This document shows positions 1 through 64,000 of a DNA stretch of 64,000 nucleotides, piece after piece. Origin of the DNA: Paramecium tetraurelia. Lineage: Eukaryota. Numbering within the stretch: the stretch's first letter is position 1; each line of letters begins with the position of its first letter. The notes below the pieces were generated by a model that worked only from the letters and a program-made list of their open reading frames with translations, was not told the DNA's origin and made no database searches. The stretch lies in the NCBI GenBank assembly GCA_000165425.1, contig CT868034.1, forward strand, positions 124,001-188,000. Reading direction: 5' to 3'. The translations under genes were made by a program, and so were the position numbers.

Positions 1-344
1 ATATTGCCTTGTTGGATATTGTAGGGCAAGACTTAATTTCTATTTACATCTGGATATATTCTAGAAACCCTTAAATCATTCAAATCTATTTCTTAATCAT
101 AATCGTAAGGTTCTAAATACTCTATGAATTCTGGTGTCCCATCTTCATCAAATGTGGTAGAATCTTCAGGAAAATATTCGTTTTTCTCTTATCTGCTTGA
201 TGCATGTACAACCACATTACCCACATAATAATGTTTCAATTGACCATTCAAGACTACATTTATTGACTATGAAAATACTGCATCATTAGGATCTTGACAA
301 TCTATTGTAAATAGCAATCCCAAAAACCAAAAAATTTATTACAT
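1..344 (-). CDS. 5' part of a putative secreted or membrane protein (continues beyond window)
   Basis: Code-6 ORF from ATG at 344: MQQIFWFLGLLFTIDCQDPNDAVFSQSINVVLNG..., signal-peptide-like start, no TGA to the window edge. Confidence 0.65.
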
Positions 345-357
345 TAAGAAATTAATT

Positions 358-365
358 AAAAAAAA
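358..365 (-). terminator. Pol III oligo-T terminator of tRNA-Val
   Basis: Run of A on the + strand immediately after the tRNA 3' end. Confidence 0.7.
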
Positions 366-438
366 TGATCACGGCCAGTCTCGAACTGGCGGCCTCGTCC
401 TTGTTAGGGACGCGTGATAACCCCTACACCACGCGATC
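366..438 (-). tRNA. trnV-AAC: tRNA-Val (anticodon AAC)
   Basis: 73-nt cloverleaf: acceptor GATCGCG/CGTGATC+A, D-arm GTG..CAC, anticodon arm CGTCC-CTAACAA-GGACG, T-arm GCCAG-TTCGAGA-CTGGC; followed by a T-run. Confidence 0.96.
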
Positions 439-652
439 AATTATGACTATAAGGGCAGATTTCTATAGATTAATATTCATAATAAATCAACAATATTCTT
501 AATTTTACATTTTTCAATCTATTTGGTGAATTCGATTTCATTCCTTGTCAATGTTAAGATAAGATATTGATGAGAAATCATTAATACTCAAGTATCATAC
601 ATTAGTAAAACATATATGTCTATAATAAGAATAATAAAATTTAAAGAAAGAT

Positions 653-2304
653 TCAAAATTGCTAACTAGCTTTTTGTTTAGCTACAAGAGTATTTAATTC
701 TTTATTTATGTCTTGTATTTTATCTATTATTTGAAGCAAAAGTTGTCTTTTTTCTCTTTTGATTTTCAAATCAGTCAATTATGAAATCGCACTTTCAATT
801 TCTTCATATTTTTAATTTAGAATCTTCAATTAATCATTCAGTTCTTAGATTCTAGGTTAAATTTGGAGATATTTCTCTTATTTATTTGCACTTAATTAAA
901 TAGTTTGAATTTATTCATCGATAAGATTTCCAATATTATTCCTATCTTCACTCTTCTATTGAGTGAGAAAGTTCTCTTCTTGAGTCTTTACTATCAATCT
1001 GCTGAAAACACTGCTTTAAGAGTCATTTTATTGTATTTTATATGATTCTTACGGACTATTAAACATTGAATTGCAAGGTTATTCAAGTAATTGTTATTTG
1101 CTATCATTATTCTGCTATCTATAGTTCCTTAAATTTTATGTTTTTTTAACAATCTCTGCACTTTATTTGCATTTCTTAAATGTCTCTCTTGGACTTTAAG
1201 TATGCATTATGGAATTGGAAGACAAATTATTTAATTATTGCTTCAGTTAATCAATTTTGATATTAGACTCTGACAATTTCTAAACTCTCTTCAATTCTGA
1301 TTTCTCCAATTCTTGTGTTTTATGATCTAAACCAAATTGTAACTTTAAATTTAATTCCTTATACTATTCCACTTAACTAGTTAATTCGTGAATCTAATTT
1401 TTTTATTTCATAGTTTCTTCCTGCAATTCTATAATAGCACATGGATTATACTTTGAAATTTCTTCTCATCATATTACTTTGTATACCAATTCATATAAGT
1501 TCGTATCTCAAGGAATTGTTCTTTTAATTTACTCATTTCCTCTTACAATTGTTCATTCTTTTCAATTAAGAATTTGGTCTCCCTCTTTTCCTAATCCAAA
1601 ATAAATTCAAGGTTATTGTTGTTCTACAGATGTAGTCAATATAAATACTAATTTTTCTTATTGAATTGCTTGAGTTTACGAGTTAATTTTAATCCTGTAG
1701 TTTTAGTTGTTTTCTCCTTGCAATTCCAATTAATCCTATCTAACAAAAACAGTAAATAAATTAATTACAATTGTTGTATCTATTCCAATTATTCTCTATA
1801 TCTTTAATCAGATTATTGAGCTATGTTCATTAGATTGTCTTGCAATTATTATATTTTTTATTCGCTCTCTTCTATGATTTATTATTTTTCAACTTCCACC
1901 TAAGCCAGTTTTAATTCCACATCTCTTATTTACTGATTTTCATTGGGTTTTTAATGAGCGCTTACATGTCTTTGTTTAACCTCGAATGATTTAATTAATC
2001 CCCCAGAACTCTGTGAATAGTAATTGAATGGATATACAATTAGGGATTGTAGATTTTAGTTTTCTGTTTCTAAGTATTTAATCTTGTCTTGTAATGCTTT
2101 CATTGCATTCACATAACTTTGAGACGCTGATAAATTGTTTGCTATTTTTTAATCATTTGTTGGACTCAGTTATTAATTAAAGGAATGTTTAGAGTGATCC
2201 TTCCCACGAACTCGATAGCCACTAAAAAGTTAGGCATTTACAAATTGCGAGTATTTAGGTTATTTATCAAGATTGGTTGAATGAACACTGCTGCTTGCTT
2301 ACAT
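653..2304 (-). CDS. Coiled-coil protein, weak Cep57-like motifs
   Basis: Code-6 frame MQASSSVHSTNLDK...VNAMKALQDKIKYLETENQ...KREKRQLLLQIIDKIQDINKELNTLVAKQKASQQF-TGA; Q/E/K-rich; internal introns not fully resolved. Confidence 0.65.
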
Positions 2305-2384
2305 AAGTAGTTAAAATTGATTTATAAAAATTAAATATACAAAATGTAGAATAGATGTAACTTGATGAGTTGTATTCTAGTAAA

Positions 2385-3190
2385 TCAAGAGGTTTATACT
2401 TTTTTCTATTCCTCCAATTTTTTATTGGTTTCAAAATACTTTTTGGAATCAGCAATCAAAAATTAGATTATCTCATTGTCGTAGATTTCTTGGGTGCTAA
2501 AAATAGCATTAAGATAGACCTCTAGATCTTCTCTTCTTTTTTCGATAGTCTCTAGAAAGGATGAAAATAGATTGCATACCTGGATTTTCATTAGTTTAAC
2601 CAAAAAGCTTGCGAGTGGGAAATGGAGGTAATTTGCCCTTATATCCCTACTCAACCAATGCATCGTGAATATTCTTGATTTCTGAGTATCTCTACTTGTA
2701 GATCCACTCTTCTTTTGTGATTCTATTTTTAAATCGCATAGAGTAGATTACGACATCATCATAAACGGTGTAGCTTTCAATTGAGACATTGATTTTCATT
2801 CTATGATTAGACTGAGGATAGTTACTATTAATTTAAAGGTGTTTCGATGGGCAAATACAATTGGACAGGTGCTAAGCTTAGAATTTTATCGATGCTGAAA
2901 AGTTGATTGAAATAGAGTTCTAATTCTTGTTGTCTTTGTATAATCTTTTCTTGATTCTTGTTGGTTTTGGAGAAGAGAGACCTTTTTGGGAATTCAGGCA
3001 ATTATAACTAGAGTTTAAGTAGGTTGATGTTTTTAATCAATTATTCATGAAAGTCTTTAAGTTCTGAATATCTGTTCATAGTTGTTTTAGTATCTGCAGG
3101 GTTGGTGAAGCTGGTTACTATGATTTAATAATGGACCTTGCCATTCTCAATTAGATTGTTGATTTTGATTGAGTAATGTTTGACTATCAT
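2385..3190 (-). CDS. Small protein with two tandem PX (phox) domains
   Basis: Two RYSE(L/I)KxxH...LP(E/P)FP.R.LF..TN...I..R...LE.Y(F/L)N motifs; 28-nt intron gtatgc...ttctag near 2550-2579; ends TGA. Confidence 0.85.
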
Positions 3191-3270
3191 TAGAGAGTGT
3201 GTAAAAAAAATACAAAAATAAATTAATTTTATGGGAAATATTTAACTCAATATATTACTTTAATTAATTA

Positions 3271-6200
3271 ATGGATTTATTTGGTGTTTTTGAAACTAAG
3301 GCAAATGCCGATGGAATTCAAGTGGAGAACCAAGTAGAGGAGGAAGTGTCAATGAATGTAGAAGCAGAGGAGAAGGTTGAAGCATTTAAGATAATAAAAA
3401 ACCAAGAGAATGAAGGGTGTATTCATGAGTGGTACACACCTGAAGATTACTAGCCACTTTTAGACAAGAAACAAAATGCAAAATAATATAAGTTTACTTT
3501 GGATCCATTCCAAAAAGTAGCAGTGAAGACTTTGGAATCCAATGAATCAGTATTGGTGGCTGCCCATACAAGTGCAGGCAAAACAGCAGTAGCAGAATAT
3601 GCAATAGCTATGGCTAAGAGAGACAAGCAAAGAGTTGTGTATACCTCTCCAATTAAGGCTTTATCAAATTAGAAATACAGAGAATTGTAATAGGAATTTG
3701 GAGATGTGGGATTGGTGACAGGAGATGTGACATTGAATGAGAATGCCTTTTGTTTGGTAATGACAACAGAAATTTTAAGGAGTATGTTGTATAGAGGCTC
3801 TGAAATTGTGAGGGAAGTAGCATGGGTAATTATGGATGAAGTACATTATATGAGAGATAGAGAAAGAGGAGTGGTTTGGGAAGAGACCATCATCTTATTG
3901 AATTAAAATGTACACATCTATATTAAATCATTAGGTTAGATTTGTCTTTTTATCTGCTACAATTCCTAATGCTAGTGAATTTGCTGAATGGGTTTGCAGA
4001 ATCAAACGCCAACCTTGTCATGTCGTCTATACTGATTATAGACCTACACCTTTACAACATTATCTATTTCCAAGTGGTGCTGAGGGAATCTATTTAGTTG
4101 TTGATGAAACAGGAAAATTCAAAGAAGATAAATTTCAAGAGGCAGTAGCAAAGTTGGAGGAAAATGTTGAAAATACAAGGAAGAGAAAGGCTACTGAGGG
4201 TTCAGATCTATTTAAATTGATGAAGATGATCTAAGAGAGAGAATTAGCACCAGCCATAGTGTTCTCCTTTTCTAAAAGAGAAGTAGAAGGATATGCTATT
4301 GGAATGTAGAAATTGGATTTGACTACTCCAAAAGAAAAAGAGAATATTGAAACCATCTATAAAAATGCTATGAATTGCTTATCTGAAGAGGATAGACAAC
4401 TACCATAAATTCAATTAATGCTTCCAATTTTAAAGAAAGGAATAGGAATCCATCACGGGGGATTATTACCAATAGTCAAGGAAATCATCGAAATTCTCTT
4501 TCAAGAAGGATATCTTAAGGCATTATTTTCAACTGAAACATTTTCAATGGGATTGAATATGCCTTCTAGAACTGTGGTTTTCACTTCAGTCAGAAAAATT
4601 CGATGGTGAACAATTCAGATGGATTCAAGGAGGAGAGTATATTCAAATGAGTGGTAGAGCTGGTAGAAGAGGTATAGATGATAAGGGAGTGTGCATTTTA
4701 ATGTGTGATGAGAAGATGGACTAAGAAGTGGCTAAATCTATGCTCAAGGGAAAATCAGATTGTTTGAATTCATCATTCAGGTTATCATACAATATGCTTA
4801 TCAATTCTATGAGGATGGAAGACACAGATCCAGAATTCATTATCAAGAAGTCTTTCCATCAATTCTAGAATGATAGGTAATTACCTGAAATGAAGGAGAA
4901 GTTACAGGACTTCAAACAAAAACGAGACTAAATATAAATAGAAAATGAAGACAAATTGGGTAATTATCATGATCTAATCTCTTAATCTACACACGTCTAT
5001 AATAAAATAAGGAAGATTATCTATCAACCATAAATAGTCTTACCATTTATGCATATTGGCAGAATCATTAGAATCAAAGGATCAGATGGAGATTGGGGAT
5101 GGGGTATATCAATCAATTTTATGTAAAAGAAGTTTGGCAATAAAAAGAATAAAGATCAAGAGTAATCTATCATTTTAGATGTGATGTTGTATGTTCAAAA
5201 AAGAAAGAAGGTATATATATCTAAATATCATTAAGAATGAACCACTCTAGCCTCAATTATCACTTGATTAAGAGGGAGAGTTTGAAATAGTACCAGTGTC
5301 TATTGAGTAACTCTATGAGATCAGCACTATCAAATTGAATTTGCCCAAGGATCTCAGAACCAATGAAAGCAAATAACAAATTAAATAAACCATGATTAAA
5401 TTGCTCAAGGAATTTAAAGGGTAGCCACCTCTTATTCATCCAATTAAGGACATGAAGATCAATGATGATTAATTGGATAAATTGTTAGAATAGAGACAAT
5501 AACTATTGGAGCAAGTAGAATAAGTGAAGAAGGACCTAAACAATTAGAATTTGGAATAGGAATTATAGACCTATGATGAGAAAATCAAACTGGGTTAAAC
5601 AATTAAATTGTTGAATAAGTAAATTGAGGAAAGTTCACAAATGGTTTTGAGTGGAGATCTTAAGAGAATGAAAAGAATTCTAAGAAGATTGCAATATATA
5701 TCCAAGGATGAAATTGTGTAAATGAAGGGCAAAGTGGCTTGTGAAATATCAGCAGGAGATGAAATTATGGTATTTATTATAATCTAAATATTTTCTATTA
5801 GTTAACTGAACTATTAGTCAGTGGTCTCTTCAATGATTTGGCTTCAGAAGAAATTTGTGCTGTATTGAGTGTCTTTGTACATGATGAAAATAATAGTGAA
5901 AAATTCTAATTAAAAAATGATAAAATGCAATAATTGTACACAAAAGTGCTTGATTAGGCTAAATACCTTTATACTGTATATACAGAATCTAAAATGAATA
6001 TTGATGAGGTAATATTCTTTATTATATCATAATTTTAGAAAGAGTACTTAGCAACATTTAAGAGTTAAATGATGGAAGTAACACTGGCATGGTGTCAGGG
6101 ATAGTCTTTCTTGTAAATTTGCAAGATGACTGATTTATTCGAAGGATCTATCATCAGATGTCTAAGACGATTGGATGAATTAATAAAATAATTGGAGGAG

Positions 6201-6302
6201 GCTGCTAAAGTGATTGGTAATAAGGAATTGGAAAATAAGTTTAAGGAAAGTTCTAAGAAGCTTAAGAAAGGTATTGTTTTTGCTGCATCTTTATATTTGT
6301 GA
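3271..6302 (+). CDS. MTR4: Exosome cofactor DExH helicase Mtr4/Dob1 (Ski2-like)
   Basis: Motifs [68 protein letters not shown]-terminal [13 protein letters not shown]; four tiny introns; one apparent +1 indel in an A5 run at 4594-4598. Confidence 0.96.
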
Positions 6303-6330
6303 TTGTATTTATAGAATTATTATTTAATCT

Positions 6331-6796
6331 ATGAGTGATAAGAATTGTTTTGAGCCAATTTGTGAAAAGGAAGACATTCTCAATTTCAAATCCAAGAAGC
6401 GATCTAAGCTCTAATTCGAAGAGGAATAACCGTCTCAGGAATGTCCACTCAACAGGAGTACATATGGCAATTATACTTGGAACATGTTGCATACTACAGC
6501 CATCTATTATCCAGATGAGCCTACTCAGGAGTAACAATAGAAGATGAGAAATTTATTTGATGCCATTGCTGAGTTCTATGCTTGTAAACATTGTAAGGCT
6601 CATTTCCAACAGGACATTTTGAAAAGTAAGAGGGAATGTTGATTGTAATTTAGATCCTCCTATAGTGACATCTAGGAAGGATCTGTCAATTTGGTTGTGT
6701 TAGAGACACAATGACGTGAATTAATTGCTTGGCAAAGCTGTGTTTGATTGCAGTTTTGAGAACTTGGAGAGGAGATGGAGAACGGGATGTTAGTGA
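6331..6796 (+). CDS. ERV1: Erv1/ALR FAD-linked sulfhydryl oxidase
   Basis: CPLNRSTYGNYTWNMLHTTAIYYPDEPT...FYACKHCKAHF...WLCQRHNDVNQLLGKAVFDC; one 28-nt intron; starts 28 bp after the MTR4 stop. Confidence 0.93.
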
Positions 6797-6873
6797 ATAA
6801 AATTATTTGTGTTATTTAGGTGTAAAAATGTTTTGTTATTTTAAATGTTAATGAATAATTTATAATTGAATTA

Positions 6874-7624
6874 ATGAATGAATAAAAATTAAGGGAAATG
6901 ATGAAGATCTACACTGTTTCAAAATAGGTTAACAAAAAGGCTGAAAAGAATTTTATCAAATTTTCTAGTTAATATTATAAATTGCATAAGAATGACATGA
7001 CTCCAGATTTATTGAGCGAGGTCAATTCTCTAAGAACAATAATCAAATCTGATAGAGTGGCATTTTCTACTTAAAACTCTCCTCAAGTTAGTCCTCGTCT
7101 CACAAGCAATCATATGTTTAATTGTAAAAAAGACAAATATAATTATAGTCAAGGAGGAGAAGCCAACTCTGAATTCCATTTACTCAGACGACAAGCATTA
7201 GGATATATACAATCTCTACGTCGATGAGATAAACGATCTCAAATAATGTTAGTGTATAATTTATATCTAGAACTCCATTAAGCCAATTCCATAATAAAAT
7301 AATAAAAAAGTGATCACGATAAAAAGGTCTAAGGTAACGTTATTGCTTAAAATAAGAATTAAATCTCAAGTTAGAATAGGAGAGAGCGAGAGTTAATGAT
7401 CTCACTTAATAAGTAATGGACTAAAATATAGTAGATTTTGGAGATGAAAGTCTAATTAACTGTAAAAGTCAAGTGTGTCTATGCTCAATTGCAGCTTGGA
7501 TCAAAGGAAATAGACCTTGAATTCCGAGTTGAATAAGGAATAGAGTAGAGAATTGTTTAAATCTGAAATCTGCAGGGCCTTAGAGAAGTACAACAACAGC
7601 AAGTAAGATTAGAGTAATAAGTGA
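6874..7624 (+). CDS. Short coiled-coil protein of unknown function (apparent indels near 7218 and 7428)
   Basis: MNEQKLREMMKIYTVSKQVNKKAEKNFIKF...; tiny GT-AG introns; a full-length frame needs two single-base corrections; end uncertain. Confidence 0.55.
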
Positions 7625-7717
7625 ATACAAGATTTATCGATTTCAATTTTTGTGTTTGTATGATTATAAGTTAATTAACATGGCGTAATCTCTTAGGTAT
7701 AATTGATAATAAATTTA

Positions 7718-10632
7718 ATGGATCAGCAATAAACAGATATTAAGGAATTGTTGTCACTATATAATAATGCGATGTAGATCAAGAAGAGAGCTGAGAAGAA
7801 ATTGATACGATTCACGAATTGTCTTTCCGAATTGGATCGAAGAAATTGTGGAGCAGAAATTATTGAGCAAATCAATGTTGTCAGACAAAAGATCAAGGAA
7901 GAAAGGAAAAATCAAGCTGAGTAGACTGTTAGAAACTCATATGTCCAATTGCAAAGCCAGATGGACTAAAGTAGTTTAATGCTAAAACAAAAACTTCAAG
8001 AAAAGGAACTATGTATTTGTTTCATATGATTGAGCAAGAACTTGAATCTATGGATCTGGAGTATAAATGCAAACTGTAGCAATAGCAGCAAGTGATAAAT
8101 GATCTCAATCTCTAAATTGAAGAAGTCAAAGATTGTAATTCATATTCTTTATTCAAATAGATAATCAGGAGTAAATTTTTAGTTTGACTCAAAAGAATCA
8201 GTAACTGCTCAATCTCATTGAAGACTTAAACAAATAAATCGCAGAATTAAAATAAAGTATCCCTTTAAATGACATTTTAGTTTTGGAACACTATCAAAAC
8301 GAAGAATTTAAATCTCAATAATTTAATAACAGTATTAATTAGTATTATTCAAGGTTCCATAAGAGTATCCCAGAACTCATAAATGTTATAGAACATCAAG
8401 AAAGTAGGAAGCCAAGAAAACAATCAAACCACAGAATCCTTAGATCAATGCTAATTTGAAACCTTGGCTTCAGAGGTCAAATATCAAGAGACTTGTGAAA
8501 ATTTCGACGAAGAGATCCTTTTAGGATCATCAAATCAATGTGCTGAGTCTAAAGGTATTCACTCTCAATATTAAATTGTAGAATTACAATCCCCAATCAG
8601 AATTTAGGACTAATAATCTAATCAAAATTAAATTTATGAATTAAATTTTACAATTGAAGAATTAAAAGAACAAATCCAAAGTATTCATCATCAATAACAT
8701 TATCTAGATTTACAATAAGAGAAATAAAAACTGATAGACAGTCTTTAAGAAAATGAACTTAAATTTGAATCCTTTAAATAAAAAATTTTAATCAATGAGA
8801 AAAATTTACATAATCAAATAAATGATCTGATCTAATAAAATTAAGGTACAAATAATTTAATTTCTTTTAGATCTGTTGGCTAAAGAGTAAATACTTTAGG
8901 CTTAGATTGAGGATTAGAAGAATGAAATTAAAAATATAGCAAAACTTACTGAAGATCTATCATAATCTTAATAATTATTGAATTAAAAGGATTTATTAAT
9001 ATCAACATTGAATGGAGAACAAGAACAATTTAAGTCTTAAATATAATAATTTGAATAATAAGTTGAATTGATTCCCAAATTAAAAGAAGATGTTGATCAC
9101 CATAAGAATGTAATAAACGAGAAAGATGGAGAAATTCAATAATTAAAATAACATCTTGAAAATGAACAGAATCTAAATGTGGAAAAGTAAAAAACAAATG
9201 AGACATTAAATGAAAAGGTCATTGAAACTCAGAATACTTTGGATAAATAAATTTAATCGAACTCATTATTGTAGAATGATAATCAAAGTATTCATTTCCA
9301 TAATTAATTTAATAGGTTTAATTTAAAAAAAGTAGTTGCTTACCAATTAAATAGAGTAACTTAATAATGAGAAAGAACGTAACTATAATATAAAATATAC
9401 TAGAATAAAAATCAGAATTTACAAGTAAAATATAGGATCTAGAAACTGAAATTCAAAGCTTATCTTCAAAAAGATAGGAGTAGGATTAACATCTTAATGA
9501 GTAAAATCTCCTTCTTTAAAAATTAAGTTAAAATGAGTCCAATTTAACAAAAGAAGTTTAAGACTTGACCTCATAGTTGAAGGAATTTGAAATCAAATTC
9601 AAAGTATTAGAATAGGAAAATACTAAATAATCATAAGAGATTAAAGTTTTAAATGAGTAAAAACAATAATTTGAATCTTAAATTGGAGAGGTGAACTCAC
9701 AATATTAGAAAATAAAATAGGATTTCCATGATTACTAGATTAATAAGGAGGGAGTAGAGTCTGCTTTAAATAAGGAACTTGAATGTAAAAATTATTAATA
9801 CCAATTAGAAACAAAAATTTAAAATCAGCAACTCTTAGAAGAGATAGATTAGCTTAAAAAAAATATGGAGGAATTGACTCGCATTAGCAGTAGTAAAGAT
9901 CTGTAAAGAGATGAATAGATAAAATTTTAAAAGTAATTGGAAAATCAATACAAAGGTAACAGTTAATATACTATCTTAGTTCTTGAGGATAAATTTAAGA
10001 ATGCAAAGCAATAATCCTAAGAAGAATGCGATAAAATTGCAGAGGGTTACAAGGAGGAGCTCAAATTAATGTAGGAATAGTTGATGAGAAGTTCTGAAAA
10101 CATCAAGCAATTTTCACCTGTTAGAGAACTATCATAAGATGATAAATATAAAGAGTAGATCAATAGACTCAATGATGAACTTAGATTAAGCAAACTATAA
10201 ATTGCCCAATTCTCTGCTGTTAATAATTAGTTAAAGTAATAATAAAAGGATTTGGTGTTGAAGTTGTAAAGTATGTTGAAACTGACTCCAGCAGCTGATT
10301 AGGATCTTAATGATTTGATTTTAATAATCGAAAGCAATTTATCAAGTTGTCAAAGTAGTCCTGTAAGACAATCCTCAAAGAAAACCAGCATGATTGATAC
10401 AACCAAGATGCTTATGAACAAATCCAGAATGTCAATGGGTTCTAATAGGGGATCTGTGTTGGTATCTTAGAATCAGATATCAGACAATGGATACAGAAAT
10501 AGTGCAAACCTCTAAGATAATGGATTTAGAAATAGTATAAATGTGTAGAAGGTTCCATCGAGCAGTCAAAGTAATACAGACTTGTAGAAAATTCTGGACG
10601 ATGTTTCAGATTAGGATATTGTTTAGTAATGA
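7718..10632 (+). CDS. Large coiled-coil protein of unknown function
   Basis: MDQQQTDIKELLSLYNNAMQIKKRAEKKLIRF...; long Q/E/K heptad-rich code-6 frame with several ~25-nt introns; ends DDVSDQDIVQQ-TGA. Confidence 0.75.
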
Positions 10633-10676
10633 TTATGAATGCTTCGTATTGAATTTATATATTTGTTTCAACAGGC

Positions 10677-11274
10677 TCAGCACTTGGTATCGTGAAAAGT
10701 CCATTTATAACTCTTTGGACCTCTTCCAGTTGCTTACTTGACAAAATCTGCATCATTGGGAGGTTTCATCTGATTATAATAACATTATCCTCACTTTTAT
10801 GGTTGCGCTCGACATCATGGATTGGATTGAGAGACACAAAGACGATACATTGTGAGCAGCAGACCATTCTAAAATAATTATTCTAAAAGTAAATACCATC
10901 GTATAATATTGATAAACAAATGAATCCATTTGAATAGATATGTTCATGTTCAGGTGGCTTACCTAGAAAGACGACCTAATTTTAATTATTATAATACTTC
11001 AGGGGATTCGATTGGCTATTTTCAGAGGAAAAGAAGCTAAATAAGAATAAAAACTTCTACATATGAATTTGGGAACTTGAATTACAATCTAAAATATCAG
11101 ACTCAATACTTACTCAAATTTCTCCCCTTCATATAGGGTGCCTTTTGCACCTTCAAATCCAACAATCCAATGTGAAATTTCATTATTGGGCAATTTTATA
11201 TTGAATTCATTTGCAAATGACTTTTGCATTTATTCTAATTCTTTTGAAAGTCTTCTTGACATTGCGTTTTACAT
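10677..11274 (-). CDS. UBE2W: Ubiquitin-conjugating enzyme E2 W family
   Basis: RRLSKELE...GAKGTLYEGEKF...FPNSYPIESPEVVF...PEHEHIYSNGFICLSILYDEWSAA...CLSIQSMMSS...WTFHDTKC-TGA; the HIYSNGxIC active site and WxFHD tail are typical of UBE2W; five introns. Confidence 0.9.
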
Positions 11275-11921
11275 TTCAACTTTTTATTATATTTATAATT
11301 TATTTAATATAAATGCTTTATTATATAACAACAAATTAAATTTTTTACATTCTTTCCCTAATTATATTTAGGACAATGTTTTTTATAATTTTCAGAACAA
11401 TGACAACAAATTTATTTTTTACTAATATTTTGGATAATTTATTCGTTTAAAATAACTAAACTTTATTGCGAATATATGAATTTATTCAAATTTATTGTTA
11501 ATTTGTTATTATTAATTATGAAAAATTTGGAAATCATTTTTTGAGTTCTACAATTATATTAGTTTTTGAGAACATTTGTAATTACTTTGAGTTAATAACA
11601 GGGTTTTTGTAGTTTTGATTGATTATTCTCATCAATTATTTCTTATATGAGCACTGAACTAACATTGAAGAAATGTTTAAAAAATATCAGTAATTTAATT
11701 TAACATTAATGAAGAATATTCAGTAGGTTATTACCATGTTCTCGTTTAAAATTCTCTTTACAATTCATTAAATAGTATCACAAAGCCCTGTAAATGCTTG
11801 TTTCAGCTTTAGTTAAACGTGGATAAATTTAATTAATGAATATTATGTATTATAAGGCATTTTAAATAGTATATCTTTCTTTTGTTTCCAATTATAATAT
11901 TTCGAATTAAATTACAACTAA

Positions 11922-12888
11922 ATGTATAGCCTTTTGACCAACTAACTCATCTTTGACTTCTAACTCAGCTAATAACACAACTATTGGAATATGTATTAGA
12001 ATATGCAACATTATTATTATTCTAATGCGTATGCTTATCCTTATGTAAATCAAACTTAACTCTATCCTTAACCATTTCAATAAATCCCTGCCTAATCTGA
12101 ACAAGGTAAGCTCAACTAACCTATTTTTAGCGTAATGCAAGGAGGATGCTAGTACAACACAGGGTACAAGAAGATCTTTTTTCGAGACTAAAGATGCTGT
12201 ACCTTTTGAATCGAGGGAAACGTTAGAAAAATATATATTGATGATAGTCAATGAGGATGAAGATGTGAATTAAGTGATTTCTTCGTTAAAAAACAAAAAC
12301 CAACTTTCTTTGGCGAGTGTCCTTGAGATCCTATTCCAAAAGCAATAGCAACAACATAAGAGTAGGGAGGAACTCATTAAATTTTGCTTGAGAAAAGCAT
12401 TAAAGTTCATTTTCAGAAAGGTACAGGAAGAAAATGATAAAACAAGTATTTATTAGACTTAATTTCTAAGAGATTAATTTGAAATCCGCATAGAAAAAAT
12501 TCATTGAAATAATAGAACAAGAGACTAAGAAAAATATCATATTGCCATTTAGAAAAAATAGCAAGAATAAAACTATGAATTCAGAATTCTTAAAAGAAAT
12601 ATTTTCTTCTAAAACTTTTGTTCGATATTATGAACAATATTTAAGTAAAAATACAACTTAATATCGTAGATTGTCTAGATGAATAAATTCAGAAAGACTC
12701 CAAAAAAAAAATCGCTGTCTTATGTAATAAAATATAGAATACAATTTCAGACGATAAAATTGTATAAATTTTTTTTAATCTAGTTTTCTTTCGAAGTTAA
12801 AAGATTGCCTTGGTCTCTATCCAATGTCGAGAAAGTAAAAATAACAGCCAAAGAAATGTTAATGTACTCTACAGATTAGAAATATTGA
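11922..12888 (+). CDS. Hypothetical protein of a ciliate-type family (Q/Y-rich N-terminus)
   Basis: Code-6 frame with KSREELIKFCLRKALKF...LPFRKNSKNKTMNSEFLKEIFSS...KRLPWS; three tiny introns. Confidence 0.7.
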
Positions 12889-13477
12889 CTAAAATAGATT
12901 TCATATTTACATTTCATCGCATCATAACATAATTAAAAATACTTTCTTTTTTTATTAATTATGAAACAATATCAGTAATACATATTCTTACAATAAACCA
13001 CAGATTACAAATGGCTTTAAAATAATGGGAACTTACACAAACCTATCCCAATTCATTGCAAATACATACTAAAATTATACAGGAAGCATTTCTAGATGAA
13101 GAACCACAAATTGCAGAAATTAAATTGCCATTCTATAAAAATTATCTATACCTAAAATCATTATATTAAAGATTAATATTAATTTTAATTAAATATTGGC
13201 TTATATGAGTTTAATCCAAGTTAGTGTTTATAGTTTATTCCTTTCTTCATGAAAATAGTGTTATTTAATGTCCTTCCTAATTGATTTTCAATGAAAATCG
13301 ATATATTTCTCTCATTATTAATAGTTGTTAAGTCAGAATGCTTTATATATAAAAAGAGAAGAATATATGCATAAATCTATCTAATTTGGAGCCCTTTGCT
13401 AAGTAGACGGACAATTTTATATAGATCCATTACAAAAGGCTAATTGATAAATTTGATTATAGTAATTAATATAATTA

Positions 13478-14392
13478 TCATTTTTTTAGGTATATCAATC
13501 CAAAATGATTGGCAGATATCAAACCAACTATGTTATCGTAAATTTACATATTGTCTATGGTGTATTCTTTGCGAATTTAATATTGCTTTAAATGAGTATC
13601 CATTTCAATGATTTCAACATTGCCTTCTTGACAAGCTGAAATAATAAGTGAGTTCATCAACCAGTCAGCATTTGATATAATGTCTTAACATCTAATTCTT
13701 TGGCAGGTTTATTGTATTTGCCTTGTATCGTATAAATCGATGATACCGTTTTCTTGATCGATGGCCATTACATAAGAGTTGTCAAATTTATTATAATTGA
13801 TTTTGCTATATTTTAGTGATTGTCTGGTTTAGAAGGGGAAAATTTAATTAAGTCTTACATCAAAGCGAAAGAGTCCATTCTTATTGGTAATTAGCGATCC
13901 AACATTCCCATCAGCACTTAGACTCAAGTCATAGATTTCTTGATTCTGGAAGACTTAGGTTTGGGAGAGAACCTTTTGAGTGTTGATGTCCCATATAGTT
14001 AGAATTGAATTGATGGAACCAGAAATAATCTTTTGATTATCAACGTTGTCGAAACAAGAAGTCACTTCATTGGATTGAAGATCGACAAGATGATCAATTT
14101 TGTTTTTAGAATACTTGAAGATTTGGAAACTTTCACCTGCAACAACTATTAACTCATTAAGCAACATTAATTGAATAACAAATTTGGAATCAAGATTGAT
14201 TTAAGATTTTTTCTACAAATTATCATCCTTATTTGACAACACTTTTTTAATATTAATCATACCCAATAATTCTTAGGTGCCTTCCCCAAATGTAGACAAT
14301 GCAATCACGGTTTCTTAATCATACTATTTCAATGAACAACCATACAATTCTTTACTATGAATAAACATATAACTATTAATAATACAGTTCAT
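13478..14392 (-). CDS. WD40-repeat protein, divergent DCAF7/AN11-like
   Basis: ISGSINSILTIWDINTQK...EIYDLSL...FRFDVR...YNKFDNSY...DLYDTR; one 21-nt intron; repeat order resembles DCAF7/WDR68. Confidence 0.7.
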
Positions 14393-14729
14393 AATTTAAT
14401 CGAATAAAAACATTAATAATATTTGCTATTTACATTGAATCAGATATTTAACTCAGAGGGTTTGGCTAATAAATTAAGAATCATTTATTATCTGTCTTTT
14501 TGCATTCTCTTAAAATAATTATCTATCATAGTTTTGTTTAATAATGTGATCAAATTATTTGATATTTAAAATTGATCGTTTTCCTTATATTCTTTATTCA
14601 ATTCTGCATTATATGCTCCCATTTCCTCTTATTTATTTTTGACATTAGCTTTGCTTCTAATATTTACATATATATATAATTTATAAGTAGATTTATTTAT
14701 AAAATTTGCACTTTATATATTCATTCAAT

Positions 14730-15400
14730 ATTTTACTAGATGCTCCATTAGCTTGGCTTTAGTATTATATTTAGCTATGAATATTAATTTCTACAATTTT
14801 CAGGTCTATTTTAATAAAAATTATAAATCTAGTAATTGTTTTCTAAATAGAGTTTTTGTACTCCTTCAAATTCTTTTATTATTAAACTGATATTTAAATA
14901 AGGATTGACTGCATGATATACATCATGTCAATGTTCATTTCCAAGTGAGGTTTTAATTTATTGGGTAGTAAAGCATAGTTTTATATTAACTGGCTATTGT
15001 ATCAGAGTTGATAGATGTCTAAATTATAACTTCATTTGCCAGCTTAAACACATAGTTTAATCCATTTGATGATTATTAAATGGTTTGAGATTGAGTTCTT
15101 GGAGCAGATCTGAGGGTGAATATTTGAACTGATAAGTTTGATACAGTAATTTTATACAGCTGATTGTTGTTAATCAAGTTTAAGACGCTGTCTAAGGTAT
15201 CTTAGAATAATAAGAAATGGCTAAGCATTTGGGAATGCAAAATTGAATATGTTTTTAACTAAGGCAATTTAAATTCATTAGATTAAGGAATTATACAGTT
15301 ACAATTTAAGGAGTTACTTTTGCGAAGGCACCTATATATATTATGGAATTTATGTTGAATTGGGATATGAGCAGTTGAAATTTAAGAGAGGGGAGGAGAG
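14730..15400 (-). pseudogene. Possible degraded or hypothetical coding segment
   Basis: Protein-like frame YQTYQFKYSPSDLLQELNLKPF...KEFEGVQKLYLENNY interrupted by TGA; no clear start; boundaries approximate. Confidence 0.25.
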
Positions 15401-15630
15401 GTGTAGATTTTTGATTTTCGAGTTTAAGGGGATAGAATAAAATATATTAATAAAATAACAAAAAGAAACACTAAATAAGGGGATTTTTAAAAAAAATTAA
15501 AAAAGATACGACACATACTTAAATTGTAAATACCATAAAGTTAAAAAGTTAAATTAAGGAAGGGGGAGGTGTGCTGGGAATGACGAATCTTTTTAGTTAA
15601 AGATCAAAATTTAAATATAAAAGAAGCAGA

Positions 15631-18615
15631 ATGTCTGGACAACCTCATTACAAGTAAGAAAGCATTCCAATATTTAGTTTTCTGAATGTGCCGAATTTTG
15701 GCATGTTGAATCCTTAAAATACTCAGATATCTTAAGTGTACGAGAAGGCTATTAAAGAGGCTGTGAATAGTGTGCATTTATAAAAATTAGGAAAAAAACA
15801 ACTATAATAAATTGCAAAAGAACTGAATATACCTGAAAAAAAAAAAAAAGAAGAAATTATTAGCTCAATTCCTACACAACTTCTACAATTTTTGATATAA
15901 GTTGATCCTTCAAGACCTGTGGAATAGCTTCTTCAACACCAACCAAACCTTCAAAACAACGAGAGCATAGTGGCCATCTTAAAGAAATTTTAAGGAAGCA
16001 TAATCAATAGAGCACAATCATTCCCATAACAACCACAAATGCAGCGAGCCATTCCATAAATCCTGGCAAATCCATACATGAACTATGTATTGAATTCATT
16101 TAAAATTTAAGATGGTCCTCCCATAAGCATAGCAATAGCAACAATTATTACAATACAATCCATTAATGAATATGAATCTCTATCAATAACAGATGAGATA
16201 AAATACCCCACAATAATTTTACTATCAATATAACAGTATGCATTCTACATTATTTAGATCAATGGAATGAATCCATTACAATTCCATAAACAGAAATTTA
16301 ACAACTCCTCATGTGTCCATGTAAGTAAGAAAATTCATTTATTCCTAGAATCATTCCCGCCAAAAGAGTTACTAATGAGGAAGTTAAATGCATTAATTGC
16401 GATAACAAACTTCATATTTCCTGTATGAAATTGTAGCCCAACGATGTCAAGATGTTCGAATGTCCAGTTTGCATTCTCAGCAAAATTGACCCACTCAATC
16501 AAATTATAAAAGTTCTTGCTAAACCAACCCTGATGAATGCTAATTCAAGCACACTCAGTTTCATGCTTACTGCTGAAGAATTCCAGTATCACCTTTTTAT
16601 ATATGCATAGTCAATTATAAGATCGCTCATTTTAATACTAAGTAGAATTGAGATCAATTAGACTTGATGCTAAATACATGAATGAAATTACTTGGCCTGA
16701 TTTCTGTGAAATCTCAATCAATCAGCAACGTCTTGTGGAACTAAAACCACTTAAATCAAATAGCAGTCTAAAAAAAAGAAAGGACGAAATTCAGATCATT
16801 CCCTTCCAGCATAACAATATTACTCTCTCCATCAAATAAGGCTACAATCAAATCATAATCAAAGATGGACAAAATTTCCAAGAACCCAAAGCATAGTTTA
16901 AATTGTGCGAAGAGTATAACCTTATTATTAATATATTAGTGGAGTCTATGCACAAGCCATTTACTTGACAAAGAAGAGACCACATTAAGAATTGATCAAT
17001 CAGATTAAATAAAATAAAGAGTGTCTTAAAACTAAGGAAGAGTGTATACAACTCATTTAAAAAGCATGTGTGGCTGAAAAGACGGATAATGATGTTCAAA
17101 TTGATAAAATCACCATCAAAGTTTCACTCAAGTGTCAATTTGATTCTCAAATGATCTAGACTCCTGCTAGAGGAAAGTTTTGTGCACATGTCTAATGTTT
17201 CTCTCTTGAAAATACCATCACTATTAATGCTGGTACATCAAAGAAGTGGAAATGCCCTGTTTGCAAGAAAAAGATTTTTGATATCATGATCGATTAGTAT
17301 TAATTGCAATTATTGGAACAATATAGAAATAACAAAGAAAACATTAAGGAAGTCGTTTTTGATTAAAATGTATTTTATTTATTCCATCTCTAGGGTGAAA
17401 TAGTGTAAGAGATCAAAGAAGAATTGGAAGAGTCTGAAGAAGAATAAGTTAGTATCAATAAGCAGAATCAATTAGAAGAATAACAAAAACAAGCACTTTA
17501 ATAGTTGGCAGATCCAACGCTTCTACGACTCATTATGATGAACCCTACAACTCTGATTTAGATGCAATTGTATTAAAAACAAATGGGCTAAATTTCGGTC
17601 CTGTAGTAACAACAACAAATTTAATAATAACAGATGTAGCATAAAGAGAAGAATGAAAATGTCAACACTTATTAAAATAAGTCATAGTTAAAATAATTAG
17701 TTGAATCAAATTTATCTAATATTGAAGGGAAGTAAAATTCATTACAATAATTATTGTCTCAATAGACAATTACAAAGCCTAAATTCATAAAATTTAAAAA
17801 ATTTGAAGCTTGGTTAGATGAAGTATCTTAATAAGAGCTTGCTTAAAAGAATTTAGAAAAACAGATAAATGATCAAATAAACGAAGATTAATAAAATTTA
17901 GAACAAAATTAATCCTAATAATAATAAGATTCATAATAATTGGAAAAGTAATAATAATAATAATTACAATCCGAATAATAGTAGTCAATCTAATAACAAC
18001 AATAATAATAATTATTATAATAGCAATAATAACAACAACAACAACAATAATAACAATAATAATAATAATAATAACAATTATAAGCTACACATCAAGAAAA
18101 TGATAAACCAACATAAAAATCTAATAGATTGAAAGAAAGAATGGTTAGAGTAATAAAAAAATAATTTTCTGAATTTATTAGAAAGAATTTTGCTAACAAT
18201 GTAAATGTTTCTGCTGAGAACAATGTTAAAAATCCTTAATAGACATAATAATAATAATAAAGTGCCACTAAAAAATATATCTATAAACTTTCTGAAGAGA
18301 AACCTAAAATTAATACTACTACTCAATTCACAAAAATGTTGGCTGATCAGATCATTATGCAAAATCCTGGTCAAATTGAAAAACAGCATGAAGATTTGAA
18401 ATCTTTTGGGGAGGAGTAATTAAAATCATTATAAGCTTTTCTCCCTTAAGGGTTTACTAATCCATAATCTGTATTTTAATAATAAATAGTCAATTAAAAA
18501 TAATCCGATTCTAATGCTTAGATTTAAAAAGTATTAAGTAATTAGAATCCAACCCTTGTTGGATAACAACCATAACCATAATAATAATAATAACAACAAC
18601 AACAACAATAATAAC

Positions 18616-18658
<43 letters not shown>

Positions 18659-18800
18659 GTAATAATAGTAATAATAGTAATAAGTTCCTTAATAAAAAAT
18701 GAAAGAAAAATCTTTACAAAAAATAAAATCTCCTCAACCCAGTGCCAGCCTTGAGGATAAAAATGGAAAAAATATGGATAATCCAATTTGCATAGATTGA
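15631..18800 (+). CDS. SIZ/PIAS-type SUMO E3 ligase (PHD-like finger, PINIT-like region, SP-RING, polyQ tail)
   Basis: CINCDNKLHISC...FECPVC; VELRSIRLD...[47 protein letters not shown]...KWKCPVC; several tiny introns; ends NMDNPICID-TGA. Confidence 0.88.
17990..18080 (+). repeat. (TAA/CAA)n polyglutamine tract
   Basis: Trinucleotide array read as polyQ in code 6 inside the SIZ-like gene. Confidence 0.85.
18563..18684 (+). repeat. (TAA/CAA/TAG)n polyglutamine tract
   Basis: Second polyQ array near the C-terminus of the SIZ-like gene. Confidence 0.85.
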
Positions 18801-19415
18801 TCATAATACATTTTTTTTTTACAAAAATTAAATTAAATAAATATCATTATTAAATTAATATAAAATAGTTTTCTAATCAATTTTTGTCAAAAATTTTTAG
18901 AATTTTTCACTAGATATGAAAAGTAGAAGAAAACATAAAGAATAAATTCTGTGATCTAAATTATAATTTTTTGATTCCTTTAAATTTTTTTATATTAAAA
19001 TAATACCATCATTATTTTGAATTATATTCTTAAAGATCAAATGGTGAATCTGTTTTAGAGTAAAAATTAAATATTTTCTGCTAATTTAATTCTAGAAGAA
19101 GTAAAATGCTTTGAATTATGACCAAAGATTAAAACTCGAATTATGAATATGCACTAGTCTTCTTAATAAATTTTATAATGATACTCAAAATTCATTTTAT
19201 GACAATTGACAGATTTTATTCTTTCACAGGTTAATTTTTGAACAAACTAGATAGTTTATATCAATCTGAAGAATCTTCAAATTTCAACCTTGTCAACATA
19301 TTTAAATATTACTATTTTTCATAATTTAATTTGAAGATTCAAAATGAGCAAATAGTTTAAGGAAAAATCAATAAATTATTTTTTCAAACTAATAAATAAA
19401 GGCTTCTACGATGAA

Positions 19416-21012
19416 TATATAATTATATATAAAATATAAGAGATATTAATAATTTTGAGTCTTAAATTGATTGATTGAATAATAATAATTTCAACAAAAT
19501 AATTTATTTTCTTCAATACTGAATATTTTTTATTGTAAAAACTTGGTTGTTAATGAGTTGATTAGACTATTGATTTTGAATACATTGTCATCAGTTCTTA
19601 ATTCACCAATTAATACCATTTCAGCAGCAATTAAATAAGTAAGATCAACTGGATAAGCATGATCTAAACCTTTGATTTTATGATGTTCAATAGATGTATT
19701 AAAATCTAAAAAGTCCTTTAGTAATTTAGGATCAAAACATTCTTATTTAACTCTAATTTTATCTTTACTAAGAATCAAAGTCTTAGATTTCACTTATTTA
19801 TGCATTTATTCTTAAGTAAATGGGAATAACCATGGATCATAAGCAATAACATTATTAACATCGACTTCTTAAGCAACACTAAGAACAGTTGCACCTCCAA
19901 ATGAATGACCAATTAAATTAATTGATAATGGTTTAAAATCAAAGAATACATCTTTAATTTGATTTGAATTCAATGTATTAATTAATTATTAAACTTGTTC
20001 AGTTCTCCATTCTAAATGAGCTGCTCTAACTTTTTAATATTTTTCAATTGTTTCTGGATAATTACCTGTATTATACATTTTAGTTCCTTTAGTATCCCAA
20101 GGATATACTAAATCATAATGTTATAATGAAAATACAACATATCCTTCACTTGCTAATTATTAACATAATGCTGTATATGCATTTCTATGTTATGAAAATC
20201 CATGACTAAATATAATTACATCTAATTCTGTATTTAATAATGGTTATTCAACACTTGCTGTAAAATTAATGAAACTATATTTAAATATATTAATTACTTT
20301 AAGAAACCTAATCCAATATCAAATACCCATTCAGATGGAACCCATTTAGTTTATAAAACAGATATTTCATACAATTATTTAGCAAATTTATTATTAGGTA
20401 ACCATTTATATTTAATATCTTCTTATTTATTATCAGCACATGGATAATAAACAGATGTATCAGTTGATAAACTATCATTTAATTTGATTTATTTATAACA
20501 AGTTCTATATTTACCTGTTGTCTTTGGAAATTCATAAACAGGATAACTTATTAAAGTCCAAATATATAAAATAGTTAATACAGCTGCTACTTAACATAAT
20601 ATTTTATCTGCAAATTACAATGCCTATTAATATAAAATGATCGAATACTCTATCAAAAAAGAAGAATGTATATGCTGCCATAATAAGAATTGAATTAAAT
20701 CTAAATCCTTCAAAAAAGTATTTCAATATTAACCATATACATAATCCAAAGAATCCAAATAAATCAAAATATGAATTATGATTAGCATGACTATTTCTAT
20801 TCAATTTATTTATTAATTATACTTTTTCACAGGTCCAACATTATCTAAATCCACTAATTTTTATTGAATTGGAAATATCACTGATTACATTTCGATCAAA
20901 ATACAGAATACAACATGAGCAGCCAATATAAATTCGAATATAAACACCTTTCTCATATATTAAATATTTATTATTTTTAATAATCAAATCAATTATCATT
21001 AGATATAATTGT
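19416..21012. repeat. ~1.6 kb direct duplication, copy 1 (copy 2 at 37166-38762)
   Basis: Colinear at offset 17750; about seven substitutions seen by eye; flanks unrelated. Confidence 0.95.
19491..20956 (-). CDS. PAF-acetylhydrolase-like alpha/beta hydrolase with N-terminal TM helices, copy 1
   Basis: PVYEFPKTTGKY, IFSHGFS.HRNAYTALCQQLASEGYVVFSLQH, nucleophile GHSFGG, YDPW, GLDHAYPVD; one 23-nt intron. Confidence 0.88.
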
Positions 21013-21200
21013 ATTCGAAATTAATCTCAAAACAATATTTCACTTTTTAATTCATTTAAGATTAGCTTTCATAAATTATTGAATGTATTTTTACTGTGTT
21101 TGATTCGAAATGGTTGGATTTTATATATATAGAATCTTATGATTATTATTAATATAACAACCTTTTTAATTAATTAATTCAAATTCAAAAAAATAGAAAA

Positions 21201-24200
21201 ATGGACTTCATTATAAAAATTGGAATAGATGGTCATCAATTCCTTTTAACACTTTAAGCAGAGAATAAACGGTATTAATTGCATAAGATTTTAGATTACA
21301 ATATCTGTAAGAATAAATTTAGATTGAAACAAAAGTTGAAGTGAAGAATTAATTACTTTTAACAAAGAAAGGAGTCAAATTGGAAGATTTAAATTAATTT
21401 GATGTTGATCAATAATTGCAATAAACAGTGTAATAGTTTCCAGATGAAAAAAAATTTTATGTAATATACAAATAATATTGGAATAGACCATATATTTATT
21501 TGATCTAAGCGAAAACCCTGAACAAGTTGTTTACCCATTTCCAAAATATGAACCTAAAATGGACCTTAAATAGTTGTTACTTTCAGAACAAGCAAAAGAA
21601 ACTCTTATTAATTTGAACTCGAACATAATTAATCATGAGAAAATATTCTTTTAGCATTTACAAAATTTGAAGAATAAATACATACCTTATTAGTAAAAGG
21701 TCAAACAATTGGAAAAGATTGGATAAGATTTGGAAAATCAAATTTAATCCTTTGATATTGTATTAAAAATGAGTAGAACTACTTATAAGAACACCAAAGC
21801 CAAGAAAGAGGAGTTGACAAAAAAATAAAAAGAATCTTTGGAAAGAAATCTGTAAACGGTTAAGAAATTTGACGACAGTTTAGAGTAACTAAAAAAAATA
21901 GAATTGCATGCTGCATTACAAACAAATTCACAAAAATATTTAAGTGACATTTATTACAAACCAGAATCAATGCTTAAATGGAAAAATAGTTGTTTAAATA
22001 CTTAATAAAATTTAAAACAAAAAATTGATAAACTTAATTAAGCAATTTCCAAATCAAAATAAAAGATAAAGAACGAAAAAACAGAAAACATGACTCAATG
22101 TTTATCAAGCTACAAAGCAAATTAACAATAATACTAATAATTCATATAAGAAAATAAATCATTATTGCAATCTGTAGTCTAATCCACTATTGATGGTAAA
22201 TGTATTTTTAATAATTAGAATACAATACTTTAAGACAATATATGATTGATTTTTCATAGGACATTAACGATGAACCAGCTATGTATTATTTATCTTAATT
22301 TGAATTATCTTAAGAGCAAATGAAATAATTTGAGGATGCAGTTACTCATATCGGTGATCATTTAGAAAAAAGTATTGATATTTAAATAATCTTAGCTAAA
22401 TAAGTATTTATGTAATTCACGTAATTAAAATAATAGAATATGTCTAAGATTTTGAAGGTATTTTAAAACTTAAGAGCTCTTGACAAAGAATTTGAATAAC
22501 ATAATGAAAAAATAAAATAATATGATGAGGAAGTGGAAAAAATGGAGAAAGACTTTTCGTATCTTTTGAATCCTGTTTTATTACCATAAGCTTACTAATA
22601 AGCTTTAATAGAAACAAGCAGAAGGAAAGAATTTAGAGATATTTTCGATAAGAAAATAAAATCATTAATGTCATTAATAGATCAAGAAAAGGACAAAAGG
22701 AAAAAATTCTTATAGTAGTATGGTAGGATATTGCCATAAGATTTTATTGGATAACTAAAAAATTTGACTCCATCAATCCAGATTATTAATGCCTTTGCGG
22801 ATGCTGAATTGCCAAACATAACTGGTTTACACACTGACACATTTAAGAAAAGATAAGATAATGATCTTGATTAATTAAAATAATAAATAGAAGACTTGAA
22901 TTAGCAATGCAAGCAAACTCATCTTTTTTATTAAGAGAAAACCACTAAGAAATCTTCAACCTATATTGATTTACTCTAATTGACTGCCAAGAATTCAATG
23001 AAGATGTTCATTTAAAGGGCTGAAAATAAACCATTATCATCAATTGATATCAATACTGATAAATCCTAAAGAGAAAATGATTCAAAACTAATAAACTTGA
23101 AGAATGAATTTAGTGAATAATTAAATAATCAGAAACAAGAATAAGAAAAATTGAAAATAAAACTATAGAAGTAAGAGTAAGATTTTGAGTCCAAATTAGT
23201 GGAAATTGATAATAAAAATAATATCATTACAGAACTTTAGTAGAAAATAGAATCCCTCTAAAATAACACTGTAAAATTAAAGGACGATTTAAATAAATAT
23301 GTAGGTAAATGTGAGAATTTAGAAATTAATTTAATTTAAAAGAATAGTGAAATTTCTAAATTACAATAATTGTAGAAATAACTCAATGATCAATTAACTT
23401 AATCTAAACAAATATAATAAGATTTAATTAAACACAAATAGTCAATCTAATAATAATGCGAAACTCAAAATGATCAAATTAATGAATTAGACTTGTTAAA
23501 TAAATAATATTTACAGTAGGTGTAGGATTATTATGATTAAGTAGAAACTCTTTAAAACGAGAGTGAAAAGTTGAAATCGAAACTTAAGATGGTCGAATTA
23601 GAAAGGGATAATAAATAAATTGAATTGGAAAAACAAATATAAGTCTACAATGAATTATTAGAAGATTATCTAGAAAAGAATTCCTAATTGGATAATTTGA
23701 ATTAAGACTAAAATGAATAGGTATAAAAGGACTTGAAATTAGAAGAAGATCAAAAGGCTCTTTAAAACAAAATAGACAATTTGGATTTAGCCTTACAACA
23801 GAAAAATAATGATTTAATTTTGATGAAAAATCACGATTAATTGCAATTATTGAAAGCACAAGATGATTTTAAAGAAATACAACTATAATATGAGGATAAA
23901 ATTAATTCTTTAACTTAAGAAAATTTGGATATGACAATTCAGATTCAATCCTTAAAAGGTTAGATTGACTATTTGAATCAAAAACAGAAATCGGAGAATA
24001 TTATTGAAGTACAATAAAAACTCAAATTATCCGATCCCTAATTTTAATTTGATTTATCTACAATTCAAATTGGCAAATAGAGTATTTTCATTCCTGCTTA
24101 AAATGATGTTTATGTTCCTTTATTACTAAAAAATATCTAGGTTTCAAATATATCTGATGACTCCTTGTCAAACACTAGCATAGATTCATCAATAAAATAA

Positions 24201-24417
24201 AAATTATATAGAGTTTAATTAACTTCAATCCCATAAACATTAAGAGAATTCATTATGTATTTTTATATATATTTTTAGGGATACTGGTTTATTATTCATT
24301 TCAGAAGTTAGTAATATCACTGAAACAGAAGAGTACTTTTAGATTAGTGTGAAATAACCGAATTATATAATAGGATTTGAAGGTTAGGATAACTAGATCA
24401 AAAGTTTTACTCTATGA
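21201..24417 (+). CDS. ATG11: ATG11/FIP200(RB1CC1)-like autophagy scaffold
   Basis: Ubiquitin-like N-terminus (LQEQIQIETKVEVKNQLLLTKKGVKL..IYLFD), motif LPQAYQQALIETSRRKEF...EKDKRKKFLQQYGRILP, long coiled coil, claw-like tail (IQIGKQSIFIP...YVP). Confidence 0.7.
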
Positions 24418-24779
24418 AAAATAATTAATCTTCAATAATTATATATAGAATTATAATATCTTTTAAGTTTACATAAAGTAGGAGCAACACATTACAATAT
24501 TCTTTGTAATGTGTCTCAAAATAATTTTTAGCTTTGTTATATGAAAATTGAAAGAAATAAAAGGAATGATGACAAATGCTAATAATTATCCTCCTAGTGA
24601 AAGTGATTCTTGATCAAATATTTATCAATTAGTTACAATTTTGAATAGTTGAGAATAGTACTCTAAAATACCATAGAAAAAATTAAAAGCTAAATTTCAG
24701 AACGGAGACAGGAAAAAGTTTTGGAAAATAGAATATCATTATTAAAGTTTATTTTTAAGGCGAATAATTCTTAAAAAAT

Positions 24780-26232
24780 GAATTCATTTAAAAAAATCGA
24801 TAATTAGAAATTTTAATTTTGATATTTTTTTGCAATTATTGTTAAAGTAAATAATCATTTTATAGGATTTTGTTCAGATTCCTTTAAAATAGTTAGATTT
24901 ATAAAATTTTTGACCTTCCATTGGCATTAAAATTTATTAATAAATTGAATTTTGTTTTTCTATTATCTGAGATTAAATTTTATTATATTATACAATTTAT
25001 GGGAGGAGGATCATCTCCAGCTACAAGGCTTATTATAGCAAATAAAAGAACAGAATTAGTTAGTTTTTACGACATAGATAAACCAGCAACTTAATCTCAT
25101 TGATCCTTTAGAGCTTCAGAAGAGACTGCAATAGATAATTTTATTTAATATAATAAAGAGAAACAAAATTGCTAAAATATCACTTTGTACTGAATAAATT
25201 CCAATAAATGATCTATCATTTTTCTTAATATATGAATACCTTGATTTATCACCAAAAAGATGTTTTGGTTATAGAATTCATTAGGCGCAATAATAGAATA
25301 CAAAAACTCATCAACCGCTTCAATCTCAAAGGAGACTAAATTAAAAAAAATTTTAAGCTTTAGCACTTAATTATGACATATCTCAATAAAAATAATAATT
25401 CAAAATTCCTTTGAAAAATTACAGTAATCTTAATCAATACAAAAAGACGAAGTGCCCAGCCCGAATCAAAATATAATTGAAGGGGATGATTAGAAATAAA
25501 TGAAATCTTATTTTCTATCAAATTTAATCAAACATATTCAATAAAAATATAAAGAAGTTAAAAATTAAGTCAATTAATTGTAAAAAGGAATGGAAAATAA
25601 TATTTAAGAGTTGAAGTTTAAAAATAATTAATTGGAAAATGAAAACAATGATTTGAGATATAATATTTAAGATCTGAAGTGCATAAATGACACAATATAA
25701 GAAGAATACAATATGATAAAATAATATAATGAAGAATTGCAGCATAAGAATAAAACTTTAGAAAATGAATTATAAAAATATTTGATTAAGAATGATGTAT
25801 CCTACTGTTTAAACTAATAAAAATAATTAATTTAAGTAGTACCCTTCAATTATTTTAAATAATAAATCCTAAAGTATTGAAAAGTAGTAAGAATTGTAAA
25901 ACGAATGTGGACATTATATAGAAGAAGAAAGAATTTAAAATATTTTAAAAGAATCACTCTAAAATAAAACAATAGCCTATTGTGACTAATGCAAAATAAC
26001 AAAATTTTCAGGTCAAATTTTAATCAAGATGGAGTCTCACGGCTGGGTCTATAAAGATTTTTAGGCTAATTAGGAAATCATTAGTTAATGATAAATCTTA
26101 AATCATAAAAAAAATAAATGCTTAATTAATAATTGTGACTTCTTTTGTATTTTTGATAATCAATTTAAATACCTGCTTAAGATTACTTTTGCCCCACATG
26201 TTGTCTTAAAAGCATAAAGGTAAGTTAAATGA
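24780..26232 (+). pseudogene. Disrupted coiled-coil plus Cys-rich (RING/IBR-like) gene
   Basis: Coding-like frames (WEEDHLQLQGLLQQIKE..., YCDQCK..., KCLINNCDFFC...YFCPTCC) broken by frameshifts and TGA; start uncertain. Confidence 0.4.
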
Positions 26233-26815
26233 ATATTATAAATTTTTATAGGAAGTTTCTAAATTTAATTAAGTTTTTCTTTGAATTTTAAAGTTAAAAT
26301 TAAATTAGAAATTTTTATTCTCAAATTTAGAGTTAGCTTAGAGAATAAGATATTAAAATAACCAATAAAAGATTTTTTTAAATAATAACCAATTTTAAAT
26401 ATAATCACGTTAAACCAAAGTGGTTGAACGAAAGTAACCAAATTAATTTCTTTTTATATTATTAACTTTAATCAAATTGATTCCTAGTCTAAATCACCTT
26501 TTTCAAGACCAAGTTAAGTATGCAAATTAAATCCACACATAGATCTCTGTTTATTGTTATTTTATATGCCTATTTATATCCAGCAACTATCTTATTCCCT
26601 TAAATGGACAAAAGTAGTAGGCTCATAATTAAATTATGTGATGTATAATAAAATACTATATATTCTCTTCAATAACTAATATACTAATAGTGAATACTTA
26701 GATTCTTTTTAAATGCTATACAAAATTTCAATATAATTCTATATTTATGCTCAATTATTAGAAATATATATATCCTTAATATATAATTATTAAAAATACA
26801 AAAATAAAGCTAAAA

Positions 26816-29800
26816 ATGCTTGAAAGGATAAACAATTGGCCTGAAATTAATGGGAATACTAATCTTGAAAAAATCACTCTAGATACTATAAAATTAAAAT
26901 AACTCAATGGATTGTAATATGAAAATCCTGTAATGATTATATATTATTTAGGTAATAACTAATAAATGCTTGCATTTAAAAGTATGTTTTGAATTAAAGG
27001 AATTTGAAGTTTAGATTAACAATAATTAACCATTTGTTTGTAAAATCTGTAATTAAAATGCATAATAATATTCTGATCTAATGTGGGATATTAGAAATCA
27101 TGCTTATGAAGAATTTCACGAATTTGTTGATGAAATTCACATCATTTATGGATGTATGGTCAATAAATATTAGAGAAATAAAAAATATATAGACTTATTC
27201 ACTAAATTTGGCATTAAGGAACATTTTTTGAAATTAATAAGGTAAAGAGATTATTAGACAAATTTAAAGTCTCTAATTGAAAAGAATGTCTTTTAATAAA
27301 AAGCATTTTAACTTTACTGTCTTTTAGATTTTATAAAAATTAATATTCCTATTAGAATAAAAGGATGCTTGCATTTTGAATGCTATGAATTCACAAGTTT
27401 ACTATATTATTAATAAAATAATTAATAGAATTAGAACATCTTTTAATGTATTTATCCAGGATGCGAAATTCATTTAAATATTTCTAGTTTAGATACTTTT
27501 TTTGATGGAATTGTTGTTGATTAAGAACTTCTAAAAGAAATCAAGAAAAATAACCCAACTTCAATTATATTTAATATTGAGTAAGAAACTAAAACCATCA
27601 TTTAGAATACATATTTTCCTTTTTCTGAAATTTTAACTTAATACTCGAATAAATACAATTAATAATTTACAGAGTTATAATAATTAGAACTCTAAACTAG
27701 ATTTAATTAAGTCTTATAATCAATTACCCAAAGTAATTTATTACTTGATAAACCATAGTTAAAATAAAATTTATCATAAAGCACAATATCATTATAATTA
27801 TAAGATAATTTAGTTGATTAAATTACTAAATTAAAAATGGAATTACCAACAAGATGTATTAAATGTATAGATTTTAACAACTCAATTGACTTGCTAACAT
27901 ATGTTTTTGATTTTGTCTTTAAAAAACAAATTGATAATAAATAAAAGTACTCATGTCCTTTGTGTAATTAAACTTAAAATTAAATAATGGCAATTGACAA
28001 TCTAAATAAATACATTTACATTGACTAATTCTTATTATTAAAATTAATAAAATAGAAGAACGATAATAATGTATTATAATCTGAATGTGACTTTTTTGAA
28101 TCATATTTTAATAATTTATCATATGAAAATAATGTAATAGAAACAGTAATTTTTGACACATATTCATTATTGAATCACGCGACCAAAGTTAGATATAAAA
28201 ATCCAGTAAGATTGTTATATGACATAGGCTTTAACAAGAAAATGTTTACATCGAAAGACATGCTTTGAATTCAAAGAAGCTTTATAATAAATTCAATAAT
28301 AAAAACTTTATTAATGTCCACATTGCGATTAATAAGCAACTAACCTAGATGACTTAGTTTAAGATTGGAGAGTTGAAGCTTATAAAGAATTTTATGAAGA
28401 GGTTGATGAAGTAACAATAATAAAAGGGATTATGTTTAATAAATGCTGCAGAAATAAATCTAAAAATTTGAATTTTTTCACTTAGTCAAAATATGATAAG
28501 CAATTTAAACAAATATTTGAAAGAGTAGAGAATGATATGTAAATAGTATCATTAATCAGAAGAGACTTATAATAATAATAGATTTAAAACAATAATAATA
28601 AAATAATTTTCTTGTGTTTCTGTTTGTTAGATAAAGTGAAAATAAATATCCCTGTTAGAATAAGAGGATGTCAACATTATGAATGTTATGAATTAACTAG
28701 TTTATTATACTTTTAAGATTAAAATAGAAAAACAATACAATATTTAGAATGCAAACAACCATTTTGTTCAAATCGATTAAGAATTGCACACAAAAACTAT
28801 TCTATATAATCTGAATCTTATAACAGTAAAGAATTAGATGAACAATAAAAAATACTTGATATCTAAACATTATTTTCAGGCATATCTGTTGATTTGGATT
28901 TATTAAATGTCATTAAAAAGAGTAATCCAAGCTCATTCAAATTTTACTATAATAAAAAAACCGAAAATATTGAAGAAGATATAAATAAAATAGACGGCAA
29001 AGTTGTAGATCCATTCATTATAAAATTCTACGAATAACATCCAGAGTTATAAAAAAAAATGCACTACTAAGAATTCCAAAAAATCATATTACAACAGATA
29101 ATTTTAGTGGATCAAGGAGATCTCTTATAGGTGGATAGAGATATATGCAAAAAATTGGCTTTGTATAAATACAGAAATTTCCAAGTAAATATGATAGACA
29201 AATTAACATAACTTACAATTGAATATCCAGTTAGATGTAAACTTTGTCCAAATCTAGAAGTTTGTATGGATATTAGAAGTTATATTGCACAATTTATTTA
29301 TTTTAAAAAGATGTTTCCAACAAAAGGTTATGTTTGTCCATTATGTAATTAATAATTAGGATAATATATTCTACCAATGAAAATTTAAAATTACATATAT
29401 TTAGATCCAAATATACTTTCATATATGTTTAAAGACATGTCTTACACTAATGGAATTAATATTTTTGAATATAAAGGAGAATAATATTTGTGGTAAGAAT
29501 TTAATTATAGATACAAAATTAAAAGAGAAGATTATGTTTCAGATTTATATCAAAGATAGGTTGTATTTAGGCAACTGTTTTGTAATTTTAATAAAGAATT
29601 GAGAATTCAATAACCTTTAATCCTTTAACAATGTCCTTATAGAATAATTGTTGATTTTAAATCATTTTATCAAGAATTAACGAAAATAAACTTTGATTTA
29701 GAAAAATAAGGACTTATCTTATGTAGATGCAATTATTGTCATAGCAATCCCATTAAGGTTATCGCAGGATAAATCTATTTTCATGAAGCCTTTTATGAAG

Positions 29801-30236
29801 CTCTAAATAAATATTATCAAATCTAAGATAATAATCAAAATGAGTCTCACTTTACATATACATTTGCTGATACAGAGAGAGATAGTTATATCAAAACAGT
29901 TCAACTTATCTTACCTTTAAAAATTAATTCTTAAAGGGAAAATGGTAGCTTTTGGGATATGATGTCTGATGAAAAGTATCAAAGTTTATTTAGAGGATCT
30001 GAAATATAAGGGTACAAATTCAAGTTATTTGCTATTAAAATGCAAATTATATAAATACCAATCGTATTAGACAAAGAAGGAATACATGCTAATATAATGT
30101 ATAATTTCAATTAAAATATTAATGAAGAATTAAAAAAATTTTAAGTTTGTAATAAGTAGGAATTACTTTAGTATTACACCTTGGTGAAATATTTGATTTT
30201 ATTAGTGGTGATATAGAATTCTTTATAAATAAATGA
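26816..30236 (+). CDS. Poly-SP-RING (MIZ zinc finger-like) protein copy A, 7 fingers, ~1120 aa
   Basis: Repeated PxRxxxCxHxxC(F/Y)(E/D)...CxxC units, e.g. FYCLLDFIKINIPIRIKGCLHFECYE..CIYPGC and FCLLDKVKINIPVRIRGCQHYECYE..CKQPFC; 22-nt introns 26930-26951 and 28206-28227; two +1 indels near 30140-30155. Confidence 0.85.
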
Positions 30237-30788
30237 GTATTTGATAATAATATTATATAAATGAACAAAAGATGAATTATTTAGATGCCGTTGCAAACCA
30301 AATAAATCTATATATAATATTCATTTAATATATATTAATAATTTGAAATTTACTAAGTACTATCAATCAAATTTTCAAAAACAATTTTTTAATCAAAGTA
30401 GTACTAATCAACCAAAACAGAATAACATATTAAGTTTGATTAGATTCTTTAATTCCAAAATTATTATTATTATTAATTTTCTAAAATTTACTTATGATTT
30501 ATGTTATTAATTCTAAATTTTTTCTTCTGATGAATCATGTGTGATTATAAAGCTAAAATTAATTTACTTGTTTGCTAATGAAATTTTAGATCTATTTAAT
30601 AACATTTTATAATTTAATAGCATTTAGAATCATCTATTTAGTCTATTGTATTGTTAGTTATTTCATTTAATTACATATATCATTAAAGTATTCAACTTAC
30701 TTCAATTTATCAATTTAATATGAACTTATTATTTCGAAATAAAAATATAATGAAAATGATTGGTAAAAATAAGTTAAAAATATATTAA

Positions 30789-31963
30789 TCAGAATTTTGA
30801 TGGTTCAGCTGTCACAGGTTCATTTGAATCATGGCTATATCCCTCAAATTAGGCTTTATAGATCTGTAAAATATACCCTAAATAGAATTACGCCTTAGCA
30901 TAATATCATTTTCCTTTGTATCCTGCTCAGTATCCTATGTTGATCCACCCGAATTGCTATAACTACGTGGCAAGTATGGGGGCTGTAATTCTTTATTGAG
31001 TAATTTATTCCATTAAAATCCATTGAACCATGAATGATTCTTAACAGCTTCTGGATTATCGGAGCCTAATCTTTAAGCAGGTTTTCTTTGGATTAACTGA
31101 ATTAATCATCATTTTAAATTTACCTAATTTGCGAAATCAGCAGCGTCTAAGGACCATGAAGTAGGCACTTCATTTTTCTTAATTTAAACTTACTTTGCTA
31201 ACACGCTATCTCTTATTTCTTGTCTAGATCTCCCAACATATGGTCTTCTCCCCAACATACATTCATAGACAATCACTCCTAAGGCAAAATAATCTACAGC
31301 AATCCCATGATTTTATCTGCACAATACTTCTGGTGCCATATATCCTGGAGTTCCACTGGTATCAGCTGAATTGTCTGGTCTCCAAATTCTGGCTATACCC
31401 AAATCTGTTAATCGCAAATAGCCTTCTGAGTCAAATACTAAATTCTCTGGCTTTAAATCTCTATGAATTATTCCTTGTGAATGCAGATATTCTAGGGCTA
31501 TTATGATGCAGGCACAAAAAAATTCTAAAATAAAAACTGATGTTACTTGTTTCTTCTTCTGAAAATTTTTTATTTTTGCCAATATGATATCTCAGATCTC
31601 CTCCACTTAATAAATCCATAACTAAGTATAAATTCTCTCTGTCTTAGAATGCAGCAACCATATTTATTAATGATGGATGTCTAAGTTGACATAAAAGTGT
31701 CCTCTCATTCATTACTGAAGGTACGCTTTTCTTTGCAATAATTCTAAGTTTTAAAACACTAATTTACTTTGCCTTTGACATCATTTTCAATGCAAAATAA
31801 CTTTTGTTTTTTCTTTTCTTCACCTTCCAAACTTTTCCAAATCCTCCTTTTCCTAAGACTTCAATAAACTCAAAATTGTGGACAGAAAGAACTAGGATAT
31901 GTCTATTTAAGTACTTGATGAATCTGAAAAGTCTTTCTTGTCAGTAATGTTACAATTGCCCAT
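30789..31963 (-). CDS. AGC-group Ser/Thr protein kinase (YANK/STK32-like), probable N-myristoylation
   Basis: MGNC start, [43 protein letters not shown]; five tiny introns. Confidence 0.93.
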
Positions 31964-32581
31964 TATTTAATTAATTTTAAGTTATAATTCAAACTCAACG
32001 TCTTCAATTAATGCTGGGTCGACTCATTAATACACTCTCCACTTCACTTTACCCATCATATGAATGAGGTCTAAAAATAATAAAAAAATTGTTATTATAA
32101 CAACTTCAAACTATAGTCCTTATAAGATCAGATAAAAATACAAAAAGAAACTTAAAGCTAATCCTCTAATGTATATCTAATATTTTTTCAATGTTCCAAT
32201 ATTGATATTATCTATTCTAATAGGTTATTAGTTAATAATAAGGCAATATTCAAAAGTTCAGCTTCAATCACTTTACGATTTCATACAAGATAGTTGAAAT
32301 AGTGATTGTCTAAATTGTGTGCATATTTTTCGTTTATAGCTGATGCATATATTAATTATTCATTTTTAAATATTAATAAATAACTTCTAATCTAATAAGT
32401 TAAACTTTTATATTTTTTCATTTATTTATTTGATTTATAAATTTTTTATTTTTATTATGTTCATCAACTAACTATTCAGAAATTTGAAATAATATTTTTA
32501 TAAATACTTTATACTAAAATTAAATGCATAAGGATAAAAAGAATTTCTTTATTTTATAATCAAAAGTATATTTTTAGAATT

Positions 32582-34798
32582 ATGTAATATAATCCAAAAA
32601 TTCTCTAAAATATTGTTGTTTAAATTCTTAGGAAATGCAATAGTGAACTTTTTAATTATGATGTTTCCTTAAGCGCGACATAGCTTACAATAATATATAA
32701 GAATCTAATAGTGATCCTTCTAGATCTCAATTATTTTTATGTAATTTAGTGTGATAATTAATAATTAAAGTAACTAAATATGAAGTAAACAAAAAAAAGT
32801 GTTTGACAAATAACCTCTTCTATCAATTGATTATCTACTTATTTATATATAAAATAACAACAATGATATGACGTATAATTGGAAGTGCCTCTAATCGTTT
32901 TAGAATTATGTAAAAACGGATAAATTAAATAAAAACGAAAACTAAACAAAAAAAACAATAGATGTCTAGAGGTTAAATAATAAAATATGAGGTAGATATG
33001 TACGAAAGCAAATCGAAAAGAAAAAACGATAAACGCAAACAAAATCAGCAATCTCCAATCGCAGATTATGAAAATGATAAAAAAAAGGTGGGCAGGTGGA
33101 CACCCGAAGAGGATGAGAAGCTTTAAAAATTGATTGAAGGTTTTCTATTGAATTTTATTTGTAGAATATGGAGAAAAGAGTTGGCGAATCATAAGTGACA
33201 TGATGGAAGGTCGAAGTGCCATACAGTGTTTGCACAGATGGACTAAAATACTTAAACCAGGACTGAAGAAAGGTACTTTTGGTGTGTTTATAGTTTAGGA
33301 CCTTGGCAAGATGATGAGGATGAGAAGCTATTGGAATGGGTCAAGAATAATGGGCCTTGTAAATGGTCTTTATGTGCTGAAAATATTGCCGGAAGGTCAG
33401 GAAAGCAGTGCAGAGAACGATGGTTCAATAATCTCAATCCAAATGTTAAAAAAGGAGGCTGGACATCTGGTTTTTATCTAATCACTATTCGTAGAGGAGG
33501 ATCATGAAATATTTAAAGGGTATCTACAGTACTCATCATCTTGGTCAAAAATTGCTAAGAACTTATCAGGTAGAACTGAAAATTCTGTGAAGAACAGGTT
33601 TTATTCCACTGTTAGAAAATTATTGGCTGATTAAGAAAAAAATGGGATATCACTAAAGGTAAATCCATTTTATTTATTTTAGATGCTTGAGGCACAAGGA
33701 GAAAATGGCACTTCCGCTTTACAGACCTTTGTAAAAGAGCATCTATAAAAATATGAATAGCAAATGTAAATGTAAATGGAATAAGAAGAGCCTGAGTCAG
33801 ATAAATCAATGTAAGATGAAAAAGTGGAAGAATCTGAAATTAAATCTGAAGATGATGATGATAGTAAATCAAGAAAGAAAATGCAAGCAGAAACATATTA
33901 AGAATAGAACCTACTTTATAGGTTACTTAAACAATAAGGAGGACCAATAAAAAGAACTTCCTGTATGAAGGATTATTCAACAATCTATAAAAAATATAAA
34001 AAAAGGTACAACCAAAAAAAGAAAGATAAAAAATTATCAGATAAAGTTGAGAATCTAAGAAAGATGATACTTAAAAAGGAGGATTATAAAAATTCCTCAG
34101 AAGAAAAAGAATTAGACTTCTAATAAAATCTTGAACAATAATTGGCTAATTTTTCTCAATAAAAAATAGATGCTCAATCCCAAAATGGTGATTCTGATAA
34201 AATGAATGAATTCCAAGAAAAATTATTGGCATTCTTCAATCAACAATTAAATGAAGTAATGAAAAAATTTTATGTTGAAATGGGCGATCCTAAATAATAA
34301 GCCAAATGGCAAATGATTCTCGCTTCTGATGATAATAATAAAATATAATAGTAGTACTAACAATAATAGTAATAGCAATAATAATAATAATAATAATAAC
34401 AATAACAATAATAATTACAAGAAAGCAAAAAAAAAACCAAAAGACAAATTGCAAAAAGTGCTAAAGTCAAGGAAGAAGAAGTTGAATAAAATTAAATGGT
34501 TATGAATACATTCCTGCAGAAATTTAATCATCTTGGTTAAATTGGAATCACTCAATTAGGGTATCATTCTAATAATACTTTAGAGCTAATGTAAATGAGG
34601 GGAAAAATGAAACTGAAAAATTAAATGGTCTAGGATGCTAAAATTGATTAAAAAATGATGTTCCTTATTAGTTAGTTACACACTTTAGAGAATATGTTAG
34701 GCGATACAAAAAAAGAATTCAGCAGATTGGAAGCTAGTCTTTATGAAAAAATCAACAATACTTCATTTCACTCTAATAATTCGAGTGAAAAGAACTGA
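32582..34798 (+). CDS. Three-repeat (R1R2R3) Myb transcription factor
   Basis: GRWTPEEDEKL...QCLHRW, KGPWQDDEDEKL...GRSGKQCRERWFNNLNP, KGGWTSEED...GRTENSVKNRFYS; polyQ near 34350-34420; start approximate. Confidence 0.9.
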
Positions 34799-35303
34799 TA
34801 CTTAATTATTGTTATTTAAATTCTTTGATTTTGTGTCAGCCATATAAAAACCTAAAGTTTTTCTTTATTTTCTTTAACCATAATCTCAATTCTATCAAAT
34901 TATATTTAGAGATGTATGTTTGGTTATAAATGAAATTTGTGGTTTTTAAGTTTCTCCTCTCGACATTGTTACATTATCATGATTAGTACTTCAATAGAAG
35001 TTTTTTTCTTTTAAGAATTTCTAGTTTTGGCAATTACTTTATAACACTACATTTAGCTTTTGTATAAATATAATAAAATTTCTTTTAAAAATTAGTATTT
35101 TTTATTAATACAAAAAGTTAATAGAAGGATATAAATGTATATGTGTATTCCCTACAAAGAATTTACACAATACCAAAACCAATAGTTGAGTCACACACTT
35201 AGATTTTATAAAGGAATAAGTTTTACAATGTTTGGATTTACAAAAAACCTTATTTTTTTTATTATTTAGAGATATATTGAAACGAAACTTATATAATAGA
35301 ACT

Positions 35304-36144
35304 TCAAATCTTTTGTTTTGGAGTCCTTTAATGAGTTAAACCTTTGTTTTTGGTAATGTGTTTGTTTATTTTTTAATTTCTTATTTTACTTTTAGAATCT
35401 TCATTTTCTTATTTACCGATTTCAATTTCTTAAGCCTTGAGTATTTTATTATGTATATGTTTGGATAGTTTAAGAATACACTCTGTAAATTAGATTGAAT
35501 GTTCCTGAAGATATGCAACAATTGCTAGTGCGAGTTCTATATGAGAATGTTTGTAAATATCGAAATCTACATTAATTATAAACATTACCTAGGAGAATAA
35601 ATATTAACAAACTCTAGACATTTTCATTTATTTCAATATTCATTGCCAATAGATAATCTGATGAGGTAATGTAGTTTAGTTGAAATCCCATAACTTTGAT
35701 TATCTACTCTTCCATTTCATCGTACTCTCCCTTCTAGTATAGATTCTGACCATTAGAATCATATAAATTAATCTAACTCACAGTTTCTGTTTCATTAAAC
35801 TATAAATTGTTTCCATTTTTACTTTAGTTGCTAAAGAATAGGCTGAAATTCCTAGTAACTGTAGGTATTCCTAAGTTATCTTAAAATAATTAAGATAAGA
35901 ATCAATATATATGACTGCCAGTTCTATAGTTTTTAGAGAATGTCTAAATTACGAAGCTTACTAATTATAATTGAATATAGATACGGCAACAATCCATTAA
36001 ACGAGAATATCTCTTCTACATATGCCTTATGAATCATTCTAATAGAATTCATTCAACTGAATTATTGGTTTAGACTAAGAATTTTAAAAAGACAGATACT
36101 TTTTCTCGAATTAATAAATCTCTTATTTGAGAAGAATAAAGCAT
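35304..36144 (-). CDS. Cyclin (divergent cyclin-box protein)
   Basis: RRDILVQWIVAQASQF..TIELAVIYIDSYL..YLQLLGISAYSLATKFNE...EMEEQIIKVMGFQL; three tiny introns. Confidence 0.85.
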
Positions 36145-37165
36145 TCTGATTTAATATCTAAATAATAATAATAAATCATAGCCCACTTAAAATTCAAATT
36201 TATAGATAAATATTAAGGAGGGTCTTAATATTTTATCGAATCAAAGTTAAATTACAAAGTTTCATGAACAATATATACTTATATTTATCCTCTCACTAGC
36301 TTTGTGATTATTTCTAACGCCACAGTCTGTGGATCACCTTAGGATTTGAATTACAAATTAGAAAATCAACTTCTTTATTTAAAATTGCTATTGAGATAAC
36401 TAAATATCCTAATTAATGGTAATATATATTTTTAAAGTTAAATTTTTTTCTGTATTAATTAAATATAGGCATTAATTTTAGATTGATAGACTGTTAAATT
36501 AGAAAAAATGATTGTATTTCAGAAAGTTTTTAGTTTAAATTCTATTAAGTTTAGTTTTCGAATGACACTGTTATTAAATCCAATTAGATATATATTATCT
36601 ATTATAATATTAGATTTTTTTTTGAATTTTGAGAATCAAGACTTAATTGCCAAAGATCTTGAGATATAATCATTTATGAATCAATATATTGAAATTTTAA
36701 ATTTTTTTAATAATAATTCGAATAAAGAGAAATGTATATTTAGTTATTAGAAAATTAAAATACACAAAATATACAATATTAAATGAATTTACAGAAATTG
36801 TAAAATTTAATACAACAATTTTGAAAATCAAAAGAAAAATGCTAAAATTTTGTTGTTTACTGCAATTCTACGGAGTTCAACTAAATTTTAGAGAACTTGA
36901 TTATTTTATATTCTTGTTTTATAATATTGCATGTAAATTTGTGTAATTATTTTAGATATAGTAAATGCTCTGGATATTATAATCTCTTTAAATCCAAAAC
37001 CTAGATTATATTGAATAAATAATTAATAAATATTGCTTTTAAAACAGCTAAATTACTTATTACTCTAAAATATCTAAATTTCTGATAATATTCTCCAAAA
37101 TATAAGTGAATATTATGATTTTTATTAAAAATATAAATAATAAATGGAAAGATATTTCTGATAAG

Positions 37166-38762
37166 TATATAATTATATATAAAATATAAGAGATATTAAT
37201 AATTTTGAGTCTTAAATTGATTGATTGAATAATAATAATTTCAACAAAATAATTTATTTTCTTCAATACTGAATATTTTTTATTGTAAAAACTTGGTTGT
37301 TAATGAGTTGATTAGACTATTGATTTTGAATACATTGTCATCAGTTCTTAATTCACCAATTAATACCATTTCAGCAGCAATTAAATAAGTAAGATCAACT
37401 GGATAAGCATGATCTAAACCTTTGATTTTATGATGTTCAATAGATGTATTAAAATCTAAAAAGTCCTTTAGTAATTTAGGATCAAAACATTCTTATTTAA
37501 CTCTAATTTTATCTTTACTAAGAATCAAAGTCTTAGATTTCACTTATTTATGCATTTATTCTTAAGTAAATGGGAATAACCATGGATCATAAGCAATAAC
37601 AGTATTAACATCGACTTCTTAAGCAACTCTAAGAACAGTTGCACCTCCAAATGAATGACCAATTAAATTAATTGATAATGGTTTAAAATCAAAGAATACA
37701 TCTTTAATTTGATTTGAATTCAATGTATTAATTAATTATTAAACTTGTTCAGTTCTCCATTCTAAATGAGCTGCTCTAACTTTTTAATATTTTTCAATTG
37801 TTTCTGGATAATTACCTGTATTATACATTTTAGTTCCTTTAGTATCCCAAGGATATACTAAATCATAATGTTATAATGAAAATACAACATATCCTTCACT
37901 TGCTAATTATTAACATAATGCTGTATATGCATTTCTATGTTATGAAAATCCATGACTAAATATAATTACATCTAATTCTGTATTTAATAATGGTTATTCA
38001 ACACTTGCTGTAAAATTAATGAAACTATATTTAAATATATTAATTACTTTAAGAGACCTAATCCAATATCAAATACCCATTCAGATGGAACCCATTTAGT
38101 TTATAAAACAGATATTTCATACAATTATTTAGCAAATTTATTATTAGGTAACCATTTATATTTAATATCTTCTTATTTATTATCAGCACATGGATAATAA
38201 ACAGATGTATCAGTTGATAAACTATCATTTAATTTGATTTATTTATAACAAGTTCTATATTTACCTGTTGTCTTTGGAAATTCATAAACAGGATAACTTA
38301 TTAAAGTCCAAATATATAAAATAGTTAATACAGCTGCTACTTAACATAATATTTTATCTGCAAATTACAATGCCTATTAATATAAAATGATCGAATACTC
38401 TATCAAAAAAGAAGAATGTATATGCTGCCATAATAAGAATTGAATTAAATCTAAATCCTTCAAAAAAGTATTTCAATATTAACCAAATACATAATCCAAA
38501 GAATCCAAATAAATCAAAATATGAATTATGATTAGCATGACTATTTCTATTCAATTTATTTATTAATTATACTTTTTCACAGGTCCTACATTATCTAAAT
38601 CCACTAATTTTTATTGAATTGGAAATATCACTGATTACATTTCGATCAAAATACAGAATACAACATGAGCAGCCAATATAAATTCTAATATAAACACCTT
38701 TCTCATATATTAAATATTTATTATTTTTAATAATCAAATCAATTATCATTAAATATAATTGT
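37166..38762. repeat. ~1.6 kb direct duplication, copy 2 (copy 1 at 19416-21012)
   Basis: Near-identical to 19416-21012. Confidence 0.95.
37241..38706 (-). CDS. PAF-acetylhydrolase-like alpha/beta hydrolase, copy 2
   Basis: Same frame, intron and GHSFGG/YDPW/H motifs as 19491-20956. Confidence 0.88.
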
Positions 38763-38900
38763 GCTTGATTATGTATATTTATTTTAATATATATAATTAT
38801 AATTAATCATAATATTGAAGAAAAACTGTTTAATTATTTTTGATTTTGGAGAGTTAAAGTCAAAATTTATGTTTTTTAAAATAATATAAGCACGAGAAAA

Positions 38901-39722
38901 TCATTAATTCGATAGACTGTTTATTTTTTATTGTAAGATTTTTTATCTTATGCAATTAATTCTAGCTGTTATATTTTCGAGATTTTTTTCATCAATCATT
39001 TCAGGGATATATTTGTATTTTTACTATGTAATTATTCTTTCAGCTTTAAAGGCTTTCTCTAGAATCTCTTATGTAACTGGAGAGCCTTTATTTGGTGATA
39101 ATTTTGGCCTTATACCAAGTTAAGCAGTATATGCTTCAGTTCTACTGAATTTATGCTGGGATAACCTGTTTTCATTTGGAAGTTATTGATCCATGAAAAC
39201 AAGCATAGGTTGTGTTTTTAAGATTTCTTATGGTTGATAATACCCTAAAGGAGGAGTCTAATTTTCAGTTTTATATTTTTTTCCAAGCCTTGGTGAATTG
39301 CAAATATTAGTTGTAAACTTTCTCATGATTCCATCGTTAAATTCTAATTTTTAATTCAACCCTGTGAGCGGCTTTTACACTTACAATTCTGTTTCAATAT
39401 TTAATTACATTTTTTTATCAAGTTGACGCAAATGAGTTAAGCTGCACCAATCAGAATTCCCATGAGTTGAATAAATCTCTTTAAGAAATTTCACTTTTCT
39501 ATTTCTATCACTATAACTATCAATTTATTACCTTTAAGATGCTTTCGAAGTGTTAGAGGTTGTTCTATCAAAAATATGTTCACTTTTTTTATTATTTGTT
39601 CTTGAAAAAGTTCTTTTTGTAAGACCCTTTAGATTTCCTAGTTCGTCTCTTTCATCTTTAAATGGAATAAATCCAGTGCCTTCTTGCTCTGCTTTTTCCT
39701 ATAAAAATATTAAAGCTTTCAT
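38901..39722 (-). CDS. Hypothetical basic protein
   Basis: Code-6 frame MKALIFLQEKAEQEGTGFIPFKDE...ENITARINCIRQKILQQKINSLSNQ-TGA. Confidence 0.65.
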
Positions 39723-40280
39723 TTGATTTATTTATAATTTCACTTTTATATACTATGAAAGTAAATAACTAATTTAAAAATCGTATTGTACAACTTCTAT
39801 GGGTCAAAAATAAAAGATCAACATTTAAGAAATTAATCACAATAAACATATAACTGTAGGTTACTTAAGTGATGACAATATTCTCTTTCATTTAGAATCA
39901 GTTAAAGCTTACACATAGAATTAAATTAGTTTAAATATAGAAGTTAAGATTTTTAGGGATCTAATAAGTGAATTATAACATAATGATATATTGTTGCTTT
40001 TAGAATTATTATAAAGATCTTAACTATTTAGGTTGAATAATACTTTTAGTTGAATTTCTATTTGAGGAAGAAGTAAATAAATAATTCATATTTTTAGGAT
40101 CACAAATTGATTATTTGAAGAATTAATTTAGGAAATTTAATAAGGAAATTAAATATGATATATAAATTTATGAAATGGTGATATTAAAAAGTAACAAAAT
40201 ACAATAAAGTCATAAATAGAGAATATTTTATAGAAGATTATTAAGTTTTTAAGGTAAAAGAAACTATAAATATGAAACAC

Positions 40281-43200
40281 TCATTAATCTGATGAGAATC
40301 TATAATTATTACTAATAAATCCAAAAATTGAATTACTTAATTAAAAATCAATCTTAGTGATTTAAAAGTGATATTTTCTTTATTTTAGATTAATAGTTGA
40401 ATTGATATGATTCTTTGCACTGACTAGATCTACATAAATACCATCATAATCCAAATAAATTGAGAAAATGCCAATATTTATTTGCACCATTTGAAAATTT
40501 AAAGAATATCCTTTGATAGTATTTCTTCTAAACATTCTTTGAAATTTCTAATCTTAACATAAATCTTCAACAACCTAAATTAATTTATAATAGATTACAT
40601 CATTTATGATTTAACTATCTATCTCTGTATCAGCAAATATATAAGTAAAGTGAGACTCATTTTGATTATTATGTTCGATTTGATAATATTTATTAAAAGC
40701 TTCATAAAAGGCTTCATGAAAATAGATTTATCCTGCGATAAACTTAATGGGATTGCGATTACAATAATTGCATCTACATAAGATAAGTCCTTATTTTTCT
40801 AAATCAAAGTTTATTTTCGTTAATTCTTGATAAAATGATTTAAAGTCAACAATTTTTCTATCAGGACATTTTTAAAGGATTAAAGGTTACCGAATTCTCA
40901 ATTCTTTATTAACTATACAAAACAGTTGCCTAAATACAACCTATCTTTGATATAAATCTGAAACATAATCTTCTCTTTTAATTTTGTATCTATAATTAAA
41001 TTCTTACCACAAATATTATTCTCCTTTATATTCAAAAATATTAATTCCATTAGTGTAAGACATGTCTTTAAACATATATGAAAGTATATTTGGATCTAAA
41101 TATATGTAATTTTAAATATTCATTCGTAGAATTTATTATCCTAATTATTAATTACATAATGGACAAACATAACCTTTTGTTGGAAACATCTTTTTAAAAT
41201 TAGTAAAATGTGCAATATAACTTCTGATATCCATACAAACTTCTAGATTTGGACAAAGTTTACATCTAACTGGATATTCAATTGTAAGTTATGTCAATTG
41301 GTCTATCATATTTACTTAGTAATTTCTGTATTTATACAAATTCAATTATTTGCTTATGTTTTGCTCTTCTTAAAGAAGTCCTCCTTGGGTCACTAAAATT
41401 GTCTATTATTATATGATTTTTTGGAATTCTTAGTATTGCATTTTTTATTATACATCTGGATGTTGTAAATAGAATTTTGCAATGAATGGATCCACAGCTT
41501 TGCCGTCTATTTTATTCATATCTNNNNNNNNNNNNNNNNNNNNNNNNNNNNNNNNNNNNNNNNNNNNNNNNNNNNNNNNNNNNNNNNNNNNNNNNNNNNN
41601 NNNNNNNNNNNNNNNNNNNNNNNNNNNNTAATGATACTATTTACATATCATTCTCTACTCTTTCAAATATTTGTTTAAATTGCTTATGATATTCTGACTA
41701 AGTGAAAAAATTCAAATATTTAGATTTATTTCTGCAGCATTTATTAAACATAATCCCTTTTATTATTGTTACTTCATCAACCTCTTCATAGAATTCTTTA
41801 TAAGCTTCAACTCTCCAATCTTAAACTAAGTCATCTAGGTTAGTTGCTTATTAATCGCAATGTGGACATTAATAAAGTTTTTATTATTGAATTTATTATA
41901 AAGCTTCTTTGAATTCAAAGCATGTATTTCGATGTAAACATTTTCTTGTTAAAGCCTATGTCATATAACAATCTTACTGGATTTTTATATCTAACTTTAT
42001 TTATACAATGTAGTTAGAAAGTGTCAAAAGTTATTGTTTCTATTACATTATTTTCATATGATAAATTATTAAAATATGATTCAAAAAAGTCACATTCAGA
42101 TTAGAATACATTATTATCGTTTTTCTGTTTTATTAATTTTAATAATAAGAATTAGTCAATGTAAATGTATTTATTTAGATTGTCAATTGCCATTATTTAA
42201 TTTTAAGTTTAATTACACAAAGGACATGAGTACTTTTATTTATTATCAATTTGTTTTTTAAAGACAAAATCAAAAACATATGTTAGCAAGTCAATTGAGT
42301 TGTTAAAATCTATACATTTAATACATCTTGTTGGTAATTCCATTTTTAATTTAGTAATTTAATCAACTAAATTATCTTATAATTATAATGATATTATGCT
42401 TTATGATAAATTTTATTTTAACTATGGTTTATCAAGTAATAAATTACTTTGGGTAATTGATTATAAGACTTAATTAAATCTAGTTTAGAGTTCTAATTAT
42501 TATTACTCTGTAAATTATTAATTGTATTTATTCGAGTATTAAGTTAAAATTTCAGAAAAAGGAAAATATGTATTCTAAATGATGGTTTTAGTTTCTTACT
42601 CAATATTAAATATAATTGAAGTTGGGTTATTTTTCTTGATTTCTTTTAGAAGTTCTTAATCAACAACAATTCCATCAAAAAAAGTATCTAAACTAGAAAT
42701 ATTTAAATGAATTTCGCATCCTGGATAAATACATTAAAAGATGTTCTAATTCTATTAATTATTTTATTAATAATATTTTTTTTTTGTGAATTCATAGCAT
42801 TCAAAATGCAAGCATCATCCTTTTATTCTAATAGGAATATTAATTTTTATAAAATCTAAAAGACAGTAAAGTTAAAATGCTTTTTATTAAAAGACATTCT
42901 TTTCAATTAGAGACTTTAAATTTGTCTAATAATCTCTTTACCTTATTAATTTCAAAAAATGTTCCTTAATGCCAAATTTAGTGAATAAGTCTATATATTT
43001 ATTATTTCTCTAATATTTATTGACCATACATCCATAAATGATGTGAATTTCATCAACAAATTCGTGAAATTCTTCATAAGCATGATTTCTAATATCCCAC
43101 ATTAGATCAGAATATTATTATGCATTTTAATTACAGATTTTACAAACAAATGGTTAATTATTGTTAATCTAAACTTCAAATTCCTTTAATTCAAAACATT

Positions 43201-43367
43201 CTTTTAAATGCAAGCATTTATTAGTTATTACCTAAATAATATATAATCATTACAGGATTTTCATATTACAATCCATTGAGTTATTTTAATTTTATAGTAT
43301 CTAGAGTGATTTTTTCAAGATTAGTATTCCCATTAATTTCAGGCCAATTGTTTATCCTTTCAAGCAT
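40281..43367 (-). pseudogene. Poly-SP-RING copy B (7-finger type) with in-frame TGA and assembly gap
   Basis: Inverted near-identical match to copy A from 22 nt upstream of the ATG; GGA TGA TGC at 42815-42817 where A has GGA TGC; diverged C-terminal domain from ~40610; N-gap inside. Confidence 0.7.
41524..41628. other. Assembly gap (105 N)
   Basis: Run of N; homology to copy A suggests about 420 bp is missing (A ~28555-28976, including finger 5). Confidence 0.95.
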
Positions 43368-43756
43368 TTTTAGCTTTATTTTTGTATTTCTATTATTAAA
43401 AATTAAATAGCAAAATCTAATAATAATGATTAATAGCGATTACTAATTATATCAAATAATTAAGTTAAAATAAGGAATTATTTTGATATTTTAAAAAGAA
43501 GGCAAAAGTAATATTTACAAAACTAATAATAATTTTGGAATTAAAGAATCTAATCAAACTTAATATGTTATTCTGTTTTGGTTGATTAGTACTACTTTGA
43601 TTAAAAAATTGTTTTTGAAAATTTGATTGATAGTACTTAGTAAATTTCAAATTATTAATATATATTAAATGAATATTATATATAGATTTATTTGGTTTGC
43701 AACGGCATCTAAATAATTCATCTTTTGTTCATTTATATAATATTATTATCAAATAC

Positions 43757-45886
43757 TCATTCATTTATCCAAAATTCCATTCCACCATCAATAAAATCAA
43801 AGATTTCATTAAGGTAAATTTCTAATTTAATCATACGCACTTTAAAACCATATTATTTTAATTTTTGATCAATACGTTAATTGAAATTCTACATTGCTTG
43901 TTCCATATCAACATATATACCTTATTAATCTAATACGATTGGGATTTGCATAATGTTTAGAAATTAATAGCAAATAACTTGAATTTGTACCCTTATATTT
44001 CAGATCCTCTAAATAAACTTTGATACTTTTCATCAGACATCATATCCCAAAAGCTACCATTTTCCCTTTAAAAATTAATTTTTAAAGGTAAGATAAGTTG
44101 AACTGTTTTGATATAACTATCTCTCTCTGTATCAGCAAATGTATATGTAAAGTGAGACTCATTTTGATTATTATCTTAGATTTGATAATATTTATTTAGA
44201 GCTTCATAAAAGGCTTCATGAAAATAGATTTATCCTGCGATAAACTTAATGGGATTGCGATAACAATAATTGCATCTACATAAGATAAGTCCTTATTTTT
44301 CTAAATCAAAGTTTATTTTCTTTAATTCTTGATAAAATGATTTAAAATCAACAATTTTTCTATCAGGACAATTGTAAAGAATTAAAGGTTACCGAATTCT
44401 CAATTCGAAATTTACTCTACAAAACAATTGCCTAAATACAACAATTCTATCTAATAAACTTGCAACATAATCTTCTCTTTTAATCTTTTATCTATTTTTA
44501 AAATCCTAAAGCATATATTATTCACCATGATATTCAAAAATTTTGGTATCAATAATATTAGACATATTCTAATACATATAGGAAAGTATATTTGGATCTA
44601 AATATATGTAATTTTAAATATTCATTCGTAAAATTTATTATCCTAATTATTAATTACATATTGGACAAGAAAATCCTTTTGCTAGAAAAAATTTTTTAAA
44701 ATAAATAAATTGTGCAATATAACTTCTAATATCCATACAAACTTCTAGATCTCTACAAAGTTTACATCTAACTGGATATTCAATTGTAAGTTATGTTAAT
44801 TTGTCTATCATATTTACTTAGTAATTTCTGTATCTTTACAAAGTTAATTATTTGCTCAAATCTTGCTCTTCTTAAAGAAGTCCTCCTTGGGTTGCTAAAA
44901 TTGTCTATTATTATATTATTTTTTGGAATTCTTAGTATTACATTTTTTATTATACATCTGGATGTTGTAAATAAAATTTTACAATGAATGGATCTACAGC
45001 TTTGCCGTCTATTTTATTTATATCTTCTTCAATATTTTCGGTTTTTTTATTATAGTAAAATTTGAATGAGCTTGGATTACTCTTTTTAATGACATTTAAT
45101 AAATCCAAATCAACAGATATGCCTGAAAATAATGTTTAGATATCAAGTATTTTTTATTGTTCATCTAATTCTTTACTTATAGGTACAGATTATATAGAAT
45201 AGTTTTTGTGTGCAATTCTTAATCGATTTGAACAAAATGGTTGTTTGCATTCTAAATATTATATCTTTTTTCTATTTTCAATTTAAAAGTTTAATAAACT
45301 AGTTAATTCATAACATTCATAATGTTGACATCCTCTTATTCTAACAGGGATATTTATTTTCACTTTATCTAACAAACAAAAACACAAATAAATTATTTTA
45401 TTATTATTGTTTTAAATCTATTATTATTATAAGTCTCTTCTGATTAATGATACTATTTACATATCATTCTCCACTCTTTCAAATATTTGTTCAAATTGCT
45501 TATAATATTCTGGCTAAGTGAAAAAATTCAAATATTTATATTTATTTCTACAGCATTTATTAAACATCATCCCTTTTATTATTATTACTTCATCAACCTC
45601 TTCATTAAATTCTTTATAAGCTTCAACTCTCCAATCTTAAACTAAATCATATTTGCTAAATGCTTATTAATTACAATGTGGACATTAATAAAGTTTTTAT
45701 TATTGGATTTCTTTTAAAGCTTCCTCCAATTCAAAACAAGCTTTATGATGTAAGCAATTTTTAGTTAATGCCTATGTCATATTATATTGTTACTGGATTT
45801 CTATATCTTTCTTTGGTCACGGGATTCAATAGTGAAAATGTGTCAAAAATAATCGAATTCAAGGCTTAATTATTAAAATATTACAT
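43757..45886 (-). CDS. Poly-SP-RING copy C, 4 fingers, ~700 aa
   Basis: MQYFNNQALNSIIFDTFSLLNPVTKERYRNP[22-nt intron 45772-45793]ALTKNCLHHKACFELE...CPHC; colinear with fingers 4-7 and tail of A; one -1 indel near 43955. Confidence 0.85.
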
Positions 45887-46240
45887 ACAAATAAAATATA
45901 TCATTAATTGCGATTACTATTTATATAAAATAATTAAGTATGTAATAAGAATTTATGATTTTAGTTCAAAAAGAATCTAAGTATTCACTTATAGTATATT
46001 AATTATTGAAGAGAATATATAGTAATTTTATATATAAATAACATAATTTAATTTCAATATTATTATTTTTTTTAAGTTTGAGAACTACTAGAAATTAAAG
46101 ATTAGCTTATGTTTGTAAATTAATTGAATTAATATTTTGGATTTTCTAATTAAAAGTTGTGATAATCTTATTTCTAAGGACTTCTGTAATTGTAATTATT
46201 TAATGGATAATTAATTAATAATTTATTTTCAGTCAGTCTT

Positions 46241-46954
46241 TCATATTCCCTAATGTGATATCATAATATATTACTGAGCTTTAATTTTTATCTACTATAC
46301 TGAAGGAATATTATAGTACTTTCTTTATCTTAAACTTTTAATTTGCTCATCCACATAAGAAATTTAAGGGAAAATTTTGTCTAACACACCTTGATTGAAA
46401 TTATAATCCTAATTCATTTTTTATAATTCAAATTACTTGAATTCAATGTGATCCCCCATAGAATATTTAATATATAATTCTAAGTAGGCTTCACTTTCTT
46501 TATCTAAATCATTATTTTAAATATCGTTCCTCATTTTCTTTATCATACTTTTAACGTTCTCCTTTTCTTTTTTTAAAATATTTTGATCTTAATAACTTTT
46601 ATTAGTTTAGTATAAATCAGAATGAATTGAATTTGAAATACTTAATTGTAGCATTATTTTATTCTTGCTTAAAATTATGGCAGGATGCCTAGGTTGACTT
46701 TTAAAATGCCTTTTGACAACTTAATATGAATATAATAGATTGATCAAATTTTAAAAGTCTTCATAAACATAATATTAAATTAAGGCTTCCTACTATTCGA
46801 TATTTTAATATTTTTATTTTTGGAATTCCATTTATTACTATTCTTGTTGTATCATTCCTTAATTTTGTAGTCTATAAGCTTAATTTTGATTATATTTATA
46901 ATGAGAATCATCAGAATACATATATTTTGAAATCGCATCTTGATGATTATGCAT
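46241..46954 (-). CDS. Hypothetical protein
   Basis: Uninterrupted code-6 frame MHNHQDAISKYMYSDDSHY... of ~237 codons ending TGA. Confidence 0.55.
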
Positions 46955-48017
46955 TTTTATTATTATTTTTCGTTCAATCAATTAAAGTTATTGTTCTTGA
47001 TAATTAATTTAATAGAATAAAAAATTAATAATAGAATATAATTATTTATAACTAAAATTTAGACATCTTAATTATAAAGAACTCATTCAAATACAGGTTT
47101 TATTGTAGCTAAAAATTACTTTAAACTTAAAACCTATACTAAAGGAATTGATACAATTGAGGCCAGACTTACTTTTTCAATAATATTCAACCTTATAATT
47201 GGATGATATCAATTAAATTTTCATTTCATAAATAAAGGTTCAAATAAATTTATTACAATTCAAAGTGAAGTTTATTCATTAATTCAATGAAAAATTAGAA
47301 ATCTGTATATTTTGGATAATTTAAACAGTGATTAGAATTGAAAGTTTAAATGCATGAATATATGTCTTATAGTATGAATGAAGTTTATTAGTTTTTATTA
47401 CATAGGATTTCAAAACCAATAAATTAATTTTCATAGTATATTGAATACTCTTTCTATTATTCTTCAGTCTTTTCCTTATTCCTAAGGTTTATCTAAATTC
47501 TCTCTTCAATCTTACATTAGACCTTTTATTTCTTTCCTTGTATAAATTTGTTTATCTATTAATAAGAAAGCGTTATATAAATCTTTTACCTTCTAGAATT
47601 ATTAATCCATTAGATGCTATTACTTTTTGTTTTTGTTTGATTTAATTAATTTGAAATATTACCCTGAAGATTAATCCTTCTTAAAATAAAAAGCATAAAT
47701 AAACTGTAATTTTGTTCTATCTTTATTATTAATTTGTATCCGTTCATGAATTAATAATCCTAGATATTTTTTCCACATTACTCTACCAATATGACATTTT
47801 TACTGAAAAATAGCACTGCTTAAATATAGAAGATTTTATATTTTAAGAAAATTACATTACAGCCCAAATATTTTTAATTAAGAATAGTAATAAGTAATTT
47901 TAATTTTAAACAATTTTGGAACAACATAGAATTTTTAATAAATGTAATTATAGAAAATATAGATTTATTTATTGTTCATATGCATTTCATATAAAAGTTA
48001 ATAATTATTAATTTAAT

Positions 48018-48845
48018 ATGATGCATACTCTACCAATAATGATAATATTTTGCATGGCAACTACCATTGTCTTGAGTTAAGAATTTGTCACATTTCACAA
48101 AGGTGTTTGTGGTTGCGAGGAATTGAATGAAAAAGAGTGTGAAGCTGAAAGTGATTGGATGTAGGGACGGTGCAACATTGAAAAAGGAAAGTGCGTAACT
48201 CGAAAATGTGAAAATATTAACAATATTAATCTTTGTATATATCTAGGTTGTTTTGTTAAAAAGAACAAATGCTATAAGCCAAAAAGATGCAGTGAGCAAA
48301 CTGAAGATGAATGTAGTGAATTATTCAATCGCGATTGCGCTTACGATTCAAGTTAAAAAAAATGTTTGAGTTTTACTGAGCCATCATCTGATGAATCTAT
48401 TCCAAAATGTGCTGAACGATCTGTAGACGATTGCTATGTTGCTAGAGAAGGCCTTTGCTATGTCAAAGATGGAAAATGTTAAGAATTGACAACTTGTGAA
48501 GAAGTGAAATTAGATGCACTTTGTTTTAAGGCTTATCCTGCATGCTTTATGCAACCAACCATTTCTTGCGATACAAATCATAAATGTGAGAGTATATTCA
48601 GTACAAGATGTGTTCCAAGAAAATAAAAAATAAATGGAGATTAATTTTTACTTTGTAGAGAATAAGAGGATGGAAAATGTGTAAATTTTGATCCAACTTA
48701 AGAGAATGAAGAAACTTGTTACTAAAAGTCTGAGTTGTTTTATCATTGGGATGGCAAAAGTTGTGTAAAATGCAAAGGTTGGTAAATCAGTGCATAAAAA
48801 ATTACAATTTTCATTTTTATTGCATTGATTTTGAATCACATATGA
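48018..48845 (+). CDS. Paramecium mini-antigen-like Cys-rich, probably GPI-anchored surface protein
   Basis: Signal peptide, CGCEELNEKEC start, periodic Cys, C-terminal YHWDGKSCVKC plus hydrophobic tail; intronless. Confidence 0.85.
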
Positions 48846-49339
48846 AATTAATATTATTTGTTGAAACTTTTCAAAATATGAATTGATTTATTGATTTTAA
48901 CATCTGAAAATGATAATAATTTTTAAATTCTTTGTGACAATCTTTAGAATAAAAATATTCTTTTCATACTAATGAAAATAAGATCTAGTACAATCAAACT
49001 TCCATCAACTTTGTGGATAAATGAAGGATATTTATATTAGAAAGAATATTAATTTTGTTTAAATTGCTATTATTTTTTAGATCAAATTAAAAATGTGAAA
49101 AAATTCAAAACTATTGTTAACAACCCTTTTTTGAGAAAAAGAATAAAAACAATTTTAGAGGTTAAAAATAATTTTATTTGAATGATTTCATTTTTGATAT
49201 AGATATTAATACCAACTTAAAAGGATGATGAATTTGTAAAATCAACAAAAATACTAAAAAACACAAGATATATTTTTATACATTATGTTAAATGAGACTC
49301 ATATTTATTTAAAATATATAACCATACTTTAAAGGTCCT

Positions 49340-49780
49340 TAAATCATGCCAAGTGTTAGGCATATAATCTAATATGCTCATATTTATCAGATGGCACTCG
49401 ATCTTAGTAGATTAAGGCGAAGTGCTCAAAATTTACAAATTCAAATGCTAGTGCAACAAAATTGTAAGGAAAAAGTTTCTTAGATAATTCTGATTGTGTT
49501 AGTTTTTCTAATTATTCTTCAATTATTGGAACAAGATTAATTGATACAAATTTTGGAGTTTATGAATCATCTTGTGGAGCTAATGCAAAAAGAATGCATG
49601 TCAAGAGAAGATATTAAACATGTAGTCTGTATTAAACATAGAATTCTCTTACTACATTAGTAGCTTCAGGAACTTCGGATAATTGCATATCGAGTGGAAA
49701 AATATCTTGCAATTACTACTGCCTCAACTGATTGTATATATGTGACCAAAGCAAAACTGACAAATGTTTTATGTGTTACT
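49340..49780 (+). pseudogene. Degraded surface-antigen-like fragment
   Basis: Cys/Thr/Ser-rich remnants (CSYLSDGTR, DCVSF, SSCGANA, TCSLYQTQNS, GTSDNC) in shifting frames; no start or stop. Confidence 0.5.
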
Positions 49781-51240
49781 TATTTTTATTAATATTGTTA
49801 AACAGGACTATTAATAAATAAAGGGAAGAAATAAGTATATTTGCTAAGCTAGGCTTAAAGGTATAATTGAAAGTGCCTCTTCAGTTAGAGAGGCAAAATA
49901 AATTAAATAATAGACAAATTAATTATTAATACATAAAAAAAATAAATACTTATTAAGATAGGAGATTAGAATAGATGTTTTACAAATAATTTATAATATA
50001 AAATATTGTTTTTGTATTTATATTTTTACTTTATAATGAATGTTAATTTTGTTGTGTACTTGTCTTTAAATTTTTATTACTTAATCCCTACTTTCCTTTG
50101 ATTTAAGAAATTTCTCAATAATTTATTATCTTCTATTAAATTAAAAATCAAAGAAACAAAATGAAAAAAAATGTCGAATTTAGGAATCATTTAATTTAAA
50201 TTATAAATCTAAAGAGATATTTTATGTTAGAATAGAACTATATTCTAACTTTAAATATCGTTATTATATATAGCAAAGTTATAACAATAGAATTAATAAA
50301 TTTGTTATTTAAAAATAGGTAAACAAGAAATAAGTTTATGGTAATACTCACTTATAATGAAAATAACTAGAAAGAATTGGGTTGAAGATTAAATAGGATT
50401 AATTTATAAAAGAAGGTAAATTAAAGTTAATTAATAATTTCTGAAATATAACTTTCCTGACAAAGTTAATTAATTGAATACATAGATAGCATACCTATAA
50501 GCCGTAGTAATTACTCATAAAAATCAAGAAATATAACCATAACAACAATTATCAACGATAATTCAAAAAGCAAATAATTTTGCTGCTTGATTGACCTTAT
50601 TTCTCTCAAATTAATAAATATTAATTATTAATTAAATTTTGGAACTACTAACTTTCTGTTTTTAATTTTATAAATTATTTTATTATGACATTAGTAATTA
50701 CCAATTTAAAAGATATTTTGAAGTTTTAGTATCATTATTTTGCATCATTTTCTAATAAAAACAGTTCTGTAAGTATGTATAATATAAATTAAACTAGATA
50801 TTTGAAAAAGTTAATGCTATTATTCCCAATTTAATAATAATGAAATTCATCTCATCCTTTTAGATAGTTATATATATTTATATTTATATTACAGGTTTTA
50901 AAAATAAAGATACCTGAAATATCTTTTGATTCTGAAATTTTATGATTTTCAAGAAAAATATTCACAAGATTTATTAAGGATCTTTAAATCTCTTAATTTA
51001 GAGTAGTGCAAAAAGAATTCATTTATTTTTATTGGATGAAAGTAATAGATCAACTTAAGAAATACCTACATGATTGTCATAAAAATTTAGATAAGTTTTA
51101 ACTTTTTAATAGTTTCTTCTCCAAATAAATAGTTTTAAAGTAATATTTAGTAATTAACTACAAAATCAAAAATTTAAAGATTTATAATTAGATATTATCA
51201 TTTCTTGTCTTAGTGTGTATATTTATCTTTAATACTATTA

Positions 51241-54200
51241 ATGAGTAAATTATTTATTTTGTTTTCATTGATATTGACTTTAGTAACTAGTCAAGAATTT
51301 AGTATAACATAATGCACTTGTGCATAACTGTTATCAGAAGAAGACTGTAGAAAAAATGTTTCATTTAGATGCACTTGGGATAGAATTAAAAGAGTTTGTG
51401 CAATTTCAACTACTTCTGCATTAATGTATGAAACATATTGTGACACATTTGCTGAAGTAGATTGTCCTAAAGCGAAACCTTGTACTGATTGTGGTAACTA
51501 TGCTGCCTGTGCCTGGGGTTTAGGAAAATGTACATTCTTCACAGGATGCACAGCCTTTTCAAAAACACTGATGCTGAATGTTAAGCAATAAGTAATAGAT
51601 GTATTACAGATGGAACTCATTGTGTTGAAGTTGATGCCTGCAGCACATACAAAAAATAGCTCCGCTTGTGTAAAAAATGCTGCTGGAAGGTTATGCTATT
51701 GGGATACAACAAATAACACTTGTGTAGATGCTAATACCTGCGATAAATTACCAGCAAGTTTTGCTACAGATAAAGAATGCAGAGATGTCATATCAACTTG
51801 TACAACAAAGACTGGAGGTGGATGTGTTGATAGTGGAAATATTGTAGTGATTAAACATTAGAAATTCAATGTGTATGGAATAAATTAAAATCTACTGCAT
51901 GTTATTGGGATGGAGCTGTATGTAAAGACAGAATTTGTAATAATGCACCAGCTACATTAACAACTGATGATACATGTAAATTATTTAGAACTGATGGAAC
52001 CTGTACAACAAAAGCCAATGGAGGATGTGTTACTAGAACCACTTGTGCAGCTGCTACTATCTAAGCTGCTTGTGTTAAAAATAGTTCAAATGGAGATTGT
52101 TATTGGACAGGAATTGTATGTATTGTTAAGACCTGTAAAAATGCACCAACTACAATGATAACCAATACGGCTTGCGGTGGATTTGTTACAGGATGTATCA
52201 CTAAATTAGGAGGAGGATGTGTTACCAATGGACCTTGTTCAGCAGCAAACGTTTAAGCCGCTTGTGTGAAAAATACTTCTGGTACTGATTGTATTTGGGA
52301 TACAACATGCAAAGAAAAGACATGTGTAAATGCACCAACAACAAATAATACTCATGAATTATGTACATCATACTTATCAACATGTACAGTTAAAGCAGGA
52401 GGTGGATGTTAACCAAGAACTTGTGCAAATGCTCCAACAACAATAACAACTAATGATGCATGTGAAGCATATTTACCAAATAATAATTGTATAACAAAGA
52501 CTGCAGGTGGATGTGTAATAAATACTACATGTGCAGTAATTACCTTAGAAGCTGCTTGTATTAAAAATTCTTCTGGGGCTACCTGTTTCTGGGATACTGC
52601 AAGTTTAGCATGTAAAGATAGAAAATGTACTAATGCTCCATCAAGTAATAATACTCATGATTTATGTGTTGCCTTTTTATCAACTTGTACAGTAAATTCA
52701 ACTAATGCAGGTTGTGTTGATAAATCATGTGAAAATTCATTGGTATAAACTATTTGTGATAAAGATTTGAATAATAAAGCTTGCATTTGGAAAGGAAAAT
52801 GTTATAAAAAAGAATGTGTATTAGCTTCATCAACAACAGCAACTCATGAAGATTGTTAAACATATGATTCTGGTTGTACTTTGAGTAATACAGGTACTGG
52901 ATGTGTTCCCTTACCCCTTAAATGTGAAGCTATTACAATTGAAGCAGCTTGCAATATTAAATTATAAATTACAAATGGAGTTAAATCCTACCCAGAATGT
53001 GGTTGGAATGGTTCATAGTGTATTGATAAAGCTTGTTCCACTGCTCCAAAAACAACAGCAACAACAGCTGATTGTGGTACTTACAAAGCCAATTGTGTAA
53101 CAAACAATCCAGTTAATGGATCAATTGCAGGATGTTAAGACCTACCAACAACATGTGCAGCTAGAAAATCAACTGAAAATTGTGAAATCACAAGAGTTGG
53201 ATTCCCAACATGTTTATGGAATACAGCTACATTAGCTTGTGTAGAAAAGTCTTGTGCCACTGCTAATGTTGTAGGATTACAAGTAGTAGTATAAGCAGGA
53301 TTATTTACATTTAATCATTGCAGAAATTATCTATCTAATTGTATTTCCAACAATAATTAAGATGGATGCATACCTAAACCCTCAAGTTGTTCAAAATTAA
53401 ATTCTTAAAATTGTTAAATGGGATCAAAAATAAATGGAAATTGTTATTGGAATGGGCATAATTGTGTTGATAGAACTTGTAAAAATTTTGCATTAATTAC
53501 TCACATTGGATGCTAAACCATATTGGATATATGTACAGTCAATAATGGAAATACAGGTTGTTAAATTTTAGCAAATAATTGTAATTCTTATAGACAATAA
53601 GAAAATTGTATCATAACTTTAAACAAAAACAAATGTATATGGACTGGCGTAGACTGTAGAAATGCTACTTGTTAAGATGCATCTGATAATAATCTTTATG
53701 ATTCTGATTCAGAATGTTCCAATTATTCAATTATAAATGAAACCTGTACTGTTTTATACAAAACTGGAGGATAAGGATGTGTAAAAAGATCGACTTATTG
53801 TAGTGATTACGTATCTGCAGCTTAATGTTATAGAACATTAGCAGCTATTTCGGATGACTGCACCTGGAAATCCGCTTATAGCAAATGCTTTTCGAATACA
53901 TATCTTTAAGGTGCATGCTCAAAATTTACAGGTACAAAAACTCAATGTGAATCTATTAAAACAGGTTGTACTAACACTGTAGGTGCTACTGAAACAGATA
54001 TTTGTACATTTTCTTGTGCTTTAGTATCCGAAACAACTCATGCTAATTGTTAAGGATATAGTACTACTTGTACTGTAAATAAAGCAGCAAATGCATGTTA
54101 AATAGCGTAAGCATCTTGCGCAGGATATGGGACAACATAATCCAGTTGTTCATATAGAACTGATGGTTTGAAATGTCATTTGGATTTTACTGCACCTACT

Positions 54201-57200
54201 CCTACTTGTGTAGATATTACATCAGCAAATTGTAGTCTAATTACAGTTCTTAATGGTGGAGCTGAAGTCGAGGCAGCTTGCTAAGCATATAATACTGCCT
54301 GCCATATTAATGGCACTCCTGATGGATGCCAAGAATTTTAAGCAACTTGTGCAGGTTATGGAACAACATAAGCTAATTGTTCATATAGAATCGACGGTTT
54401 GAAATGCCATTGGGATGCAACTGCACCTACTCCTACTTGTGTAGATATTACATCAGCAAATTGTTATCTTATTACAGATCTTATTCATGAAGCTGCAGTT
54501 GAGGGAACTTGTTAAGTTTATAATACTGCTTGTCATATTAATGGTACTCCTAATGGATGCTAAGCATGGCATATACCTTGCACAGCATATGGAACAACAG
54601 AAGCTAATTGTACAAAAAGAACTGATGGTTTGAAATGTTATTGGGATACTACTGCTACTACTCCTACCTGCGTAGATATTACATCAGCAAATTGTAATCT
54701 TCTTACAGGTTTGTCAAGTCCAAATAACACTCATGCTAATTGTTAAGCACATAGTACTGCTTGTACTATTAATAAAGCTCTGGGTGCATGCTAAGCAGTG
54801 TAAGCAACTTGTGTAGGATATGCAACTATAGAAGTTAATTGTTCATTTAGAACAGATGGTTTGAAATGTCATTGGGATGCTACCGCTACTACTCCTACCT
54901 GTCTAGATATTACATCAGCAAATTGTAATCTTATTACAAGTCTGACAAGTCCAAATAATGTTGAAGCAACTTGTTAAGCATATAGCACTTCCTGTCATAT
55001 TAATGCTGGTGTAACTGCATGCTTTGCTTTTACCACGTGTGAAGCAATTACAGGCACAAATATCACTTGGGCTATTTGTTAAGGTTACAGTACTACTTGC
55101 AGTGTAAAGAGGGATGGAAGTGGTTGTGTAACAATCTAATCATAATGTTCAGGATACAAAACAATTGAAAATTGTTATAGATCAACTGCAGGGTATTGTA
55201 CTGCTAACAGTACTGATACTATCTGTCAACCTATAACAGAATCCACTGCCTGTGAAACAATTAAATTAGGATTAGGATTTACTTTTAGTGACGTAAAATG
55301 CAATTAACTCAGAGCTGGTTGCATAACATAAGGAACAACAGGATGTTAAACGAGGACATGTGCTAATAAAACAACACCATTTGCTCATACAGATTGTAAT
55401 GGTTGGTTGAATACTTGTACTGCAAATGCAGCTTCATCACCAACTGCATGTGTAACATTGCCAACCACATGTGCTAGTTAAACTGCAGCAGCATGCGTTT
55501 GGGCAGTTGAAGGTGAATGTGCTGTCTCAGGAACATCTTGTGTCAGAAAAACCTGTGATACTGCAACAGCAGATACAAGTTTTGATACACATGCTGAATG
55601 TATTTCATATCTATCTACTTGCACCGTTGTAAGAATTGGAGGTTGTTAAGCAAGAGCTGCTTGTTCAGCATATAAATCAAGTTAATAGTGTAAATTCAAT
55701 AAAAGTGGCGGAAAATGTTTCTGGAATCCAACTAATAAGACTTGTGTCGATTTGAATTGTGGAAATATTGAAGCCACAACTTCATATGATACTCATGCTG
55801 AATGTGTGGCAGTTGATACAAATTTACTTTGTACAGTTAGAGCTGCAAATTGGGCTGCTGTTCCTGGTTGTACTGCTAGAGGAGCATGCAGTTCTTATTC
55901 AATAGAAGATTAATGCAAAACTAATGCAAGTGCAGGCGTCTGTGTTTGGAATACAAATTTAACTACACCAGTATGCTAAGATAAATCATGCACAACTGCT
56001 CCAACTGCAACAGCAACTCATGCAGATTGTGATGCCTACTTCTCCACAGTTACTATTAAATGTACAGTAGTTGCTACACCAGATACAAATGGTGGTGCAC
56101 CAGTTCTAGGAGGATGCCAATAAACAGCGGCTTGTTCTACTTATATTCATTAAGAATAATGTGAATTCAATGCTACAGGAGATCCTTGTGGATGGAATGG
56201 TACTTAATGTGCAGATAAGTCATGTGCTACTGCTCCTGCAACTGCTGATTATGATGATAATGATAAATGTAGAGCTTACTTTAATAATAAATGTACAGTT
56301 GCATCTACAGGATAAGGATGTGTTGATATACCAGATACATGTGAAACTATGACTGAAAAATAATGTGTTACTGATAAGACTGCCAGATCATGCTATTGGA
56401 ATGGAACTGCTTGTATTACAAGATCTTGTGAAAATGCTCCAGAAGCAACATCCTCAGCCGAAGATTGTAATACTTATCTTTCAGGATGTACTTCAGATTC
56501 AGTAAAATGTAAGACTAAGGTTTGTGAAGATTTTGCTTTTGCCACTGATGCTCTATGCAAATCAGCCTTAAGCACATGTACAACAAATGGAACAAATTGT
56601 GTTACAAGAGGAACATGCTTCTAAGCTTTAAGCCAAGCAGGTTGTGTTACCTCAGTAACTAATCAATAATGCGAATGGATGCCAGTTGTTGGCACAAATC
56701 CAGCTTATTGTACAATAAAGACTTGTAATACTGCCCCAGTTACTTTAACTTCTGAAGCAGCCTGTGCAGGTTATTTCACAAATTGTACAACAAAGAATGG
56801 TGGTGGATGTGTTACTAAGTCTACTTGTGCAGCTGTTACTATTGATGCTGCTTGTACTACTGCCCTTAATGGAACTGTTTGTGCCTGGGATAGTGCATAA
56901 AGTAAATGCAGAGATAAAGATTGTTAAGATTTCAGTGGAACCACTCATGCTGCATGCCAAACCTAAAGAACTGGATGCACTGCTGGTGCCAATGGAAAAT
57001 GTGCAAGAGATTTAAAATTGTGAATAAACTACTATCAGAAGTGCTTGTATTGAAGGAACAAATGGTCCATGTTTATGGATTAATGATTATGTTAATACTG
57101 ATGGATCTAAAGGAGCCTGTTTCAGATATACATCATGCAAGAGTTTGAATTGGAATTCAGATACATCATGTAAATGGATTAGTAATTAATGTACAACTAA

Positions 57201-58434
57201 TGGATCCAATTGTGTTGGAATTACCTTATGTTCTGAAACCAATACTGATGGTGGATGTGTTACAGGATATGATGGAGCTTGTATTTAATCAGTTCCAGCC
57301 TTGAATTCTTCAGATCCAAAGGTTTGTAAACCATATACATCTTGTGCTGATGCATTCTACACAACTCATTCAGATTGTTAAATTGCTAGTAAAAAGTGTA
57401 CAACAAATGGAACAACTGGTTGCATTGCATTAGGTGCTTGTTCATCTTATACTACATAAGCAGGATGCTATTTCAATGATAAAGGAGTTGTTTTAACATC
57501 TGGAGCCATTACTTCAACTGGTATTTGCACTTGGGATACAACTGCTAGTAGTTGCAGAGATTAATCATGTGCTGATTTGACTGGAACAACTCATGCAACA
57601 TGTTCATCATAATTATCAACATGTACATCAGATGGAACTACATGTTTAATTAAAGGAGCATGTTCATCATACACTACTTAAACTGCTTGTACAACAGCTG
57701 TTGGATCTGATGGTATTTGTTATTGGGAACTTGCATCTGCTACAAATAATAACACTGCTAAATGTAGATTAATGACTTGTGCTGATATTTAAAATGGTAC
57801 ATCCACAAATGTTTGTTCAGTTGCTTTATCATCATGTGTATCAAATGGAACTGCTTGTATTTCAAAAGCTAACTGCTCAACATATACAACTAAGACAGCA
57901 TGTAATTCAGGTGGATTAGATGGTATTTGTGTATTCACTCAATCAACTGCTGCAGGAGCTGCTGCTGGTACCGGAACTTGTGCTTTAATGACAGCATGTA
58001 CAATAGCTAATAATGATTAACTTGCTTGTTAAGCTGCTAAGGATAGATGTTCATGGACTGCAGCATCAGGAACTGGAACAACAGCAGTTGCTAGTAAATG
58101 TGCCACTCACACTTGTGCTACAAACTAAGCTACTAATGGAGCTTGCACAAGATTCTTGAATTGGGATAAAAAGACTTAATAAATATGTACTCTTGTTAGT
58201 GGAACATGCACAGCAACAGACCCATCAACTTTATCATTAAATGATTGTTTCTTGGTTTCTGGATACACTTATACTTGGAATGCATCTACTAGCAAGTGCG
58301 GAGTCTGCACTGCTGTTGTTGTTTACCCAAATAATACAGATAATAATACAAACAATACAAATAATGAAACAATAACTGATTCAGGATATATTCTAGGATT
58401 ATCAGCTATCGTTTTTGGATATCTCATGTTCTGA
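51241..58434 (+). CDS. Variable surface (immobilization) antigen, A/B/G subfamily, ~2400 aa; four apparent single-base frameshifts
   Basis: N-terminus QCTCAQLLSEEDC...YCDTFAEVDCPKAKPCTDCG and C-terminus SGYTYTWNASTSKCGVC...TDSGYILGLSAIVFGYLMF resemble the 51A/156G type; 8-Cys periodicity; intronless; indels near 51568, 51661, 51840 and 57009. Confidence 0.93.
54030..55030 (+). repeat. Central tandem repeats of the surface antigen, 231-nt (77-aa, 8-Cys) unit, about 4.3 copies
   Basis: GA(T/C)GGTTTGAAATG recurs at 54162, 54393, 54624 and 54855. Confidence 0.92.
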
Positions 58435-59154
58435 TGAAATGATTTAATAAATTTATATAGGGAAAATATTATATTATATTAATTTAAAAATTTTTAATTT
58501 TGAAATGTATTTAAACCCTTAGATTGTGTATTGAAAATAAACATCTTCACATATATATTATTTTTGTTAGTTTATAAATTAAATTTAATTTGATCAATAT
58601 AATAACCTTTAGCAATAGCTTAGGTACCTTGATTAAAAGCCAAAATTTCTGCTAATTCAGTTATTAAATTGAATGGAGTTGAAAGTGGGGGGAATTTTAC
58701 TCTGAGTAATGAAATCATAGAAATTTTATAAGCGAGTTTCTTCAAACAACTAAATCGTTATTCTAATAATAGAATTGAATAATGTTTTGAAATACAATAA
58801 AAAGAAAGATTACTTTGAAAAAGTCAAAATACCATTTCTACAAAATATTAATCTAGAATAATAATCTCTTAAAATTAGATATTAATTGTAGTATAAATCA
58901 TGTTTAAATGAATAGATAAAATCTATACAATTATCTTCAAAATAGGTCTGTTAGATATTTTTTCACCAAAAGGCGTTCAACTTTAGCTTACCAAATATAA
59001 TATAATAAATTTGATTATTTTCACATATTAAACTATTTTTTAAAAATCAGAAATCTTTTAAATTAAGAATACTTCTAAATTAAAGTTTAAGAAGCTTCTA
59101 TTTTATGAAATAATTTATAAACATAAAAATAAATAGTGTAATTTTTAATGAGTT

Positions 59155-61598
59155 TCATTCTGCGTTTAATATGCTTTGAAAGAAATTTGGGTTTGATAAA
59201 TCTTATTAATTATATTTAATTATCTCTGATTTCGGATCAAGTACTTTCAACAGTTTATTCCAATTCAATAGGTTTTTCGACATTGTTTAGTAAGTTCCAA
59301 ATACATATTGACAATATCTTGCTCTAGAGAGCGCAACATTAGTTCTCTTCTTATCTGTAACAAAGCCTAACTAATCATCAGATCGTACAAGTGATAAGAT
59401 GATTATATCATTCTCCTTCCCTTAAAAGGAGTCAACTGTATCTAATTCTATCAAATCACTTAATTTTATGATTTTCTTATTGCCTCTCATATCAGTTCCT
59501 TCCTGGAATATTTCATCCTACAATTTTCGTTATAAATTTTTTTTTCTAGGCTGCATAACAACTTATAACAGTAATTGGATTCTTATGTTCTTGTATATCC
59601 AAACCCTATAATAAATATTTAACTAAATGAATAATTGCTTAGCATTCTAAATCATTCTTTCTGCTTGTTTCATCCCTACTTTCTGTGTTAGGGGGAGCAC
59701 TAAAAAATAATCTATTTTTTTTATTGGACACCTTCTATAATATCCAAAGCGGCAACTACATATTCTTAATACCATTGATGAGTTTTCCATCATAAAATAA
59801 TTATGAAGTAATTTAAGCTAAATTTTCCATTTGTCTGTATTAAGAAAACAACTAGACAGTACTTTAATTTAATCCATCAGCCAATCTCTCAAATAAAGAT
59901 CGATTATAACCATAATCTTTTGATTCTCTAGAAACAACAATTGGACTTAATTAGTTTAAGTCACCAAGCAACACTATCTTCTGAATTATTAGTGTATTTC
60001 ACCATTGGAATCAATTATGAGGGTTCCAAAGCTGTAGGTGCTTCATCAACAATACACATTCGAAAATGAACTCTTTCAAAATAAGATCTTAAACATTCCT
60101 TTGTGCAACTATTTAAAGTAGACACTATAACACGACACTAATTGTTTTATAATATATTTTACATTTTAAATCTAACTTTATTCAATACCTTCATATATCT
60201 TTTTTTCTGTTTTTAATAGTTAAGATAATTCTTCATAAAATTTACCATATGCATTTAATATTTTTGGTTTCTTACATTATCTATTTAGATCATCTATAAA
60301 ATTTAATAATGAAATCAGTGTTATTTATGTTTTATAAATTAATAAAAATTCTTTATAATCCATTAGGTTTTTAGTTTTCAACATATTCTGGATTTCTTCA
60401 GTTATATGCTTATTCTCAATCTAGCTTACTTTATTTGTAAATTATTAAAAGAATTGCTTTTGAGATAGAATTTCTAAACTATTTTCTTCAATATCTGACT
60501 CACACAAACCCGGTCTTCCAAACCGAATAACTTTTAAGAAATCTGGCTTTTAATTAAAACAATAAATAATTGAATTCTACTCTTCAATGTTTTTTTGAAT
60601 TTTTCTTACTAAATCATTTACCACACTATTTGATTTGGCTAAAACTAAAATTCCCCCTTATTTTTCATTTTCTTTATCTTTCTGCACCAGTAGGTCTGCC
60701 ATTATTGATATAATTCCTAAAATAGTTTGGGTTTTACCAGTACCTGGAGGACCCTTTATAAGAGTAAACTTAGATAGATTATTATATTTACTCTTTGATG
60801 ATAATCCAAGGCCATCTTGATGGCAAGTAATTGTTCTTCATTAAAATGTCTTTTAAATACTTCATTTTAAATATAATACTATCGTTGTTCATTTACATAT
60901 TAGGCAAATTCAGAAGTTTGTACCTGATTTAATTATTCGATCGGATTCAATATCAAATCAAAATAAGGACATTATTATAATAAAAATAGGCAATCTGTTT
61001 CTGTTTGGTAGGCGCTTAAAGGACAGAATGGTTGAAAATATATAAATGGGCTGTCTAATATGTCAACAGGGAAATATTTAAATATGTTATTTGGGACCAA
61101 AATGTGCTAATCATCATCTTTCTTTCTAAATATTGCCAAAGATGTGTAATAGTCATTTAATTAATCTAAATTCCTCATATATATTGCTCCAATGTAGGAA
61201 GACGACTCTTTGAAAATTAAGTAATCAGAATAATGTCTGTATTTCCATAATGATTTTTTAGTTATTTTAGGATCCAATTCTTCTAATTCAGATTCAATGT
61301 TAATTTTGAATGGACCATTATCCTCTAATTCACATGTAATAATTTTTAATTTTAATGGAAATGATTCTCCATCCTGTAGTCCATATAGAAAGCTCTTTTT
61401 ATCTCTAGCAATTGACCTATAGTATTCGTTTTAAAGAAGAGGGAAAAATCTTTTTTAATACTCATTTACAGATTAGAATTTTTTATATCCAGTTAAATTG
61501 CTTCGATTGCCATTGCTATTATACAGAATAGCTTTTTTAAAAGCAACATTAGAGAGTAAATGCATTGGACTTGAGTATTGGGAATAATTATTATCCAT
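59155..61598 (-). CDS. Sen1/senataxin-like (Upf1-like SF1B) helicase, core only, ~806 aa
   Basis: FQSVNEYQKRFFPLLQNE, LIKGPPGTGKT, SNSVVNDL, IVDEAP, LLGDLNQL, RSLFERL, QYRQ, TVDSFQGKE, RTNVALSRAR; one 23-nt intron near 60769-60791. Confidence 0.88.
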
Positions 61599-64000
61599 TT
61601 AAAATATAATTGATTAATATTTTTAAAATATGTAGATTAGTAAATTATTTCTGTTTTTATTAAAATATTATTTCTTACTTAGTGATAGAAACAAGATGTT
61701 ATTGATTATTTGGAAATTCAGATTATATATGCTTTAAGACAATATTAATTTTTAAAGCATATAATACTCCCAAAAACAGATGATTTTATTTGTTAATACG
61801 ATTGTAAACAAACATTTATTCAATAAGCACTTATTTTTGTATTTCAAATTTATCATTGAGTTAATATCTTCAAAAATATTTAATTTTTAAGTTAAATATG
61901 GAAAAAAAGATTTGGTATTAGAGCTCTTTCATTTTAGGAACTTTTAATTACAGTATATTCTAAACTTAAGTTTCTGTTTAAATTTAAATTATAGAAGATC
62001 TTCTATTGAAAAGGAAAGTCTAAAGTAAAACTTTCGCATTATATAAATCCTCAATTAAATAGCGATAAATTATCAAAGATTTATTTTAACTTTGAACAAG
62101 TGTAGCAGATAATGTTAGCAAATTCACTAAGGGCAATGTAATTATAATGGCTCAAATTTAATCAAAGTTAACTATGGGATGGGAATATTTTTTAATCATA
62201 ATTATTTAGGAAAAGATGGGTTTTTTAAATAAGGTAAGGGGGAAAATTTTTGAAAGGAATTTATTATAAAAATGATTAAATGTTAGCTTTCCAGCAATTC
62301 TTAATTTGATAGATTATTTAATCAAGTTACATTTTGTGGATTATTTTGTTAAGGTTAATAGTTGAGTTTAATCTATTGAGGATAATTCTCATCTGTGAAT
62401 ATTTTGAAACTTACACTCTAAAACTGGGTATTATATTCAAATTGATTGCTCTGATATGGCAAAATAAAAATTTAGCTTAAGCAAAATGATATGATAAATC
62501 ATGCACTTATGTTTTGGTATAACAAGAATGGTTTTATTTGAAAAGAGAAAAATATCCTGAAATATTAATGGAACGAATTATCAATAATACATTAATAAGT
62601 ATTTTCAGAAGATTAAATTAACATGTGAACTAACAATCATCCTCTTCTATGAAAAAAACTTCAAATCTTAGTTAAAGTCTTAATTAAGATTTTCTTTTCT
62701 TCAATATCAAATTCTTCTCTTTTGTAATAACATTATTATAGAGTTCAATAAGACTATACTCTTTATTAATAGATTAAAGAGTAAATAAAATAGGATAAAA
62801 AACTTTCTTGATGAATTATTAATATAGATTTACTTTTATATATTATTTTTAATTTTTATGCTAAGACTGTAGGTTTATAATTTTTTTAAATTAATTTTTC
62901 ATTTTTTACTGAGATTTATACTTCCTATTGAACCGAAGAGTAAATAAGTAATTTATCTTCAGCTTTATTTTATAGAGCCTATTTTATGGTTGAGTTTCAG
63001 AAAAAAAGTAAGGATTATTTTAGTTCTAATGAAGTTGAATTATACATGATTACCTACTAGTAAATGTAATGTTAACTATGTAATTATGGATATAAATAAT
63101 ATAAGTGATGAAAACAATTAATTCATAATTTGTTTTTCGATACCTAAAACTTTAAGTAAATTTACTGAATATTAGATAAAATTCTTTTTAAATAGGTTAC
63201 TTTAAGCATTAAATAAATATTTACTAATTTTCATGGTTTTATATTGAACTTTTTTTAATTTGTTATTTATAAATTCTGTAAATAATCAACAATATTTTAA
63301 ATATATATTTATTTTTATAATGTGGTTATAAAGTAATTAATATCATTTTAGTATATTATTTTTAATCAAATATAGATTAAAGAATGCAATAAATAATATT
63401 TGAGAGAAAAATAATTCCGCGGTATAGCCATTTATATTCGCAACCATCTAAAAAGAATAATGTTAAAACGAGGCAAAATATTTTTTGAATAGTTGAGCAA
63501 TCTTTGAAAATAAAAATGAGAATTATATTGTAAATACCCTTAAAATTTATTTGCATAAAGTTGTGCACACATAAAAAATCAGATAAGCAATTCTTTCAAG
63601 TGATAATTGATTTAATGCCAAATGTTATATTATCAATATTTATGAAATTAATTGCTATTTTAAGAATATTCTAGAAATTGTAAATTTTAAAGTTGCTCTA
63701 AGATTAGATAAATAAATGTATTGTATCTTGAATAACTTCGATCAGATTGAAATCTTGACTGAAAGAGAGCATTAGGATCAAATTTAAATTATTGTTGTAT
63801 TATATATATTAAAAATGTTGATACCCATTTCATTAGAAGTTAACCATAAAAGCATATTAAAAATTTCTATGCTATTAAATTCGCTTATTTATATTGTTTT
63901 GTTTTTATAGAACATTAATATAAATCAGACGAAAACGTGACTTTATCAAAGTACATATGTGAACTTGAAATCTTCAGAATGATGTTTAGGTAGTTGATGT

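Follow-up and report, generated by a model that had tools for sequence, protein, structure and literature searches.

What kind of protein is encoded by a cluster of three neighbouring Paramecium genes, here named A, B and C, whose products contain the SP-RING, the zinc finger through which SUMO ligases recruit their conjugating enzyme, in four or seven divergent copies? The window analysed is a 64,000-nt stretch of a macronuclear scaffold of Paramecium tetraurelia, and a Siz/PIAS-like gene of the normal type sits in it 10 kb upstream of the cluster (approximately 15415–18797). The single canonical SP-RING of this gene, placed at about 17130–17270 by an earlier sequence-only reading, is real: it was found at 17121–17270 on the forward strand, covering zf-MIZ profile positions 1–49/50 (55.5 bits, E 4.8e-15), and served as a comparator outside the cluster. 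The cluster observation as a whole holds. By its architecture, the family is a new variant of the SP-RING proteins, and probably a SUMO-E3-like one.

Gene A (26816–30236, forward strand) contains an open frame of 1117 aa in code 6 (table 6), with no internal stop. This frame requires the removal of two introns of 22 nt and one of 23 nt, all of the form GTA...TAG, leaving exons at 26816–26929, 26952–28205, 28228–30148 and 30172–30236, the last three bases being the TGA stop. The protein of about 1120 aa with seven modules proposed earlier was thus recovered, with module positions within ∼15 nt of those first given; the proposed removal of 22-nt introns was right for two of them, the putative third having 23 nt. 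Intron 1 (26930–26951) lies within module 1, right after the codons ...ENP, and an identical intron is present in B at 43253–43232. Intron 2 (28206–28227) occupies in module 4 the position that intron 1 has in module 1; at the equivalent position the public model of gene C (P0001, or GSPATT00034336001, a letter-for-letter match to the window) joins RYRNP to ALTKNC. At putative intron 3 (30149–30171), A has 2 extra nt relative to C. Its excision restores a tail conserved in C and the orthologues, while without splicing the frame continues to a TGA at 30262–30264 with an unrelated tail; the end of A at 30236 therefore depends on the splicing of this intron.

The search for known domains used the Pfam gathering scores of zf-MIZ (PF02891; 33.5 bits) and zf-Nse (PF11789; 27 bits). 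Exon 2 of A (33.9 bits), exon 3 of A (41.7 bits) and C (47.4 bits) exceeded the first of these, and the module pattern in the long exons of A and in C is far beyond chance. zf-MIZ was present in all 13 relatives scanned, above the cut-off in 11. When the modules of A were scanned singly, zf-MIZ was the best or second-best Pfam family for six of the seven (E 2e-7 to 0.04), but the scores, 14–31 bits, all fell under the cut-off, and module 7 had no match. Module 1 (26879–27089, split by intron 1) has a C-x-H...C-x2-C arrangement (E 0.044 for the part in exon 2). Module 2 (27315–27464) reads C-L-L-D...P-I-R...C-x-H-x2-C...C-x4-C (E 1.2e-6, 28.6 bits), and module 3 (27816–28025) reads P-T-R-C-x2-C...C-P-L-C, with Asp at the His position (E 5.1e-3). 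Module 4 (28152–28365, split by intron 2) contains C-x-H...C-P-x-C (E 5.8e-4), module 5 (28615–28767) C-x-H-x2-C...C-x4-C (E 2.2e-7, 31 bits), and module 6 (29197–29406) P-V-R-C-x2-C...C-P-L-C, with Asn at the His position (E 4.5e-4). The degenerate module 7 (29566–29787) follows C...P-L...C...C-x-C-x2-C. All seven lie on the forward strand. zf-Nse stayed below its cut-off in module 6 (10.2 bits), in protein P0006 (17.9 bits) and in a sister subfamily of 575–603 aa proteins (24.9–26.8 bits).

Predicted zinc-ligand positions were invariant across paralogues in 27 of 28 cases. For modules 1–3, all 12 positions were invariant in the six seven-module rows: C6, H8, C30 and C33 in module 1 (6/6), C139, H141, C166 and C171 in module 2, and C302, C305, C335 and C338 in module 3. 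For modules 4–7 the figure was 15 of 16 in 14 rows, where 31 of 677 positions were invariant overall; module 6 kept C367, C370, C400 and C403 (P0001 numbering) in 14/14 rows. Three Cys columns were also invariant when the seven modules of A were aligned with the PIAS-like SP-RING of the window. The C-x-H...C-x2-C or C-x-H...C-x4-C site is found in modules 1, 2, 4 and 5, and is missing from modules 3, 6 and 7, which have D, N or Y in place of His and an extra invariant Cys close by; that fingers 3 and 6 lack the His had been noted before, and the module alignment puts Asp or Asn there. Each of these three modules retains four invariant or nearly invariant Cys residues, an R-C-x2-C pair having been gained in modules 3 and 6, and a C-x-C-x2-C cluster in module 7. 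Conservation peaks in the core of module 5 (mean pairwise identity 0.61, above the other three of the four modules compared), and the conservation of module 7 equals that of module 6. The Cys residues kept or gained, plus the conservation of module 7, suggest that an exchange of zinc ligands in modules 3, 6 and 7 is a better explanation than a loss of zinc. Finger 7, described at first as degenerate, is indeed the most degenerate of the set, but the conserved Cys sets do not agree with simple decay of modules 3, 6 and 7.

The relationship to SP-RING proteins was further supported by profile searches of the PDB. With the family profile (alignment A2), the best four of nine matches were Siz2, Siz1, PIAS2 and Siz1. 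The profile of the 575–603 aa sister subfamily (alignment A5) gave six matches: Siz1 (two chains), Siz2, PIAS2, PIAS3 and NSE2 (2yu4, E 5.9e-3). The match to Siz1 (E 4.8e-12, 109 aligned positions) involved the fourth module of that subfamily. At module 4, profile matches to Siz2 (6u75, 3.7e-5) and Siz1 were obtained, and the helix/strand segment after its finger aligned with the stretch just after the Siz1/Siz2 SP-RING; the PIAS-like SP-RING of the window itself matched module 4 best (hhalign E 1.5e-5), and module 5 aligned to PIAS2 (4fo9). Module-to-module comparisons gave hhalign P values of 9.5e-5 to 3.8e-4 in four of six pairs (3.8e-4 for module 7 versus module 5). Profile-profile comparison of A2 with A5 (probability 99.8, E 4.1e-29, 441 collinear columns) set module 7 collinear with the sister subfamily's fourth SP-RING, a canonical one, of which it is, on this alignment, the positional homologue. 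Pfam, PDB profile searches and profile-profile comparison all support the derivation of the modules from the SP-RING. They could instead recruit the E2 of ubiquitin or of another ubiquitin-like protein rather than Ubc9, which would make these proteins multi-RING ubiquitin ligases. RING1B/RING2 chains did appear among the weak PDB matches (E 0.63–0.99), and U-box and RING clusters among language-model neighbours (scores 0.79–0.83, to be taken as leads only). However, every significant profile match was a SUMO E3 ligase, a C-x-H...C-x2-C pattern with one zinc site and no second is the mark of an SP-RING, not of C3HC4, and the module 4 alignment runs past the finger into a Siz-specific following segment. 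We consider this alternative very improbable.

The best PDB relatives, the Siz/PIAS proteins (yeast Siz1 and Siz2; human PIAS1–4), share with the Paramecium modules the C-x-H...C-P-x-C ligands of the SP-RING, and short flanks before and after the finger align. They differ in having one SP-RING per chain together with SAP, PINIT and a full SP-CTD, whereas the Paramecium family has four or seven units and none of these domains. The absence of SAP, PINIT and PHD domains stated earlier agreed with the Pfam scan of A, C and 11 Paramecium relatives, in which none was found. The inter-module linkers (22–71 aa) are too short for a PINIT domain, which has ∼150 aa. The N-terminal SAP and PINIT, and the SP-CTD after the SP-RING, that mark Siz/PIAS proteins proper are thus lacking, and beyond the finger the alignment to Siz1 and Siz2 extends over the first helix/strand only. 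Precedents for a chain with several E2-docking or RING units, only some of which are catalytic, are RanBP2 (IR1-M-IR2) and multi-RING ubiquitin ligases, Mind bomb among them; RanBP2 has no RING, and the RINGs of Mind bomb are few and of the C3HC4 ubiquitin type. Nse2/Mms21, the SUMO ligase of Smc5/6, is described in the relevant part of PMC8636563 as having an E2-contact loop and a last ligand pair spaced C-x4-C; modules 2 and 5 show the same C-x-H...C-x4-C spacing, in line with the Nse2-like character first ascribed to them. In contrast to the Paramecium family, which falls under the zf-Nse cut-off, Nse2/Mms21 has just one finger, borne on a helical arm that binds Smc5. In Tetrahymena, the ciliate protein Ema2, which has an atypical SP-RING and binds Ubc9 in vitro, is required for SUMOylation at the conjugation stage; unlike the Paramecium proteins, it is presented with one SP-RING domain in the section of PMC10830130 that deals with it. 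Ema2 was not among the 39 matches of the family profile.

Apart from two metagenome proteins, P0044 (718 aa) and P0058 (696 aa), the family was found solely in Paramecium aurelia species. The two metagenome proteins have four zf-MIZ stretches per chain (111.8 bits in total for P0044), the last of the C-x4-C type, but match the Paramecium profile weakly (E 6.8e-5) and have fingers nearer to the canonical pattern. The layout is conserved across sibling species. A literature search returned no paper on a poly-SP-RING family, no bench results on its Ubc9 binding or SUMO conjugation and no characterised protein of such a layout, in keeping with the earlier view of the architecture as uncharacterised. 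Exons 2 and 3 of A are collinear, with 33% identity over 405 aa (E 3e-60). The core layout is four units, each an SP-RING with the short flanks also seen in Siz/PIAS proteins, and the seven-unit form probably derives from tandem duplication of a three-unit block that included the intron.

Of the three copies, two appear to be damaged, gene A being the only one in the window with an uninterrupted frame. Gene B (40281–43367, reverse strand), of the seven-module type, is interrupted. Modules 1–4, 6 and 7 are visible, while module 5 is not, because a run of 105 N (41524–41628) covers its expected place, where A has ∼422 nt; of the seven-finger plan assigned to B, six fingers were therefore located and one is hidden. 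An in-frame TGA in module 2 (42815–42817, reverse strand), created by a GAT insertion, had been missed by the sequence-only reading. The C-terminal 378 aa of B correspond to public model P0012 (GSPATT00034334001), and the tail is of the type present in seven-module proteins of P. octaurelia and P. primaurelia. This copy is probably either a pseudogene or misassembled. Gene C (43757–45886, reverse strand, ATG at 45886) has modules 4–7, all four of them located as proposed (45847–45634, 45384–45232, 44805–44596 and 44436–44215), followed by the C-terminal domain. Its open frame of 661 codons spans the four modules. A +2 frameshift, also overlooked earlier, arises from 2 extra nt near 43955 and leaves the last ∼65 codons in the wrong frame; the public model therefore stops early at 43831 and C is devoid of its normal C-terminal ∼65 residues.

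The dN/dS ratio among A, B and C, a further point missed at first, was 0.37–0.92 by segment and ∼0.5 overall (0.56 for A-B, 0.54 for A-C), which is relaxed for a core enzyme. Together with the lesions in B and C, this makes it harder to argue that all three genes of the cluster are functional. The cluster might even be mostly evolutionary debris, with B, C and possibly A decaying and the function residing in paralogues elsewhere, such as GSPATT00016191001 and GSPATT00016165001. The stop in B, the frameshift in C, the 2 extra nt in the A tail and the relaxed dN/dS all favour this possibility, as do the mosaic nature of A (5′ part B-like, 3′ part C-like) and the absence of its product from a collection of 5.8 billion proteins (352–3200 aa searched). 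On the other hand, the frame of A runs unbroken through all seven modules, C stays open over its four, no ligand position differs among A, B and C, and the lesions might be errors of a draft assembly. Decay of the cluster is thus a possible, though somewhat unlikely, explanation.

The reading we favour, with a probability of roughly 55%, is that of a family of arrays of SP-RING-derived units, found to date in Paramecium alone, whose proteins would be E3-like factors of the SUMO pathway. The complete C-x-H...C-x(2,4)-C site is retained in units 2/5, which are the most conserved, and in units 1/4; these would be the likely docking sites for Ubc9∼SUMO. They have a hydrophobic residue in the loop equivalent to the Nse2 E2-contact loop and an aromatic residue two places ahead of the third ligand; the argument for docking drawn from the latter rests on Trp mutants of PIAS. 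Units 3/6 and 7, with the His replaced by an extra Cys, would more probably be structural or partner-binding fingers. Against this E3-like role stand the missing His in three of the seven modules, the fact that no single module passes the Pfam cut-off, the dN/dS of ∼0.5, the lesions in B and C, the putative intron required for the A tail and the absence of the A product from the protein collection. The first three of these points, along with the lack of a SAP or PINIT substrate-positioning domain and the long branches between sibling species, would also suit non-catalytic zinc-finger scaffolds in which the SP-RING fold is reused for binding proteins or SUMO, for example as adaptors or competitive Ubc9 sinks. 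This is unlikely, given that modules 1, 2, 4 and 5 keep the full ligand set plus Pro-x-Arg, C-x-H and C-P-x-C at 22–30% paralogue identity, and that the match to Siz1 in the sister subfamily (fourth module) is so strong. As background, a role of SUMO in Paramecium DNA elimination is mentioned in passages of PMC10830130 and PMC3091696, citing Matsuda and Forney 2006. In the boldest form of the E3-like reading, which we think decidedly improbable, all seven units would bind zinc, the loss of His being offset by Cys, and several Ubc9∼SUMO, or Ubc9, SUMO and substrate, would dock at once on a fast-evolving protein homogenised by gene conversion and used in SUMO-dependent macronuclear development. 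If true, such a multi-headed processive SUMO ligase would be of a kind described in no organism.

In a Pfam scan, zf-MIZ exceeded the gathering score in gene C and in each of the two long exons of gene A. When the modules of A (the tandem SP-RING-derived fingers, numbered 1–7 along the seven-module chain) were scanned singly, none reached the zf-MIZ threshold of 33.5 bits; E-values were 1.2e-6 for module 2, 5.1e-3 for module 3, 5.8e-4 for module 4, 2.2e-7 for module 5 and 4.5e-4 for module 6, with zf-MIZ ranking first among the Pfam matches of these five. For module 1, of which only the exon-2 part was scanned, zf-MIZ ranked second (E 0.044), while module 7 gave no zf-MIZ match. A one-finger Siz/PIAS-like gene located 10 kb upstream of the cluster served as internal control, and reached 55.5 bits.

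A profile built from 14 four-module proteins (alignment A2) was compared with solved structures. Siz2, Siz1, PIAS2 and again Siz1 came out on top (E 3.7e-5 to 0.026); the remaining five matches, with E-values of 0.3–1, were a consensus zinc finger and RING1B/RING2. For module 4, similarity to Siz1 and Siz2 extended beyond the finger into the next helix and strand, and the alignment of module 5 with PIAS2 took in the segment preceding the finger. The repeated unit is thus an SP-RING together with its Siz/PIAS flanks. A sister Paramecium subfamily of 575–603 aa (alignment A5) could be aligned collinearly with A2 along 441 columns (probability 99.8, E 4.1e-29), and all six matches of its profile in the PDB were SUMO ligases. 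The fourth unit of this subfamily is a plain SP-RING (Siz1 match with E 4.8e-12 over 109 positions), and module 7 aligns onto it. This position is the strongest argument for regarding module 7 as a degenerate SP-RING, as the sequence-only reading had proposed for this finger; direct comparison of modules 5 and 7 with hhalign gave P 3.8e-4. Language-model neighbours of P0006, a P. tetraurelia relative encoded on another scaffold, had a top score of 0.86 (zf-MIZ/zf-Nse), which is a lead only, and no usable neighbour was obtained for the C-terminal domain. Taken together, the Pfam and SUMO-ligase structure matches make the assignment of these modules to the SP-RING domain sound. Each protein consists of several SP-RING-derived fingers in a row and lacks SAP, PINIT and PHD domains, which bears out that earlier description.

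The zinc ligands were inspected in an alignment of A's seven modules with the canonical finger of the Siz/PIAS-like gene. The only invariant columns were the Cys of the first ligand and both Cys of the last pair. The His is kept in modules 1, 2, 4 and 5. Module 3 has Asp at this position and module 6 has Asn, so that fingers 3 and 6 indeed lack the His, as first noticed; in module 7 a Tyr takes its place. Modules 3 and 6 have an additional Cys three residues ahead of the first ligand (R-C-x2-C), and module 7 has one two residues ahead of the last pair (C-x-C-x2-C). Four conserved residues in every finger are candidate zinc ligands. Among the 14 four-module proteins, whose identity goes down to 22%, 15 of the 16 predicted ligand positions were invariant, against 31 of 677 positions overall; the hypergeometric P value of 2.5e-21 is descriptive, since the choice of ligand positions followed the motif and was in part guided by these same alignments. 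Half of the Cys and His residues of P0001, the protein encoded by gene C, were invariant in the same set (17 of 34). In modules 1–3, all 12 predicted ligand positions were invariant in the six seven-module rows. The most conserved region was the core of module 5 (mean pairwise identity 0.61), with modules 7 (0.47) and 6 (0.45) both above module 4 (0.38); the C-terminal domain was the least conserved (0.21).

The G+C content in the window is 21–37%, the long frames are open under translation table 6 only, and introns have the form GTA...TAG and a length of 22–23 nt, all of which indicates a Paramecium origin. Gene A, in the plus strand, was modelled with exons at 26816–26929, 26952–28205, 28228–30148 and 30172–30236, giving 1117 codons and no internal stops. 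Its introns 1 and 2 lie at equivalent sites, inside module 1 and inside module 4, respectively. Both introns recur in gene B, and gene C is spliced at the module-4 site in its public model. The third intron of A, at a point where A is 2 nt longer than C, is predicted because only the excision of 23 nt recovers the tail common to C and the orthologues. Gene C (45886–43757, minus strand), the four-module copy, encodes P0001 (GSPATT00034336001), while the C-terminal part of gene B (43367–40281, minus strand), a seven-module copy, encodes P0012 (GSPATT00034334001). Both are exact matches to public P. tetraurelia macronuclear proteins, placed on a 247,008-bp scaffold. No Rfam family was found within 26000–46500.

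The local cluster comprises one intact copy, one probably dead copy and one truncated copy. B is 97.5% identical to A across the first 1.78 kb of B and 92.5% identical across modules 6–7. A GAT insertion in B generates a TGA within module 2, and a run of 105 N replaces about 422 nt of A, module 5 among them. From module 4 to past the stop, C and A share 89.6% identity; in C, two additional nt near position 43955 shift the final ∼65 codons, so that the public model ends at 43831 with an unrelated tail. Introns that might rescue the TGA of B or the frameshift of C were ruled out, there being no GTA...TAG candidate at either site.

Exon 2 of A, which contains modules 1–3, was collinear with modules 4–6 of exon 3 (33% identity over 405 aa, E 3e-60). 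This collinearity, together with the equal intron site in modules 1 and 4, indicates that the seven-module form arose by a tandem duplication, at the DNA level, of a three-module block. A tree was built from 15 rows, excluding the divergent relatives P0016, P0017, P0018 and P0043, the public fragment P0012 and all short fragments. The C-terminal halves of the seven-module proteins joined the four-module proteins of their own species or locus rather than each other: P. tetraurelia A, B and C formed one group (support 100/100), as did P0002 and P0003 of P. octaurelia (100/99), P0007, P0057 and P0011 of P. primaurelia/pentaurelia (100/100), and P0004 and P0006 of P. tetraurelia, both from another scaffold (98/98). 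Such a grouping is compatible with gene conversion acting between four- and seven-module genes, and also with duplication having occurred repeatedly. Gene A is itself a mosaic, with a B-like 5′ part, a C-like 3′ part and the 3′ flank of C. Upstream of it, 87 nt (26627–26713) are 91% identical to the segment 46053–45965 upstream of C, while the final 40 nt ahead of the ATG match B; the flank of A is therefore also a mosaic of both neighbours. The tail type of B is present as well in the seven-module proteins P0002 (P. octaurelia) and P0057 (P. primaurelia). The grouping by species or locus in the tree suggests recurrent gene conversion between seven- and four-module genes in several species of the P. 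aurelia complex. The dN/dS ratio was 0.56 for A-B (exon 2) and 0.54 for A-C (modules 4–7), values which suggest that the local copies are under relaxed constraint or evolving fast; by segment it ranged from 0.37 to 0.92, with dS uneven along the gene.

The window also contains a direct segmental duplication of 1.6 kb (19387–21012 and 37135–38762, 98.9% identity), each copy of which bears a gene for a PAF-acetylhydrolase-like alpha/beta hydrolase (PF03403, E 3.4e-26). This duplication and the inverted A and B copies indicate that the scaffold was recently rearranged. The Siz/PIAS-like gene (15415–18797, plus strand) is ordinary: it has a single canonical SP-RING (17121–17270, plus strand), a Cys/His segment resembling a PHD finger (frame 16197–16667) and long poly-Q tracts, which are TAA and ATA repeats at 17916–18083 and 18578–18683. 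The genes between and around the copies have no evident link to SUMO; they encode a coiled-coil protein (21448–24320, plus strand) with an ATG17-like match below threshold (30.9 versus 43 bits), a Myb-domain protein (33152–34795, plus strand) and a cyclin N-terminal domain protein (35781–36365, minus strand). Farther away lie a tRNA-Val (AAC) gene (365–439, minus strand), an MTR4/SKI2-like helicase gene (3184–6299, plus strand; DEAD, MTR4 stalk and beta-barrel, and DSHCT domains), a large Paramecium surface-antigen gene (51831–58431, plus strand; PF01508, 711 bits, 21 stretches) in which a 231-nt tandem repeat occupies 54107–55005, and a helicase fragment (59158–61928, minus strand) that contains an AAA_12 domain and may be UPF1-like.

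When exon 3 of A was used as query, all 12 matches of 352–1120 aa came from the P. aurelia complex, and the single longer match from P. primaurelia. The family profile gave 39 matches at E ≤ 1e-3 among 1.84 billion representatives. Ten of the longer ones were identified (eight from Paramecium, one metagenome protein, P0044, and one mite record); of the other 29, 19 were pieces of 37–100 aa. The mite record has four complete PIAS-like units and probably corresponds to fused tandem genes. P0044 and its sole relative in the protein collection searched with it, P0058, each have four canonical zf-MIZ stretches, so the layout is present in at least one organism besides Paramecium. Metagenome scans with the family alignment and with P0044 confirmed no relatives. 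Some members are named 'SP-RING-type domain-containing protein' in UniRef; the domain has thus already been annotated automatically. To our knowledge, all characterized SP-RING ligases are one-fingered, and those met in the searches had one finger each. The sequence-only reading knew of no characterized protein with this multi-finger architecture, and the literature searched yielded none: tandem, multiple or repeated SP-RINGs were not described, with 'two SP-RING' wording in one preprint. No mention of GSPATT00034336, 34334, 16191, 16165, 11056 or 09571 was found in that literature. In PMC3091696 and PMC5485702, the gene identifiers looked for were absent from the supplementary files that were readable, and the accessible text on Tetrahymena Ema2 (PMC10830130) mentions no multi-SP-RING proteins. 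The architecture is an uncharacterized variant of a known domain family, already present, uncommented, in public protein sets.

From these sequence features, it is plausible that the poly-SP-RING proteins act as E3-like factors in the SUMO pathway. Modules 2/5 and 1/4 would be the likely docking sites for Ubc9, since they keep the full ligand set and have an aromatic residue two places ahead of the third ligand, a position that matters in PIAS proteins. Module 5 also has an invariant hydrophobic residue after the first Cys, within the Nse2-type E2-contact loop; the loop after the first Cys is named as the E2 contact of Nse2 in the accessible part of PMC8636563. Modules 3, 6 and 7 may be structural or bind partners. 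An acidic-hydrophobic stretch conserved after module 7 (G-F-L-D-L-M-x-D-E-E-Y-Q), recognizable in 11 of the 13 rows covering the region and loose in some, resembles a SUMO-interacting motif, which may be taken as a lead only.

Developmental DNA elimination in Paramecium requires SUMO, according to the available portions of PMC10830130 and PMC3091696. A role for the poly-SP-RING genes in this process is therefore possible. Since elimination is SUMO-dependent and no Paramecium SUMO E3 was found reported in the literature searched, these genes and the adjacent PIAS-like gene are natural candidates for RNAi. That four to seven fingers are maintained in sibling species as well as in old paralogues prompts the question of whether SP-RING units might act serially, to build chains, modify several sites or buffer the E2, or whether the SP-RING fold now serves instead as a general-purpose module for interactions. 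For the minimal needs of an SP-RING, a natural series is offered by the ligand swaps of units 3, 6 and 7.
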